The notes under the pieces are model-generated. The model was not told the origin of the DNA. It did not search any database and saw only the letters and a program-made list of their open reading frames with translations. This document shows positions 1 to 64,000 of a stretch of DNA of 64,000 nt, one piece after another. Made by a program: the position numbers and the translations under genes. The stretch's first letter is position 1. Each line of letters begins with the position of its first letter. Source of the stretch: an uncultured Gammaproteobacteria bacterium (GTDB taxonomy: Bacteria > Patescibacteriota > Microgenomatia > JAMCZE01); assembly GCA_964641255.1 (NCBI GenBank), contig CAZXMM010000001.1:473984-537983 (forward strand), given 5' to 3'.

Positions 1-2
1 AT

Positions 3-521
3 TTGCCCAAGCCCTTAATTGTGTGTGTGGCTGCACTGGAGCCCGGCAAAAGAGTGGATCTCACCATTAAAGCGGTCAGTAGACTTAAAAAGGGGAGCCT
101 TCTCATTATGGGAGCTGGCGATGGGAAAAAAGCCTTGGAAGCGCTTGCCAGTGAACTGCTTCCCCATCGCTTTAAGATTATCCAAGTAACCCACGATGCA
201 ATCCCAGGTTATTATAATGCCGCCGATGTAGTGACTATGACCCCCCAGACTAGCGAGTCCTTCGGAATTGTCTATGTAGAAGCTATGGCCTGCAATAAAC
301 CCGTGGTGGCCACTAATGATCCCATTCGGAAGGAAATTATTGGGAAGGCAGGACTGCTGGTAGATCCGGAAAATACCCAGGAATATACAGCGGCTTTGGA
401 AAAAGCTTTGAGTAAAAGCTGGGGAGACATTCCGCGTAAACAAGCAGAAAAGTATTCCTGGGATACTATTGCTAATCAATATGAAGATCTTTTTGAGTCA
501 TTGTTAAAAAAGGAAAAATAA
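3..521 (+). CDS. Glycosyltransferase family 4 (GT-B fold), C-terminal fragment; 5' end lies outside the window
   Basis: C-terminal GT4 signature 'ESFGIVYVEAMACNKPVVATNDPIRKEII' (EX7E-like motif). The ORF is open to the window edge. Confidence 0.8.
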   Translation: MPKPLIVCVAALEPGKRVDLTIKAVSRLKKGSLLIMGAGDGKKALEALASELLPHRFKIIQVTHDAIPGYYNAADVVTMTPQTSESFGIVYVEAMACNKPVVATNDPIRKEIIGKAGLLVDPENTQEYTAALEKALSKSWGDIPRKQAEKYSWDTIANQYEDLFESLLKKEK

Positions 522-1711
522 TGGCAGATATTTTTACATCTATTATAAGATTCTTCCAAAAACAAACCACTCTTTTGTTCGTGGTGGTTATTGTTTTTCT
601 CACGGCACTGGTACTTACTATAGGGATTAATCGACCCTTTGTGGGACATCACGATGCTAATAATCGAATGTACCGCTTGGCGGCCCTCAACTATCTGAAA
701 CACGGTCTTATAGAAACAAAACTGGGGCAAGTGATTGCCCCTCCTACTGAAATAATGGCGATGGGACATTTCTACACTCATCACCCACCTCTACTATCCT
801 TGTTTTTAGCACTCTCCATTGGAATTTTTGGTGATACGTACTGGAGTGTGCGCTTAGTGCCTTTACTTTTTTCATCAATTACTGCTGGTGTGTTTTTTCT
901 GCTCCTTAGAAAATTTTTTTCCCTGGAATCATCATTGCTTGCAGTCGGATTTTGGCTAGCAAGCCCAATGTTTCTTTTCTTTGGAAAAATGGCCAACCAC
1001 GAGCCCTTGACTCTCCTCTTTCTTACTCTAGCGGTGTACGGGTGGGTGACTAAGAGAAAAAGACTACTCTATCTTGCCCTTTTCCTATGTCAGTGGACTG
1101 GGTGGCCAGCCTATTATCTAGCTGCCATCATTTTCATTTTTACACGGGATACTAAAGTAGTGCTTTTATCATTGATTGACGCTATTTTCTTTGTTGCCCA
1201 TACACTTCTTTTAACCGGTTCACCTACGGGTGGGGGACTAATGGAAATATTTCTTTTTAGAACCGGCCTGAGTCCTAAAGTGGGAAATGTGGTGGAAACA
1301 TATACGATGCAGAAATTTTTACACCAAGAAATATCCTGGCTTTACCACCTCTTTAATCCGGTGCTGGTATGGATAGCATCCCTCGGGGTTGTCTTAATCC
1401 TGAAAAGAAAAATTTTAGGAGAAAAGGAAAGAGTGGGGTTAACGTTCCTGCTTATTGCTACAATCCATATTTTCCTCTTCAGAACGGGTGCTAATAGACA
1501 TGATTACTGGCTCTATTATTATTTACCATTTTTGAGTTGGATGGTAGGCTATGTTTTCGCGTACTTTAGCGACCGGCGGCCATTGGTGAGAAGGGTCGTG
1601 GTCTATTTGGTTGGCGTACTACTGTTGGGGCTCGCCATCTTCCAAGGTCAACCATTCTTCTGGGCACTGCAAAATAGAATTGAAACTACTGAGTCTGGTC
1701 AACCACTTTAA
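521..1711 (+). CDS. Polytopic membrane protein, GT-C superfamily (PMT/ArnT-like, PMT_2-type)
   Basis: About 10 predicted TM helices. The N-terminal luminal loop has an acidic motif ('VGHHDANNRMY') and 'HHPPLL', as in the ArnT/PMT family. It sits in a glycosyltransferase cluster. Confidence 0.5.
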   Translation: MADIFTSIIRFFQKQTTLLFVVVIVFLTALVLTIGINRPFVGHHDANNRMYRLAALNYLKHGLIETKLGQVIAPPTEIMAMGHFYTHHPPLLSLFLALSIGIFGDTYWSVRLVPLLFSSITAGVFFLLLRKFFSLESSLLAVGFWLASPMFLFFGKMANHEPLTLLFLTLAVYGWVTKRKRLLYLALFLCQWTGWPAYYLAAIIFIFTRDTKVVLLSLIDAIFFVAHTLLLTGSPTGGGLMEIFLFRTGLSPKVGNVVETYTMQKFLHQEISWLYHLFNPVLVWIASLGVVLILKRKILGEKERVGLTFLLIATIHIFLFRTGANRHDYWLYYYLPFLSWMVGYVFAYFSDRRPLVRRVVVYLVGVLLLGLAIFQGQPFFWALQNRIETTESGQPL

Positions 1712-3140
1712 ATCTTTCGTACCACTCCACACTGGGGTTAGGAATTTTTTTATAGTATAGTTGCTTAGGTGTCACCGAAGTCATTATATAGTTTGGGTCC
1801 TGGTCTAGTCTTTCACTAAGCGTGATTACCGCCGCTTCATTCATAGGCCAAAAAGCATTGGGGTTTTGACCGTCACGCAGATCCAGAACAATAAGATCTG
1901 GCAGATATTTCCAATATTCTCCTCGCAGTAACATTAGTTTTTGTCGGTGAGTGAGATGAGCTCCCAAGCTATTTTGAGTCATGACAAAATTACTAGGCGG
2001 GAGACTGTCAAGAAACTTTCTTTCAAATTGCATAGTCTGGGTATGCTCATAAAAAGCAGAATTATATACCAGTGCTAGTGGCCCGTGGTAAAAAAATCGA
2101 TGTAAGACTATGACAACGGCGATAATGATTAGACCATGAAGCCAGATAACTTTTTGATACCACTTATATTTTGACAACCGTTCTACTCCTAGGATCGCTC
2201 CGAATGCTAGAAGCACACTCAAAATGGCATTATAGTGAAGGCCAAGATCCCATCTTGCAGCTCCAGAGTTAAGGACAAAGCGAGTAAATAAATCCTGAAG
2301 TATAGTGGGCAGAAAGGTTGTTGCAGATAGTGGCAGAAGTCCAAAGGTAAAGAAAGAGACTACTGTCATCTCTATTTTAATTGGGGGAGAGTAAAGCTGA
2401 GTAATCGTTGTTTCTAGTGTGTGGGAAACAGCACTGTATGGATAGGTATAACCCGCTATAGCTGGCATGACGAACTTAATGAGTGTGAAATAGTATAAAA
2501 ATGAAAACAGTAAGAGCAAGACTCCCCAAAGTAGTCTTTTTTCAAAGAACAAGTAAATACCTAGCCCCACTCCAATAGCTGCAAAATTTTCTTTTAAACC
2601 CATGGTTAAAAAAAGGAATGTAAAGAAAAAAGCGATCCTTTTCTTAATTAGGGAGAAAAGAGCTAAAGAGAGAAGCAGCATTGCAAACAAATCATTGTGA
2701 TAATTAGCGATGATGGCGTTTTGCGTACCAATATAGAAACAAAAAGCGAAGAGGAGGGCGAAAATCATCAGTTTATTTTTGATCTTTTCTTTTGCGATAA
2801 GAAAAAGCATAAAAGCACTAGCGGTGACAAATAAGTTTTCTGTTATGAGAAGTATCTCGTACTTGGAAGTAAAAAAATAAATCGGTGATAAAAGATACAT
2901 TACTGGGGAAAAATGGTCACCTAGCTGGTTAACTAGAGAGGGTCTGGTTAAATCTACCAAGGGGGCGTTACCATGGGCGACTTGCCAAAGAGCCGAGTCA
3001 AAGAAACCGTGATCCATGTAAAAAGCTTCAAACTGCCAAAATCTATTGAGTACAACTAGGTTGATAACTACGAAGTAAACCCCTAGAAAAAGGAGTATGT
3101 ACCACCATTGTTTAGTAAAAGTAATAAGTTTTGTTTTCAC
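1686..3140 (-). CDS. Integral membrane protein, DUF2079-like
   Basis: Multi-pass membrane protein. The N-terminal region 'FEAFYMDHGFFDSALWQVAHGNAPL' resembles the YDLGIFDQALW motif of DUF2079. It is convergent with the upstream gene, overlapping by 26 bp. Confidence 0.45.
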   Translation of the reverse strand: MKTKLITFTKQWWYILLFLGVYFVVINLVVLNRFWQFEAFYMDHGFFDSALWQVAHGNAPLVDLTRPSLVNQLGDHFSPVMYLLSPIYFFTSKYEILLITENLFVTASAFMLFLIAKEKIKNKLMIFALLFAFCFYIGTQNAIIANYHNDLFAMLLLSLALFSLIKKRIAFFFTFLFLTMGLKENFAAIGVGLGIYLFFEKRLLWGVLLLLFSFLYYFTLIKFVMPAIAGYTYPYSAVSHTLETTITQLYSPPIKIEMTVVSFFTFGLLPLSATTFLPTILQDLFTRFVLNSGAARWDLGLHYNAILSVLLAFGAILGVERLSKYKWYQKVIWLHGLIIIAVVIVLHRFFYHGPLALVYNSAFYEHTQTMQFERKFLDSLPPSNFVMTQNSLGAHLTHRQKLMLLRGEYWKYLPDLIVLDLRDGQNPNAFWPMNEAAVITLSERLDQDPNYIMTSVTPKQLYYKKIPNPSVEWYERFKVVDQTQ

Positions 3141-4801
3141 CTGAAATGCAGCCAGTTATTTATATCTTGATCAAACGACACCTTGGTTTCTTCCTCACTT
3201 AAATAAAATTGCTCCAGTTTGTAGCCATCTTTAAAGATTAGACTTTGTGATGGCTCTTTTTTTAATTGCAATGAATTTTGCAAAAAACCGCTCGGATCTG
3301 GTTGCCAGGGTAGATCGTACTCAGGTGGTCCTGCTAGCTCCACAAAAGTTTCTGGCAGTTTTTGGTACAAATGAACTTTTTTGTCAGGATGTAATTTTTG
3401 TTGAAAGACCACCGGATATTTGGACCGATACCCTTGAATATCCGGTGAGTAAAGAAAAAAACCAAAATCCTTGTTTCTTGCTTCCTCAAACGTTACTTTT
3501 GCTATCCGGTTGTGAAATTGCCAAGACATTTGCCGCTGGCCAATTTGTGACAGGTCAAAGACCAGTGTCATTGTTTGCCACTGGAGCTGGACGACTGTGA
3601 GAACTAAAACAACCACAATCATTAAGACACGGCTGAAGCTTTGTAAGGCGGCAACGAGAAATAAAAAGGCCACCGGAAAAAGAGGGAAGTAATAATAGAA
3701 GCCCCAACCACCCTGGTGAATAAGAGACAAAACATAGAAGCCAATGTAAAAATAGCCAAAGAAAAGTGACAGGTAGTCTTTTTTCAATGTAGCTCGAATG
3801 GTTAAGAGAGCTGCCCCAAGAAAAAGCCAAAAACTAAAATTATTCCACTCAGTTGGTAAAAAGAAAGTTCCAGAAGTTAGCATTGCCCCCGCACGGTCTG
3901 TGAGTTTGGCTACGAAACTTTGGTAGGCGGGGGCGTGGTGGCCACTTAGGTACAAGACCACAGCCCGGGATAAAGAGAAATTATGGCGGAGATCAAAAGC
4001 AATATAGCTAAGGAGGGGAGGAATAAAACCAACGAACCCTAGTGGGCTATAAGCGGGAAGGCGCTTCCTGAGGGTAAGTGTACCAATGAGCAAGAATGAT
4101 AGAACAAGTAACGGTGCTCCTACTGCAATCTGAAATTGAAAGATTAGCCCACCAATAAAAGCGTGTAGTAGCAAAAACTTTAATTCTTTTGTCTTAAGAA
4201 ATAATAAGAGTGTGCCTAAAAATATTGGCATGCAGATAAGAGCGCCACTCGGGTTAAAAAAAGCTCTAGTGAAGCTGACCATTTGCACACTGATAAGCAG
4301 TGTGACCAGATAGCTAGCGGTGGTTCCTAGAAACTTTTTCCCCAGCCAAAAGGTCGTTCCAATCTGAAAAATACTCAAGAGTACCCAGAACCAGCCAACA
4401 GCAATTGGGTCTCCTTGCCCAAGGAAAAAAGCGGGAAAGTTGAGATAGGACCATAGAGGCCCGTGGAAAAATCCTGGCGCTGCTCCAGATCTGGGACCAA
4501 TGAGAATAAAGCCTTTATCTTGAATTTCTTGAAGAAGAAGAAAGTCGCGAGCAATATCAGCGTCATACATAATATCGCCGGAAGCAACATATAATGCGGA
4601 GGCAATAATTGACCCAATGATGGGTAAACTAAGAAGAAAATTGCGGATGTTAAGACCGTCTGGCCAGTATTTCAAATTGAAATCAAAGGTAATTAAGCTT
4701 ACTATGAAGGAATAATCTCTATGACTAAACTTAGTGTGATTATACCAGTTTATAACGAGGCGGAAGTTATTACCAACTGCCTTGACAGCTTGTATAAGCA
4801 A
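3137..4801 (-). CDS. GT-C membrane glycosyltransferase (ArnT/PMT-like), 554 aa; start codon uncertain
   Basis: Many TM helices plus a C-terminal soluble domain. The annotated N-terminus overlaps the divergent GT2 start by 81 bp. An internal TTG (L43, 4673-4675) is an alternative start. Confidence 0.5.
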   Translation of the reverse strand: MLIQAVKAVGNNFRLVINWYNHTKFSHRDYSFIVSLITFDFNLKYWPDGLNIRNFLLSLPIIGSIIASALYVASGDIMYDADIARDFLLLQEIQDKGFILIGPRSGAAPGFFHGPLWSYLNFPAFFLGQGDPIAVGWFWVLLSIFQIGTTFWLGKKFLGTTASYLVTLLISVQMVSFTRAFFNPSGALICMPIFLGTLLLFLKTKELKFLLLHAFIGGLIFQFQIAVGAPLLVLSFLLIGTLTLRKRLPAYSPLGFVGFIPPLLSYIAFDLRHNFSLSRAVVLYLSGHHAPAYQSFVAKLTDRAGAMLTSGTFFLPTEWNNFSFWLFLGAALLTIRATLKKDYLSLFFGYFYIGFYVLSLIHQGGWGFYYYFPLFPVAFLFLVAALQSFSRVLMIVVVLVLTVVQLQWQTMTLVFDLSQIGQRQMSWQFHNRIAKVTFEEARNKDFGFFLYSPDIQGYRSKYPVVFQQKLHPDKKVHLYQKLPETFVELAGPPEYDLPWQPDPSGFLQNSLQLKKEPSQSLIFKDGYKLEQFYLSEEETKVSFDQDINNWLHFR

Positions 4802-5566
4802 ACCCTAGCTGATCAGATGGAAGTGATCGTTGTTGATGATGGATCAACAGATAGTACAAAGTTAAAAATTAAGAGCCCAAAGTTTAAAGAGCTCGTATTT
4901 CTTGAGCAGCAGCACGAAGGACCTGGGGCAGCCAGAAATCTGGGTGCCAGCAAAGCTAAGGGAGAGATTCTTGTTTTTGTTGATGCGGATATGGAATTCG
5001 CCCCCGATTTTTTAGAAAAACTTATTGCCCCGATTGGCAAAAATGGAGTTATTGGCACTTTTTCTAAAGAGGAATTTCTTTTGAATAAAGATTCTGCGTT
5101 AGCTCGGTGTTGGAACCTCAACCTAGGTCGGCAAGCCAATCGAATGCATCCGGACAATTACCCTAATACCCAAAATGTTTTCCGTGCTATTTTGAAAGCG
5201 AAATTTAATGAAGCTCAAGGTTTTGAAACAACTATTGGTTACACCGATGACTGGTCACTGTCTCGCAAGCTAAAAACCCTTGCTGTTGTTGCTCCTGGTG
5301 CAATCTATTTCCATGCTAACCCCCACAAATGGTTAGAGATTTGGCAGCAGGCCCGCTGGTTTGGGAAAAACGAATTTCTTACCGGTAGTTTTGTTAGAAA
5401 ACTTTACAATTTGTATCGGTATTTACCGTTCCTTTCCATGATTAAAGGCATCTATGGTGCGATAAAATATCAAGAGCCACAGTTCGTTGCTTTTAAGATT
5501 GTTTACGATACTGGAGTATTTATCAGTGTGCTATTTTCCTTTTTAGGTGAACAGAAAGCAAAATAA
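4721..5566 (+). CDS. Glycosyltransferase family 2
   Basis: 'LSVIIPVYNEAEVI...VIVVDDGSTDST...FVDADMEF' is the canonical GT2 N-terminal DXD region. Confidence 0.8.
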   Translation: MTKLSVIIPVYNEAEVITNCLDSLYKQTLADQMEVIVVDDGSTDSTKLKIKSPKFKELVFLEQQHEGPGAARNLGASKAKGEILVFVDADMEFAPDFLEKLIAPIGKNGVIGTFSKEEFLLNKDSALARCWNLNLGRQANRMHPDNYPNTQNVFRAILKAKFNEAQGFETTIGYTDDWSLSRKLKTLAVVAPGAIYFHANPHKWLEIWQQARWFGKNEFLTGSFVRKLYNLYRYLPFLSMIKGIYGAIKYQEPQFVAFKIVYDTGVFISVLFSFLGEQKAK

Positions 5567-6863
5567 TATGATTTTTTTGGTGGGGATTTTGGCACTATTT
5601 TTGCGATTGCTTCAATTGAATCAATCGCTTTGGCTTGATGAGGCCATCACTGCTGTCGCTCTTAGGAATCTAACACTTTGGGAACTTATCACCCGTTTCG
5701 CTCCGGGAGATTTCCATCCGCCACTTTATTATATTGTCCTTAAACTTTGGACCAATGTTTTTGGCTACAGCGAGGTGAGTTTGCGATTTCCGTCAGTGAT
5801 TTTTTCAGTACTGACGGTTTTTGCAGTCTATGTTATGGGCAAAACGCTGTGGAACAAAAGGGCAGGATTAATTGCTGCTTTTCTATGGGCAATCAATCCC
5901 TTAGCCCTCTATTACGGCCAAGAGGCGAGAATGTATTCACTGGAAACCCTTCTTGTTAGTCTTTCAATCCTCGCTTTTATTCAAAAGAAAAACCTTTCTT
6001 TCATTATTTTCTTCACCCTTGCCCTGTATACGGATTATCTTCCGGGCCTTTTGATTCCTGTGTTTCTAATTGCCACAAGAGAGAAGAAAAAGGAAATTCT
6101 TTCTCGCATTGGGGTAATTATGTTGTGTTTTGCGCCTTGGCTGCCTGTTTTGGGTAACCAACTACTCACGGCTCAACAGTCCCTTAGTAATTCACCTCTC
6201 TGGGCCAGTGTTCTTGGTAGTTTTGAACTCAAGGCTTTGCCCCTGACATTTACTAAATTCATTATTGGGCGAATCACCATTGATAATAAATATCTTTATG
6301 GGGGCACCATGGTGGTTCTGGGAGGACTCCACGCCTTTATTTTGTCTCACTCCCGAAGTCGTCTTGTATGGCTATGGCTGGTGGTTCCCGTTATTTTGGG
6401 CCTAATAGTGTCAATTAAGATTCCGATCTATTCGTACTTTCGTTTCCTCTTTGTTTTACCAGCCTTTAGTCTTCTTCTCACTGATGGCGTGCGAAAATCA
6501 AAAATACTTTTTTTGAGCGTTTTTCTTGTTAGCCTTGTTTCTTGTGGAGTTCTTTTGACGAAACCTCGCTTTCAAAGAGAAGATTGGAAAACCGCCGCAG
6601 CTTTCATTAATAGTCAAAGTGGCGAAGTCTTAATGCCAAGCACGGCACAAGCCGCTCCATTATATTATTACAATGTGGGTTGGCCAGTTAGAGACGATAC
6701 TCGGCCACCTAATAACCCAAGGGTCTATTTACTAAGGTATGTCCAAGAAATTTTTGATCCAATGGATAAATTGCGAGGTGCCTTAGAAATGGGTGGCTAT
6801 CAAAAAGTGAGCGAACATAATTTTAATGGAGTAATTATTTGGGTGTACGAAACAATTAATTAG
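5547..6863 (+). CDS. GT-C glycosyltransferase, PMT_2/ArnT family (polyprenyl-phosphate-sugar dependent)
   Basis: 'LWLDEAITAVALRNL...FAPGDFHPPLYYIVLKLW' contains the DEx and hPPL motifs typical of the ArnT/PMT N-terminus. The protein is polytopic. Confidence 0.75.
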   Translation: MNRKQNNMIFLVGILALFLRLLQLNQSLWLDEAITAVALRNLTLWELITRFAPGDFHPPLYYIVLKLWTNVFGYSEVSLRFPSVIFSVLTVFAVYVMGKTLWNKRAGLIAAFLWAINPLALYYGQEARMYSLETLLVSLSILAFIQKKNLSFIIFFTLALYTDYLPGLLIPVFLIATREKKKEILSRIGVIMLCFAPWLPVLGNQLLTAQQSLSNSPLWASVLGSFELKALPLTFTKFIIGRITIDNKYLYGGTMVVLGGLHAFILSHSRSRLVWLWLVVPVILGLIVSIKIPIYSYFRFLFVLPAFSLLLTDGVRKSKILFLSVFLVSLVSCGVLLTKPRFQREDWKTAAAFINSQSGEVLMPSTAQAAPLYYYNVGWPVRDDTRPPNNPRVYLLRYVQEIFDPMDKLRGALEMGGYQKVSEHNFNGVIIWVYETIN

Positions 6864-6929
6864 GGACAATTTACCAAGCCTGCTTTTAATTTTTTTACAA
6901 CTTAACCTTTACGGTATTTTTATATTTGT

Positions 6930-8177
6930 GTGATGTTTTCTCTGAGACGATATTGGTTTTATTTCTTGATCACAGCCGCGATCACGGTAAGTTATTATTT
7001 GCTCGCAACTAGAGGGACAACTCAGATCCCCCACGATCTTGATTACTTTAACCCCCTGGCCAGAAGTTTTTTGCAGGGCAAAACAGATCTCCCCAGCCCA
7101 GTGGTTACTTACGACCTCTCTAGCTTTGGGGGTAAATGGTATCCCTATTGGGGTCCGCTTCCGGCCTTATTACTCATTCCGGCCCAATTATTACTACGGA
7201 GATTTATTCCCACCCTTTACCTCTCGCTTTTTTGTCTTGGCGCTTCGGCCATTGTCGTTTGGGAATTACTTGGTCGGTTGCCAGCCATATTCAACATAGA
7301 ACCGTTAAGTCGTCTCACGAAGGTGATGTTCTTTAGCTTGTTGTATTTTGGCACTAGCCTTGTTTTTGTCGGTACCCACTCCGGCGTCTGGTATGTATCC
7401 CAAGCGGTGTCCTTCTTACCACAAGTTATTGCCTTAAGTATTTTACTCAAGAACCGTTTGACGCCCAGGGATTATTTATTGGCATCACTTTGCATTAGTC
7501 TGGAATTTCTGGGACGACACACAACGATCTTAACGGGTAGTTTGCTTGTTTTGCGATTGGCTGATGATTGGTTTTTCAATCATGAGAGTCTTTTGGTGCT
7601 TAAGAGGAAGATTTTGTTTGCGCTTGTTCCTTTTCTTTGTTTTTTGGGCTTGTTTTGTCTTTACAATCTGGCTCGCTTTGGGTCACCTTTAGAGACCGGC
7701 TTTAGATTTCAAGATCAGTCCAGGTGGGATCTTATTACCAGAGCACCCTTTGGACTATTAAGTTGGCACTATATTCCAAGAAATTTGTGGCTGATTTTTT
7801 TTGAATTGCCCCGAGTTACTTTAGGACCAGCCGGCATAAAATTAATTTTTAATCACGAGGCAATGTCTATCTTTTTTGTTACCCCGTTTCTTTTGACAAT
7901 TTTTCTGACTCTGCGAAAAGAAAAGGAGCGGTGGGCGAAACTTCCTTACCGACTCGTTGTTTACTTATGGGCGAGCTTTGTGCTCCTTCTTATTCCGTCC
8001 TTGTTGCTATTCTCTCCGGGTCTTTATCAGTTTGGTCTTCGCTATAGTGTTGACTTTATTCTCATTCTTTTAATCTTGGGGATAGTTGGGTTAAGGGGAA
8101 AACTAAGTTTCTTAGCTGTTCTAAGTATTATTGCTGCCGTGGCCATTAACCTATATAGTCTATTTATACTTCCTTAA
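6930..8177 (+). CDS. Polytopic membrane protein (possible GT-C glycosyltransferase)
   Basis: About 12 TM helices, 415 aa, located in the glycosylation locus. No decisive motif was found. Confidence 0.4.
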   Translation: MMFSLRRYWFYFLITAAITVSYYLLATRGTTQIPHDLDYFNPLARSFLQGKTDLPSPVVTYDLSSFGGKWYPYWGPLPALLLIPAQLLLRRFIPTLYLSLFCLGASAIVVWELLGRLPAIFNIEPLSRLTKVMFFSLLYFGTSLVFVGTHSGVWYVSQAVSFLPQVIALSILLKNRLTPRDYLLASLCISLEFLGRHTTILTGSLLVLRLADDWFFNHESLLVLKRKILFALVPFLCFLGLFCLYNLARFGSPLETGFRFQDQSRWDLITRAPFGLLSWHYIPRNLWLIFFELPRVTLGPAGIKLIFNHEAMSIFFVTPFLLTIFLTLRKEKERWAKLPYRLVVYLWASFVLLLIPSLLLFSPGLYQFGLRYSVDFILILLILGIVGLRGKLSFLAVLSIIAAVAINLYSLFILP

Positions 8178-8186
8178 TTAAATAAA

Positions 8187-9317
8187 ATGAGAATTGGTAT
8201 TGATATTAGTCAAATTGTGTTTTCGGGTACTGGCGTTGCCATGTATACCCGCATGCTAATTGACGAGCTCCTTAAAATTGACCACCAAAATGACTATATT
8301 TTGTATGGTTCCAGTTTGCGACAAAGCGGGCAATTTAGGTCATTTGCCAAAAACAAAAAAGTGACTTCCAGTTTTTGGTCCATTCCGCCAACCCTTAACA
8401 CCATTCTTCATAACGATCTTCACACTGTGCCCATAGAGACATTTACAGGCCAACTTAATCTCTTCCATGCCAGCGATTGGCTCTCTCCTAAAACCCAGTG
8501 TCCCAAGGTCACCACTATTCATGATTTGGTCGTCTACCGTTCCCCAGAGTCGACTCACCCTGCCATTATCGCCACCCAGAAAAAGACGCTAGCGCTGGCT
8601 AAAAAGGAATGTGCCCATATCATCGTCGACTCACAGGCAACAAAGCAAGATTGTATGGAAATTTTAGGAATTCCAGAAAAAATGATGTCTGTTATTCATT
8701 TAGCTTCTGGCAATAATGCTGTTGCCTTTTCGCAAAGAAGTGAGGTGGAAAAAAAGGAAGCTGCAAGGCGTGCGTTAAAGACCTATCAAATTACAAAGCC
8801 TTACTTTTTCGCTGTAGGTACTAGGCAACCTCGAAAAAATATCGACCGTCTCATTGAAGCTTTCAAACTTTTTCCAAAAGACAGTTGTGAGCTGGTTATC
8901 GCGGGCAACTACGGTTGGGGTAACGAAATGAGCAATGAGCAATTGGCAATGAATAATATAAAAATTCTGGGATTCGTTCCAGAACAGGAGCTTGGAGGTC
9001 TTTATTCTGGTGCACTGGCTTTTGTCTACCCGAGTTTGTATGAAGGATTTGGTATTCCTATCTTGGAAGCCATGACTATTGGCACGCCAGTGATCACCTC
9101 CAATTTATCCAGCATGCCGGAAGCGGGAGGTAAAGCTGCTATCTATATTGATCCTTTTTCAGCGAGTGATCTGGCCGAGAAAATGAAATTCGTTTTGGAT
9201 TTATCATCCAGTAAGCGGGAAAAGTTGATTGATCTGGGCAAAACTCACGCTAAGACATTTACCTGGGAAAAAACAGCTAACGAAACCTTGAAAATTTATC
9301 GAGCATTTTCCTCATGA
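8187..9317 (+). CDS. Glycosyltransferase family 4
   Basis: '[29 protein letters not shown]' is the GT4 EX7E region. Confidence 0.85.
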   Translation: MRIGIDISQIVFSGTGVAMYTRMLIDELLKIDHQNDYILYGSSLRQSGQFRSFAKNKKVTSSFWSIPPTLNTILHNDLHTVPIETFTGQLNLFHASDWLSPKTQCPKVTTIHDLVVYRSPESTHPAIIATQKKTLALAKKECAHIIVDSQATKQDCMEILGIPEKMMSVIHLASGNNAVAFSQRSEVEKKEAARRALKTYQITKPYFFAVGTRQPRKNIDRLIEAFKLFPKDSCELVIAGNYGWGNEMSNEQLAMNNIKILGFVPEQELGGLYSGALAFVYPSLYEGFGIPILEAMTIGTPVITSNLSSMPEAGGKAAIYIDPFSASDLAEKMKFVLDLSSSKREKLIDLGKTHAKTFTWEKTANETLKIYRAFSS

Positions 9318-10006
9318 ATGTAGCTTCGCTATCAGTTTTTTTCCCGGCTTTCAATGAAGAGGATAATATTGCTCGCACCATTACTGAGGCGAAAAAAGTT
9401 TTAGTGCCACTTAAGATCCCCTGGGAGATTATTGTTGTTGATGATGGATCCTTTGATGGTACAGCCAGAGAAGCAGTAAAGACTAGTCAGGGAGACAAAC
9501 GGATTCGCGTTATTAGTCAAAAAAACGGAGGTTATGGAGCGGCACTGCAAACAGGTTTTAAGGAAGCCAAATATGACTGGATAGTTTATACTGATGCCGA
9601 CGGACAATTTGATTTTAACGATCTTCACAGGTTTTTAGAACTTGCTAAGAGCTACGACGCAATCTGGGGCTTTAGAATGAAACGCAATGACCCTTGGTAC
9701 CGAGCTTTGTTTGCCAGGGTTTGGCGCATATCGGTTCTATTCCTTTTTCATCTGCCGCTTAGAGATTTAGATTGTGGATTCAAACTGATTAAAAAATCAG
9801 TAATTGAACAGGTGCTGCCTCTTAGGTCCAGGCGGGGAGCCATGATTAATGTGGAACTAGCGGCAAAAATAATAAAGAAAGGGTTCCGGCTAGGCGAAGT
9901 CGGGGTCCCCCATCGCCCTCGCCAATTTGGAACGCCCACCGGCTTTTCTTTACCCGTCATTATTATGTCCTACCTCGATTTAGTCCGCTTGCGCTTTGTT
10001 TTATGA
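9314..10006 (+). CDS. GT2 polyprenol-phosphate sugar synthase (Dpm1/GtrB/ArnC-like)
   Basis: 'LSVFFPAFNEEDNI...WEIIVVDDGSFDGT...YTDADGQFD', 230 aa. This is the typical donor-synthesising partner of GT-C enzymes. Confidence 0.75.
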   Translation: MNVASLSVFFPAFNEEDNIARTITEAKKVLVPLKIPWEIIVVDDGSFDGTAREAVKTSQGDKRIRVISQKNGGYGAALQTGFKEAKYDWIVYTDADGQFDFNDLHRFLELAKSYDAIWGFRMKRNDPWYRALFARVWRISVLFLFHLPLRDLDCGFKLIKKSVIEQVLPLRSRRGAMINVELAAKIIKKGFRLGEVGVPHRPRQFGTPTGFSLPVIIMSYLDLVRLRFVL

Positions 10007-11400
10007 ACGCGATGAAAATTGTCGGGTGTTTGGTGGGTGGAGGAATTGTCGTGGTTTTAAGTTTTCTTCTCCCCTTTACCTATTGGCCAGAAATGCTGAC
10101 CTGGCCCTATCTCATGGGTTTGGGTTGGTTACCCTACCGGGATATCACAATTATTCATACCCCGCTTTTACTGTGGAAGATTGAGCTCTTTTACCGTCTG
10201 CTAGGGCCAACACTATTCACTCTTCATTTAGTCGGAACGCTGCTTATCATTGGAAACGCCGCTAGTATTGTCCTTTTTACCAATAAACTTACAAACCAGT
10301 TTGTAAGATCGCTCGCCGCCGGAGCCCTCTTTGTTCTCTTAAGCTTTTGTTTTCAGGGAAATACTGTCTGGTTTGATACCGCTTTGCCGCTTCTACTTGT
10401 TCCCCTCTGGTGGTTTCTTACCCGACTGGAGAAGAAACAAACTAGGCCAGTACTTTTAGTGGCCGGGACATTGTTAGGGTTAGCTTTTTGGACCAAACAG
10501 ACCGCACTCTATTTGTTTCCGGTTTTTGTTTTATTTTTTGGCTACCTACATTTTGTCAAAAAACTTCTATTTACGGTGGTTTTGAAAAGCGCTATTTGGA
10601 TTTCTTTACCCTGTCTTATAATTTCCCTACTTGTCCTTTCTCCCCTTCTGATATGGGGAGTGGAGGACGACTTTTTCTATTGGGCCATTCGTTTTGTATT
10701 TTTTAAACCGTTTGAAAGTAGTGGGAGCCATAGTTACGTTCTTTTACCCGCCCTGCACCAGCTAGGAATAGTCTTGGTACTCATGGGTATTGGGGTATAC
10801 CACTCTTTTCGGGCCAAAACATTACCCGTTCTTCTTGCCTGCGCCTTTATGCTGTTTTCCCTACTGTTTGCTTTCCCCCGGTTTGAATACTTTCATTTAA
10901 TTCCCAGTCTGGCTTTTCTGGCTTTAATCTTAGGGCTAGCCACCGGAATTTCCAACCGGTGGCTTAGTGTTGGTTTGGTTGGCCTAGTCCTTATGTTGGC
11001 CCTTTTTGTTGGCTGGCGTAACCACCAGTTTACACACACTTTTGTAGATCCTAGTACTATCAAGCTAGCAGATACTATTACAAAGAACTACCCGACTAAA
11101 AGTATCTATACCCTTAATGGTCCTGATCAGGTTTATTTTCTCGCCAAACGTCAACCCGCTTTTAAACCCTGGTTTGCTCAATTACCCTGGTATTTTAAAT
11201 ACTATGGAGAAGAAAGGTATCTGAGCGATTTTAAAGCAAGTGAACCGGAAATTATTATCTATGTTCCGTACAGGGCTGTAGCCGATCACGGACTCGGGGC
11301 CTTTGTTCCCGAGATACTCTTGAGCTATGTTTCAAAGCGCTACACTAAGGTGGAGGAAATTGACGGTGTTTATATATTAAGACAGGTTCGTCATGACTAA
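10003..11400 (+). CDS. Polytopic membrane protein, GT-C-like
   Basis: 465 aa, many TM helices. 'IIHTPLLLWK' resembles the hPPL motif. Confidence 0.4.
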   Translation: MNAMKIVGCLVGGGIVVVLSFLLPFTYWPEMLTWPYLMGLGWLPYRDITIIHTPLLLWKIELFYRLLGPTLFTLHLVGTLLIIGNAASIVLFTNKLTNQFVRSLAAGALFVLLSFCFQGNTVWFDTALPLLLVPLWWFLTRLEKKQTRPVLLVAGTLLGLAFWTKQTALYLFPVFVLFFGYLHFVKKLLFTVVLKSAIWISLPCLIISLLVLSPLLIWGVEDDFFYWAIRFVFFKPFESSGSHSYVLLPALHQLGIVLVLMGIGVYHSFRAKTLPVLLACAFMLFSLLFAFPRFEYFHLIPSLAFLALILGLATGISNRWLSVGLVGLVLMLALFVGWRNHQFTHTFVDPSTIKLADTITKNYPTKSIYTLNGPDQVYFLAKRQPAFKPWFAQLPWYFKYYGEERYLSDFKASEPEIIIYVPYRAVADHGLGAFVPEILLSYVSKRYTKVEEIDGVYILRQVRHD

Positions 11401-12541
11401 GCTACTGTCGAAAATCGGGTCATACCTGGGGTGTCACTCCTGGCTAATTATTCTTGGAATCTGTGCTTCGGTGGGACTGTTTTACTTGTCTTCCTTTAGC
11501 GCGCCTTTTTATAGGGAGGATTATGAATTTCTTTTGATTCAGCTACCCCGGGATCTGTTTAGTGCTATTCCCCCAGTTCATTATCATCCGATCTCAATTC
11601 ACCTCTTTTACTACTTTTCAAAGCTGGCTTTCGGATCGAGTTACGGCCTCTACCATCTGGTTCTCTATCTCTTTTACATGGGGTCATTTTTCTTTATCTA
11701 TGCCATTGCCAGGGAATTTTTAAAGTCAAAGACAAAAGCCTTTCTTATTCTTATTCTTTACGGCTTTAATATCTCCTTTTTTCCCCATTTCTACTGGATA
11801 GCTGTTTCTTATTTTACAATTGGATCGTTTTTTTTCTTTGGAGCGGTCTATTTTTTTCTAAAACAGAAGCCGTGGGCGGCCTGGGCGACAGGGGGATTTA
11901 TTCTGGCTTCACTCGGCAGCAATGACGGTAGTGTGGTTATCTTTCCGCTTCTTTATCTGTTAAGTTGGTATCAACGCTTTTTCCCGCGGCGCCTCATTCC
12001 TGCTACCGTTCTTGCCGGTGTGTTTGTTGTTTTCCGTTTTTTCATTCTTAAGCTCCCAGCTGAACAAAGTTATAGTATGCATGTTGATTTTCGTATCGTC
12101 AAAACTATTCAGTGGTACATACTGCGGGCCCTCAATTTACCTGAGGGGATTCGCTTTAGTGGCGATTTATCACTTGTTATTTTGTTTGGCTTACTTCTCT
12201 TGGTGCTAGGACTCGGCTTTATAAGAGAGGTGGGAAGGGGAACTCTTAGCAAAAGACTCACAATTTTCGGTGTCCTTTGGTTTTTAATTGCCGGTGGCCC
12301 GTTTTTTCTTCTCCCCGATCACATGTCAGCTTACTACCTGACCTTTGCTTTCCTGGGCTTTGCCCTAATAGTCGTTCAACTTTTAAACACCAAAGCGCTA
12401 ATGGTCGTTTTTCTCATCATTTATTTCCTAATGGCGGTTAAGGGATTGACCTTTCTTGAGCGAACTCACTGGATTATACTAAAGACTATTGGTACGCCAG
12501 CAAAATTTTACCAGTTAGATAAATCCCATCTAGGAAATTAA
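11393..12541 (+). CDS. Polytopic membrane protein (possible GT-C)
   Basis: 382 aa and strongly hydrophobic. 'FYREDYEF' near the first luminal loop. Confidence 0.35.
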   Translation: MTKLLSKIGSYLGCHSWLIILGICASVGLFYLSSFSAPFYREDYEFLLIQLPRDLFSAIPPVHYHPISIHLFYYFSKLAFGSSYGLYHLVLYLFYMGSFFFIYAIAREFLKSKTKAFLILILYGFNISFFPHFYWIAVSYFTIGSFFFFGAVYFFLKQKPWAAWATGGFILASLGSNDGSVVIFPLLYLLSWYQRFFPRRLIPATVLAGVFVVFRFFILKLPAEQSYSMHVDFRIVKTIQWYILRALNLPEGIRFSGDLSLVILFGLLLLVLGLGFIREVGRGTLSKRLTIFGVLWFLIAGGPFFLLPDHMSAYYLTFAFLGFALIVVQLLNTKALMVVFLIIYFLMAVKGLTFLERTHWIILKTIGTPAKFYQLDKSHLGN

Positions 12542-12542
12542 C

Positions 12543-13694
12543 ATGCTAGTTGGAATCAACGGTAACGAAGCGAATGTGACTCACCGGGTGGGGAGTGGTC
12601 AATATGCGTTTGAACTCATTTCTCATTTGGCTACTCTGGCCAGTGGCGAGACCAAGTTTAAAATTTACTTGGAAGCGGAGCCGATGAGTGATTTTCCTAA
12701 ACCTTCAGACTTTTGGGAGTATAAAGTCATTCCCCACCAAAGATTATGGACACTTACGGCTTTACAAAAAGCCCTTCTTAGGGAAAAACTCCAAGGAACT
12801 GCTCCTGATGTTTTTTTTACACCTAGTCACTATGCTCCATTGTATATGCCCATTCCTTCCGTCATTGCTATCATGGATTTATCGTTTGAACGGTTTCCGA
12901 CCTATTTTAAGAAAAAAGATTATTTTCAACTAAAGTATTGGAGTTGGATTTGCGCGAAACAAGCCAAACATATTTTGACAATTTCCCAGTTTAGTAAAAA
13001 AGAAATAACAGCGATTTACAGCTTGCCTGAGAACAAAGTTACGGTGACTCTTTTAGGGTATGACGAGGCAAGGTTTAATGGGACCATTAAAAAACAAACC
13101 GCCAAGATTAAGGAAATTAAACAAAAATATAAAATTTCCGGGGATTATCTTCTTTTTTTGGGAACGCTACAACCGAGAAAAAATCTACTTCGCCTCATTG
13201 AAGCTTTTTCTCAGCTCGAAAATAAAAGCCTACAACTGGTTATTGTTGGCATGATTAATGAAGGCCGCGGGGGTTGGATGAACGCCCCGATCTTTGAACG
13301 AGTGAAGGAGCTAGGCTTGGAAACAAGAGTAGTCTTCACGGGCTTTGCTCCTGATCCTGAGGCACCCTATTTAATGGCGGGAGCAATGGGGTATGTCCTA
13401 CCTAGTCTTTACGAAGGCTTTGGTATCCCGCCGATTGAGGCAATGGCCGTGGGGACACCAGTGATTGTCTCGAAGGTCTCGAGTTTACCGGAGATTTGTG
13501 GTGAGGCTGCCATTTACATTGATGATCCCTACAGTGTGGACTCCATCAAAGTGGCTATGGAGGCGTTTTTAGCCTTGAGCCCAGCTGAGCGTGAGAAAAA
13601 GGCCAAACTTGGTCTGGGGTATGTAACACGATATAATTGGCAGGCTACTGCCCAGGAGACCCTGACAGTGCTTAAAAGGGTAGCTAGTTCTTAG
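12543..13694 (+). CDS. Glycosyltransferase family 4
   Basis: '[39 protein letters not shown]'. Confidence 0.85.
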
Positions 13695-13695
13695 T

Positions 13696-14292
13696 ATGTT
13701 TAAAGATAAACACGGACACCAACTCACACTTGCTCAAGCACTCCCCAAAATAGTGGGCAGATTTGGAAGCTACCTTCTTGATTTTGAACTGATGGTACTT
13801 ACGTTACTTGGCAACATTCCTTTGCATTTTATTCGCAACTTGGGTTATTCCTTTGCGGGATTAAAAATTGGTAAGGGAAGTGCCATTCACATGTGGGCAA
13901 GGTTTTACGAGCCCTCTAACATCACGGTAGGGCAGGGCACTATCATTGGTGACAATGCTTTTATTGATGGTCGAGACAAAGTCACTATTGGCAACCATGT
14001 AGACATTGCCTCGGCAGTTCTTATCTATAACTCCGAGCACGACATCAACTCAGCTGATTTTCACGCAATCCTGGGTCCGGTGACCATCGGCGACTATGTT
14101 TTTATTGGCCCCAGGGTTACTATTCTTCCCGGAGTAAGTATTGGTATCGGGGCCGTTATAGCTGCCGGGGCAGTAGTGACCAAGGATGTGCCTGAGTTTG
14201 CTATTGTGGGCGGGGTACCTGCCAAAGTAATTGGGGAGCGCAAAAATCGGGATTTGCACTATCGTTTGGGTCGGGCTAAGCTGTTTCAGTAG
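13696..14292 (+). CDS. Sugar O-acetyltransferase, hexapeptide-repeat (LbH) family
   Basis: Left-handed beta-helix hexapeptide repeats 'IGDNAFIDGRDKVTIGNHVDIASAV...IGPRVTILPGVSIGIGAVIAAGAVV'. Confidence 0.8.
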   Translation: MFKDKHGHQLTLAQALPKIVGRFGSYLLDFELMVLTLLGNIPLHFIRNLGYSFAGLKIGKGSAIHMWARFYEPSNITVGQGTIIGDNAFIDGRDKVTIGNHVDIASAVLIYNSEHDINSADFHAILGPVTIGDYVFIGPRVTILPGVSIGIGAVIAAGAVVTKDVPEFAIVGGVPAKVIGERKNRDLHYRLGRAKLFQ

Positions 14293-14299
14293 TCTAGAG

Positions 14300-17200
14300 A
14301 TGAAAAAGATTCTCACTTTTATCGACACGAATATCCTGGCTATTCTGGCGGGCTGTCTGCTCGCTTTTATTCCCTTGTATCCCAAAATTCCCCTGTTTGA
14401 CATTCTTCCTGGCTACATTGTTCGGGTAAGGGCAGAGGATTTCTTGGTGGGCTTTTCAATTTTAGTCTTTCTCAGCCAAATTCTTCGCAAGAGGGTAAAG
14501 CTTGAGAAGAACGTACCAACCGTGGGGCTTCTTTCCTATTTGGCTATTGGCCTACTGTCAGTCATAGTAGCAGTACTCGTAGTGCAAACCGTCCCCATGG
14601 AACTTAAGCACGTGGGAAAGACTCTGCTTCACTGGATGCGCCGCATTGAGTATTTTTCCCTATTTTTCATTGTATTTGGATCGATTAAATCGCTTAGGAC
14701 TGCCAAGGTCTTAGTGTGGATCTTTTTTATCGTTCTTCTTCTTATTACTCTCTATGGCTATGGTCAAAAATACTTTGCCTACCCCTATTTCCCTGCTTTC
14801 TCAACGATGAACCGGGAGTTTTCTAAGGGTTGGGTACTGTATTTGACGCAAAACGCCCGGGTCCTGTCTACTTTTGGAGGACACTACGATTTGGCGGGCT
14901 ATTTAGTGATTGCTCTTTCCCTGGGGTGGAGTTTCTTTTTTGGTGCCAAACGGCGCTTAGTGAAGGTGGCTTTTGGACTGATCATTCTCGCCGCTTTCTG
15001 GCTCTTGATTCTTACTGCCTCGCGGGCTTCCTTTTTGGGCTACTTAGCCGCAGTAGTGGCAGTGTGTTTTATTTGGATGTTTAAACGGGATTTTATGTGG
15101 GCGCTCTCCCGGTGTCTAGCAGTGATCTGTCTGAGCATACTTCTCATGTTGTCGTTTGGAGATCTCTCAGATCGGTTTCTGCATTTACTCCACCTGGAGG
15201 AACGAGTTACCGGTCTTAGGGAAATCGTGCTTCGTCCGATGTCTGCTCCCCCTCCCGGACAGACACTTCTTGAGAACAATTCTATTGCCGCCGTAACTTC
15301 CAAAACCGATATGCCTCCTACCCCGGCCGATAAATATTTTGACGAAGTAAAAAAGCAATCGCTACCGGCCGATGTTAACAAAGATGCTCCACCCCTAATG
15401 ATTCCTACTAAAACAGCCAGTGGATCAACAGTGATGGTAGAAAAGACTCGGACCTATTCCCAAAATGCCGTACTTTTTGATCTATCTACTGGTATTCGGT
15501 TTGATTCGACCTGGCCTCGGGCCATTGAAGGATTCAAAGCTAGTCCGCTGTTTGGGAGCGGTTATGCGACTCTAACCAAAAGTACCAAGTATGAGTTTTC
15601 CGAAGCTGAGTCGACCGATAATGGATTTTTACGTTCCTTAGGTGAGACTGGGCTACTTGGCTTTCTTGCCTATTTTGGAACCTTAATAGCCATGGTAGTG
15701 GTAGTCATTAAATCACTTGGCGGTATTAAAGACACTTTTATTTACTCTTTAGCTGCTGCCTTTGTGGCTTTTACAATGGGGCTATTGGTTAATGCGGTCA
15801 TGCTAGATATTTTTGAAGCCAGTAAGGTGGCCTATGTTTACTTTGGTATGGCCGGGTTAACTATGGGTACCATTTATCTTTTCAAGAAAAAAATAACAGA
15901 AGATTACGAGCCACTAAAAATTAATTTTGCCATTTTGCCCTTTTTAAAGTGGCTCTGGCGCTTTGTTCGTTCGGATTTTTTCCTTCTGGGAATAGTCGTG
16001 GTCTGTTCTTTTCAATTACGCACCTATCGGTTGAGCGAGCCATTGGCAGACTGGCATTCTTGGCGCCAAGCAGATACCTCGGCGGTAACAAGAGATTTTG
16101 ATAGGAATGGTCGCATTGATTGGCTCTATCCAACTTTTGAGGATCTCTCTTCTATTCCTTCCGGTCTTCCTAATCCCAGGGGGCTGCGGATGGTGGAGTT
16201 CCCTATTTATAATGCTGCGAGTGTCACTGTCAAAAAGATCTTTAAAGAACTTTCGGTTGAGGAGGCGGGGAGAGTGACTACCAATCTCATGTGGTCGGGA
16301 AGCGTAATCTTTCTTTTCCTCTTAACTAGACGCTATCTATCAAGGAGGATAGCCTACTGTGTTGCCATTAGCATGGCGGTTATTCCCTTTGGTATTTTCT
16401 ATGGTCGAAGCATTCTTCCCGATCCCACAATGGTAACTTTTTCTCTGGGGGCTCAGTGGGCGATGAGTCGCTATCTGGAAAAGAAGAAGATCGCCTCACT
16501 CTTTTTAAGTCTAGTCTTTGCGGCAGTCGCCCTTCTTGTTAAACCATTTGCAATTTTTCTCCTTCTTCCCATAGCTTATCTTTGGTGGGTGGCTAACAGG
16601 TTCAATCTAAAAAAATGGCTAGTGCTGGCAGTATTTTTTGGCATTGCCGCGGCTCCCATGCTCTGGTGGCGCCACTGGATTAGCCAGTTTCCTGAGGGGA
16701 TACCTGCCAGCGACTGGCTGTTTAATGGCGATAGTATTCGTTTCAAAGGGGCTTTTTTCTATTGGCTTTTTGCGGATCGGATTGGACGCCTTATTCTTGG
16801 CCATTGGGGACTGATTCTTCTAGGATTTGGGCTCATTAGAAATTACGAAGGCAAGGCCCGCTTTTATTCCCTAGTCTTATTTTTGTCTTCCCTGCTGTGG
16901 TTGTGCGTCTTTGCCACCGGAAACGTTCGTCACGATTATTATCAAATACTTCTTATGCCCTCTCTAGCGCTTTTAGTCGGGGGAGGAGTGGAACTGCTGC
17001 TCTTCAGTAAAATTGCTGGGCTTAACACTTATCTGAGTAAAGGATTGGGAACTGTGGCGTTTGTCTTTATGTGCGCCTTTGGGTGGTACTTTGTTAAGGA
17101 CTTTTTTAATGTCAATCACCCGGAACTAGCCCTGGCCGGTAAAGCGGTTCGTGAGGTAGCAAATGACCGGTCATTGGTTGTGGCTCCCTACAGCGGCGAT

Positions 17201-17434
17201 ACCGCCTTTTTGTACCAAACCGAGCGGAAGGGCTGGCCGATCATTGAAGGAACGATTCAGGACATGGTGGCAAAAGGGGCCGATTACTATGTTAGTGTTA
17301 ACTATGACGATCCTACCAAGGCCCTTATGCAGGAGGCCCTGGGTAACAATAATGTTCATGAGTATAAAATCTTAGTCACCGAGCCAGAGTATGTGATTAT
17401 CCAGCTAGTTCCCGACCGCTTACTACCAAAATAG
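14300..17434 (+). CDS. Fusion membrane protein: N-terminal O-antigen ligase/polymerase-like (Wzy_C-type) domain plus C-terminal GT-C (PMT_2/ArnT-like) domain
   Basis: The N-terminal half has about 12 TM helices, a large Pro-rich external loop and the O-antigen-ligase signature 'STDNGFLRSLGETGLLGFLAY'. The C-terminal half has 'PFGIFYGRSILPDPTMVTFSLGAQWAMSRYLE..LLVKPFAIFLLLPIAYLWW', typical of PMT_2. The probable start is the ATG at 14300 (MKKILTF), not the upstream GTG at 14231. Ends with a TAG stop. Confidence 0.6.
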   Translation: MKKILTFIDTNILAILAGCLLAFIPLYPKIPLFDILPGYIVRVRAEDFLVGFSILVFLSQILRKRVKLEKNVPTVGLLSYLAIGLLSVIVAVLVVQTVPMELKHVGKTLLHWMRRIEYFSLFFIVFGSIKSLRTAKVLVWIFFIVLLLITLYGYGQKYFAYPYFPAFSTMNREFSKGWVLYLTQNARVLSTFGGHYDLAGYLVIALSLGWSFFFGAKRRLVKVAFGLIILAAFWLLILTASRASFLGYLAAVVAVCFIWMFKRDFMWALSRCLAVICLSILLMLSFGDLSDRFLHLLHLEERVTGLREIVLRPMSAPPPGQTLLENNSIAAVTSKTDMPPTPADKYFDEVKKQSLPADVNKDAPPLMIPTKTASGSTVMVEKTRTYSQNAVLFDLSTGIRFDSTWPRAIEGFKASPLFGSGYATLTKSTKYEFSEAESTDNGFLRSLGETGLLGFLAYFGTLIAMVVVVIKSLGGIKDTFIYSLAAAFVAFTMGLLVNAVMLDIFEASKVAYVYFGMAGLTMGTIYLFKKKITEDYEPLKINFAILPFLKWLWRFVRSDFFLLGIVVVCSFQLRTYRLSEPLADWHSWRQADTSAVTRDFDRNGRIDWLYPTFEDLSSIPSGLPNPRGLRMVEFPIYNAASVTVKKIFKELSVEEAGRVTTNLMWSGSVIFLFLLTRRYLSRRIAYCVAISMAVIPFGIFYGRSILPDPTMVTFSLGAQWAMSRYLEKKKIASLFLSLVFAAVALLVKPFAIFLLLPIAYLWWVANRFNLKKWLVLAVFFGIAAAPMLWWRHWISQFPEGIPASDWLFNGDSIRFKGAFFYWLFADRIGRLILGHWGLILLGFGLIRNYEGKARFYSLVLFLSSLLWLCVFATGNVRHDYYQILLMPSLALLVGGGVELLLFSKIAGLNTYLSKGLGTVAFVFMCAFGWYFVKDFFNVNHPELALAGKAVREVANDRSLVVAPYSGDTAFLYQTERKGWPIIEGTIQDMVAKGADYYVSVNYDDPTKALMQEALGNNNVHEYKILVTEPEYVIIQLVPDRLLPK

Positions 17435-17445
17435 TTCATTCCTCT

Positions 17446-18651
17446 ATGAAGATACTTCTTTTGACTCTGTATTTGCCCTACCCTCCGAATTCAGGGGGCC
17501 AGATTAGGTCCTACAACCTCATTAAGCATCTGTCCAAAAAGCACCAAATTACTTTGGTCTCGCTTATTAAAAAGGGCGAGGAGAAATATGCCGGTGAGAT
17601 GGAAAAGTATTGTGAGAAAGTCGTCTACTTTTACCGCCCCGAGAAGCCCTGGACGCTTCCCAACATTCTTAAAACCGGCCTTAGTCTTTATCCCTTCGTG
17701 GTGATGCGCAACTACACTCCGGAAGTGAAGAAGTTTTTGGAAAACGAGCTGAAGCAAGTCGCTTATGATCTAATCCATGTAGAAACCTTTTACTTAATGC
17801 CCCATATCCCGCCAACAGTGACCCCAATTCTACTTGTTGACCAAACGATCGAGTTTGAAGTCTATCGTCACTACGTTGATACTTATCGTTTTTGGTTGTT
17901 ACGTCCGCTGCTTTATATTGATGTTCTTAAACTGAAGTTTTGGGAAACCAAACTCTGGAAAGAAGCCAAAATGGTGGGAGCGGTTTCTGAAGCCGACAAA
18001 AAGAAGATTTTAGAATTAGCTCCCAATGTTAAAGTAGGCATTATTCCTAACGCTCCCGGAGAGGACCTCTCTAATTTGTATGCTAAGCGCCACCCCGACT
18101 TTAAAAAACCGATTGTTTTTTACCAGAGCAACTTTCATTGGATGCAAAACATTGAAGGGGCCAACATTTTGGCCAACGAAGTTTTTCCAAAAGTAAAAAA
18201 ACAGATTCCGGAAGCGGTGTGTATGATAGCTGGACAAAATACTCAAGGAAAAGTAGACCACTTGGCTAGAGAAGATGTCTATATCGTTCCGATGGCTACC
18301 TCAGATATTGAAGGGGTGGTTAATGCCTACAAGCAAGGCACCATCTTTCTGGCCCCCCTAAGGGGACCAGGGGGGACGAGGCTTAAGATTCTTGGGGCAA
18401 TGACGGCCGGTGTTCCAGTCGTTACTACCTCAGTAGGGGCCCAAGGGTTAGATGTTGAAAGTGGAAAAAATATTATGATTGCTGATGATGCCAGGGGACT
18501 GGCTGATGCGGTAGTAAAACTCTTAAAGGATAAAAAACTGTATGATCAAATAGTAAAAAATGCTAAGGCTCTCGTAGAAAAAAATTATGATTGGGGAGCC
18601 ATATCTAAAAATTTAGAAAAGATTTATGAAGAAACCATTGAAAAAAGATAG
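17446..18651 (+). CDS. Glycosyltransferase family 4
   Basis: 'GGTRLKILGAMTAGVPVVTTSVGAQGLDVESGKN'. Confidence 0.8.
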   Translation: MKILLLTLYLPYPPNSGGQIRSYNLIKHLSKKHQITLVSLIKKGEEKYAGEMEKYCEKVVYFYRPEKPWTLPNILKTGLSLYPFVVMRNYTPEVKKFLENELKQVAYDLIHVETFYLMPHIPPTVTPILLVDQTIEFEVYRHYVDTYRFWLLRPLLYIDVLKLKFWETKLWKEAKMVGAVSEADKKKILELAPNVKVGIIPNAPGEDLSNLYAKRHPDFKKPIVFYQSNFHWMQNIEGANILANEVFPKVKKQIPEAVCMIAGQNTQGKVDHLAREDVYIVPMATSDIEGVVNAYKQGTIFLAPLRGPGGTRLKILGAMTAGVPVVTTSVGAQGLDVESGKNIMIADDARGLADAVVKLLKDKKLYDQIVKNAKALVEKNYDWGAISKNLEKIYEETIEKR

Positions 18652-19543
18652 CACTGGGAGTAAGACTAAACTCTCAATTGTGATCCTAAATCACAATACC
18701 TCAAAGCTTCTTAGCGAGTGTCTTGCTTCAATTCCCACCGCTTTAACACATGAAATTATTGTCGTTGATAATGCGAGTACTGACGATTCGGTCGCTATGC
18801 TTAAAAAGCAGTTTCCGACTGTCAAAGTAATAGAAAACAGTGACAATGTGGGTTATACCCGGGGCAATAATGCGGCGAAGGACTATGCCTTAGGAAAGTA
18901 TGTCCTATTTCTTAATTCAGATACTACAGTTGAGAAAAACACTCTTTCGGTAATGACAGAATTTATGGAGGAGCACCCTGATTGCGGGGCCTCCACTTGT
19001 TTGACCCTCTTGCCTACTGGCAAACTCTATTATGCTTGCCATCGCGGCTTCCCCACTCCCTGGAATTCTCTTTGCTACTTTAGTGGGCTGGCTAAACTAT
19101 TTCCTTGGAGTAAGTTTTTTGCCGGGTATACAGCCACCTATCTTCCGCTTACTACCGTTCATGAAATTGATGCTTGCTCGGGAACCTTTCTTCTCATTAG
19201 AAAAACGCTTCTTGATGAGATAGGTTGGTTTGATGAAGACTATTTCGCTTACGGCGAAGATATTGAAATGTGTTTCCAAGTAAAAGCTCGGGGGTTTAAA
19301 GTCATGTTTAACCCCCACGTAAAAATTACTCATTATTGGGGAGCGACCAGTGGCCTAAAAAGTACCTCAGCGCATCTAGCGGTGGCCAATGCTGAAATAA
19401 AAAAGAAATGGAATAGAGCCCGGTATCAGGCAATGAAGATCTTTTACGACAAGCACTACCGAAAAAATTATCCCGAATTTGTTCGCTGGCTGATCTTTCT
19501 CGGCATTAGGGCGACCATGTATCTGCGCCAAGGTCAGGACTAA
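18626..19543 (+). CDS. Glycosyltransferase family 2
   Basis: 'LSIVILNHNTSKLLSECLASI..IIVVDNASTDDS..FLNSDT'. Confidence 0.8.
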   Translation: MKKPLKKDSTGSKTKLSIVILNHNTSKLLSECLASIPTALTHEIIVVDNASTDDSVAMLKKQFPTVKVIENSDNVGYTRGNNAAKDYALGKYVLFLNSDTTVEKNTLSVMTEFMEEHPDCGASTCLTLLPTGKLYYACHRGFPTPWNSLCYFSGLAKLFPWSKFFAGYTATYLPLTTVHEIDACSGTFLLIRKTLLDEIGWFDEDYFAYGEDIEMCFQVKARGFKVMFNPHVKITHYWGATSGLKSTSAHLAVANAEIKKKWNRARYQAMKIFYDKHYRKNYPEFVRWLIFLGIRATMYLRQGQD

Positions 19544-19547
19544 AACT

Positions 19548-20654
19548 ATGAAGATTATCATTGACGCCAGATTTTGGGGGCCCAGTCACACTGGCCTAGG
19601 AGTCTATACCAGAGAGCTCGTGACGGCCCTTAGCAGGGTTTATGATAAAAACTCGTATATTCTTTTTATTCGGCGCGAGATGGAAAAGGAGATAATTCTC
19701 CCCGCAAACTTTACTTTACAAGTTGTTGAGGCCAAACCTTATACTTTTGCCGAGCAGCTACTACTAGCTTGGTACCTGTTTCGTTTCCGGCCCGATTTGG
19801 TACATTTTCCCAGTATTAATGTTCCCTTGCTGTTTTTTGGCCGCTACGTGGTTACGGTTCATGACATTATTAAGCACAATTTTCGAGGCAGAGACAGTAC
19901 TACCCTTCCCGAGATAACATACTGGCTTAAATATGGTGTTTACCGCTTAGCAGAGTGGTTAGTAGTAGCTAGAGCCAGTCGCGTTATCGTTCCCTCTTTT
20001 GCCGTCGCAGCTGAAGTAGAGCGGGTCTATCCTTTGGCAAAGGACAAAACGAGTGTAACTTTGGAAGCAGCAGTGCTAAGTAGTAAAGGAGACACTAGTG
20101 CTAAAGTAGATTTAAATCTTCCCAGGAAATTCGCGGTTTATACCGGCAATGCTTATCCGCATAAGAATCTTACTAAATTGGTTATTGCTTGGAAGGAAGT
20201 ATATAAAAATACAGGGATGGAGCTTGTTATTTCTTCTGGCAGGTCGGTTTTTAGTAACCGGATTGAACAGCTAATCCAGACAAATGGTGCCAAAGACTAT
20301 ATTCATTTTAAAGGCTACTTATCAGATGAGGAGTTAAAAACCGTTTATAGTCGGGCAAATTTATATGTATTTCCTTCCCTTATGGAGGGGTTTGGTATTC
20401 CAGCGCTTGATGCCATGAATTTTAATCTCCCCGTGGTGTGTTCGGACATTGCTGTGTTCAGAGAAGTGTACGGGGCAGCAGCCAGTTATTTTGATCCCCG
20501 GGATGTACAAGCAATCGCTAAGGCCGTAACTTGGGTCGAAAACCATCCGGGAGTGAAGCAGAAACTTAAGCTGGCGGGTAAAAAACAGGTGGCATTGTAT
20601 TCCTGGAAAAAAACAGCAGAGCAAACACTGGCTGTCTATAATAAGGCCCTATGA
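19548..20654 (+). CDS. Glycosyltransferase family 4
   Basis: 'LMEGFGIPALDAMNFNLPVVCSDIAVFREVYG'. Confidence 0.8.
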   Translation: MKIIIDARFWGPSHTGLGVYTRELVTALSRVYDKNSYILFIRREMEKEIILPANFTLQVVEAKPYTFAEQLLLAWYLFRFRPDLVHFPSINVPLLFFGRYVVTVHDIIKHNFRGRDSTTLPEITYWLKYGVYRLAEWLVVARASRVIVPSFAVAAEVERVYPLAKDKTSVTLEAAVLSSKGDTSAKVDLNLPRKFAVYTGNAYPHKNLTKLVIAWKEVYKNTGMELVISSGRSVFSNRIEQLIQTNGAKDYIHFKGYLSDEELKTVYSRANLYVFPSLMEGFGIPALDAMNFNLPVVCSDIAVFREVYGAAASYFDPRDVQAIAKAVTWVENHPGVKQKLKLAGKKQVALYSWKKTAEQTLAVYNKAL

Positions 20655-21739
20655 AGGTAGCACTTGTTTATGACCGGGTCAATAAATGGGGTGGGGCGGA
20701 ACGGGTACTGTTGGCTCTTCATGAGCTTTTTCCTGACGCCCCCTTGTACACCTCTGTCTACGACTCCCAAAAAGCACCCTGGGCCAGTGTTTTTTCAGTT
20801 AAAACCTCCTTTTTACAGCATCTTCCTCTTCCTAAAGATCATCATGAACTTTATCCATTTCTAATGGGGCCGGCTTTTGAAGCGTTTAATTTTGATGAAT
20901 TTGATTTGGTTATTTCGGTCACTTCCGAGTATGCCAAAGCGGTTATCACTAAGCCCAAAACAAAGCATATTTGCCTTTGTCTCACACCAACGGGCTATTT
21001 GTGGTCCAATTACGATAGTTATTTTTCTTCAAAGAGCCAGTGGTTTAAATGGCTTAGTACGCCGCTTGTTAAATGGTTGCGCTTTTACGACAGGATCATT
21101 GCTCAGCGGCCTGACTCTTATATCGCTATCTCAGAAATCGTAAAAGAGCGCATCGAGACTTATTACAAGCGAAGTAGCACAGTTATCTACCCCTTTCTGG
21201 AGTTTAAAGAATTTGTTAAAAGCCAGCAAAAACCGGAAAATTTTTATTTACTTGTGTCTAGACTGGTGCCTAACAAGAGATTAGATGTGGCAATTACCGC
21301 GTTTAACCAGTTAGGGTGGCCACTAAAAATTGTAGGAGTAGGCGGTGAGATGGGTAGGCTCAAAAAACTAGCCAAAGCTAATATTGAATTTGTGGGTTAT
21401 TTGACAGACACGAAGTTAGCAAGCTACTATAGACGCACCAAAGCTCTTATTGTTCCTGGGGCCGAGGATTTTGGCTTAGTGGCTCTTGAGGCTCAATCGT
21501 TTGGCAAGCCGGTGATAGCTCTTGCCAAGGGTGGGGTTTTAGAGACGGTAATTGCTGATAAAACCGGGGTGCTTTACGAAGACCAAACGGTAGTTGGCTT
21601 ACTAGAGGCGTTAAAAAGATTTGAGTCGCTTACCTTTGATCCCAAGGACTGTCAAAAGCAGGCTAAGAGGTTTTCCAAAGAAAAATTTAACCGGGCAGTG
21701 CTTGCCTATATCGACAAAGTATGGTGTACAGTTTCTTAA
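20651..21739 (+). CDS. Glycosyltransferase family 4
   Basis: N-terminal 'MKVALVYDRVNKWGGAERVL' and C-terminal 'DFGLVALEAQSFGKPVIALAKGGVLETV'. Confidence 0.75.
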   Translation: MKVALVYDRVNKWGGAERVLLALHELFPDAPLYTSVYDSQKAPWASVFSVKTSFLQHLPLPKDHHELYPFLMGPAFEAFNFDEFDLVISVTSEYAKAVITKPKTKHICLCLTPTGYLWSNYDSYFSSKSQWFKWLSTPLVKWLRFYDRIIAQRPDSYIAISEIVKERIETYYKRSSTVIYPFLEFKEFVKSQQKPENFYLLVSRLVPNKRLDVAITAFNQLGWPLKIVGVGGEMGRLKKLAKANIEFVGYLTDTKLASYYRRTKALIVPGAEDFGLVALEAQSFGKPVIALAKGGVLETVIADKTGVLYEDQTVVGLLEALKRFESLTFDPKDCQKQAKRFSKEKFNRAVLAYIDKVWCTVS

Positions 21740-22371
21740 AAAGATCTTTAGATGTATGCAGTGCCGTTGGAATTGCCCTAATATTTTCTCCTCTTTTGTT
21801 TCTCATTTCGATTGCTATTAAATTTGATTCTCCTGGTCCGGTAATTTTTAAACATCGACGTATTGGGCTGAATGGAAAAATTTTTTACTTGTGGAAATTC
21901 CGTTCGATGGTAGAGAACGCAAATACTAAGGATTTTGCCAACAACAAAGCCTTTATCAGCAAGTTTAAGAAAAAAGAGGGTTGGAAACTGCAAGCCAGTG
22001 AAGATCCGAGGATAACCCGGGTGGGTCGGTTCATTAGGAAATACAGCTTTGACGAACTTCCTAATCTGTGGAATATCTTTATTGGGGATATGAGCATTGT
22101 AGGTCCTAGAGCGTACCGTCGAGATAGTTTCGGGGATGAGGTAGAGGAACAGTTAAAGCTTTATCCCGACCGTCCGGATTTGCGAGAGAAACTAAAGATT
22201 GCCTGGTCGGTTAAGCCCGGTCTTACTGGGCCATGGCAAACGTCTGGTCGTAATAAACTGTCTTGGGATAAGCGGGTGGAATTAGACGCGGCTTATGCTC
22301 AGTCAAAGTCAATTCTTGGAGATATTAGCTATATTCTCAAAACGCCATTTGTGATGTTAAATAAATGGTAA
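21721..22371 (+). CDS. Polyprenyl-phosphate sugar-1-phosphate transferase (bacterial sugar transferase family, WbaP/WcaJ-like C-terminal domain)
   Basis: 'DSPGPVIFKHRRIGLNGKIFYLWKFRSM...DELPNLWNIFIGDMSIVGPRA' is the canonical PF02397 motif set. This is the initiating enzyme for Und-PP-linked glycans. Confidence 0.85.
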   Translation: MVYSFLKRSLDVCSAVGIALIFSPLLFLISIAIKFDSPGPVIFKHRRIGLNGKIFYLWKFRSMVENANTKDFANNKAFISKFKKKEGWKLQASEDPRITRVGRFIRKYSFDELPNLWNIFIGDMSIVGPRAYRRDSFGDEVEEQLKLYPDRPDLREKLKIAWSVKPGLTGPWQTSGRNKLSWDKRVELDAAYAQSKSILGDISYILKTPFVMLNKW

Positions 22372-22395
22372 AGATGTTAAGATTGTCTCTGCCCT

Positions 22396-24348
22396 ATGGA
22401 CGAAACAATTGAAAAATTAGATTTATCTTCCCCGACTGCTGTAACTACTGAGGAAGAAACAGTAGTCCCTTCCTACCCTAAGTCTCGGCGTTCATTTAAA
22501 AAGCCGCTACTTATTTTGGGGGTAGTTTTACTGGTACTCCTACTAATTGGTGGGATACTTGGGTTACTGCTTGGTGTTCCTTTATCAAAAACTTATGCTG
22601 ATACCCAAAAAACTATCGCTTCCGCTCGAGAAATAAACACTGCTCTAAAGAGCCAAGATATTAAAAAAACCAGCGAGGCTATTAGTAAAACCCAAAGCTT
22701 AGTGAAAGTGGTCCAAGCTGACCTCAGAGCCATTGGTTGGGCAAAATCTCTCCCGGTGGTTGGCCCCTACATCGCCGATGGTGAACATGGGGCAACAGCC
22801 GCATTACACGGATTGCGGGCTGCTTCGATTATGACCCAAGCGGTCGAGCCCTATGCTGACCTATTGGGACTCGAGGGACAAGGGACTTATGTGGGAGGAA
22901 CGGCTGAAGATCGACTAGCTAAGATGGTAGAAACTTTCGACAAAGTTACTCCCCAGATAGATCAGGTGGCGGTAGAAATTGAGGCAGTTAAAAAGGAGCT
23001 GGCCTTCATTGACCCCAATCGTTATCCAGAGGAGTTCCGGGGTCGCTTAGTTCGTTCTCAGATAGTGGAAGCTAAAAATATTGTTACTGGAGTAGATGAG
23101 ATTTTAACCCAAGCTAGGCCACTAGTTAAGCATATGCCGGCCCTGTTAGGGTCAAAAGGAGAGGCCAAATACATGATTCTTTTCCAAAATGATAAAGAGT
23201 TGCGCCCAACCGGAGGTTTTATTACTGCTTATGCGGTCTTTAGAATTGAAAAAGGCAAGATTGCCCTTGATGCCGCTGACGATATCTACAAACTTGATGA
23301 CACTGTAGGAAAAAAAGTTGCTCCGCCTGACCCGATTGCTAAATATCTTAACGTCTTTTCTTGGAGATTGAGAGATTCAAATTTTTCGCCAGATTTTTAC
23401 AATTCCATGAAAGCATTCGAGGATATTTATGCTTCCTCTAGTCAAAAAAAGAAACTTGATGGGATTTTAGCTGTGGATACTCATTTGTTGGTCCGGATGA
23501 TGGACGTGCTGGGGCCAATTAAAGTTTACGACACCGAGTTTAATACTAAAATCGTCCCTCAGTGTAATTGTCCAATGGTGGTCTACGAACTCTTAAAGCA
23601 AGCTGGTACACCACGCGGTTACTGGGTTGATAATCGTAAAGACATGATTGGTCAACTGTTATCGGCGATGATGAAAAAAGCTCTTGCTACCCCCAAACAA
23701 GTCTATGCACCTCTGTTTCAAGCGGCAATCGAAGAAGCCACCCAAAAGCACCTCCTTATCTATTTGCATAACGAAGATGCTGAAAAGGGTATTGAAGTGC
23801 TAAACTTTGCTGGCAGGATCAAGACTAATCCAGGTGGAGACTATCTTCACATTAACGATGCAAACTTAGGGGGGGCCAAATCAAATCTCTATGTCACTCA
23901 AGCTGTAACTGATAAGGTGATGATTCATGACGGTGGAGCAGACGTTGAGTTAACGATTGATTATAAATTCCCCCACGGTGCGGATAATTGTTCTCTCGAG
24001 CGCAAAGAGGGACTCTGTCTTGCCGGTATTTACCGTGACTACCTGCGTGTTTACCTACCGCTTGGAGCCAGTGTTAAAGAGGTTAAGGGGTTTGAAAATA
24101 AAAGTACCACCTTTGAAGATTTGGGCCACACCGTGGTTGACGGCTTCTTTACAGTTGTTCCCCAAGGGTTAGCGCAAATCAAGATTAAGTATACGGTAAA
24201 GGGAGACTTTAAGAAAAATGGCGAGTATAAACTGATGATTCAAAAACAACCCGGGACTGTAGGTAATCTTTACAAGTTAAGTGTTGACGGCAAAGACCAA
24301 CAACCCTTTAATCTTACGGAAGATAAGGAAATCGTTATCAAGCTGTGA
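22396..24348 (+). CDS. Membrane-anchored exported protein, DUF4012-like
   Basis: An N-terminal TM helix then a roughly 580-aa extracytoplasmic domain. 'MILFQNDKELRPTGGFITAYAVF' resembles the conserved DUF4012 core. This family typically neighbours polysaccharide gene clusters. Confidence 0.45.
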   Translation: MDETIEKLDLSSPTAVTTEEETVVPSYPKSRRSFKKPLLILGVVLLVLLLIGGILGLLLGVPLSKTYADTQKTIASAREINTALKSQDIKKTSEAISKTQSLVKVVQADLRAIGWAKSLPVVGPYIADGEHGATAALHGLRAASIMTQAVEPYADLLGLEGQGTYVGGTAEDRLAKMVETFDKVTPQIDQVAVEIEAVKKELAFIDPNRYPEEFRGRLVRSQIVEAKNIVTGVDEILTQARPLVKHMPALLGSKGEAKYMILFQNDKELRPTGGFITAYAVFRIEKGKIALDAADDIYKLDDTVGKKVAPPDPIAKYLNVFSWRLRDSNFSPDFYNSMKAFEDIYASSSQKKKLDGILAVDTHLLVRMMDVLGPIKVYDTEFNTKIVPQCNCPMVVYELLKQAGTPRGYWVDNRKDMIGQLLSAMMKKALATPKQVYAPLFQAAIEEATQKHLLIYLHNEDAEKGIEVLNFAGRIKTNPGGDYLHINDANLGGAKSNLYVTQAVTDKVMIHDGGADVELTIDYKFPHGADNCSLERKEGLCLAGIYRDYLRVYLPLGASVKEVKGFENKSTTFEDLGHTVVDGFFTVVPQGLAQIKIKYTVKGDFKKNGEYKLMIQKQPGTVGNLYKLSVDGKDQQPFNLTEDKEIVIKL

Positions 24349-24887
24349 AAGTAAGTACGAGCTTTGGTGTGGTTCTTAGACGTGACAACTTCGGTGAAGC
24401 TGACAAACTGATTACGCTTTTCACTCGTGATCAAGGGAAAATTAAGGTGCTCGCCAAAGGCATAAGACGGATCAAAAGTCGCCGCGCCTCTCATCTCGAG
24501 TTGTTTAACTCCGTTACGGTCACTCTCTATCAAGGCATAAAATGGCCGATTGTTTCTGGAGCTAAAGAAAAGAAACTTCTTTCCACCGCTAAAACTGACC
24601 TTAAAAAGGCTGCCTACCTGTTTTACATAGCGGAAGTGGTGGAGAGACTCCTTCCTGAGAACCAGTCGCATCCGGATGTTTACGCACTTCTTACAAGTGC
24701 TTTACTGGATCTGGAAACTTGTAGTAATGAAGAAGTTAGAGAAAAAGTTAAAGAGTTTGTCATTGCTTTACTTTGGCTTCTAGGCTACCTTCCCAGGGGG
24801 CAGTACCCAGAACTGGGAGTAACTGCACTGGTTGAGGAAATCCTTGAGCACAGGATTAAAAGCGTGTCTTTTATTGACAAAATCTAG
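24345..24887 (+). CDS. recO: DNA repair protein RecO (short form)
   Basis: N-terminal OB-fold pattern 'GVVLRRDNFGEADKLITLFTRDQGKIKVLAKGIRRIKSRRAS'. GTG start in a GTGA overlap with the upstream stop. Confidence 0.55.
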   Translation: MKVSTSFGVVLRRDNFGEADKLITLFTRDQGKIKVLAKGIRRIKSRRASHLELFNSVTVTLYQGIKWPIVSGAKEKKLLSTAKTDLKKAAYLFYIAEVVERLLPENQSHPDVYALLTSALLDLETCSNEEVREKVKEFVIALLWLLGYLPRGQYPELGVTALVEEILEHRIKSVSFIDKI

Positions 24888-25258
24888 ACTGCAGTGTGTT
24901 GGTGATGGGGATGAATTGTTTCGAGTTTTTCTACGCGATCGTCAATTTCGTTGATTTGAGAAGTTCGCCTATTTAACATTGTTTGTTCTTCGCGCATGGC
25001 TCTCATTTCCCCTACAAACTCGTCCTTCATTTGAACAACATCATTACGATATTCGGCAACTAATTCCTTGAGAGAACTAATAATCTCCTCTTTGAAGCGA
25101 GCAAACTTAAGATCTAGTTTTTGTTCAAAAGGCGTAAGTTCTTCTTTTACTACTTCTCGAACGATCTTTTTGAGCACGGTATCTGTTTGCATGTAATTCA
25201 TAATAGCAAGGGTAAAGGAATTTACAATATTGTAATTTAATAAAAAGCGGAATAACAT
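24884..25258 (-). CDS. Hypothetical coiled-coil protein; real start possibly the internal Met at 25201
   Basis: ORF only. A charged helical sequence with no recognisable domain. Confidence 0.3.
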   Translation of the reverse strand: MLFRFLLNYNIVNSFTLAIMNYMQTDTVLKKIVREVVKEELTPFEQKLDLKFARFKEEIISSLKELVAEYRNDVVQMKDEFVGEMRAMREEQTMLNRRTSQINEIDDRVEKLETIHPHHQHTAV

Positions 25259-25279
25259 ATAGGTAGGTTTGGTGATGAT

Positions 25280-25390
25280 TGCACTGGCACTGCAGGAGCC
25301 ACTATCAAAAATTAAGAAGTAACAAGGGTGGAACCACGGCTATGACCGTCCCTTATATCAGGTTGTTGATGTAGTGAGGACGGATTTTTT
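25280..25390 (+). promoter_or_regulatory. Compact T-box-like riboswitch leader (Gly specifier GGC) preceding the MazG-like/glyQS genes
   Basis: T-box sequence 'AAGGGTGGAACCACGG' at 25324-25339. A canonical antiterminator can be drawn: A1 aaggg/ccctt, 7-nt bulge UGGAACC, A2 acgg/ccgt. A competing hairpin ccgtcc(25346-25351)/ggacgg(25378-25383) plus T6 runs into the ATG and sequesters a GAGGA SD. The small hairpin TGCA-cuGGCAc-TGCA (25280-25294) displays GGC+A. Confidence 0.5.
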
Positions 25391-25492
25391 ATGGATTTTC
25401 AAACACTTAATAAGCGAGCACAGGAAGTGCGAATAAAATACGATAACTTAAATCGCACTCAACGGGGAAAATCCTGGGGCAATGAGTAGCTC

Positions 25493-25717
25493 ATGGAAGG
25501 TCTAGTAGGAGATATAGGGGACCTGATGAAGCTCGTCATGGCCAAAGAGGGTTGGCGGGCGGGAGATGATATTGATAATAAACTGGCCCATGAGCTGTCC
25601 GATTGTCTGTGGGTACTGTTGGTTCTTGCCGATCGCTATAACATTAAACTTGATGAAACTTTTCTAAAAACAATGGATGAGTTAGATAGTCGGATTGCTA
25701 AAGAATTAGGGAAATAA
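25493..25717 (+). CDS. MazG-like nucleotide pyrophosphohydrolase, C-terminal segment. The upstream 32 codons (25391-25486) continue the same domain but are separated by an in-frame TAG at 25487-25489.
   Basis: 'EGLVGDIGDLMKLV...AHELSDCLWVLLVLADRYNIKLDETF' matches the EVGEL/ELaDvl motifs of the MazG-like family. The N-terminal helix 'MDFQTLNKRAQEVRIKYD' is encoded in-frame upstream of the TAG. Confidence 0.6.
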   Translation: MEGLVGDIGDLMKLVMAKEGWRAGDDIDNKLAHELSDCLWVLLVLADRYNIKLDETFLKTMDELDSRIAKELGK

Positions 25718-25718
25718 C

Positions 25719-27104
25719 ATGGAAAGCACCACGCTTGAAAAAATTATCGCTCTTTGTAAACGTCGGGGCTTTGTTTTTCCTACCTCAGAAATTTACGGGG
25801 GACTGGCTAATTCCTATGACTACGGGCCTGTAGGTGCGCCCCTGCTTCGTAATATTCGCAACCTGTGGTGGAGAGAATTTATTGAGAAAAGGATTGATAT
25901 GGTGGGGATCGACAGCCAAATTCTTCTCCACCCTCGTACTTGGGAGGCCTCAGGGCATGTGGGTAGTTTTAATGACCCCGCTGTTACAGACAGTCTTAAT
26001 CACAAGCGCTACCGTGCCGATCATTTGATTGAAGCCTGGCTGAAAAAAAATCCCAAGGCGGAACAAATTGTCGTGGAAAACTTAAGCATCGAGCAAATGG
26101 GAGAGTTCATAGAGGAGAATAAAATCACGAGTCCGGAAGGGAACTCTTTGTCAAAACCCCAGCAATTTAATCAACTGTTTGAAACCCATATTGGAGCGGT
26201 GGAGGGAGATAAGTCACTGGTTTATCTTCGTGGTGAGACAGCCCAAGGCATCTTTACTGATTTTAAAAGCGTTGTTGATAGCTCTCGAGTAAAACTCCCC
26301 TTTGGTATTGGCCAAATTGGCAAAAGTTTCCGAAATGAAATCACCACTGGGCAATTTGTTTTTCGTACCCTTGAGCTGGAGCAAGCGGAGATCGAGTATT
26401 TCTTTGATCCCGAAGTTACAAACTGGGAAACATTGATGGAGGAGTGGAAAAGTTCTATGTGGTCGTTTGTTACGAAAACATTGGGTGTCAGTGAAAATAA
26501 ATTGCGCTGGCGCAGGCACACCGATAAAGAACGAAGCCACTATAGTAAAGATACTTATGATCTCGATTTTGAGTTCCCCTTTGGTTTTAAGGAACTGTGG
26601 GGAATTGCTTACCGCACTGATTATGACCTTAAGCAACATATGGAATTTTCGGGGCAAAGTCTTATGTACCGAGACCCAAATAGTGGCAAAGAGTTTATCC
26701 CCCATGTTATCGAGCCTGCAGTCGGGGTCAACAGACTTTTCCTGATGGTGCTTTGTAGTGCCTATACCGAAGAAGAAAACCGGGTAGTACTTAAACTTGC
26801 TCCCAAGCTCGCCCCCTACAAAGTGGCTGTTTTCCCACTGGTAGGGAATAAAGAAAATATCACAGCTAAAGCTTTGGAGGTTTTTAGAGAATTGAATGAT
26901 CAAATGCCCACAGTGTGGGACGATCGGGGCAATATTGGAAAGAGATACCTTGCTCAAGATGAAATTGGTACTCCCTGGTGCGTTACTATTGATTACCAAA
27001 CTTTAGAAGATAGCACCGTGACAGTCCGTGACCGTGACACCACTTTACAAGACCGGATTGCAGTTGCTAATCTTAAAGAATACTTTTATGCCAAACTTAA
27101 TTAG
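25719..27104 (+). CDS. glyQS: Glycine--tRNA ligase, dimeric alpha2 type
   Basis: 'KRRGFVFPTSEIYGGLANSYDYGPVGAPLLRNI' and class II motifs; 461 aa. Confidence 0.9.
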   Translation: MESTTLEKIIALCKRRGFVFPTSEIYGGLANSYDYGPVGAPLLRNIRNLWWREFIEKRIDMVGIDSQILLHPRTWEASGHVGSFNDPAVTDSLNHKRYRADHLIEAWLKKNPKAEQIVVENLSIEQMGEFIEENKITSPEGNSLSKPQQFNQLFETHIGAVEGDKSLVYLRGETAQGIFTDFKSVVDSSRVKLPFGIGQIGKSFRNEITTGQFVFRTLELEQAEIEYFFDPEVTNWETLMEEWKSSMWSFVTKTLGVSENKLRWRRHTDKERSHYSKDTYDLDFEFPFGFKELWGIAYRTDYDLKQHMEFSGQSLMYRDPNSGKEFIPHVIEPAVGVNRLFLMVLCSAYTEEENRVVLKLAPKLAPYKVAVFPLVGNKENITAKALEVFRELNDQMPTVWDDRGNIGKRYLAQDEIGTPWCVTIDYQTLEDSTVTVRDRDTTLQDRIAVANLKEYFYAKLN

Positions 27105-27600
27105 TAAAAAGTTCATCCTCGGTGGTTTAGGCGTTGTAGGTGTTCTCCTGCTAGTAATGGTTGTGGTCATTTTTTTGAAATCTCAGACGAGTACTCCTAA
27201 GCCAGTTGCTAGGAACATTCCTACTACTCCTCAAGTCCAAAGAGTAGACCTGGATAGTCAACCCGAATGGGTAAAACAACTAGAGGTTAGTGTTACCCGG
27301 GGTCGTAGTCCTAACGGACTGGCAAATGTGACTGTTAAGGTGGTTGGCATTCCAGAGGGGCTAGTGGATAGTGTAGATTACGTTCTCCAGTATCAGACGA
27401 GTAACAAGGGGTCCCAAGGAGCGTTGTCTACGAAGTCTCTGGAGCTTAAGGGTGCCACTACCTGGTCAAAGACGATTGACCTGGGGACATGTTCTACTAA
27501 CACTTGTATCGACCACCAGGGAGTAACTGCTGTTGACCTGGAAGTCGACTTTAATACTTCAGAGGGTCGCTTCGTCTGGACTAACACTATCGAGCTTTAA
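27088..27600 (+). CDS. Hypothetical membrane-anchored exported protein
   Basis: An N-terminal TM helix then a Ser/Thr-rich beta-type domain. Start taken as the ATG at 27088 (MPNLISKKF). Confidence 0.4.
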   Translation: MPNLISKKFILGGLGVVGVLLLVMVVVIFLKSQTSTPKPVARNIPTTPQVQRVDLDSQPEWVKQLEVSVTRGRSPNGLANVTVKVVGIPEGLVDSVDYVLQYQTSNKGSQGALSTKSLELKGATTWSKTIDLGTCSTNTCIDHQGVTAVDLEVDFNTSEGRFVWTNTIEL

Positions 27601-27621
27601 TCGTCTTTGTTTTTGATTTTT

Positions 27622-27676
27622 TCACCCAGTAATTGTGCCTTTTGGGTGTTGACAGTTCGTGAAAACTAGTTCAAAC
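27622..27676 (+). promoter_or_regulatory. Candidate dcw promoter (TTGACA at 27647-27652, weak -10) with flanking inverted repeat CACCCA/TGGGTG (possible MraZ operator)
   Basis: Exact -35 hexamer. The 6-bp inverted arms at 27622-27627 and 27641-27646 lie in the 104-bp gap upstream of mraZ. The -10 is poor. Confidence 0.3.
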
Positions 27677-27704
27677 TTAGAACAAGTTAGTACGAATTAG
27701 TGCA

Positions 27705-28088
27705 ATGTTTTTAGGCACCTACCATCATCGATTGTTAGGAGGCGGGCAAGTAGCACTACCCTCAAAGATTCGTAGTGTCCTTAAAAACGGCAAGGCCATT
27801 TTAAGTACTGGTTTTGGTGATAAATGCATTTATGGGTACTCAATTGAGGACTGGGAGAAAATTGCTGAGCAAGAGCTTACTTCTAAGCCACTGTCTACTA
27901 CCGAAGGCCAGAGAGTCAGACGACAATTGTTCGGAGCTGCTGAAGAAATTAAAACCGATGGTCAGGGTAGATTTGTCGTCCCGCCCAACTTGCGTACTCA
28001 TGCTGGTATTAAAGATGAAATAGCCGTGATTGGAGCTGGGGACCACTTTGAACTTTGGGACAGAGCTGAGTGGGACAAGCTTAAGTAA
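27705..28088 (+). CDS. mraZ: Transcriptional regulator MraZ
   Basis: 'MFLGTYHHRLLGGGQVALPSKIRSVL' and a duplicated MraZ fold. First gene of the dcw cluster. Confidence 0.85.
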   Translation: MFLGTYHHRLLGGGQVALPSKIRSVLKNGKAILSTGFGDKCIYGYSIEDWEKIAEQELTSKPLSTTEGQRVRRQLFGAAEEIKTDGQGRFVVPPNLRTHAGIKDEIAVIGAGDHFELWDRAEWDKLK

Positions 28089-28960
28089 TGGAACCCTACC
28101 ATGTACCAGTCTTATTAAAAGAAACGCTTGATTATTTAGACGTTAAGCCGGGAAGAACTTATATCGATTGCACATTGGGAGGGGGCGGACATACAGAAGC
28201 AATACTAAGCGCCAAAGGAAGAGTGATTGGGATAGATCAGGATTCTGAAGCGATAACACACGTAAAGAATCGGCTGGGAGACCGCAGCACGAACTTAACG
28301 ATAAAGCACGAAAACTTTGCACATTTACAAGAGATCGCACAAGAAATGGGAATGAGTAAGGTTTCCGGTATCCTGCTTGATCTAGGGGTCTCGAGTTATC
28401 AGTTAGGAACGGCAAAAAGGGGATTTAGCTTTAATCTACCAGGAAAACTCGATATGCGGATGGATACGAAGACCCTGGGAGTAACAGCAGCAGATCTAGT
28501 GGCAGCAGGGTCAGAAGAGGAACTAGCACAGATATTTTGGAACTATGGGGAAGAGAGGATGAGTAGGAAAATCGCCAGAGCCATTGTGGCTACCCGAGGG
28601 GGAGAGCCAATTACTACAACAGAACAGTTAGCAAGACTTGTGGCCAGAGTAAAACCAAGGAAGAGAGAGAGTCATATTCATCCGGCGACCCAAGTGTTTC
28701 AGGCACTAAGAATAGCTGTCAATAGTGAACTTGTAAATTTGGAGACTGTAATTCCAAGTGCGGTTAACCTTTTGGAAAGTGGTGGCAGGCTGGTTATTAT
28801 CAGCTTCCATTCTCTCGAGGACCGGATAGTAAAAACGAGATTGGACGAATCTAGAGATCTTTTTGTACTGACAAAAAAGCCAGTGGTGGCAAGTACAGAG
28901 GAGATTACAAAAAATCCAAAAAGCAGGAGCGCCAAATTAAGAGCCGCGCAAAAAAAATAA
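28088..28960 (+). CDS. rsmH: 16S rRNA (cytosine1402-N4)-methyltransferase RsmH (MraW)
   Basis: 'HVPVLLKETLDYLDVKPGRTYIDCTLGGGGHTEAIL'. Confidence 0.9.
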   Translation: MEPYHVPVLLKETLDYLDVKPGRTYIDCTLGGGGHTEAILSAKGRVIGIDQDSEAITHVKNRLGDRSTNLTIKHENFAHLQEIAQEMGMSKVSGILLDLGVSSYQLGTAKRGFSFNLPGKLDMRMDTKTLGVTAADLVAAGSEEELAQIFWNYGEERMSRKIARAIVATRGGEPITTTEQLARLVARVKPRKRESHIHPATQVFQALRIAVNSELVNLETVIPSAVNLLESGGRLVIISFHSLEDRIVKTRLDESRDLFVLTKKPVVASTEEITKNPKSRSAKLRAAQKK

Positions 28961-28962
28961 CT

Positions 28963-29301
28963 ATGCAAAAGCTTATCGCTGAACAAGAAGAGCGAACAAC
29001 AAAAAAATCAAAGCACGTGATGCTTGGTCTTTTCTTTGTGTTGGCAATTTTGTCAGTAGTTAGAGTAGTGCTTGCCAACCGATTGGTAGAAGATTCCGGT
29101 AGGCTTCACACTGTGGATGCTAAGATTGCTGTTTTGGAAAGGACGAATGCTCTTTTGTCTGAGGAAGTACGAGAAAAAAGCGCCATAGTTTATGTAGAAA
29201 GTAAGGCTATAGCTAAAGGGTTCACCCAGGTTAAAACCTACTCCTATATTCACCCCGAACGACCGGTGGCTAGTAATATGGTGATTAGTACGCTGCGATG
29301 A
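28963..29301 (+). CDS. ftsL: Cell division protein FtsL-like (small bitopic coiled-coil protein)
   Basis: 112 aa with one TM helix then a coiled coil. Position between rsmH and ftsI. Confidence 0.45.
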   Translation: MQKLIAEQEERTTKKSKHVMLGLFFVLAILSVVRVVLANRLVEDSGRLHTVDAKIAVLERTNALLSEEVREKSAIVYVESKAIAKGFTQVKTYSYIHPERPVASNMVISTLR

Positions 29302-31085
29302 GCTTCGAAAAAAAAGTCCGTCTCTTAACAGCTGTCCTCCTGCTTTGTTTCGTTGCTGTTTGGTTGCGATTAGCTGTTTGGCAAGTTTTATCAGCCGAAT
29401 CCTTGTCAGCAGCTGCTGAAGCTCAACATTTCAGTGTTCTTAAGATTCCGGCTAGTCGGGGGGAAATTACTTTTGTAGATGGCGAGACGCTAGTAGCTAA
29501 CAAAAGCGCCTCGCTCCTCTATGCCAACCTGAACGTTCTTTCGGGAGATAAATCAGCGATAGCTGAATCTTTAGCGACGGTGCTAGCTTCTGAAGTGCCG
29601 ATGGTGACTACCGGCAGTGCCGAAATCACTGTGGAAGACCGAGAAAATTTCCTTAAGTCTACTAAAGACGAACTCCAAATTCGTATTGCAAAGCGGCTTA
29701 ATATTGAAGGCTCCACTTGGGTGAATCTAGCCCATTTTATTCCTGCCGAGGTAAAAAAGAAAATCGAAGACTTCAAGTACGAAGGACTGGGATTTTTGGA
29801 AGAAGAAACACGAGATTACCCTGAGGCTTCACTCTCTGCCCATTTGATTGGATTTGTGGGCTCCGACCGCCTGGGCAATCCTAAAGGGTACTTCGGGCTG
29901 GAAGGCTACTACGAACGGGAGCTCGCGGGGAAAAACGGGGAACTACGACAAGAAAAGGATGCTTTCGGAAGGCCCATTGCTATTGGATCGGAGACTAGAC
30001 GTGATAAGAAGGACGGGAGCAAGCTCGTAACCACGGTTAATCGCGCCGTTCAGCTTTTTACCGAGAAAGAATTGCTACAAGCCATTACCGACTGGAAAGC
30101 CAGTGGGGGCAGCGCTATCGTGATGGACCCGACTAATGGAGAGATTCTTGCTCTAGCTAATTTCCCTCAATACGATCCAAAGAATTTTTCTTACTTTCCC
30201 ACCACGCTTTATAAAAATCCAGCAATCACCAGTATCTACGAGCCGGGATCCATTATTAAGCCGCTGGTTATGGCGGCCGCGATAAATGAGGGGAAGCTCA
30301 CTCCAGAGAGCCGTTGTCCTGATAAGCTATGCGATGGACCAGTTGGGGTCGGGGGTTATTTTATCCGGACGTTTAACAATCAGTACCACCCCAATCTAAC
30401 TATGACCGAAGTGCTTATCAACTCAGACAACACTGGGATGGTTTATGTTCAGGACCTCCTAGGCTTTCGCAAGTTATATGACTATTATCAGTCATATGGA
30501 TTTAGCGAAAAAACCGGTATCGATTTACAAGAAGAAGAAAGCGGCGTACTACGACCAATAGATAGTTACTATCCAGTAGAACAGGCTAACCTGTCTTTTG
30601 GCCAGGGGATTGCAGTTAACGCCATGCAGATGATGCGAGCTTGGGCTTCCTTGGCTAATAGTGGTTTTTTGATTACTCCCCACCTGGTGAGAACCGTCAG
30701 TGCTAGTGATGAAGATATTAATCTGTCATGGCCTCGGGGTCGGCAGGTTCTAAAGACCTCTACAGCCAAAATTATGACTGAAATGCTGGTCCGGGTAGCG
30801 AACGAAAGCGCTGTCCATTTTCCTAAGGACCGGGTAAAAAGCCTAGCTAATTTTCGGATTGCCGCTAAAAGCGGGACTGCCCAAATTGCTTCCGGGGGAG
30901 GGTATAAGGAGACAGGTACTACTGCTTCGGTTATTGGCTACTTCCCGGCTGATGACCCTCGATTTTTGGTGATGGTAAAGCTAAACGAGCCTGAGGTCCG
31001 TCCTTGGGGATCAGATACGGCCGGGCCACCCTTTTTTGCGATTGCCGATCATTTGCTACACTATTATAATGTCGTGCCAAACTAG
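29298..31085 (+). CDS. ftsI: Penicillin-binding protein (FtsI-type transpeptidase)
   Basis: SXXK 'SIIKP', SXN 'NSDNTG' and KTG 'KSGTAQ' motifs, plus an N-terminal TM anchor. Confidence 0.85.
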   Translation: MSFEKKVRLLTAVLLLCFVAVWLRLAVWQVLSAESLSAAAEAQHFSVLKIPASRGEITFVDGETLVANKSASLLYANLNVLSGDKSAIAESLATVLASEVPMVTTGSAEITVEDRENFLKSTKDELQIRIAKRLNIEGSTWVNLAHFIPAEVKKKIEDFKYEGLGFLEEETRDYPEASLSAHLIGFVGSDRLGNPKGYFGLEGYYERELAGKNGELRQEKDAFGRPIAIGSETRRDKKDGSKLVTTVNRAVQLFTEKELLQAITDWKASGGSAIVMDPTNGEILALANFPQYDPKNFSYFPTTLYKNPAITSIYEPGSIIKPLVMAAAINEGKLTPESRCPDKLCDGPVGVGGYFIRTFNNQYHPNLTMTEVLINSDNTGMVYVQDLLGFRKLYDYYQSYGFSEKTGIDLQEEESGVLRPIDSYYPVEQANLSFGQGIAVNAMQMMRAWASLANSGFLITPHLVRTVSASDEDINLSWPRGRQVLKTSTAKIMTEMLVRVANESAVHFPKDRVKSLANFRIAAKSGTAQIASGGGYKETGTTASVIGYFPADDPRFLVMVKLNEPEVRPWGSDTAGPPFFAIADHLLHYYNVVPN

Positions 31086-31102
31086 GGTGTAGGCGCTAAA
31101 AA

Positions 31103-31111
31103 TGCTATAAT
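31103..31111 (+). promoter_or_regulatory. Candidate extended -10 promoter (TGcTATAAT) for murE and downstream genes
   Basis: A perfect TATAAT at 31106-31111 preceded by TG, 27 nt upstream of the murE ATG. A GGGAAG SD lies at 31127-31132. Confidence 0.35.
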
Positions 31112-31138
31112 ATAGGCTCAAGAGTTGGGAAGACCAAT

Positions 31139-32293
31139 ATGATACAGCAGCTCAAAAATTTCTTTCATTTGGGCGAAGCCATCGCGGCTACCATTGTCTT
31201 TGGTTTTCCTGGTCGAAAACTAACGGTCGTGGGAGTTACTGGTACCGATGGAAAAACCACCACCTCTACTCTGATCCACCATATTTTAGAAACCGCTGGG
31301 TATAAAACAGGAATTTCTTCCACCCTATCATCAGCTCATACTAGCACCCCAGGTAGATGGAGAGTGCAAAAGTTTTTAGCGCAATGCGTTAAAAACGGCT
31401 GTACCCATGCAGTACTCGAGGTTACCTCGATTGGTATTGACCAGCACCGGGTCTCTGGCACACCGTTTGCAGTGGGAGTGCTTACGAACATTGCTGACAA
31501 CGAGCACTTGGACTATCACAAAAGCTTTGCAAAATATAAAGCGGCTAAAATGAAGTTTCTTTTGTCCTGCAAAGTAGTCGTAGCCAACGCTGATGACCCC
31601 GTCTTTGCCGAACTTAAGCTACAGGCAAAAAACTCCAAAGTAATTAGTTTTGGACTGAAGAATCCTGCCGATGTTGATCGAAAAACACTGGCTTACACCA
31701 CTAAGTTGATTGGGGAATTTAATACCTACAACATCTTGGGAGCAATTGCTGCCACCATGGCGCTAGGGGTTGATAGTGGTATTATTACTCGAGCTATAAG
31801 TTCGTTTACTCCGCCACTAGGACGGCTCGAGATAGTCAAGAAAAAGCCTTACACAGTGGTGGTTGATTTTGCTCATACGCCCCAGGCATTTGAAAAAGTA
31901 TTGCCAGTAGCCAAAAGTCTTAAATTAAAAGTTTCTAATCGTTTAATTCATGTGTTTGGCGCTACGGGGGACCGAGACAAATCCAAGCGCCCCATCATGG
32001 CAACCATCGCAGCTAAATATGACGACAACATCATTCTTACCCACGAGGACACATATACGGAAAAAAGGGAGCGGATAATTTCGGAGATTGAAAAGGGGTT
32101 AATTGATAAGAAGTACGAAAACTACGAGAAGATTTTTGACCGGAAAAGCGCGATTGAGAAAGCACTTCTAATGGCAAGCCCTGGTGACGTAGTGCTAATT
32201 ACGGGTGTCGGACACCAAAAATCCATGAACGTGGATGGCAAAGAAATTCCCTGGAGTGACCAAAAAGTAGTCAAGGAGTTCCAAGGCAAGTAG
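31139..32293 (+). CDS. murE: Mur ligase family protein, MurE-like (UDP-MurNAc-L-Ala-D-Glu:diamino acid ligase) lacking the usual N-terminal domain
   Basis: P-loop 'VGVTGTDGKTTTSTL' lies only about 33 aa from the start. 'DNEHLDYH' and 'GATGDRDKSKRP' are present. dcw position between ftsI and murD. The DNPR meso-DAP motif is replaced by 'HEDTYTEKR'. Confidence 0.6.
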   Translation: MIQQLKNFFHLGEAIAATIVFGFPGRKLTVVGVTGTDGKTTTSTLIHHILETAGYKTGISSTLSSAHTSTPGRWRVQKFLAQCVKNGCTHAVLEVTSIGIDQHRVSGTPFAVGVLTNIADNEHLDYHKSFAKYKAAKMKFLLSCKVVVANADDPVFAELKLQAKNSKVISFGLKNPADVDRKTLAYTTKLIGEFNTYNILGAIAATMALGVDSGIITRAISSFTPPLGRLEIVKKKPYTVVVDFAHTPQAFEKVLPVAKSLKLKVSNRLIHVFGATGDRDKSKRPIMATIAAKYDDNIILTHEDTYTEKRERIISEIEKGLIDKKYENYEKIFDRKSAIEKALLMASPGDVVLITGVGHQKSMNVDGKEIPWSDQKVVKEFQGK

Positions 32294-32297
32294 GCCT

Positions 32298-33065
32298 ATG
32301 TTTAAAAAACACCCCTTAGGCTTTTATCAGTTGGAGAAGTTTTTGCTTCCGGCTCTTAAACATGGTTTTTCCACTAAATCGTTTGGCAATATGGCCTATA
32401 AATTTGGTGACAAAGCGACAGTGGACCAAAGCAGGATAAATTTTGCCAAAGCCGTTCCTATTAATCATCAACAAACCGTTCAGCTCAGTCTTAATCATGG
32501 GACTACGGTGGCGATTGCAGCGGGTGGAGATATTGGTCCACTCACTGATCTAGGCAGAGCCATCAGTGAGACTGACGCGGTCTTAACAAACCGGAGGGGG
32601 GTGGCCTTATGGATGATGACGGGAGACTGCGCCCCCTTCATATTTTTTGATCCGACCCAATCTGTTATTGGGATTGCTCACGCGGGCTGGAGGGGAACAA
32701 TCGGAAAGATTGCGGTGATGACCGTTGGTAAAATGGTGGCCGAATTTGGATCAAGACCCAAAGATATTCTAATCGGTATTGGTCCCACCGTGGAAAAGTG
32801 TTGCTACAGTGACAACGTAGATCCAATTCAAGCCCAGCTCCCCGAGTGGCAAAACTATGCGGTTAAAAACCCCGACGGAAAACATAGTGTGGATTTGAAT
32901 GGTTTTTCTATTCACGCACTGTTAGAAATAGGCATTCAAGAAGACAACGTTGATTTCGCTAACTATTGCACCCAAGATCATAGTGACGAGTTTTTTTGTT
33001 CGCAAGAAGAAACCGCACAAATAGCTAAGCCCGGAAGATTTGCTACGACTATTCAAATACAATGA
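32298..33065 (+). CDS. pgeF: Peptidoglycan editing factor PgeF (YfiH/DUF152 family, purine nucleoside phosphorylase/laccase-like)
   Basis: 'TNRRGVALWMMTGDCAPFIFFDPTQSVIGIAHAGWRGT' is the conserved Cys/His catalytic region of YfiH. Confidence 0.8.
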   Translation: MFKKHPLGFYQLEKFLLPALKHGFSTKSFGNMAYKFGDKATVDQSRINFAKAVPINHQQTVQLSLNHGTTVAIAAGGDIGPLTDLGRAISETDAVLTNRRGVALWMMTGDCAPFIFFDPTQSVIGIAHAGWRGTIGKIAVMTVGKMVAEFGSRPKDILIGIGPTVEKCCYSDNVDPIQAQLPEWQNYAVKNPDGKHSVDLNGFSIHALLEIGIQEDNVDFANYCTQDHSDEFFCSQEETAQIAKPGRFATTIQIQ

Positions 33066-33832
33066 ATAATGCACCGATTGCTATTTTTGACTCAGGACTG
33101 GGTGGACTCACTGTGGCCAAAGAAATCGTTGCGCAATTTCCCGATGAAAGCACGATCTATTTGGGTGATACCAAAAGGGTGCCTTACGGCACAAGAAGTG
33201 TGGAGGCAATTCGGCAGTTTGCCAAGGAACTAGTTACTTTTCTTCTTAAAAAACAGGCGAAAGTACTCATTGTTGCTTGCAACACAATGTCAGCCGTGGC
33301 GCTTTCGGAAATTAAAGCGATCTCTTCTGTTCCAGTAATTGATGTCATCACACCAACAGCGAAAGCAGCCACGGGAAGGGTGGTGGCAGTGATTGGTACT
33401 AACGCCACCATCAACAGTGGGGCTTATCAAAAAAAGATTGATCCCATAATAACAGTCATTGCCAAAGCTTGTCCGATTTTCGTTCCATTGGTGGAAGAAG
33501 GACTGGCACACAGACCTGAAGTGGAACCCATTGTTGAATATTACTTAAAAGATATTGTTGCTCAAAATCCTGATCAACTCATTCTTGGCTGCACCCATTA
33601 CCCTATCCTGAGGGAGGCGATTTGTAAGGCGGTAGGGACTATCTCTATTATTGACTCAGCTCAGCCAACCGCAAAAGCTCTTGGCGAGCTATTTTTAGAC
33701 GAAACTTTAGCCAGAGGAGAAGACCCTAGTCATGAATTTCTGGTTACAGACAGCGTGGAAAGGGCCCACAGCACAGTTGCCAACTTTTGGCCTGAAGCGC
33801 TACAGTATAATTGGAAGCAAGTCACCACATGA
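33062..33832 (+). CDS. murI: Glutamate racemase
   Basis: 'IAIFDSGLGGLTVAKEI...LIVACNTMSAVAL...GCTHYP'. Confidence 0.9.
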   Translation: MNNAPIAIFDSGLGGLTVAKEIVAQFPDESTIYLGDTKRVPYGTRSVEAIRQFAKELVTFLLKKQAKVLIVACNTMSAVALSEIKAISSVPVIDVITPTAKAATGRVVAVIGTNATINSGAYQKKIDPIITVIAKACPIFVPLVEEGLAHRPEVEPIVEYYLKDIVAQNPDQLILGCTHYPILREAICKAVGTISIIDSAQPTAKALGELFLDETLARGEDPSHEFLVTDSVERAHSTVANFWPEALQYNWKQVTT

Positions 33833-35190
33833 TTGATTTAAGAAATAAAAGAATAGCGGTTTTAGGATTTGGAATTGATACCTCTGATTTAATTGCCTGG
33901 TTTTTGGAACAGGGAATTAGCTTCACTGTTTGTGACGAAAATGAAAGCGTTGTTATTCCAGACAATTTAAAAAGTAAGTCAGAGCTACGCTTAGGAAAGG
34001 ACGCCTTTGCAAAGTTAACAGATTTTGATGTGATTGTGCGGAATCCTGCAATCTATCGATACCGCAAAGAAATCATTGAAGCTGAAAATAAAGGAGTAGA
34101 GATTACATCAAAAATAAAGATTTTTTTTGATCTGTGCCCGGCAAAGATTATTGGAGTCACAGGGACCAAGGGCAAAGGGACAACCTCAACTCTTGTGTAC
34201 CAAATTCTAAGAGATGCCGGAAAAGAAGTTTTCATCGGTGGAAATATTGGTTTGGGGATTTTTGATTTTCTTCCCACCCTCACAAAGAATTCCTGGGTGG
34301 TTTTAGAAATGTCGAGCTTTCAACTTATTGATCTTCATAAGTCGCCTCATATTGGTGTGCATTTGATGACAACTACTGATCATCTGGATTGGCATGTTAG
34401 TTCAGAGGAGTATGTGCGTGCTAAAGGCAATATCTTTAAATGGCAGAAGCTGGAAGACTTTGCAGTAGTGAATGCTGATTATCCCAATTCTCGTAAAAAT
34501 GGTGAACTTGGAGCCGGGAAAAAGTACTTTTTTAGTCGGAAAGAAAGACAGCAACCCGGAGCCTATCTTAAAGATCAGGCAATTTATCTTGATGATGAAA
34601 AGCTAATTGACATTTCTGAAATTCGCTTGCGGGGAGAGCATAATCAAGAAAACATCATGGCGGCAGCTTTAGCTGCAAGATTAGCGGGGGTGAATTTGCC
34701 GACAATAGTGCAAACAATTAAGAATTTTCGGGGACTTGAACACCGACTGGAAGAAGTGGCAACTGTTGGGGGTGTGACGTATTTCAATGATTCATTCTCA
34801 ACTGTTCCCGAAACAGCCATCGCGGCGGTTAAAGCCTTTAAAGAGCCGATTATTCTTATTGCTGGGGGTAGTGATAAAGGATCAGACTTTACGGAACTGG
34901 GAAAAGTGATTGCTGAAAGCAAAAATGTTAAAGCGGTGATTCTGATTGGCCTAATGACAGAAAAAATCCGCGAGGCAATTCACAAACACACAAACAAACC
35001 AGAATTCCAAATAGTTACAGGACTAAAAACGATGAAAGAAATTGTGAAGACGGCAAAGGCTTTAGCTAAGGCTGGGGATGTGGTTTTATTGTCTCCAGCC
35101 GCGGCCAGTTTTGATATGTTTAAATCATACAAGCACCGAGGGCAAGAATTTAAAGAACAAGTATTAAAATTGGCAGATTATGAAAGATAA
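33811..35190 (+). CDS. murD: UDP-N-acetylmuramoylalanine--D-glutamate ligase
   Basis: 'IIGVTGTKGKGTTSTLVYQIL...FIGGNIG' and the Mur ligase C-terminal domain. Confidence 0.85.
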   Translation: MEASHHMIDLRNKRIAVLGFGIDTSDLIAWFLEQGISFTVCDENESVVIPDNLKSKSELRLGKDAFAKLTDFDVIVRNPAIYRYRKEIIEAENKGVEITSKIKIFFDLCPAKIIGVTGTKGKGTTSTLVYQILRDAGKEVFIGGNIGLGIFDFLPTLTKNSWVVLEMSSFQLIDLHKSPHIGVHLMTTTDHLDWHVSSEEYVRAKGNIFKWQKLEDFAVVNADYPNSRKNGELGAGKKYFFSRKERQQPGAYLKDQAIYLDDEKLIDISEIRLRGEHNQENIMAAALAARLAGVNLPTIVQTIKNFRGLEHRLEEVATVGGVTYFNDSFSTVPETAIAAVKAFKEPIILIAGGSDKGSDFTELGKVIAESKNVKAVILIGLMTEKIREAIHKHTNKPEFQIVTGLKTMKEIVKTAKALAKAGDVVLLSPAAASFDMFKSYKHRGQEFKEQVLKLADYER

Positions 35191-36913
35191 AAAACGCCGC
35201 GTTCATATCATGGGCATTGGCGGTTCGGGGGCCAGTAGTATTGCCCGTTTGGCTCATGGCATGGGTTACGAAGTCTCTGGCTGCGATTTAGAAGAAGGGG
35301 TAAATACTAAAGCATTAAAGGTCGAGGGAATCCCTGTTTCCATAGGGCCCCACGATGTGGCTCATCTCGAAGGAATTGATATTCTTGCCCACACGGTAGC
35401 GGTTGATGATCAAAGTCCGAATGAGCGGGAATATCTGGAAGCGAAAACACGCGGCATTGCGATGACCTGGGAGCAGTTCCTTGCCAACTATCTGCATAAA
35501 GATAAATTTCTGATTGCTGTTGCCGGCACCCATGGTAAAGGAACCACTGCCTCGCTTTTGTCCCGAACACTAGAAAGCGCTGGATTGGATCCGACCTGTG
35601 AAATTGGTGCCAATCTTATTGACTGGGACAAGAAGAATTTCCGGATTGGGAAGAGTAAGTATTTTGTATCAGAAGCTGACGAGTATCGTGCCAAATTCTT
35701 ACACTATTCACCAAGTTTGATTCTTATCACATCAATTGAAATGGATCATCCTGATTTTTTTCCCACACTTGATAGTCTGTATGAAACCTTTTTGAAATTT
35801 GTCGGCAAACTGATTGGTCCCAAAGTTCTTGTTCTAAACAAAAATGATCACGGCTGTCAGGAACTGGTTAAAAGAATGTTAGGTGAATTGAAAAATGAAA
35901 TTAAGATTGTTTGGTACTCTAATTTGCCCGAGAAAGTGAATTTGCAACTTCCTGGTGAACATGTCCGCCAAGATGCCGCTGGGGCCTGGGCTGTTGCCAA
36001 AGAACTCGGTGTACCAGACAAAGAAATTAAGAAAGGATTGGAATCTTTCTCGGGACTGGAAAGAAGGTTTGAAATTCGGGGAGAAAAGGATGGCGTCGTC
36101 ATCATTGATGACTATGCCCATCATCCGACAGCGGTCAAAGTGAATATTGATGCGGTGCGAGAAAAATATCCCAATTCCAGGGTAGTGGCCCTGTTCCAAC
36201 CGCATATGTACTCCCGGTTGCAACTTTTGTTCCAAGAATTTGCCGATGCCCTTAGGGGTGCCGATAGGGTTTTTGTTACCGATGTTTACACCCGCCGCGA
36301 ACAAGGATTGACTCGTCCCACTGGTGAAGAATTGGCAGCAGCCGTTGGAGACAAAGCGAGTTTTGTTAAAGGCTCAACTGAAGAAATAGCGACAGCAATT
36401 AAACCAGAGCTTAACCATGGCGATGTACTTCTCGTTATGGGAGCGGGTGACATTTATAAAGTCTCAACATCATTGATAGCAGCAGACGTTGAAGAAACAA
36501 ACATCGGGGCCAACGCCCTTCTAGTAAATTCTAAAGGTGAGGTAATTTTGCAACAAAGGGACAATAATCCAAATATCTATTTCCCCGGGGGCATAACAAT
36601 GTTTGGAGGAACGATAAAAAAGGGAGACAGCCCCGAAGACGGTTTAAAGCGAGAACTTCTCGAGGAATTAAATTTGCAGGTGGAGCCAGGAAATGTAAAA
36701 AAATTTAATACTTACAAAAAAACCAAAGCAGTAGATGGAATCGATTACAGTGTGAACGTTTTTATCATTGAATCAGTTGAGATTAGCGATCTCACTTTAA
36801 ATGAAGGCGCTGGGTTCGTTGTTGCCCCCCCAATAGATTTATTAAAGAAAGATAAGTTAACAAGGATAACGAGGATAGCTCTTGAAGATTATTTAAAGGC
36901 TAGAGGACAATAA
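35180..36913 (+). CDS. murC: UDP-N-acetylmuramate--L-alanine ligase MurC fused to a C-terminal NUDIX-like hydrolase domain
   Basis: MurC N-terminus 'VHIMGIGGSGASSIARLAHGMGYEVSGCD'. The C-terminal ~130 aa carry a Nudix-box-like 'GGTIKKGDSPEDGLKRELLEELNL' (Gx5Dx7RELxEE). 577 aa versus about 450 for a typical MurC. Confidence 0.8.
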   Translation: MKDKKRRVHIMGIGGSGASSIARLAHGMGYEVSGCDLEEGVNTKALKVEGIPVSIGPHDVAHLEGIDILAHTVAVDDQSPNEREYLEAKTRGIAMTWEQFLANYLHKDKFLIAVAGTHGKGTTASLLSRTLESAGLDPTCEIGANLIDWDKKNFRIGKSKYFVSEADEYRAKFLHYSPSLILITSIEMDHPDFFPTLDSLYETFLKFVGKLIGPKVLVLNKNDHGCQELVKRMLGELKNEIKIVWYSNLPEKVNLQLPGEHVRQDAAGAWAVAKELGVPDKEIKKGLESFSGLERRFEIRGEKDGVVIIDDYAHHPTAVKVNIDAVREKYPNSRVVALFQPHMYSRLQLLFQEFADALRGADRVFVTDVYTRREQGLTRPTGEELAAAVGDKASFVKGSTEEIATAIKPELNHGDVLLVMGAGDIYKVSTSLIAADVEETNIGANALLVNSKGEVILQQRDNNPNIYFPGGITMFGGTIKKGDSPEDGLKRELLEELNLQVEPGNVKKFNTYKKTKAVDGIDYSVNVFIIESVEISDLTLNEGAGFVVAPPIDLLKKDKLTRITRIALEDYLKARGQ

Positions 36914-37979
36914 CTTCTCGTTCTAGCTCAATGTCATAGTTTTTTAAGATATCCTCCCGCATTTGTTCACTAAAGTCAAAAACTTCTTTTCCTGTTGCGC
37001 CCCCCAAATTTACTATAGATAAAGCTTGGTAGGAATGAGTGCTAACTTTACCAATGACTTTTCCTTTCCAACCAAGCTCGTCCAGAAGTCTTCCCGCGGG
37101 AACTTTGACATGATTTGCATGATCGAAGGTGGGGTCGTCGTGCATGGGGTAGGTAAGTTTATCAATCGGATATGATTGTAAATCAGTTACTTTAGTGGAT
37201 AATTCCATGAATTTTTCTTTTGTTACCACCGGATTTTTGAAAAAACTGCCAGCAGTGCCAACCTTATGCCAATCAGGTTGGGTGAATTTACGAATAGAAA
37301 TAATTGTTTCAGCAATATCAAGGGAAGAGTAAGGAGGCTTCTTTCCTGCTTTGTCTAGTTCGCTCTGGAGTGAGAATCGTAATCTGTGTAGCTCGTGATA
37401 ACTAGTGTCACTAAGGGGAACTTTTGAAAGTTTAACTCTCACTGAGCTGACTAAAAACTTTCCTCGGAGTTCTTTTTTAAAAACACTTTCCCTATAGGCA
37501 AACTTGCACTGTTCTTTTGTAAAAGTGGTCTTTTCGAAGGAATCCAAGTAGATTCCTTCGAGAGAATGAAAGATGTCTTCAAAGTTTTGACCGTAAGCAG
37601 CAATATTTTGGACTGGAGCTGCCCCCACGGTTCCCGGGATGTAAGCCATGTTTTCCATGCCGGACCAACCCTCATTGGCAGCCCACATCACAAACTCGTG
37701 CCAGTTTTCTCCCGAGGCCAGTTCGACCACTACCGACTCCTCGTCTTCGCTGATGATTTTCCTTCCTTTTAGTTCATTTTTAAGGATCAAGCCGTCAAAG
37801 TCTTTGGTAAAGAGAATATTGGCTCCTTCTCCCAGTACCAAGATCGGTAAGTTTTTAGGAAGCAGAGCTTTGAGACCTAACAGGTCCTCTTGGTCTTTTG
37901 GGACAACAAACTGACTGGCTAAAGCCGCCACATGGAACGTGTTTAAAGAGAGGAGGTCAACATTTTTTTGCAGCTTCAT
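36900..37979 (-). CDS. murB: UDP-N-acetylenolpyruvoylglucosamine reductase
   Basis: 'LSLNTFHVAALASQFVVPKDQEDL...ILVLGEGANILF' is the FAD-binding MurB N-terminus. It is convergent with murC, overlapping by 14 bp. Confidence 0.85.
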   Translation of the reverse strand: MKLQKNVDLLSLNTFHVAALASQFVVPKDQEDLLGLKALLPKNLPILVLGEGANILFTKDFDGLILKNELKGRKIISEDEESVVVELASGENWHEFVMWAANEGWSGMENMAYIPGTVGAAPVQNIAAYGQNFEDIFHSLEGIYLDSFEKTTFTKEQCKFAYRESVFKKELRGKFLVSSVRVKLSKVPLSDTSYHELHRLRFSLQSELDKAGKKPPYSSLDIAETIISIRKFTQPDWHKVGTAGSFFKNPVVTKEKFMELSTKVTDLQSYPIDKLTYPMHDDPTFDHANHVKVPAGRLLDELGWKGKVIGKVSTHSYQALSIVNLGGATGKEVFDFSEQMREDILKNYDIELEREVIVL

Positions 37980-38028
37980 TGCTCAATTGTATCAAAATGT
38001 GTACAATTCAAGCGGGCGGATCAAGCAT

Positions 38029-39360
38029 ATGGCAAAATTCACTATCACCGGTGGCGCGCCACTAAAAGGCCGAGTGGAGCTCATGGGGGCCAAGAACGCA
38101 GGTTTTAAGGCCATGATTGCCACCCTTCTTGCTGATTCCCCATCAGAAATTCACGGGCTGGGGCTCATTTCAGAAATTGACTTTGCTCGGAGTGTTATTG
38201 CTAGCCTGGGAGGCCAAACCAGCACGCTTGTCGATCCCCACAATCTTCTTATTGACCCAAGGGGTCTAAACACCTTCGAAATTCCTTTGGCAATTGCCGG
38301 CAAATCCCGCTCGACTACCATGTATGTGGGACCTCTGTTACACCGGTTTGGCAAAGCCGTGTTGCCGTCTCCTGGTGGGGACCCCATCGGCAACCGCCCA
38401 GTGGATCGTCATTGGGAAGGGCTAAGGGCCTTGGGAGCAACCGTGTCCTCTCAAAATGGAGCCTATCTGGTGACGGCCCCAAACGGTCTCAAGGGGACTA
38501 CTTTTCGATTCGAAAAAAACACCCATACTGGCACCGAGACATTGATTTTGGCCGCGGCTACCGCCTCAGGCGACACTATCCTTGAAAATGCTGCCGCCGA
38601 GCCGGAAGTGGACGGTTTAATTACGCTTCTAAACGCCATGGGGGCCAGAATTCTCAGGCGCAGTCCCCGCACGATCAAAATCACCGGGGTTAAAAAACTG
38701 TCTGGAGTGCGTCATACCGTTATGAAAGATCGGATTGAAGCGGCAACCTTTGGTTGCATTGCTCTTGCTACCAAGGGTGACGTTACTGTTCTTGATGCCG
38801 ACCCACTAGTTTTAAATGATTTTTTGGTGAAGCTAAATGAAGTGGGGGGTAGATGGGAAAAACTGGATGATGGGATTCGTTTTTGGTGGGACAGGCCCCT
38901 AGTGGCCACCAATCTTGAGACGGCTCCATACCCAGGGTTTATGACTGATTGGCAGCCGCTCTGGACCACTCTCATGACTCAGGCTAGTGGCACCTCAGTT
39001 GTCCACGAAACCATTTTTGAAAGTCGGTTTGCCTACGTAGATGATTTAATGGCAATGGGCGGACAGTTTGATTTTTTTAATCCTCCCGTAACTAACCCCG
39101 ACGAGGTTTATAATTTTGATCTTAAAGACCAAAAAGCCGAGACCAGGCACGCCGTCAGGATCTTTGGTCCAGTAAATTTTAGTCCCAAATCAATTGAAGT
39201 AGCAGATATCAGGCGGGGAGCCACAGTCCTATTGGCCGGTCTGATGGCACAAGGGGAGACAATTCTTAGTGATCCTTTGGATCAAATGAAACGAGGCTAC
39301 GAGGATCTTCCCGGTCGCCTGATTAAACTTGGGGCTCACATTAAAGTTGAAGACTCTTAA
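38029..39360 (+). CDS. murA: UDP-N-acetylglucosamine 1-carboxyvinyltransferase
   Basis: 'FTITGGAPLKGRVELMGAKNAGFKAMIATLLA'. ATG at 38029 is preferred over the upstream GTG at 37939, which would overlap murB. Confidence 0.9.
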   Translation: MAKFTITGGAPLKGRVELMGAKNAGFKAMIATLLADSPSEIHGLGLISEIDFARSVIASLGGQTSTLVDPHNLLIDPRGLNTFEIPLAIAGKSRSTTMYVGPLLHRFGKAVLPSPGGDPIGNRPVDRHWEGLRALGATVSSQNGAYLVTAPNGLKGTTFRFEKNTHTGTETLILAAATASGDTILENAAAEPEVDGLITLLNAMGARILRRSPRTIKITGVKKLSGVRHTVMKDRIEAATFGCIALATKGDVTVLDADPLVLNDFLVKLNEVGGRWEKLDDGIRFWWDRPLVATNLETAPYPGFMTDWQPLWTTLMTQASGTSVVHETIFESRFAYVDDLMAMGGQFDFFNPPVTNPDEVYNFDLKDQKAETRHAVRIFGPVNFSPKSIEVADIRRGATVLLAGLMAQGETILSDPLDQMKRGYEDLPGRLIKLGAHIKVEDS

Positions 39361-39381
39361 CTAAGAGGTATAATACTTGTC

Positions 39382-40395
39382 ATGGCTCAACTTTTGGGGT
39401 TAATGCTACTTTCGTTCTTCATTTCGGCAGTGCTTTTTGTCCCCTTCATTGATTATCTCTACAAAATGCATCTGCACCGGAGTAATGAAGATAAACGGGT
39501 GGATGCCCAAAACAAGGCCACCCCGATTATTGCTAAGTTGTTTGCTAATAAAGGCAAAAAACCGATTGGCGGGGGAATCTTAATTATTGTCGTGACCACG
39601 ATTTTATCGTTATGGTCCTTTGGGCTTCTTGATATTGCCGCTCCTCCCCAGGAACTTTTCATTTTAATTTTTGCGATGCTGTCTTTTGCCGCCTTGGGTT
39701 TTTATGACGACTTTCGGAAGAACTTTCATATGGAGCGAACTGGTTTTTTTGGTTTGCGTTGGCGGCACAAGCTTTTTATCCAAATTGGGTTAGCTTTTTT
39801 AATCGGCCTCTATTTTTATTTCGTCCTGGGCTATGATTTTATCAATATTCATTGGTTTGGAGCCTGGCCAGTGGGGATTCTTTTCGTGCCGATTACTACC
39901 TTCGTTGTTGTCTCTTTTGCTAACGCATTCAACATTACCGATGGAATGGATGGTCTTTCTTCTGGAGTCTTACTTATTTGTCTTACCGCCTTTTTGATCC
40001 TGGCCTCCCAACTACTGCACCCCGCTCTTGCTCTCTTTATTGCTGTCTGGATCGGGGCTATTGTTGCCTTTCTTTATTTTAATGTTTTTCCGGCCCGGAT
40101 CGAACTAGGTGATACCGGAGCCTTGGCTTTTGGAGCTACCCTGGCAGTGGTTGGGCTGCTGACGGGAAAGATCTTTGCTCTAGGAGTTATTGGGGGGATT
40201 TTTATTGTTGAGGTGCTAAGCTCACTACTCCAGATGCTGTCTAAGAAATATCGAGGCAAAAAACTTTTTGCGGTCGCTCCAATTCATCTTTGGTTTATGT
40301 ATAGAGGGTGGGAAGAGCCAAAAGTTGTAACGCGTTTTTGGATTGCTGCCATACTCTTTGCTATTTTTGGACTATGGCTCGGGGTCATAGGCTAG
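39382..40395 (+). CDS. mraY: Phospho-N-acetylmuramoyl-pentapeptide transferase
   Basis: 'NAFNITDGMDGLSSG' and 10 TM helices. Confidence 0.9.
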   Translation: MAQLLGLMLLSFFISAVLFVPFIDYLYKMHLHRSNEDKRVDAQNKATPIIAKLFANKGKKPIGGGILIIVVTTILSLWSFGLLDIAAPPQELFILIFAMLSFAALGFYDDFRKNFHMERTGFFGLRWRHKLFIQIGLAFLIGLYFYFVLGYDFINIHWFGAWPVGILFVPITTFVVVSFANAFNITDGMDGLSSGVLLICLTAFLILASQLLHPALALFIAVWIGAIVAFLYFNVFPARIELGDTGALAFGATLAVVGLLTGKIFALGVIGGIFIVEVLSSLLQMLSKKYRGKKLFAVAPIHLWFMYRGWEEPKVVTRFWIAAILFAIFGLWLGVIG

Positions 40396-41459
40396 TCTTC
40401 GACATTACCCCTATTGTTATGGTCTGTTTCCTGCTGGGATTTGGGCTCCTCATGGTTTATGACGCCTCTTCGGCCCAGGCACTCCAGTCCTTTAACGATA
40501 AGTACTATTTCCTTAAGGAACAGGCTCAATGGGTGATAGTCGGTTTAATCGCCGCGGTAGCAGCCAGCTTTTTTGACTATCGTCGGCTAAAATTATTGGC
40601 CGTTCCAGCTTTAATTGGATCAATCTTACTGTTAATAGCTGTTTTTATTCCTGGCATTGGTGTCTCAGCCAACGGAGCCCACCGGTGGATTAATTTGGGT
40701 TTCACAGTTTTTCAACCATCAGAGATCGCCAAGCTATCTTTGATTATCTACCTATCTGCTTGGTTTACGACTAAAGAGAAGGGCAGGTTATTGTCATTTC
40801 TTCTTTTAATTGGGCTGATGGTGGGACTTATCATGGCCCAGCCAGATATGGGAACGGCTATTGTTCTTTTGGGGACGTCATTTTCACTCTACTTTTTATC
40901 AAATAGCGAAATGAGGGGGTTCCTATTCTTTATTCCATTTGTAGTCGCTGGGGGAACTTTGCTCGCTATCCAGTCACCCTATCGGCTAAGGCGAGTGCTC
41001 ACTTTTTTAAATCCCGATTCTGATCCCCTGGGAGCATCTTACCATGTCCGTCAGGTTCTGATAGCGTTGGGAAGTGGGGGATTGTTTGGTTTAGGGCTGG
41101 GTAACTCGCGGCAAAAATATTCTTATCTTCCAGAGGCTACCACGGATTCAATTTTTGCAATCATCGGCGAGGAGTTAGGTTTTATTGGAGCCACCATGAT
41201 TATTGTTGTCTTCGTAGTTTTCTTTTACCGAGCAATAAAACTTACTGTCACCACAGAAGATTTGTTTGGACGAATGCTTGGCTTGGGTATCTTATTCTGG
41301 ATAATTATCCAGACACTTGTTAATCTTGGGTCAATGGTTAGTTTAATTCCGCTAACCGGAGTCCCGTTGCCTTTTATCTCCTACGGCGGGTCGGCTTTGG
41401 TTGCCGAGTTAATAGGCATGGGTATACTGTGTAATATTTGGAAATCCCACCACTCGTGA
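40374..41459 (+). CDS. ftsW: SEDS-family peptidoglycan glycosyltransferase FtsW
   Basis: SEDS topology and motifs; dcw position. Start chosen at ATG 40374 (MARGHRLVF). Confidence 0.8.
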   Translation: MARGHRLVFDITPIVMVCFLLGFGLLMVYDASSAQALQSFNDKYYFLKEQAQWVIVGLIAAVAASFFDYRRLKLLAVPALIGSILLLIAVFIPGIGVSANGAHRWINLGFTVFQPSEIAKLSLIIYLSAWFTTKEKGRLLSFLLLIGLMVGLIMAQPDMGTAIVLLGTSFSLYFLSNSEMRGFLFFIPFVVAGGTLLAIQSPYRLRRVLTFLNPDSDPLGASYHVRQVLIALGSGGLFGLGLGNSRQKYSYLPEATTDSIFAIIGEELGFIGATMIIVVFVVFFYRAIKLTVTTEDLFGRMLGLGILFWIIIQTLVNLGSMVSLIPLTGVPLPFISYGGSALVAELIGMGILCNIWKSHHS

Positions 41460-42595
41460 AACAAAAGATTTTTATCACCGGTGGCCACTTTACACCAGCC
41501 AAGGCAGTGGTTAGTGTGCTTTTAAAATCCCAAACCTGGGAGATTTTCTATGTGGGACGAAAACACGCGCTTGAAGGTGACCGGGCTCTATCACTCGAGT
41601 ATTTAGAAATGCACCAGCAAAAAGGAGTAACCTTTTTAGAGTTGACGGCTGGTAAAATTCCTCGAACGCTCACTGCCCAGGCGATCTGGTCGATTATAAA
41701 AATCCCCGTCGGTTTAGTGCAGAGCCTAGCCTATCTGCTTTACTATCGCCCCAGTATCATCATGAGTTTTGGGGGTTATATAGCAGTTCCAATGGTACTT
41801 ATTGGTAGATTACTGGGAATTAAGATTGCCCATCACGAGCAAGTGGCTGTTTTTGATATCCCTAGCCGATTGCTGGCTAAACTATCCAACCGAGTAATGG
41901 TTAGTTTTCCCTCTCTCATTCCTCCAATTGATTCGGCCAAATGGTGTTATACGGGCAACCCTGTCAGAGACGAGGTTTTCCAGGTTAACCCAGCGCCAGA
42001 GCTTGAGATGCTCACAAGAGTTAAAAAGCACCAGAACTTAAAAGCAATCTATATTACTGGCGGCAATCAGGGGTCGCACGTGATTAACACAGTGGTTCTC
42101 AGTTTACTCCCGAGATTGCTAAGTCGGTTTGTGGTTATTTGGCAAACAGGCGATAGCCAACAATTTCGTGATTATGATGTTGCCCTGGGCCAGATTAGGA
42201 ACCTTCCCCAAGAGCAACAAGAGCGAATTGTGCTACAAAAATTTATTCTCGGCCACTCCATTGGGGCAGTTTTTGCCCTGGCTGATTTAGTGGTGGGACG
42301 CAGTGGGGCCAATACCGTCTTTGAGTTGGCAGCTTTAGCTAAACCAGCGATTTTAATTCCGATTCCCTGGGTACATGACCAGGAACAGTTGGCAAACGCC
42401 CAATTGTTAACTAGCAGGGGAGGGGCAGTAGTTTTACCACAAACCCATCTTAGTGATGGGGAGTTGTGGAGCAGTATTGAAACTGTTTTTAATCGTTATG
42501 ATGATTATCACAGTGGAGCGCTCCTTGCTTGCCAGTCATTACCCAAAAACCCGGCTTTGCAAATAGTTACTATTCTAAGAGAACTAGTTTCATGA
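41438..42595 (+). CDS. murG: Undecaprenyl-PP-MurNAc-pentapeptide N-acetylglucosaminyltransferase
   Basis: 'KIFITGGHFTPAKAV...GGNQGSHVIN' is the GT28 pattern. dcw position. Confidence 0.8.
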   Translation: MEIPPLVKQKIFITGGHFTPAKAVVSVLLKSQTWEIFYVGRKHALEGDRALSLEYLEMHQQKGVTFLELTAGKIPRTLTAQAIWSIIKIPVGLVQSLAYLLYYRPSIIMSFGGYIAVPMVLIGRLLGIKIAHHEQVAVFDIPSRLLAKLSNRVMVSFPSLIPPIDSAKWCYTGNPVRDEVFQVNPAPELEMLTRVKKHQNLKAIYITGGNQGSHVINTVVLSLLPRLLSRFVVIWQTGDSQQFRDYDVALGQIRNLPQEQQERIVLQKFILGHSIGAVFALADLVVGRSGANTVFELAALAKPAILIPIPWVHDQEQLANAQLLTSRGGAVVLPQTHLSDGELWSSIETVFNRYDDYHSGALLACQSLPKNPALQIVTILRELVS

Positions 42596-42954
42596 TTAAA
42601 AAGATTGGATTAACTGTACTAATTGTGGCTTTACTACTCACTGGGGTCCTAGTAACAAGCAAACTGTTTTTCCCGCCTAGCCTGGTTGTACCAATTTCTG
42701 GTCCAAGTGTGGTGGCTACCCTAGGAGCCACCCTAGAAAAAGAGCATTTGTTCCCAAGTGGGCCGTTTATATTACAAGGAGACACGATCGAGGCGACAAT
42801 TTCCGGGGTCCGGGTTCTTCTCAGTAAGGAAAAAGACTTTTTTTCGCAAGCCCGGGCTTTACAACTAGTTCTTTCACAGCTTACAATGAATGCGAATTCA
42901 AATATAACCATAAAAGAAATCGACTTGCGGTTTAACAAAGTAATTATTCGCTAA
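42592..42954 (+). CDS. Small bitopic protein at the ftsQ/divIB position (FtsQ-like, no recognisable POTRA)
   Basis: 120 aa, N-terminal TM, between murG and ftsA. The call rests on synteny only. Confidence 0.3.
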   Translation: MIKKIGLTVLIVALLLTGVLVTSKLFFPPSLVVPISGPSVVATLGATLEKEHLFPSGPFILQGDTIEATISGVRVLLSKEKDFFSQARALQLVLSQLTMNANSNITIKEIDLRFNKVIIR

Positions 42955-44312
42955 TGGCAAAAGACAAAATCATTACTGCTATTGATGTAGGTTCTTCAAA
43001 GGTGACCACGGTTATTGCTACTTACCTAAAAGACGAAAAGCTTTCAGTTATTGGAGTCTCTAATGTTTTGTCTCGAGGTATTCGTAAGGGGCAGGTGGTA
43101 GACATCGAGGAGGCAGTAGCTAGTATTTCTGAAAGCGTTGATGCCGCCGAGAGAATGGCGGGGGTGTCAATTGGTACCGCTTTTGTTTCTATTGGCGGGT
43201 CGCATATTACCAGCCAAAACAGCAAGGGAATTGTGGCGGTGTCACAGCCAGAGGGTGAGATTACTGCACCTGATGTTGAACGGGTGATTGAGGCGGCGGA
43301 GGCAATTTCGCTGCCCTCTTCTAGGGAGATTCTTCATGTTCTGCCCCGTGATTTTACTGTAGATGGCCAAGCAGGTATTAAGGATCCGTTAGGGATGACG
43401 GGGGTAAGGCTGGAAGTAGATACTCAGATCGTGACTGGAGCTACAACCTCAGTTCGTAATTTGGCCAAATGTGTCGCGGAAGTAGGCATTGACGTCGAAC
43501 GGGTAGTATTTTCCGGGTTGGCGTCATCAGAAGCGGTGTTATCCTCGACAGAAAAGGAATTAGGTGTTGTGCTAGTAGATATTGGGGCGGGAACTACCGA
43601 TGTGGCCATTTGGGTTGATGGGGCACTGTCGTATTCGTCGGTTTTGCCCATGGGTGCCAGAAATGTCACTAACGATATTGCTGTCGGTTTAAGGGTGAGC
43701 CTGGAAAGCGCAGAAAAAATTAAACTGCTTTTGGGACAAATTCCCAAGGCCTTGCCAGTCGTTGCTAGTGAAGGTGAGGTTAAAAGTCACAAACTACCGG
43801 ACGAACTAGATCTCTCTGCGTTAAATCTGCCAGAAGATTTGAAAAAAATTTCCCGGAAGACCCTAATGGACGGCATAATAAAGGACCGTTTGTTAGAAAT
43901 GTTTGTATATGTGGGTCAAGAGATTCAAAAAAGTGGTTTCGGGGGTATGACCCCATCTGGCGTAGTGATTACGGGTGGGGGGGCTTTGACCGCTGGGATA
44001 ATCGAAGCCTGTCGCCAGCGGTTGGCCATGCCCTGTCGTGTGGGATCGGCGATTGGTCAGACAGAATTGTATGGGCAGACCTCGCCGCTGTCTGGTCTCA
44101 CCGATGAAATAACTGGCCCCCAGTTTTCTACAGTTATTGGTCTTATCCAGTTTGGTTTGCAGCGGCCAATTAATTTACGGACCAAGAGGGGGAGCGGTCA
44201 GTCACAATTTAGCTTGCCAAACTTAGGGGGCTTTGGTAAGATGGCCGAAAAGCTGCCCCTGGGGAATGCTACCGCTAAAATAGCAAAACTCCTCAAGTCA
44301 TTTTTGCCATAA
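42954..44312 (+). CDS. ftsA: Cell division protein FtsA
   Basis: Actin-like ATPase motifs '[16 protein letters not shown]' and '[13 protein letters not shown]'. Confidence 0.9.
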
Positions 44313-45484
44313 TGCTTATTAAACCTGATCTTACTCGTTTCGCAAAAATCAAAGTAGTGGGAGTTGGTGGTGCCGGGGGTAACGCAGTATCTTCAATGAT
44401 TGCCTCGGGTTCGATTCATGGAGTGGATTTTGTCGCTATCAATACCGACGCCCAAGTATTACTCGGTAATCCGGCTCCCACTAAAATTCAAATTGGGGAA
44501 AGTCTCACCCGAGGCCTTGGCTCAGGAGGAAATCCTGAAACTGGAATGAAGGCGGCGGAAGAATCAACCAAGAAGATCGAAGAGAAAATTGCTGATGCTG
44601 ATATGGTCTTTGTGACGGCCGGTATGGGTGGAGGAACTGGGACGGGGGCCTCACCGGTAGTAGCTGATATTGCTCGGAAAGCGGGTGCCTTGACGGTGGC
44701 CGTTGTTACCAAACCGTTTGCATTTGAGGGGGCTGCTCGGGCGGTAGCGGCTGAGGAAGGTATTGAAAACCTTAAAGACAAAGTTGATGCCCTAATTGTC
44801 ATCCCTGATCAAAGAATTCTTGAAGTTGTTGATAAAAAAGTAACCCTCATTGAGGCTTTTAAGATGGCCGATTCGGTACTAACTGCCGGTGTCCAGGGTA
44901 TTTCTGATCTGATTGTTATGCCAGGACTGGTGAACGTTGATTTTGCTGACGTTAGATCCATTATGACTAACGCCGGATCAGCTCTCATGGGTATTGGAAC
45001 GGGTAGTGGAGATAATCGGGCGGGAATAGCTGCGAGACAAGCTATTTCTTCACCACTACTGGAAATTTCTATCGATGGAGCCAAGGGTGTTCTCTTTAAC
45101 ATTATTGGTGGCCCGGATATGACAATGGCCGAGGTGGGAGAAGCGGCAGAAATTATTCGGGCGGCGGCTGATGCCGATGCCAAGATAATTTTTGGGGCCA
45201 CGATTGACGAAACCATGATTGACCAGCTCAAAATTACGGTAATTGCGACCGGATTTGACGAGAACAGGCAAAAGTTACGTGACCTTCGCTACGAGCGCTC
45301 CGTTAGTACTGCCCAGCCTTACTCTGGTCCCACTGGGGTAGTGAGTGATACCACAACTGTTAAGACGTCCCAACCAAACCAGATCCAGGATGATGATTTG
45401 GATTTACCAAAACAAGCGACTCCTCTTCCCGAAGGCTTTGATGAAGAAATCGATATCCCCGCTTTTCTTAGAAAAGGTAAATAG
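44312..45484 (+). CDS. ftsZ: Cell division GTPase FtsZ
   Basis: '[18 protein letters not shown]' and tubulin signature '[17 protein letters not shown]'. Confidence 0.95.
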
Positions 45485-45493
45485 AAGTTACCT

Positions 45494-45838
45494 ATGTCTG
45501 AAAAGATAATCGGCTATAGTCTCCTTGCTGTTGGGATTTTCCTTATGATTGGCCCAACCGCGAGTGTCCTGTTGGTTTTTACTCACGTTACCACTCCTAT
45601 CCAGCTCTTCGCTTTCTCTGGTATTTCTCTTGATTTGGGTCAGCTCGTGGCTGCCAACCTACCCACCGGTCTAACTGTGCCAACGGTTGAAACGGAAATC
45701 ATCCCGGCGGCTATGCTTAACGAAAGTGCCAACCTCTTTGCCCACGTCTTTTTAATGGGTTTCATTCTTAATCTGGGATATAAACTAGCTTCACTGGGAA
45801 TTGCCCTACTACGTCCGATCCAGGTGACTTCTAAATGA
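45494..45838 (+). CDS. Small membrane protein of unknown function
   Basis: 114 aa, 3 predicted TM helices, immediately downstream of ftsZ. Confidence 0.35.
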   Translation: MSEKIIGYSLLAVGIFLMIGPTASVLLVFTHVTTPIQLFAFSGISLDLGQLVAANLPTGLTVPTVETEIIPAAMLNESANLFAHVFLMGFILNLGYKLASLGIALLRPIQVTSK

Positions 45839-47244
45839 GTAAAACCTTCCGAAACAAACTAATTTTGGCAGGCGTCTCGGTTTTTCTTCAAGCGCTTCTC
45901 AATAGCGTTACTACTATTGTTATCTTCATGGAACTTTATTTTTTCCCCTGGCTTGTAAAGGTGGGACAGATACCTTACAAAGACTTTTTTGATCACCACG
46001 GATTTCTTATTTACCTTCTTCTCGCACCTTTGGCACTGGCGGGCGATGTCAGCTTACTTAAATGGCTGACCATCGTCATCAGTGCAGTAAATCTTTTGCT
46101 GTTTTTGTTCCTACTTCGCAAATATAGCGTCAGAATCATGGCTGTGGGGGCCACTCTCTTTATACTCTTTTCGTATGTTATGGTCCAAAATACCCTGTCA
46201 TACGACCTATTTTTGATGCCGGTCTTTCTTGGCGTTGCCGCTCTATTACAGGTACCAGCACCAAAGCATAGTAGCTTGGTAGGAGTTGCTTTGGGAACAT
46301 TAATCGCTAGTGTTAGCCTCATAAAGTTTCTTCCTGGACTATTAGTACTAGCGCTAGTACTCTATTTTAGAAAAGCTGTTTACTACGTTCTTGGGGTCTT
46401 TTTTCTGTCTTGGATGGCTGCTCTTAGCTACCTAGTCTATTTTGGTGCCCTTAGCGACTTTATTGACGGGTATTTTCGCTTTAACACCTTTCTTCTTTGG
46501 CGAATGCCACTTATCAAATTTGATGGCCTGCTAGATCCGCAGCTACCAATTCTGGCGGTGCTCGGGACTGTGCTCGCCGCCGCGTTTCGCCTAGCAGCGC
46601 ACAACTCTCGGGTAATTGGTAAAGACGGCCAACTCTACTGGGCACTCATACTCAGCGCACTTCCATTTCTGGCGTCGGGAATTCATGTTGGCCACCTCTT
46701 AGCCCTTTTCCCCTTTGTTCTTCTGCTGTTCCTCGGTCACTACTCAGAGCTAACACGAGTAAAGAAAAAATCTTGGAGTGTTTTACTAATAGTTCTAGTG
46801 GTGGCCCTTGTGCTAATTGCAGGGCGAACCTTTCGTCATCTAAACTTTAGAGTCACTGAATATGTTAACGACCCGATCTCGGCGTCAATTATCTCCCTGT
46901 TGCAACAAAGAAAACTGGAGCGAAAACGTCTTTTTATAAACGCTGGCTATATCAACGTTTACTACCTACTCGATAATCCTTCCCTTCACCGTTATCCGAT
47001 GAAGTTTCCCCTCATGCCTTACCCAAAACTTGAGGAATTCAACCCAGATTATGAAGCGAGCTTGATAAGGAGCCTAGTGGACAGGGACGTGGAAGTAGTG
47101 GTGTGGGTGACCCGCCCCTATCAACAGTGGGGAGAGTTAAGGGGTCTTCATTTGTTTGTCCAACATAACTATCAGTTGGTGGAGAAAGTTGATACTCCTG
47201 TTGTCAAATTTGTGCTCTACCAAAAGTCATTTCGGGGTGTATAA
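45835..47244 (+). CDS. Polytopic membrane protein (possible GT-C-like) with a C-terminal soluble domain
   Basis: 469 aa, about 11 TM helices. The stop/start junction with the preceding ORF is shared. Confidence 0.4.
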   Translation: MSKTFRNKLILAGVSVFLQALLNSVTTIVIFMELYFFPWLVKVGQIPYKDFFDHHGFLIYLLLAPLALAGDVSLLKWLTIVISAVNLLLFLFLLRKYSVRIMAVGATLFILFSYVMVQNTLSYDLFLMPVFLGVAALLQVPAPKHSSLVGVALGTLIASVSLIKFLPGLLVLALVLYFRKAVYYVLGVFFLSWMAALSYLVYFGALSDFIDGYFRFNTFLLWRMPLIKFDGLLDPQLPILAVLGTVLAAAFRLAAHNSRVIGKDGQLYWALILSALPFLASGIHVGHLLALFPFVLLLFLGHYSELTRVKKKSWSVLLIVLVVALVLIAGRTFRHLNFRVTEYVNDPISASIISLLQQRKLERKRLFINAGYINVYYLLDNPSLHRYPMKFPLMPYPKLEEFNPDYEASLIRSLVDRDVEVVVWVTRPYQQWGELRGLHLFVQHNYQLVEKVDTPVVKFVLYQKSFRGV

Positions 47245-47245
47245 T

Positions 47246-47400
47246 ATTAGTCAAAGGCGGTGAAGGAGCTATCACTCCCGAGCTTAGGAAGAACGGCGCA
47301 AGCTTAGTAGACCCTGCTAAATGAGAAGTAAACAAGGTGGTACCACGTTTCGATTAACCTCGATCCGTCCTTGCACAGTAGTGGATTGGCGGATTTTTTT
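47246..47400 (+). promoter_or_regulatory. Compact T-box riboswitch leader (Ile specifier AUC) controlling ileS
   Basis: T-box 'CAAGGTGGTACCACG' at 47333-47347 with an antiterminator: A1 caagg/ccttg(47369-47373), bulge UGGUACC, A2 acg/cgt. Competing helix atccg(t)cc(47363-47370)/ggcggat(47388-47394) followed by T6 runs into the ATG and occludes a GGA SD. Hairpin GGAG-cuAUCA-CUCC (47265-47278) presents AUC+A. A TATAAT -10 candidate lies at 47240-47245. Confidence 0.6.
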
Positions 47401-50313
47401 ATGGCAAAAAAACCCACATTTTCGGCTGTACCCAGCCAAGTAGATTTTCCCGCTAAGGAGCGGGAACTGCTTGAGTTCTGGTACAAAACCGGAATTGTTG
47501 ATAAGCATCTTCACAAAAACGACAAGGCCAAAAAAACCTTCTCTTTTATTGATGGTCCTATTACTGCCAATAATCCGATGGGGGTTCACCATGCCTGGGG
47601 CCGAAGTTATAAAGACCTCTGGCAGCGTTATCACACCATGAAAGGGGAGGCACAGCGCCATCAAAATGGTTTTGATTGTCAAGGACTGTGGGTTGAAGTC
47701 GAAGTCGAAAAGGAGCTTGGCTTTAAAAGCAAAAAAGATATCGAAGTTTACGGAGTAGGGAACTTTGTTAATCGCTGTAAAGAGCGCGTCCTTAAATTCT
47801 CTGCGATCCAAACCGAACAAACTAAACGCCTCGGTAACTTCATGGATTGGGACAATTCCTACTTTACGATGAGTGACGAGAATAACTTCATGATTTGGCA
47901 CGCTCTAAAAACCTGTTGGCAGCGGGGCTGGATCTATAAAGGGCATGAGTCTGTACCCTGGTGCCCCAGGTGTGAAACTGCTATTTCTCAGCACGAAATG
48001 CTCACTGAAGACTATAAAGAAGTGACTCACCAGTCTGTCTATTTTGCCCTCCCGCTACTGGGGACCGGTAATGAACACCTGCTTGTCTGGACGACTACTC
48101 CCTGGACGCTTCCGGCCAACATTGCCGTGGCAGTTGATACTACTTTTGACTATGTGTTAGTTGCCGGTGGTAATGGGAGGAACTATTGGGTAGTAAAAGG
48201 GAAAGAAAATTTAGTTTCGCTTACTCCAAGCGTTCTTAAAGAAGTAAAAGGCAAAGAGTTGGTGGGACTAAAATACGAGGGATTGTTTGACACTTTGGCA
48301 AAAGTTAAAAAAGTAGCACGGGAACACCCCAAGTTTCATACGGTCGTTGCCACTGATCCCCGCATCATGCCGATTACTAAGACTGAAGGAACGGGCCTTG
48401 TTCATACTGCCGTAAGTGCCGGAACTGAGGATTTTCAGTTGGGCAAGAAATTAGGACTTCCCATGATCCCCGTTATTGAGGACAACGCAGATTATCTTTC
48501 TGATATGGATTTCCTTTCCGGATTAAATGCTAAGAAGCACCCTGAAGTTGTACTTGACTACTTACTAGCGGAAACGGAAAAGGGAAAACCGTGGATTTTT
48601 AAGATTGAAAACTACACTCATAGGTACCCTGCTTGCTGGCGATGTAAAACGGAACTAGTTTGGAAAGTTGCTGATGAATGGTACATCAGCATGGATACTC
48701 CTGACCCCACCGACAGTAAGAAGCGTACTTTACGACAGCAGCTAAAAGAGGTCGCGAAGAAGATTACCTGGCTACCAAGTTTTGGGCTGGATCGGGAACT
48801 GGACTGGTTAACCAACATGCACGATTGGCTCATCTCCAAGAAAAATCGCTACTGGGGACTCGCTCTTCCTATCTATGAATGTGGTAAATGTGGCCACTTT
48901 GAGGTAATCGGCGGAAAAGAGGAATTAAAAAAAAGAGCGGTTACTGGTTGGGATCAGTTCCTTGGTAACTCTCCTCACAAACCTTGGATTGATGAAGTAA
49001 AAATTAATTGTAGTCAGTGTGGGGAGGCTGTTCCACGTATTCCTGATGTGGGTAATGTCTGGCTCGATGCTGGTATTGTTCCCTTCTCGACGCTTCATTT
49101 CCTTGATGATCCAAAATACTGGGAAAAGTGGTTCCCAGCGGACTTTATCACCGAGTCATTTCCCGGTCAATTTAAAAACTGGTTTTATTCTCTTTTAGTC
49201 ATGGGAACTATTCTTACGAAATCTCCCCCATTTAAGACGGTCCTTGGATATGCCTCACTGCTTGCGGAAGACGGTCGTCCCATGCACAAGTCCTGGGGTA
49301 ACGCGATTGAATTTAATGAAGGGGCGGATAAAATTGGCGCCGATGTGATGCGGTGGATGTTTGCGTCAGCTAATCCCACAGACAACATGCTGTTTGGCTA
49401 TAAAAAGGCCGATGAAGTAAGACGCCGGTTTTTCTTAATTCTGTGGAATTGTTATAGCTTTTTCGTTAACTATTACAATGTTGATAGAGTTGACTTGGAA
49501 AAGAAAACCGAGTTTTCAGTCTTAGACTTCTGGATTATTAGCCGACTGGATGACACCGTAACTATCGTCACGCAAAAGCTTGATCGGTTTAGTGCCTATG
49601 AGGCCACCCAGGCCCTAGAGGGATTTGTTTCTGACTTTTCAACCTGGTACATTCGCCGAAGTCGGGGGCGGGTTGGTCCTGCGAATGTGGATGAAAACGA
49701 TAAGGTTGCTTTTTATCGCACCAGCTATACCGTACTCATAACTCTTTCGCAGTTATTGGCCCCAATAATGCCATTTGTCAGCGATGAGATCTATCGCAAT
49801 TTAACTTTCCAAGAGAGTGTCCATTTATCTGACTGGCCCAAAGTTTCTAAAAGCCACAGTCATCTGGCTAACCAAAAACCTCAGACGATTATGAAATTTG
49901 TTCGTCAAGTTACTGAACTGGGTCATGCTGAGCGAAAAGCTGCAAACATCAAGGTGCGTCAGCCCCTCTCTCTCATGACAATTACCGGTCCCTATAAGAC
50001 CATTGATTCAGATTTTGTCCAGATTATAAAAGAGGAATTAAATGTTAAAGGTGTTGTGCTCAAATATAAAAAGGGAGCGGAAGTGCAAGTGGTCTTTGAC
50101 CTAAAGCTTACCCCCGAACTAAGTGCTGAGGGCAAAGCCCGAGACATTATTCGGGAAATTCAAGATGCCAGAAAAGCTGCTGGTACGGCACTTGACGAAA
50201 AAGTCGTAGTTCATCTTCCCGATTGGCCCGAGGAATTCACGGAGTATATTGCCAAAGAGACACTTGCCAAACAATTAGTCAAAGGAACTGATCTCAGAGT
50301 GGAAAGACTGTAG
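47401..50313 (+). CDS. ileS: Isoleucine--tRNA ligase
   Basis: HIGH-like 'NPMGVHHAWG', editing domain, KMSKS-like 'MHKSWGN', and Zn-ribbon cysteines 'CPRCE...CGKCGHF...CSQCGE'. Confidence 0.9.
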   Translation: MAKKPTFSAVPSQVDFPAKERELLEFWYKTGIVDKHLHKNDKAKKTFSFIDGPITANNPMGVHHAWGRSYKDLWQRYHTMKGEAQRHQNGFDCQGLWVEVEVEKELGFKSKKDIEVYGVGNFVNRCKERVLKFSAIQTEQTKRLGNFMDWDNSYFTMSDENNFMIWHALKTCWQRGWIYKGHESVPWCPRCETAISQHEMLTEDYKEVTHQSVYFALPLLGTGNEHLLVWTTTPWTLPANIAVAVDTTFDYVLVAGGNGRNYWVVKGKENLVSLTPSVLKEVKGKELVGLKYEGLFDTLAKVKKVAREHPKFHTVVATDPRIMPITKTEGTGLVHTAVSAGTEDFQLGKKLGLPMIPVIEDNADYLSDMDFLSGLNAKKHPEVVLDYLLAETEKGKPWIFKIENYTHRYPACWRCKTELVWKVADEWYISMDTPDPTDSKKRTLRQQLKEVAKKITWLPSFGLDRELDWLTNMHDWLISKKNRYWGLALPIYECGKCGHFEVIGGKEELKKRAVTGWDQFLGNSPHKPWIDEVKINCSQCGEAVPRIPDVGNVWLDAGIVPFSTLHFLDDPKYWEKWFPADFITESFPGQFKNWFYSLLVMGTILTKSPPFKTVLGYASLLAEDGRPMHKSWGNAIEFNEGADKIGADVMRWMFASANPTDNMLFGYKKADEVRRRFFLILWNCYSFFVNYYNVDRVDLEKKTEFSVLDFWIISRLDDTVTIVTQKLDRFSAYEATQALEGFVSDFSTWYIRRSRGRVGPANVDENDKVAFYRTSYTVLITLSQLLAPIMPFVSDEIYRNLTFQESVHLSDWPKVSKSHSHLANQKPQTIMKFVRQVTELGHAERKAANIKVRQPLSLMTITGPYKTIDSDFVQIIKEELNVKGVVLKYKKGAEVQVVFDLKLTPELSAEGKARDIIREIQDARKAAGTALDEKVVVHLPDWPEEFTEYIAKETLAKQLVKGTDLRVERL

Positions 50314-50314
50314 T

Positions 50315-51388
50315 ATGAAATCACTGCCGCATTTTGACTTCGTTATTCTTGTTTGCATTCTTCTTTTAATGGGTTTTGGGGGAGCTATTATTGCGAGTGT
50401 GGTCCCGGAGCTATTTCTGGCACAACTGACCTTCTATATTATCGGATTGGGGTTATTTCTCTTTTTTTCTGTTCTGGACTATCGTATTTTTCAAAATCTT
50501 CACAAACTTACTTATATTGTGATAATTGCCGGGCTCATTATCACTATGATCATCGGTTTTGAGTCTAAGGGGGCAGTACGCTGGATTCCCTTAGGACTTT
50601 TCCACTTACAGTTTTCCGAGTTAGGAAAACCGTTCCTAGTCACTGTTTTAGCGACCTTGCTCACTAGCTCACCAAAGAAGTTTTTCCATTTCTTAGTCAT
50701 GGTGACGGTTTTCCTGGGTCCAGCTTTTTTGGTTTTTCGCCAGCCAGATTTAGGCAGCTCAGTGGTTTATATCGCAACTGGCTTTTCTCTACTATTTGTT
50801 TCCGGAACACGTATCCGTTACTTTTTGTTCCCGTTCGCCTTAGTTTTTGCTTTTCTCCCGGTCGCTTGGCATTTTCTAGCTAACTATCAAAAGAATCGTA
50901 TTCTGACCTTTCTTAATCCGAGTCTGGATCCTTTGGGAGTAAGCTATAACGCTATCCAGGCGGTAATGACTGTTGGTTCCGGAATGTTTTTGGGGCGTGG
51001 ACTTGGGAGAGGCACTCAATCTCATTTACTTTTTCTTCCGGAAAAGCACACTGATTTTGTCTTTGCTTCAGTGGCTGAAGAACTTGGATTTGTCGGGTGT
51101 ATTTTTCTTTTGACAATTTATTTCGTGCTCATCTGGCGTATTTTGACTGTTGCCAGAAACTGTAGTGACCGCTTTGGTTTACTAATTGCCGTGGGAATGG
51201 GACTTATCATTACCACCCAAGTAGTTATCAATGTGGGAATGAACGTGGGGTTGTTGCCGGTTACCGGCATTACCTTACCCCTTGTTTCATACGGCGGCAG
51301 CTCAATCCTTTCCGTCCTTATTTGTTTGGGAATTGTCGAAAACATCGCTAGGAGCAAGAAGCTCGAAAACACCATCCATCTTGCTTGA
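50315..51388 (+). CDS. rodA: SEDS-family protein (RodA/FtsW paralogue)
   Basis: SEDS topology; 'LDPLGVSYNAIQAVMTVGSGMFLGRGLG' is the conserved SEDS loop. Confidence 0.8.
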   Translation: MKSLPHFDFVILVCILLLMGFGGAIIASVVPELFLAQLTFYIIGLGLFLFFSVLDYRIFQNLHKLTYIVIIAGLIITMIIGFESKGAVRWIPLGLFHLQFSELGKPFLVTVLATLLTSSPKKFFHFLVMVTVFLGPAFLVFRQPDLGSSVVYIATGFSLLFVSGTRIRYFLFPFALVFAFLPVAWHFLANYQKNRILTFLNPSLDPLGVSYNAIQAVMTVGSGMFLGRGLGRGTQSHLLFLPEKHTDFVFASVAEELGFVGCIFLLTIYFVLIWRILTVARNCSDRFGLLIAVGMGLIITTQVVINVGMNVGLLPVTGITLPLVSYGGSSILSVLICLGIVENIARSKKLENTIHLA

Positions 51389-51419
51389 TGTGTGCTTCGT
51401 CTGTTAGAATCAGTCTATT

Positions 51420-51806
51420 ATGCAATTTGCCGTAGTTCGTTTTGCCGGAAAACAGTTTCTTGTTTCTCCTGACTCCAAGTTTCTGGTCAATGGCACTTGG
51501 GGAGTGGAAAATGAAGAAATCACTCTGTCTGAGGTGTTACTCCTTTCGAATGACGCTAATGTCCAAGTGGGTACACCTCTGCTTCCTGGTGAAAGCGTTG
51601 TAGCTAAGGTACTCTCCACAGGCAAGGGTGACAAAATCATGGTTAGTAAGTTTAAAGCTAAAAGTCGCTACCGCAGAACAGTCGGATTTCGCCCCCAACT
51701 TACTACTCTTCAGGTGGTTTCCTTAGGAGGAGCTACCAAATCTGCTATTAAAAGTGTGCCTAAAAAGGCTCCGGCTCCCCGTGCCAAAAAGACAACCAAA
51801 CAGTAG
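51420..51806 (+). CDS. rplU: 50S ribosomal protein bL21 with a Lys-rich C-terminal tail
   Basis: 'MQFAVVRFAGKQFLVSPDSKF...' is the L21 fold. The tail is 'KKAPAPRAKKTTKQ'. Confidence 0.85.
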   Translation: MQFAVVRFAGKQFLVSPDSKFLVNGTWGVENEEITLSEVLLLSNDANVQVGTPLLPGESVVAKVLSTGKGDKIMVSKFKAKSRYRRTVGFRPQLTTLQVVSLGGATKSAIKSVPKKAPAPRAKKTTKQ

Positions 51807-51821
51807 AATAACAAGGTTACT

Positions 51822-52973
51822 ATGACGTATCTCTTTCTTCTAGGAAATGCTCCTGAGCTTGCGACTGCCGAGCTGGCAGCGGTCCTAAGTAGGTATAAAG
51901 TTACTCCCGTCTTCGCGTCAGTTGACCCCAGACTCCTAAGGGTGAGTGTCGATAAACCCCTAACTCCTGAAATATTAAATGTCTTGGGGGGGACAATAAA
52001 GGTAGTCGAAGTCGGAGCTGATTTTTCTGATCTTAAGGGTGCTCTTAAAGCTATTGAGGCTTTTTTAAGAACCTTTGATAAGCGAATCGTTTTTACTGTG
52101 TCGATTCATCCCTCAATTCTTAAAGCGGTCCCTCCTAACATGGAGAAGACCCTTAAAAAGAAACTAGAAGCTGATGGTTACAAGGCACGCTTTGTAGCAC
52201 CACAACGGCCTGAGTGGAATCTCTCCAGCGTGGTAGTTACCAAGCAAAAAGTTATTGAATTTGTTTTAATCCCGGGAGAACTTAGTGAATTTACCCTGGG
52301 ACAAACCTATTGGGTCCAAGAATTTGAGGAGTGGGGGAAAAGGGACTATGGTCGTCCTGCCGCAGAAGCTCACTTAGGTATGCTGCCCCCTAAAGTTGCT
52401 CGGATGATGGTAAATCTTGGATTCTCGAGTAAGATTGTCGATCCCTTCTGTGGAGCCGGAACAATTGTCGCTGAAGCGTTGGTTCTTGGAGCTCAAGCAA
52501 AGGGGATTGACCAAGATCCCAATCAGGTGAAGCGAACCAAAGATAACCTAGAGTGGCTGTGCACCGAATTCAATCTTCCTAAGAACTATCAAGTCATCCA
52601 AGGGGATGCCCGCAGAGCTACCCAACTATTAAAAACTACTGTCGGCTCAATTGTTACCGAGCCATTCTTAGGTCCCAATGACAGTCAAAATAAGGTCGTA
52701 GCATCACAAAAACTCCACAATTTAATGCAGGAACTCATTGGTCTCTATATTCGCTGTCTGGAAAACTGGAAAGAAATGTTATCTCCAGGGGGCAAAGTAG
52801 TGATTGCTCTGCCGAGCTTTACTCAGTCAAACTATATAGAAGAACATCTCGTGAAAACAATCGTTGACAAAGCAAATCTTATGGGCTATAGTTTGCTCCA
52901 AGGTCCGTTTCCTTACTTTCGTGCCCAGGCCGTAGTAAGAAGAAACATCTGTGTATTTGTTAAAAATAAGTAA
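51822..52973 (+). CDS. Class I SAM-dependent RNA methyltransferase with an N-terminal THUMP-like domain (Trm14/RlmL/Trm11-like)
   Basis: 'DPFCGAGTIVAEALVLGAQAKGIDQD' is motif I. 'TEPFLG' occupies the (D/N)PPY position. It sits between rplU and rpmA. Confidence 0.55.
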   Translation: MTYLFLLGNAPELATAELAAVLSRYKVTPVFASVDPRLLRVSVDKPLTPEILNVLGGTIKVVEVGADFSDLKGALKAIEAFLRTFDKRIVFTVSIHPSILKAVPPNMEKTLKKKLEADGYKARFVAPQRPEWNLSSVVVTKQKVIEFVLIPGELSEFTLGQTYWVQEFEEWGKRDYGRPAAEAHLGMLPPKVARMMVNLGFSSKIVDPFCGAGTIVAEALVLGAQAKGIDQDPNQVKRTKDNLEWLCTEFNLPKNYQVIQGDARRATQLLKTTVGSIVTEPFLGPNDSQNKVVASQKLHNLMQELIGLYIRCLENWKEMLSPGGKVVIALPSFTQSNYIEEHLVKTIVDKANLMGYSLLQGPFPYFRAQAVVRRNICVFVKNK

Positions 52974-52979
52974 ACATCT

Positions 52980-53231
52980 ATGGCACACGTCAAGGCTGGT
53001 GGTACAGTTAAGGGAAATAGAGATTCGATTGCCAAACGATTAGGCATTAAGGTTTATGCCGGTCAACCGGTTAAAAATGGCAATATTATTGTGCGCCAAA
53101 AAGGCTCCAGATATTATGCAGGACTAGGGACCAGACTCGGTAAAGATTTTACTCTTTACGCAGTTCAAGATGGTGTAGTTCGTTTCATGCAAAAACTGGG
53201 TAAAAAAATGATCACTGTCCAAACTCAATAG
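52980..53231 (+). CDS. rpmA: 50S ribosomal protein bL27
   Basis: 'MAHVKAGGTVKGNRDSIAKRLGIKVYAGQPVKNGNIIVRQKGSRYYAG'. Confidence 0.9.
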   Translation: MAHVKAGGTVKGNRDSIAKRLGIKVYAGQPVKNGNIIVRQKGSRYYAGLGTRLGKDFTLYAVQDGVVRFMQKLGKKMITVQTQ

Positions 53232-53234
53232 CTC

Positions 53235-54116
53235 ATGGCTGACGACCAAATTACTTATCTTGATATTAATCTTCTTCAGCCTAATCCGCTGCAGCCCCGT
53301 GGTCTCATCACACCCGAGTCTTTAGCTGATCTCGTAGAGTCAATTCGTGAGCACGGCATTATGCTCCCTCTGGTGGTGGCAGAAACTCCCGCCGGCTATC
53401 AAATTATTGCGGGAGAGCGGCGGTGGAGAGCCAGTAAAATTGTTGGTTTAGAAAAGGTTCCTACTATTGTGCGCAAAACCTCTCATCGTGGAATGCTTGA
53501 GATGGCAATTGTCGAAAACGTTCAGCGTGTAGATCTTAATCCCCTTGAGCGTGCCCAAGGATTTAAGAGAATGATGGATGAATTCGGACTAGGAACGGCT
53601 GAGATTGCCCAAAGAATTGGAAAGTCTCAGTCATTTGTTAGTAACTCCCTTCGGCTTTTGACTTTGCCTGATGCTCTCAAAGATGCTCTGCTGGCTGGAA
53701 TTGTAACCGAGGGTCATATTCGCGCCCTAGCTGCCATCGATGACCCCAATCAAATGGTCGAGGCTCTAAGACAAATTTTACGTGAGGAGGGTAGTGTTAG
53801 GCGGGCCGAAGAGTTAGCGAGAGAGTATAAAGCTAAGGAAGACATTGCTCCTAAGCGTTCCGAAGAGAGGATTCACAGTGAAGAATTTATAGCCATGGAA
53901 AAGGACCTCACTGCTAAGCTGGGAGCCAAAGTGAAAATTACCCAATCAATGAGAGAAGCAAGACTGGTCCTTATTCTTAAAGGCAATATGGACAAGACAA
54001 GTACTGTGCTGAGAAAGATTAAAGAGGCACTTGGCGGTCTTGACGTTGCCGAACTCCAGCTCGAAGCATCAGAAGCTGTAGTCATTGAACCAGAAACACC
54101 TCATTCTACTAACTAA
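53235..54116 (+). CDS. parB: Chromosome partitioning protein ParB/Spo0J
   Basis: ParB box 'VVAETPAGYQIIAGERRWRASKIVGLEKVPTIVR' and an HTH 'GTAEIAQRIGKSQSFVSNSLRLL'. Confidence 0.85.
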   Translation: MADDQITYLDINLLQPNPLQPRGLITPESLADLVESIREHGIMLPLVVAETPAGYQIIAGERRWRASKIVGLEKVPTIVRKTSHRGMLEMAIVENVQRVDLNPLERAQGFKRMMDEFGLGTAEIAQRIGKSQSFVSNSLRLLTLPDALKDALLAGIVTEGHIRALAAIDDPNQMVEALRQILREEGSVRRAEELAREYKAKEDIAPKRSEERIHSEEFIAMEKDLTAKLGAKVKITQSMREARLVLILKGNMDKTSTVLRKIKEALGGLDVAELQLEASEAVVIEPETPHSTN

Positions 54117-54132
54117 TTTCTCCCAGACTCAT

Positions 54133-54705
54133 TTACTCGGTCGCGTAAGTTGCTGAGTCAATTTTGCCAAAACGGTCGACTGGCCAGTAGCGGAAAAACA
54201 CCTTCCCAACAAATTCGGCTGTAGTTACAGGACCAAAATCCCGAGAATCACTCGAGTGGGGACGATTGTCACCCACGACAAAATACTGCCCTTCAGGAAC
54301 AACAATTTCCTGATCCTCGGCCAAATAGCCCTCGGGTCCAGTATAGACTGAGGGGTCAAGATATTCGCTTTCGTCCAGTGGCGCCCCATTTAGGTAAAGC
54401 TTACCCTGAGAGATTTTTACCTGATCCCCGGGCAACCCAATGATACGTTTAATAAAATCAATATCGTTATTCTTGGGAGAGCGAAACACTACCACATCGC
54501 CACGTTTGGGCAGACCCATTCGGTAGCTAATCTTATCAGTAAAAATGTATTCCCCATCTTTAAAAGTGGGATACATTGAGCTACCTTTGACTTGGTTGGG
54601 TTGGAAAAGAACTAAGTAAGCCACTACAAAGATGGCAGCCGCAAAAACAAAGGCCTCAACAAATTCCCACATGACTCCGAAAACACTTTTAAAGGCTCCA
54701 AACAT
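54133..54705 (-). CDS. lepB: Signal peptidase I
   Basis: S26 boxes 'GSSMYPTF', 'RGDVVVF', 'IKRIIGLPGD', 'YFVVGDNRPHSSDSR'. Confidence 0.85.
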   Translation of the reverse strand: MFGAFKSVFGVMWEFVEAFVFAAAIFVVAYLVLFQPNQVKGSSMYPTFKDGEYIFTDKISYRMGLPKRGDVVVFRSPKNNDIDFIKRIIGLPGDQVKISQGKLYLNGAPLDESEYLDPSVYTGPEGYLAEDQEIVVPEGQYFVVGDNRPHSSDSRDFGPVTTAEFVGKVFFRYWPVDRFGKIDSATYATE

Positions 54706-54794
54706 AATGACATTAGTGTAGAGTTTTTTTACTAAGCATGCAAGCGTAATAGCTACTAATCCTTTTTGAGCTACGTTATAATTGAATCCTCGTT

Positions 54795-54866
54795 GGACTT
54801 GTGGCTCAGTGGTAGAGCGTCCCGTTCACATCGGGAAGGTCGAAGGTTCGATTCCTTCCAGGTCCA
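54795..54866 (+). tRNA. tRNA-Val (anticodon CAC)
   Basis: A manual cloverleaf gives a 7-bp acceptor stem ggacttg/caggtcc (one G-U), D-stem gctc/gagc, and anticodon stem tcccg/cggga with loop uuCACau. The T-arm is gaagg-TTCGATT-ccttc. Discriminator A; no encoded CCA. A TATAAT lies 11 nt upstream. Confidence 0.85.
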
Positions 54867-54883
54867 CTAGCCTATTGGCGGTT

Positions 54884-57652
54884 TTAATTTATTGGGGGCA
54901 ATAAATGCTGAATCCCCCTACTAATCCACTCAGCTTTAAAAAGCTCTCCAGCTTCATAAAGCGTTCTTGATTCTTGCTGCCAGAGCTGGGCGTCATAAAG
55001 ATTAGCGGCTACGGGATTCCAAATTGGAGTAATTTTTTTAGCTGAGTCAATATATCTATCCGCCTTCTCCACCTGATACAGTACGTAAGAAGGGGCCCTT
55101 TGGCCACTATATTTATGGTAAAGATTGTTTAGAATGTCCCAAAAAAAGTAATTTGCAGCTATCAAGTTTTGTCTAACCTGGGAATTCGATTGTTGTCTTA
55201 GCAGCCAAGACAACTCGTTTTGTTGGTAGGTAAGGTCGTAACTTATACTCAGCCATTTTGATCTATTAGTAATGGCATTAACATAAGTGTTGACTTTGTT
55301 AGAAATTATTTTGGCTCTGGCACCAGGTACCCGCGCTATAGCTTCGTTAAATCGGTCAAGCAGAGAGGTGATGGTTTCCTCTGTAAACAGTTGTGAGGGA
55401 TTAGCAACAAAGGCAAACTTTTTGTTTTGCACAGTTCCCGAAGAAATTGTGCCGCCGGTTTCGCGAATAAGCGTTTGCTGGTTGTAAGCAGCAAAGTAAC
55501 TTTCTAATTTATAGCTGCCCGTTCCCGTGCCCTCCAGCTGGATTGTGTAAGTCTGAGGGCTGGGGTTTTTAACAAAAACCGCTTGTTGATTAATATTAAT
55601 TCCAACTTCAACACCACTTCCGTCATAGACTTTAATCTTGGCTGGAGAGTGAATTAAGAACAGTAAGATGGAGTCAGTAGCTGGCCCGCTAATCTCAATC
55701 GGCCCAGAAAGCGAGAATGTAGCTAAAACAGTCGCTAGCCCGTGGTTACTGCTGAAATAATTAGTGTGGGTAACTGGAATTTTTTCATCAGACACGTCAC
55801 TAAGTGATGAACTGGTTGCTAATACTGTGCCATCACCAGTGTTGGTTGTAGCTGACACGAATTTACCGTCAGTCCAAAGCCCCAGCCTTTGCTCAAAGGC
55901 TAGTGGACTGCTTACTTGATAGGTACTGTCGGTGGGTGTATTTAGCCCAGACAGGGTTTTAAGATTTTGTTTCAAATCATCTGAAGGGGCTTGCAAGGCC
56001 ATAAGGGTTGGGTTTTGAGCTTGTGAGCTCATTTGTGAATAGGGCTTACCATCAATGTAGTTAAATATTGGCAAAATATCTTTAACCGAGGGAATATTTG
56101 CCTGAACGATATCTTTGCGAGTGAGATTGGTCCCTCCGGTCGCCCTGATGGCAACCTCCTCAATCACTCTGAGAATTGGATTCGGCTCATCAATGACTCC
56201 CCCCTCCCAAAACTTATAGGCCCCTAAAGCGCCCTTGACTGGTGACCCGCCGGTAATTAGCTTATCAATATGGTCAGCACAACCGGAAATTTTTTCGTAG
56301 CAGTAGATGGCAACAATGCCGCCCAGACTGTGGCCTACAATATTCGCTTTTTTACCAGGACTTTGGCTTTCAACTGTAGATTGAAGATAAGTTTTAAGTT
56401 GCTGAGCAGAGCTGGCTACAGGCTGGCGCCAATCGTAAGCAAAAACAAAAAGATTTTGATTTTCCACCAAACCGGAATTCTTAAGGGTCTTAAGCAGCGG
56501 CTGGTAGTAATCATCGGTGAAGAGGGGCGTAAGTATCCATTCGTCTGGAGTGGTAGCACCCTTTTCTACTAAGCCTTTGTAAGACCAGCTACCACCCAAC
56601 CCTGGTAAAAAAACCACCGGGTTCGCGGTGGGGGGCGGTGGTGGGGTTACATTCACGTCTGCGTAGTATATTCCTAGACCTTCGACACCAACAAAGACCC
56701 TTCCATCTTTGACATCCAGCCCCAAGGTATTTCTTGTTCCCCAAGCTGGATCCTGAATATTTTCCCAAGTCTCCGCCCCATCCCTGCTCATCCAAAGCCC
56801 ACCGCCATAATTTAGCCTACTAGCAAATAGGTTTCCATTTTGGTCCTGAGCTAATCGAAACGCCGGGCTATTGATACCATTACTTTTGATAGTCCAGTTA
56901 CTACCCTCATTGACCGATTTATAAATACCAGCGCTGGGCGGATACTGAGATGCATAAAGGACACTTTCATTATTTTTGTCAATTAGTACATTAGAGTAAA
57001 CTCTGTTTAAAGGTAGTAAGTTCCAGCTTGTGCCGTTGTCGGCACTTTTAAACAAATTAGGATCCGCACCAGCGTATACTCTCAGGGAGTTCTGGTCAAT
57101 TGAAATTTGGCCACTATTTTGGTTTCCGAAGGCTTGAATTTTTGACCAATTAGCACCTCCGTTTGTAGTTTTATAAAGCCCTGACTCAGGACTCCCGTTT
57201 GTATTGCCTATCCCGACGTAGAGTACGCTTTGGGTTTGCGGATGGATTTCAACGGATCTTGGGTAGTCAGAAGTAAAAATTTTGTTCCAGTTTGCTCCCA
57301 TGTTGGGTGACGTATAAATACCACCGCCCCATAAGCTGATTGCAATAGTATTCTCTGGTCCAAGTGAAATCCAGTTAATATCATGGCCGCCTACAAGGTC
57401 ACCCTTAACACTGGTCCAGGATTCACCAAAATCGTCTGTTTTAAGCAGGTCATATGTATCGCTATTGTCTGACTGTATTGCTGCATATAGTGTTAAGCTG
57501 TCATAAACCGATCCTCTTATGAAAGAAGTTGCTCCGTTGAATTCATAAGATGGGATCCATGTAACTGCTAGTATCTGTTTAGGAAAGAAAAAAATAATGA
57601 TAAGGAGAATTGTTAAAAGGTAGCAAATGGTGATTGAAGTAAATTTGATCAA
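54884..57652 (-). CDS. Secreted multidomain protein: N-terminal BNR/Asp-box beta-propeller, Pro linker, LCAT-like alpha/beta-hydrolase (lipase/acyltransferase) domain, and C-terminal domain of unknown function
   Basis: N-terminal signal/TM. At least six S-x-D-x-G-x-(T/N)-W repeats ('TDDFGESWTSV','SPNMGANWNKI','TTNGGANWSKI','SADNGTSWNLL','SVNEGSNWTIK','SRDGAETWENI'). Then 'TPPPPPTANPVVFLPGLGGSW', 'AYDWRQ' and nucleophile elbow 'GHSLGG', the hallmark of LCAT/PGAP1-type lipases. Confidence 0.6.
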   Translation of the reverse strand: MIKFTSITICYLLTILLIIIFFFPKQILAVTWIPSYEFNGATSFIRGSVYDSLTLYAAIQSDNSDTYDLLKTDDFGESWTSVKGDLVGGHDINWISLGPENTIAISLWGGGIYTSPNMGANWNKIFTSDYPRSVEIHPQTQSVLYVGIGNTNGSPESGLYKTTNGGANWSKIQAFGNQNSGQISIDQNSLRVYAGADPNLFKSADNGTSWNLLPLNRVYSNVLIDKNNESVLYASQYPPSAGIYKSVNEGSNWTIKSNGINSPAFRLAQDQNGNLFASRLNYGGGLWMSRDGAETWENIQDPAWGTRNTLGLDVKDGRVFVGVEGLGIYYADVNVTPPPPPTANPVVFLPGLGGSWSYKGLVEKGATTPDEWILTPLFTDDYYQPLLKTLKNSGLVENQNLFVFAYDWRQPVASSAQQLKTYLQSTVESQSPGKKANIVGHSLGGIVAIYCYEKISGCADHIDKLITGGSPVKGALGAYKFWEGGVIDEPNPILRVIEEVAIRATGGTNLTRKDIVQANIPSVKDILPIFNYIDGKPYSQMSSQAQNPTLMALQAPSDDLKQNLKTLSGLNTPTDSTYQVSSPLAFEQRLGLWTDGKFVSATTNTGDGTVLATSSSLSDVSDEKIPVTHTNYFSSNHGLATVLATFSLSGPIEISGPATDSILLFLIHSPAKIKVYDGSGVEVGININQQAVFVKNPSPQTYTIQLEGTGTGSYKLESYFAAYNQQTLIRETGGTISSGTVQNKKFAFVANPSQLFTEETITSLLDRFNEAIARVPGARAKIISNKVNTYVNAITNRSKWLSISYDLTYQQNELSWLLRQQSNSQVRQNLIAANYFFWDILNNLYHKYSGQRAPSYVLYQVEKADRYIDSAKKITPIWNPVAANLYDAQLWQQESRTLYEAGELFKAEWISRGIQHLLPPIN

Positions 57653-57712
57653 CGTATAAATTACTATAAGAGTACTATATTATTAGTAGAATCTAATTTA
57701 ACTAATGTCAAG

Positions 57713-58477
57713 ATGTCAAAAATTTCTGTAGTTATACCCACATATAATAGTGAAGATCTACTGGGTCGATGTTTGTCGAGTATTAAGTGGGCAAACGAAA
57801 TTATTGTTATCGACATGGGTTCCACGGACAAAACTGTAGAAATTGCTAAAAAGTTCGGCGCTAAAATATACAAGCGTATCCCGCTTAATGGTAATTTTGA
57901 TCTTAACCGAAAGTATGGAATGCAACTTTGTAAGGGCGACTGGATTTTAAAGTTGGATAGTGACGAGGTTTTGAGCAGCGAGCTTCAAGATGAGATTAAG
58001 ACCTTCTTGAAAAATGACACAAAAGAAAAAGCTAATGGATTTTATTTCTATAATAGACTTTTTTGGTTTGGGCTGCAGATAAAGCATGGTTGTGTTAAGC
58101 CAAAATCTCATGAGTTGCGCTTAGTTAGAAACGGGCACTGGCAATATGAACCGTTTTGTTTTCACCAGCTAATAACCGTGAATGGGAAAGTTGGTTTCTT
58201 TAAGAATTACTACGACCACTATAACTATAGAACGGTTTCCGAATTTATCCAAAAAACAAACAATTACACTTCGCTTGATTCAAAAATAATCGCTAGCGCA
58301 AAGAGATATGGGTTTACACAGAGTATATTCTTTCCGTTTGCCACTTTTTTTCGATTATATTTTTTCCAAAAAGGATTTATTGACGGTAATATAGGATTTA
58401 TTTCCAGTTTTCTATTTTCTTTCTATAATTTTGTGCTTAAGACCAAGGTTTGGGAGCAACACAACTGCAAGCAATAA
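57713..58477 (+). CDS. Glycosyltransferase family 2
   Basis: 'ISVVIPTYNSEDLLGRCLSSI...IIVIDMGSTDKT..LDSDE'. Confidence 0.8.
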   Translation: MSKISVVIPTYNSEDLLGRCLSSIKWANEIIVIDMGSTDKTVEIAKKFGAKIYKRIPLNGNFDLNRKYGMQLCKGDWILKLDSDEVLSSELQDEIKTFLKNDTKEKANGFYFYNRLFWFGLQIKHGCVKPKSHELRLVRNGHWQYEPFCFHQLITVNGKVGFFKNYYDHYNYRTVSEFIQKTNNYTSLDSKIIASAKRYGFTQSIFFPFATFFRLYFFQKGFIDGNIGFISSFLFSFYNFVLKTKVWEQHNCKQ

Positions 58478-58478
58478 T

Positions 58479-59351
58479 TTATTTGTAAGCAAATATAATT
58501 ATATCCTGGAATATACCTTGCTCAAACGGTGCTTTTAGTGGGGTCGTTAGAAGGTATGAAAATTTATTGTTCTCGAGAATTCTTAGAAATTTAGACAAAT
58601 CATCAGGTTTTTCTGAATGGTGATGATGATATTCTGTCACTATTTTTTTAATAAGTGGGAGCCGCTTACTTTTCTGTAGTTCTGCAAGAACTACGTCTTC
58701 AGCCCCCTCAATATCTAACTTTAGAAGATCAACCCTTCCTTTTATGAAGGGGGATAGGGTTTTGGCCTCAACAGTTTTAGGCCTGTTGATTGCTTTTCGC
58801 ATGGAATAAACACTTTTATAGAGACTATTTAATCCGGATCCAGGTTCAGTTGGGTTTGAGTAAAATTTTATTCGAGTGTTCTTATCATAAACTGCATAGT
58901 TATAAATCTTGACATCGCGTAAGTTGTTTTCTTCAACGTTTCGCTTAAGTAGTCTAAAGGTAATAGGATCAGCCTCAAAAGTAATTATTTTAGCTGTGGG
59001 GTAAAGCCACTTAAAGTAAAGTGCAGTATCGATGTTTCCGCCGCAATCGAATATAGTTGGACTTTTAGAATCTGGTTCAAAATAGTATTCATTTCGAATA
59101 TATGATTCCTCAAACAAATGAATATAGTGAATCAGACTATAAAAGTTGATGGTATAGTCAAATATTTGAACGCTTTTAAGTTTAAAACCAAGTATAATCT
59201 CGAATAGGATATGCTTTGCACATAGCTCAAAGTAGGTTTTAAGGATTAGCCATTTTTTGGGTTTGATTGGGGCGGGTAGTTGTATCCAGATTGATATGCA
59301 ATTTCTGAAAAAGCTTTTGGTTGATTGGAGTAATATGAATAGACTATTCAT
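58479..59351 (-). CDS. FkbM-family methyltransferase
   Basis: 'FDCGGNIDTALYFKWLYPTAKIITFEADPITFRLLKRNV' fits the FkbM domain. The long N-terminal extension may not be real. Confidence 0.65.
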   Translation of the reverse strand: MNSLFILLQSTKSFFRNCISIWIQLPAPIKPKKWLILKTYFELCAKHILFEIILGFKLKSVQIFDYTINFYSLIHYIHLFEESYIRNEYYFEPDSKSPTIFDCGGNIDTALYFKWLYPTAKIITFEADPITFRLLKRNVEENNLRDVKIYNYAVYDKNTRIKFYSNPTEPGSGLNSLYKSVYSMRKAINRPKTVEAKTLSPFIKGRVDLLKLDIEGAEDVVLAELQKSKRLPLIKKIVTEYHHHHSEKPDDLSKFLRILENNKFSYLLTTPLKAPFEQGIFQDIIIFAYK

Positions 59352-59368
59352 GGTTGTTTGATTTTACT

Positions 59369-60502
59369 ATGAAAATAGCGATAGTACGAGGGGACTATTT
59401 ATCCTCATGGGAAATATCAAATTATTTGAGTCTTCTTAAGAATAATGAGGTTACTATCTTCATTGGGAGAGCACCAGTGTATAAAGTGGCAATACCGTCA
59501 AGTTTTAAGGTGGTTTCTTTAATTTCCCCAGCTGATTTAAACTTCGGAAAGGTTTCGAGAATAAAAATGTCAATACTTAATAGATTATTTATTGACGCAC
59601 ATTTGTTATTTGGTCTTGAGCAGAGGCTAAAAGACTTCGATGTAGCTTATGTGTCCGAAACGTTTTACGGTTTTACCCAACAATGTATATGGGCGAAAAA
59701 CAAAGGATACTTGAAAAGTGTAGTTAGTCACGCTAGTGAGAACACGCCTTTTAATAATGAAGGAATCTGGGGAAGAAAAGCTTTCAAACAAAGAGCTTTA
59801 AAAGAGGTTGATAAATTTGTAGCAATTACGGAGGGCGCTAAAAAGGTGTTGTTACAAGAGGGCTGTGATCCTAAGAAAATCGTTCGGCTGCAGCCAGGTG
59901 TTGATCTGGAAGTTTTTAAGCCAGTTAAGGTCGTTAAATATCGTAATCTTGATAAGAATAAAAATGTGAAATTACTTTTTGTGGGTAGGTTAGTTCCAGA
60001 AAAGGGAATTCTTCAAATTATGGAAAAGTTTTCCAATCTTTATAAAAAACATCCTAATATCGAATTAATTATTGCAGATCGGGGCCCCTTAGCGCCTCTA
60101 GTTGAGGAGTTTGCAAAAAGCCATAAAAATGTTTTCTATTTAGGAAGAATTGACGATTATTCAAAAATGAACCAGCTGTATTCCTTGTGTGACATATATT
60201 TACATTATTCTATAGGTTCCAGTACCTGGGTAGAACAATACGGTTTCACTCCGATTGAGGCAATGGCTTGTGGGCTTCCGGTTCTTGGTCTTGATAAGGG
60301 ATCGGTCAAAGAAGTAGTAAGAGAAGGCGGATTTGTTGTAGATGCAAAAAAGTATGATAGTATACTGGAAAAGCTAATACTGGATTCAGGACTTAGAAGT
60401 AGGACAGGTAAAAAAGCGCTAAAATTAGTTAATAAAAGATATAACGCACTTCAACATGGCAAGGATCTCGAAAAAATCTTCAGAGCTACACTGTCAGCAT
60501 AA
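59369..60502 (+). CDS. Glycosyltransferase family 4
   Basis: 'MKIAIVRG' N-terminus and 'FTPIEAMACGLPVLGLDKGSVKEVV'. ATG at 59369 is preferred to the upstream TTG at 59354. Confidence 0.8.
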   Translation: MKIAIVRGDYLSSWEISNYLSLLKNNEVTIFIGRAPVYKVAIPSSFKVVSLISPADLNFGKVSRIKMSILNRLFIDAHLLFGLEQRLKDFDVAYVSETFYGFTQQCIWAKNKGYLKSVVSHASENTPFNNEGIWGRKAFKQRALKEVDKFVAITEGAKKVLLQEGCDPKKIVRLQPGVDLEVFKPVKVVKYRNLDKNKNVKLLFVGRLVPEKGILQIMEKFSNLYKKHPNIELIIADRGPLAPLVEEFAKSHKNVFYLGRIDDYSKMNQLYSLCDIYLHYSIGSSTWVEQYGFTPIEAMACGLPVLGLDKGSVKEVVREGGFVVDAKKYDSILEKLILDSGLRSRTGKKALKLVNKRYNALQHGKDLEKIFRATLSA

Positions 60503-61259
60503 CTGGCAGAAATTCTTTTCTATCCCCAAGTGTACGCTCGAGAAATGTACCAACTGTGGACTCATAAGAACAGTCAGTAAAAAAAAGACGCTTAATGAGT
60601 ATAGTGAGACTGATATCGAAGAAGCCGTCAAACTTTATTGGCTCCGTGGCGAGGAATGGAGAGCTTTTTCTAGAAAATTTATTGATAACCTTCCTACCAA
60701 AAAGGGGAGACTTTTAGATATAGGCTGTGGCTCAGGATATGTAGTTGCTGAAGCTAACAGGAGAGGCTTAATAGCCACTGGAATCGATCCGTCGAAAGGT
60801 ATGATCTATTTTGGTAAGAAGAGAATTGATCCTAATCTCATTGCTATTCCCCTTGAAAAATACCACCCCAAGGATAAGTTTGATTATGTAACGATGAATC
60901 ACGTTTTGGAGCACATTACGGAATTGTCTACGTGTTTAAAACAAATTAAGAGCTTACTGAAGTATAATGGAAAACTTATGGTGGCTTGTCCTAATATTAA
61001 CTCCCTAACTTTTAGAATTTTTCAAGAAAGATGGTACCCACTTTCTCCATGGGAGCATATATGGCAATTTACGCCGGAAACCTTGGAAATGGTGATAAAG
61101 AATGAAGGATATACAATAAAGAAGCGTGTAGTTAACAGCATGAGCTATAATCCCAAAAATCCCATAAAGAAGCTAGCCTTTATTATCCTTACTACTCTAG
61201 CAAACATTTCAGGCTATGGCGATCAAATAATAATTGTCGCTCAAAAAGATGAAAAGTAA
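60456..61259 (+). CDS. Class I SAM-dependent methyltransferase with an N-terminal Cys-rich (zinc-ribbon-like) segment
   Basis: 'LLDIGCGSGYVVAEANRRGLIATGIDPS' is motif I. 'CTLEKCTNCG' is upstream. Start uncertain (47-bp overlap with the preceding gene). Confidence 0.65.
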   Translation: MARISKKSSELHCQHNWQKFFSIPKCTLEKCTNCGLIRTVSKKKTLNEYSETDIEEAVKLYWLRGEEWRAFSRKFIDNLPTKKGRLLDIGCGSGYVVAEANRRGLIATGIDPSKGMIYFGKKRIDPNLIAIPLEKYHPKDKFDYVTMNHVLEHITELSTCLKQIKSLLKYNGKLMVACPNINSLTFRIFQERWYPLSPWEHIWQFTPETLEMVIKNEGYTIKKRVVNSMSYNPKNPIKKLAFIILTTLANISGYGDQIIIVAQKDEK

Positions 61260-61971
61260 TCTCCAAGTAATCATTGTTGATTTTCGTAGCACGAATATCA
61301 TTTCTCCGTTAGTAAAAAAATTAACTCCATATCTTAAAAGCGTGATTGTCATAGACAACAACAAGATAAATCGTGGATTTGCTGGAGGAGCTAATCAGGG
61401 GTTTAAAAAAGCCGCTAAAAGTAAACCTTCTTACTACCTTCTTCTTAATCCCGATCTTAAATTTTCTCCCACAATTATCTCGACGCTTATCAAAAACGGC
61501 AGTGACATAGTCGGTCCAGTTCTTAAATTCAAACGGCATGGAAATTGGGTTTATGACTTTGGTGGTAAGGTTAACTGGTTCTTAGGAAGAACCACTCACA
61601 TTGAGACCCCTACCCTTGATTTAGGCATGGCCAAAAAAAATATCGATTATGTCAGTGGGGCCTGCATGCTGATTAAAAAAGAAGTCATTGATAAGATCGG
61701 ATATTTCGATGAGCGCTTCTTCATGTACTTTGAAGATGTAGATTTTTGTTTGAGAGCCAAAAAAGCCGGTTTTTCGATTGCGGTAGAGTCAAAAGCCGTC
61801 GTTGAACATGAAATCAAGGAACACCGAGATAGTAACGATGCCACAAAAAAACAATATGCTTTTGCCAGCAATCTCATTTTCGCTCGTAAGTGGGTTCCCG
61901 TTTTTTTTCAGCCCCTTGCCACTATTTATCTTCTTTGGCTCGCGATTAGGATATCTGCCCAATCTCGATGA
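61234..61971 (+). CDS. Glycosyltransferase family 2
   Basis: 'GFAGGANQGFKKA...LLNPDLKF...MYFEDVDFCLRAKKAGF' is a GT2 rhamnosyltransferase-like pattern. Confidence 0.7.
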   Translation: MSLKKMKSNLQVIIVDFRSTNIISPLVKKLTPYLKSVIVIDNNKINRGFAGGANQGFKKAAKSKPSYYLLLNPDLKFSPTIISTLIKNGSDIVGPVLKFKRHGNWVYDFGGKVNWFLGRTTHIETPTLDLGMAKKNIDYVSGACMLIKKEVIDKIGYFDERFFMYFEDVDFCLRAKKAGFSIAVESKAVVEHEIKEHRDSNDATKKQYAFASNLIFARKWVPVFFQPLATIYLLWLAIRISAQSR

Positions 61972-62710
61972 AAAAGTGGCAGCCCTATCTTTCGGTAGTA
62001 ATCCCTGCCTTTAACGAAGCGGCAAATTTCAAAGCCGGGGTCCTAGCCCCAGTCTTTACATTTCTTAAAAAGCAAAAATTTACCTGGGAAGTGATTATTG
62101 TTGATGATGGTTCCAGTGATAACACTTTTAAAACACTTCAAGAATTTAGTAAAAGACAGCAAGGTTGCAGAGTTATTCATATTAAACACGGTGGTAAAGC
62201 TTTTGCAGTTCAAGCAGGAATGCTAGCGGCAAAAGGTAATATCCGTCTCTTTACTGACTTTGATCAATCTACCCCCCTAAAACATTGTCTAGACTTTATC
62301 GAGGCTCACAAGCAGGGAAGCGATGTAGTAATTGGGATTCGCCATGCGTCTACTAAAACCCCTACTAAGGAAGACACTCTGTTTCGCAGATTTCGTAGTT
62401 GGGTATTTGTCGTGATTGTCAGAGTGGTACTTGGGGTTAAGGCCAGGGATACCCAGTGTGGTTTCAAGTCCTTCACTGCCGCTTCCGCAAAAAAGCTTTT
62501 CAGTTCGCTTCCTATTACCACTAGAAATAGGGAGGGGGGGCGTATATGGGGGCATTTGATGTGGAGCTACTATACCAAGCAAAAAAGCATGGCTATAAGA
62601 CAACAGAAGTACCCGTAAGCTGGATAAAGATAGAGTCGACTCGTTTAAATGCCTGGAGAGAGCCTATCAAAATGCTTGTAGATGTTTTTCGTATGAAGTT
62701 ATCAAATTAG
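61968..62710 (+). pseudogene. GT2 polyprenol-phosphate sugar synthase (Dpm1/GtrB-like) interrupted by a frameshift at a G7 homopolymer (62534-62540)
   Basis: The N-terminal 'LSVVIPAFNEAANF...WEVIIVDDGSSDNT...FTDFDQSTP' is in one frame. The conserved C-terminus 'AFDVELLYQAKKHGYKTTEVPVSWIKIESTRLNAW' is in another frame after the poly-G. One extra G would restore a continuous roughly 247-aa protein. Confidence 0.6.
62534..62540 (+). repeat. Homopolymeric G7 tract inside the GT2 coding sequence
   Basis: Counted directly: aaatagGGAGGGGGGGcgt, with G at 62534-62540. It lies in an AT-rich (about 33% GC) region. Confidence 0.9.
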
Positions 62711-62714
62711 CTTC

Positions 62715-63314
62715 ATGAAACAGCTAGCCTTCATTCGCCACTATAAACTAGCTTATCCCTTCGATCACTGGTCAAATCTAACGGTCAAGCAGTTTGTTAA
62801 CTTTACTGAGGGAAGAATTGATCCCGAGATTGACCAGTCTCTAGGCAAGTTTCTTGTTAATAATCCGTTGAGCAAGACGGCAGATCTAATTATATGTGGA
62901 AGCCTACGTAGATCAATTCAAACAGCAGAAATAATCAGTAAAAGTTTTGCAAACAACCCTCCACTAATATCCAATCAATTATTTGATGAAATTCCACAAA
63001 TAATAATGGAAAAGTTATCTGAGCCACAGTTTGAAGCAATGAAGCTTAATAAAAAGCTGCAAGTCAAAAAGAAGCGAGTATTAAATACTAGAGAAAAGCT
63101 CAGTCGGATAATGAAGATAGATAACTATTTAGCAACTTTGCCAGAATCCAAAATATTAATTGTTACCCACAGTTACCTTATTGGACTTCTGAATTATTGG
63201 TATGCGGTAATAGATAGGAACCGAACAACTTTTAATGTCAATGATGCCGAACATAACGAGCTGGGTGGTGTATTGAAGGGATTTACCGTAAGAATACCTG
63301 ATGAGAACAGATAA
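62715..63314 (+). CDS. Histidine phosphatase superfamily protein (phosphoglycerate-mutase-like branch)
   Basis: N-terminal 'AFIRHYKLAYP' (RHG-like motif) and C-terminal 'ILIVTHSYLIGLL' (catalytic His). Confidence 0.5.
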   Translation: MKQLAFIRHYKLAYPFDHWSNLTVKQFVNFTEGRIDPEIDQSLGKFLVNNPLSKTADLIICGSLRRSIQTAEIISKSFANNPPLISNQLFDEIPQIIMEKLSEPQFEAMKLNKKLQVKKKRVLNTREKLSRIMKIDNYLATLPESKILIVTHSYLIGLLNYWYAVIDRNRTTFNVNDAEHNELGGVLKGFTVRIPDENR

Positions 63315-63317
63315 GTG

Positions 63318-64000
63318 TTATTGGTTATTGCTCTTAATGATTGTTGTTTCTCCGAGGTATACACTATTACTGCCTTCGGGTTTTAGCCCTTCTATTACAG
63401 AAGTTAAGCCCTTGAGCCGAGTTGCATCCTTTAAGCCGGTCTTCTCATCATCCCATACAATGTAATAAGTTTTTTCAATTGGCTCCAGAGGTAATGAACG
63501 TAGCATGATTGGCTGCAATGCTAGGCCCCTGGGTGTAAAGCAGTGGTTATCTTTAATATCTTGAGTGGTAAGGGGCCAACGCTCCTCAATATAGATATTG
63601 CGATTGTGCCAAAACTCAAGCCAAAACGCGTTGGGGTAATGGCTATAGCTCCCCTCTATTATCAGGCAGATAGTTTTATCCTGACTTTCGTTGTGGAGGT
63701 ACTTAAATATAGGTTCAAAACCGTAGCCCGAGGGAAAGCCAGTAACATATTGCCATCTGTCTTCCTCAGGAAATGCCGCAGTTGGAGGATTAAAAAGTAG
63801 GCCATAAGTAAACTGCAGGGGCAGCAGAAGGAGAAGTAGTCCTATCGACAGTGCCATTACCTTTGACTTTCTGACAACTCCACATATTAGGTAGGCTGCG
63901 GAGATTACAAAATAGGGAGCTACAAAAACAATATAGCGGGGGAAATAGATTCTGGCGGCCAAAGAAAAGGCGAGAATGGGAAGAATACCAAGGAGGAACA
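63318..64000 (-). CDS. C-terminal part of a larger membrane protein (likely a GT-C glycosyltransferase); the ORF continues upstream beyond the window edge
   Basis: The frame stays open to position 64000 ('...FLLGILPILAFS' precedes the listed TTG). A hydrophobic segment is followed by a roughly 150-aa soluble C-terminal domain. Confidence 0.4.
   Translation of the reverse strand, partial: FLLGILPILAFSLAARIYFPRYIVFVAPYFVISAAYLICGVVRKSKVMALSIGLLLLLLPLQFTYGLLFNPPTAAFPEEDRWQYVTGFPSGYGFEPIFKYLHNESQDKTICLIIEGSYSHYPNAFWLEFWHNRNIYIEERWPLTTQDIKDNHCFTPRGLALQPIMLRSLPLEPIEKTYYIVWDDEKTGLKDATRLKGLTSVIEGLKPEGSNSVYLGETTIIKSNNQ

Follow-up and report, generated by a model that had tools for sequence, protein, structure and literature searches.

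A polyprenyl-phosphate glycosyltransferase gene split at a poly-G run in an activated-sludge Microgenomates bacterium, probably by recent slippage

A gene at 61968-62710 (+ strand) of the window, the whole 64,000-nucleotide stretch of DNA analyzed here, is broken at a run of Gs that is one base too short, and these coordinates are best annotated as one disrupted gene. As judged from its sequence and a predicted structure, it is a Dpm1/GtrB/ArnC-like polyprenyl-phosphate GT2, predicted to transfer a sugar to polyprenyl phosphate. The explanation we favor, with some reserve, is that an incidental poly-G run recently contracted by one base through slippage and left the gene OFF, and that the run did not evolve as a switch. 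There is no evidence that the run was selected as one.

The original prediction held that a one-base deficit in poly-G splits this gene and that one additional G repairs it, and both parts of this statement were borne out. The sequence GGGGGGG occupies exactly 62534-62540 (+), and one added G (G8) unites the following parts into a single 247-aa ORF.

61968..62618, + strand: truncated GT2 ORF, 216 aa, with M1-G191 native and then 25 out-of-frame residues before a premature TAA at 62616-62618
62522-24 and 62528-30, + strand: two TAG codons that close the downstream frame directly 5' of the tract
62534..62540, + strand: G7 homopolymer, which in the G8 reading gives GAG GGG GGG GCG = E189-G190-G191-A192
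62540..62710, + strand: 3' remainder of the gene, read in the other frame (A192-N247 and the stop codon)
62546..62710, + strand: downstream ORF in the other frame, 54 aa, with the conserved C-terminal part

The start ATG of the split gene overlaps the stop of an upstream GT2 gene (ATGA, 61968-61971), and the truncated ORF product is identical to a protein already in the databases (P0002). Since the downstream frame is closed by the two TAG codons, the change of frame must fall within the tract, which lies 76% into the gene. A relative that is 80% identical (P0001) served as the reference for placing the change. Between ...TTRNRE, which ends with GAG at 62532-34, and AYMGAFDVE, which starts with GCG at 62540-42, there are 5 nt here versus 6 in that relative, and thus exactly one base is missing within the G run. 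Repair by removal of two Gs (G5) was rejected, as it yields a protein one residue shorter than the nearest relative.

The portion 3' of the break has kept the features of a working gene. The near-invariant YMGAFDVE motif follows directly 3' of E189-G190-G191-A192, and the segment 62540..62710 (+) contains no internal stops and no further lesions. All of the invariant residues G195, A196, E200, and W219 lie within it, as do the near-invariant D198, V199, A205, V217, M236, D239, and R244. In a database protein search, the repaired 247-aa protein aligned over 96-100% of its length with intact homologs of 243-269 aa (n>100).

Several lines of evidence agree with the earlier assignment of the gene to the Dpm1/GtrB-like GT2 enzymes: a Pfam domain, the closest structures, which are ArnC, GtrB, and the Pyrococcus furiosus Dol-P-Man synthase (PfDPMS), and PMT_2 neighbors. 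The protein matches PF00535 (Glycos_transf_2) over residues 9-159 (E = 3e-21, 76.4 bits versus a cut-off of 23.3). The AF2 model of the repaired protein has a pLDDT of 91.7, and its top Foldseek matches are ArnC, GtrB, and PfDPMS, with TM 0.71-0.78 over ~240 columns. These three enzymes account for all of ranks 1-25 (E = 2e-15 to 9e-12, TMq 0.61-0.78, 235-251 columns), and the sequence search was concordant with Foldseek on the identity of the protein as a polyisoprenyl-phosphate glycosyltransferase. GtrB of Synechocystis (5EKP/9NYC), ArnC of Salmonella (9BHC/8VXH), PfDPMS (5MLZ), and eukaryotic DPM1/ALG5 have the GT-A fold and PF00535 in common with the repaired protein. With GtrB/ArnC/DPMS-type enzymes the repaired protein shares the DDGS motif (D47), D97-x-D99, the RDxQCGFK motif, an amphipathic interface helix (138-155), and a structural match over the whole length, although sequence identity to them is only 19-24%. 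Residues D47, D51, D97, D99, and Q100 are invariant across 52 sequences.

The repaired protein differs from the matched enzymes in its C-terminal region. GtrB, ArnC, and PfDPMS have 2-4 C-terminal transmembrane helices, whereas no transmembrane helix was found in the 247-aa protein (maximum 19-residue Kyte-Doolittle hydropathy 1.37), which in this respect resembles the TM-less human-type DPM1. At 247 aa it is shorter than the chains of the matched PDB entries, in which 301-355 residues are resolved (322-374 aa as deposited). The last helix of the AF2 model (231-246) is amphipathic. The truncated product is deprived of the last 56 residues, which include a helix (196-207), a strand (212-216), the final helix (231-246), and four invariant positions.

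Other glycan genes of the window bear on the likely role of the enzyme and are given here.

61234..61971, + strand: upstream GT2 gene in the same operon, not a paralog of the split gene
62715..63314, + strand: histidine-phosphatase-like gene that separates the GT2 from the GT-C, absent from this position in the nearest relative (L002)
63318..64000, - strand: 3' part of a PMT/PMT_2 (GT-C) gene of 525 aa, which extends past the window end
9314..11400, + strand: second, intact GT2 + GT-C module, with a Dpm1-like GT2 (9314-10006) followed by a PMT_2 GT-C (10003-11400)

The PMT/PMT_2 gene lies ~700 nt downstream of the split GT2, and of 76 related loci, 30 have a PMT_2 GT-C beside the homolog of the split gene, frequently as its immediate neighbor. 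This arrangement can be likened to the gtrB-gtrC and arnC-arnT pairs, and the genomic context suggests the GT-C as the probable user of the lipid-linked sugar from the split GT2. The GT2 of the second module is 31% identical to the repaired protein over 210 residues. The GT2 genes at 57713-58477 and 61234-61971 were considered as paralogs of the split gene and rejected on comparison.

Before the break is interpreted, it has to be asked whether the G7 allele is real. The same G7 occurs in a Logan contig from run SRR14932608, which over 5,033 + 21,173 nt (26,206 nt) does not differ from the window at any position. This run is an Illumina data set from activated sludge in Uruguay (PRJNA509305; supplement of PMC13403791). 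Since G7 is present in a contig from an Illumina run and ~60 other genes of the window look intact, a consensus error is unlikely, and the indel error that the original prediction offered as its alternative has lost much of its appeal. We infer that G7 is the majority allele from these two assemblies, which were probably built on the same reads; consensus contigs cannot reveal a minority G8 subpopulation.

We accordingly regard it as quite improbable that the true sequence is G8, with an intact gene and a sequencing or assembly artefact at the tract. Indel errors arise most commonly at homopolymers, notably in long-read assemblies (PMC9600527, as a general point), and the 950-kb source contig may reflect the use of long reads. 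The window sequence also has the appearance expected of a truly intact gene, with a perfectly conserved downstream frame and no other lesions, and the two assemblies, with possibly shared reads, are not fully independent. These points have to be set against the G7 in a k-mer-based Logan contig identical over 26 kb and against the state of the other homopolymers, since the four other G7/C7, 11 A8/T8, and 51 A7/T7 runs of the window disrupt no ORF. A scan of +/-1 edits at all window homopolymers of >=5 likewise found no other homopolymer-split gene, the remaining candidates being junctions of neighboring ORFs or short ORFs overlapping longer ones, and the ~60 other genes examined with Pfam all appear full length. 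Illumina consensus errors are in general rare at homopolymers of 7-8 nt.

If G7 is real, comparison with relatives indicates that the break is young. All 69 relatives with the motif and the >100 database homologs have an uninterrupted single ORF. Relative to the 80% relative, the downstream fragment has a pN of 0.117 and a pS of 0.709, and the upstream part a pN of 0.14 and a pS of 0.83, so that the former is no less constrained than the latter. Because the downstream fragment is free of lesions and has kept this signature of purifying selection, the break would be very recent. In having a single-base indel in a short homopolymer of an accessory gene, with an intact paralogous module elsewhere, this locus resembles ordinary homopolymer frameshift pseudogenes and polymorphisms; unlike ordinary pseudogenes it shows no further decay, and if it is a pseudogene it must be an extremely young one. 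Decay occurs elsewhere in the GT2 family, as a 199-aa homolog (P0115) is truncated in three ENA assemblies. This homolog was rejected as a second instance of the present break since it is truncated elsewhere and has no continuing frame. It may be observed that an OFF snapshot of a true phase-variable locus would look identical, with no lesions and purifying selection still visible.

The tract itself is not shared. At this site the nearest relative (80% identity) has GAG ACG GGA GCC, from which the tract is separated by three substitutions towards G; these three changes are also readable as selection for the tract. Among the 69 relatives the run length at the site is <=3 in 64, G5 in 4, and G8 in 1, the last belonging to an independent lineage (L011) in which the run is in frame. 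The comparison with related genomes that the original prediction had proposed thus finds no such tract in the nearest relative, and among the 69 relatives it is absent from 68. We found no ON (G8) allele in ~5.8 billion clustered proteins, where the repaired query met only the truncated product and the 80% relative, and in GTDB representative genomes and JGI metagenomes no match was closer than 55% identity. When the two flanking genes were looked up by exact match, each led to the two contigs already known from the truncated gene, both of them G7 (OFF).

Base composition and run statistics do not set the tract apart either. The surrounding DNA had been described as about 33% GC and the tract as conspicuous within it, but the measured GC is 42.3% for the split gene, 47% for the tract +/-100 nt, 40% for 61000-64000, and 43.3% for the window. 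G/C runs of 7 occur five times in the window, as four G7 and one C7, and runs of >=8 are absent. Markov models of order 1 and order 3, simulated for the 64-kb window, predict 7.3-7.7 runs of >=7, and for runs of >=6 the observed number is 16 versus 26-27 expected, so the run count is within chance expectation and the tract is hardly conspicuous. No over-representation of poly-G/C tracts was found in the 64 kb covered, where they are somewhat depleted. The non-random feature of the tract is its coincidence with the frame break. The other four G7/C7 runs (23869-23875, 36825-36831, 43977-43983, and 51986-51992) are read in frame and encode GG or PP; the genes that contain them are ftsA and those for a Mur ligase-NUDIX protein, a DUF4012 protein, and a methyltransferase. 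Their location in genes with essential or housekeeping roles speaks against a high mutability of G7 in this organism.

These results bear directly on the proposal that the locus is an evolved slipped-strand contingency locus, in which G7/G8 toggling would control the synthase and a GT-C-dependent decoration of the surface glycan and of which we would have caught the OFF phase. We consider this unlikely, though it has real points in its favor. The ORF is ON with G8 and OFF with G7, which is the part of the phase-variation prediction that stands, and the tract meets the cut-off of >=7 G/C for candidate phase-variable genes (PMC6321876). The target is of the classical kind, a gene for glycan modification within a glycan cluster of low GC (38% versus 43% for the window); no secondary lesion has accumulated, and the downstream part is still constrained. 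The creation of the tract by G-ward substitutions and the in-frame G8 at the same site in the independent lineage may be counted on the same side. What does not hold up is the expectation of a run that is enriched and conserved. G/C runs are somewhat depleted and otherwise occur in essential or housekeeping genes, the tract is missing from nearly all relatives, and a length of G7/G8 is at the low end of what is functional; in Campylobacter, tracts of 9-10 are typical, switching has been demonstrated for those of >=8, and at the cut-off length the mutability may be <1e-5 (PMC6321876). The tract is also far from the 5' end of the gene, and the protein clusters and both flanking-gene contigs yielded no ON allele. 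A literature search found no paper on SSR phase variation in Patescibacteria/CPR, and thus no precedent for it. A phase-variable switch is therefore neither shown nor refuted, and the comparative sequence evidence leans against an evolved contingency locus.

Known phase-variable systems show the same mixture of likeness and difference. In LOS/capsule genes of Campylobacter jejuni such as cgtA/wlaN, Neisseria lgtA/C/G, and Haemophilus lic/lgtC, an intragenic G run likewise sets the frame of a glycan transferase. The gtrABC O-antigen glucosylation modules of Salmonella and Shigella phages likewise combine a lipid-phosphate sugar synthase with a GT-C in an accessory, switchable module that decorates the surface glycan. 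Phase variation of gtrABC is epigenetic, acting through Dam/OxyR at the promoter. Switching there does not involve a repeat in the coding sequence, and the host here is a Gram-positive-type CPR bacterium, in which no homolog of the GtrA flippase was identified. The genomes of the pathogens named above carry tens of tracts, mostly of 9-10, which are over-represented, concentrated in surface genes, and of demonstrated length heterogeneity (PMC6321876), whereas here a single gene is affected, its run of 7 (7/8) is just at the PhasomeIt cut-off, runs are not over-represented, and the tract is not conserved in relatives.

A further question is whether full-length enzyme could be made from the G7 sequence by -1 ribosomal frameshifting or transcriptional slippage, or by the reassembly of separately made fragments. 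G_GGG_GGG is a formal X_XXY_YYZ heptamer (frame 0 (GA)G GGG GGG, 62534-62540), and both Gly-tRNAs would be able to pair again after a -1 shift, the direction required. For the separate fragments, an SD-like AGGGAGG is present at 62529-62535, with GGAGG 10 nt upstream of the ATG (62546) that opens the 54-aa ORF; this ATG, however, is merely the conserved Met of YMGAFDVE. No significant stimulatory RNA structure was found in the 80 nt after the tract (-18.8 kcal/mol, z = -1.55, with 12/200 shuffles folding as well), and the fold with the tract included was also not significant (z = -0.8). Since all relatives and homologs have one uninterrupted ORF, the frameshift is not conserved. Slippage is poor on G-only heptamers and G runs in comparison with A/U runs, and heptamers of G alone are not known to be efficient. 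Taken with these points, recoding is very hard to credit here.

Recent slippage in an incidental run remains the explanation we favor. Under it, the lineage-specific run would have arisen from the GGG codons of Gly190-Gly191, before YMGAFDVE, in the gene for a soluble Dpm1/GtrB/ArnC-like polyprenyl-phosphate hexose synthase. Replication slippage, in evolutionary terms very recent, would then have converted G8 to G7, and translation would leave the native frame after residue 191 and stop 25 codons on. The gene would be OFF in the dominant genotype of the activated-sludge Microgenomates (Patescibacteria) population. The neighboring PMT_2 GT-C would presumably be deprived of its lipid-linked sugar donor, with the loss of one accessory glycan decoration; at least one other GT2 + GT-C module of the genome stays intact. 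We infer that the truncated product is inactive, that the synthase is coupled to the GT-C, and that G8 is ancestral. The run would be an incidental mutational hot spot, from which reversion is possible in principle.

It is doubtful that the G7/G8 run functions as a slipped-strand switch and is the first SSR phase-variable surface-glycan gene to be described in CPR (Patescibacteria, Microgenomates). If it were, an episymbiotic or ultra-small bacterium would be varying a GT-C-installed glycan in a wastewater population, for example in phage escape or host attachment. As it stands, the finding concerns a single accessory glycosyltransferase gene, one of many glycan genes, that was frameshifted recently, and the case shows that a homopolymer break alone does not justify the label of phase variation. 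Should mixed G7/G8 populations exist, contingency-locus biology, classically that of host-associated pathogens, would be extended to an uncultivated environmental lineage with a reduced genome, and the module of a soluble Dpm1-like synthase and a PMT_2 GT-C would be under fluctuating selection, plausibly from phage or host-cell contact.

The glycosyltransferase gene at 61968-62710 (plus strand) contains a GGGGGGG run at 62534-62540, in the context ...AAT AGG GAG GGG GGG CGT ATA TGG.... As predicted, its two halves lie in different frames, one in an ORF running from ATG 61968 to a stop at 62616-62618 (216 aa) and the other in an ORF at 62546-62710 (54 aa), and adding one G gives a single ORF of 247 aa (the repaired protein). 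In alignment with P0001, the closest intact relative protein (80% identity, 246 aa), the segment ...TTRNRE ends at GAG 62532-62534 and AYMGAFDVE... starts at GCG 62540-62542, leaving 5 nt between them in the split gene versus 6 (ACG GGA) in P0001. TAG codons at 62522-62524 and 62528-62530 close the downstream frame. Exactly one base is therefore missing within the G run, and the in-frame state is G8. Repair to G5 was also considered and would remove one residue.

The repaired protein scores 76 bits against Glycos_transf_2. Hundreds of Patescibacteria proteins of 243-269 aa align with 96-100% of its length at 44-58% identity; they come from the Microgenomates group (Amesbacteria, Woesebacteria, Daviesbacteria, Roizmanbacteria), and JGI names some of them dolichyl-phosphate beta-glucosyltransferase. 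The best PDB matches of its AlphaFold model (pLDDT 91.7, alignment of 52 sequences) are ArnC, GtrB and the Pyrococcus furiosus Dol-P-Man synthase (TM 0.71-0.78 over ~240 columns), in agreement with polyisoprenyl-phosphate glycosyltransferase matches at the sequence level, and D47, D97, D99 and Q100 are invariant in the alignment. Just 3' of the split gene, in convergent orientation, lies a 525-aa PMT/PMT_2 GT-C gene, and of 76 related loci 30 have a PMT_2 homolog, which often abuts the GT2 directly. Because of these family and structural matches, the invariant residues and the PMT_2 GT-C neighborhood, the Dpm1/GtrB-like assignment has good support. One caveat is that the enzyme would be soluble: the repaired protein has no transmembrane helix, unlike the ArnC, GtrB and P. 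furiosus structures. GT2 and GT-C are separated by a histidine-phosphatase-like gene (62715-63314, 199 aa, weak PF00300 match); in L002, the locus of the nearest relative, the GT-C gene directly follows the GT2, and a search of the 76 related loci gave no homolog of the intervening gene.

Tract, split, G8 repair and enzyme family thus stand as originally predicted, but the accompanying figure of about 33% GC is wrong: GC is 42.3% in the gene, 47% within 100 nt either side of the tract and 43.3% in the window. Nor is the tract unusual as such. The window holds five G/C runs of at least 7 (four G7 and one C7, none longer) versus 7.3-7.7 expected from order-1 and order-3 Markov simulations. For runs of at least 6, 16 were observed versus 26-27 in the same whole-window simulations, a shortage that fits mild counter-selection of G/C runs better than a role for them as switches.

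The encoded G7 product keeps residues 1-191 followed by 25 foreign residues. It lacks the modeled helix 196-207, strand 212-216 and helix 231-246, and with them the invariant G195, A196, E200 and W219 and the near-invariant D198, V199, A205, V217, M236, D239 and R244; it is presumably without activity.

P0002, the truncated protein as it stands in the database, is encoded on a 950,062-bp NCBI contig and on a Logan contig of SRR14932608, an Illumina run that sampled Uruguayan activated sludge (supplement of PMC13403791). Across 5,033 and 21,173 nt this Logan contig shows no difference from the window, and it has the same G7. A consensus error at the tract is unlikely given the G7 in the Illumina-run contig, the absence of any other split gene when +/-1 edits were made at all homopolymers in the window, and the complete appearance of the ~60 window genes whose ORF structure and Pfam matches were inspected, although the two assemblies may share the same reads. 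The four remaining G7/C7 runs of the window are in frame, encoding Gly-Gly or Pro-Pro in a DUF4012 gene, ftsA, a methyltransferase gene and a Mur ligase-NUDIX gene. The exact FtsZ protein (44312-45484) occurs on three public contigs and the glycan-cluster genes at 61249-63314 (a 240-aa GT2, the truncated GT2 and the His_Phos-like gene) on only two of these; the third either ends earlier or comes from a strain whose glycan cluster differs.

Measured against the relative at 80% identity, the gene shows saturation at synonymous sites (pS 0.71-0.83) but a pN of 0.14 upstream of the tract and 0.117 downstream, and no second lesion was found in the downstream fragment. Purifying selection has therefore acted on that fragment as it has on the upstream part, over essentially the whole divergence; the break must be very recent, reversible or not real. 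Production of the C-terminal part from the G7 template, by -1 frameshifting or by separate expression of the 54-aa ORF, seems highly improbable: the run is a formal -1 slippery heptamer (G_GGG_GGG) with an SD-like AGGGAGG 5' of it, and the short ORF has its own GGAGG-N10-ATG, but downstream RNA structure is not significant (z = -1.55 and -0.8), no relative shares the split, and the ATG encodes the conserved Met of YMGAFDVE.

A phase-variable switch, as originally proposed, has arguments on its side. The ON/OFF logic is valid (G8 in frame, G7 truncated), a glycan-modifying gene is a classical type of target, and the tract reaches the PhasomeIt cut-off of at least 7 G/C (PMC6321876). We consider an evolved switch possible but doubtful. 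G/C runs are not enriched in the window, and the others occupy housekeeping genes, so that a hypermutable G7 would be costly. The nearest relative reads GAG ACG GGA GCC at the site, without a tract, and among 69 relatives with the motif the G run is at most 3 in 64, G5 in 4 and G8 in 1, a long run in only one. The tract comes 76% of the way through the gene and, at G7/G8, is short compared with Campylobacter tracts, which are mostly 9-10, with switching shown for at least 8 and mutability at the cut-off length perhaps below 1e-5 (PMC6321876). No ON allele was found in the protein database, and the two contigs on which the flanking genes lie both have the OFF allele. The tract itself is the one positive indication of an evolved switch. 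The single G8 relative (L011 4561-4590, JAUSIY010000050.1, an independent Microgenomates-like MAG) reads AGG GGG GGG TAT, in frame, where its intact ortholog encodes the homologous Gly-Gly, the sole other long run among the 69. A 199-aa homolog, P0115, is truncated after ...FFLAKK in three separate ENA assemblies (loci L081-L083), none with a continuing homologous frame, and is apparently a different copy that decayed in another lineage.

The split gene is the final gene of a glycan operon (GT2, FkbM-type methyltransferase, GT4, SAM methyltransferase, GT2) in a cluster of 38% GC. GC across 56001-64000 is 38-39.5%, versus 43-46% in the dcw/cell-division region, and this stretch may be a glycan island that varies or was acquired. 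Glycan assembly also takes up a very large region at 1-24350, which includes a DUF2079 membrane protein, several GT4 and GT2 genes, a hexapeptide acyltransferase and a DUF4012 protein.

Further features of the window
521-1711, 5547-6863 and 10003-11400: PMT_2 GT-C genes, within 1-24350
9314-11400: second intact module, Dpm1-like GT2 (9314-10006, 230 aa) followed by the PMT_2 GT-C gene at 10003-11400
14231-17434: 1067-aa ORF with O-antigen-ligase/Wzy_C (residues 251-482) and PMT_2 GT-C (670-813) domains, an unusual fusion
21721-22371: Bac_transf initiating sugar transferase, within 1-24350
35180-36913: MurC-like Mur ligase (Mur_ligase, _M, _C) with C-terminal NUDIX (residues 442-524); the sole C7 run of the window (36825-36831) is in frame at codon 549, just past the NUDIX match
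54884-57652, minus strand: 922-aa protein with N-terminal Sortilin/BNR-type repeats and an LCAT/PGAP1-like alpha/beta-hydrolase domain (residues 343-487)

Most probably, then, a real and very recent slip from G8 to G7 has shifted the frame and, in the dominant genotype, inactivated an accessory polyprenyl-phosphate sugar synthase. The tract itself seems to have arisen incidentally, through the use of GGG codons at a Gly-Gly dipeptide, and to have slipped afterwards. The GT2 of the second module is 31% identical to the repaired protein across 210 residues, RDxxCGFK motif included, and the genome has at least two Dpm1-like GT2 and PMT_2 modules. With this second intact module and several further PMT_2 genes in the window, the loss of one GT2 and GT-C module is plausibly tolerated.
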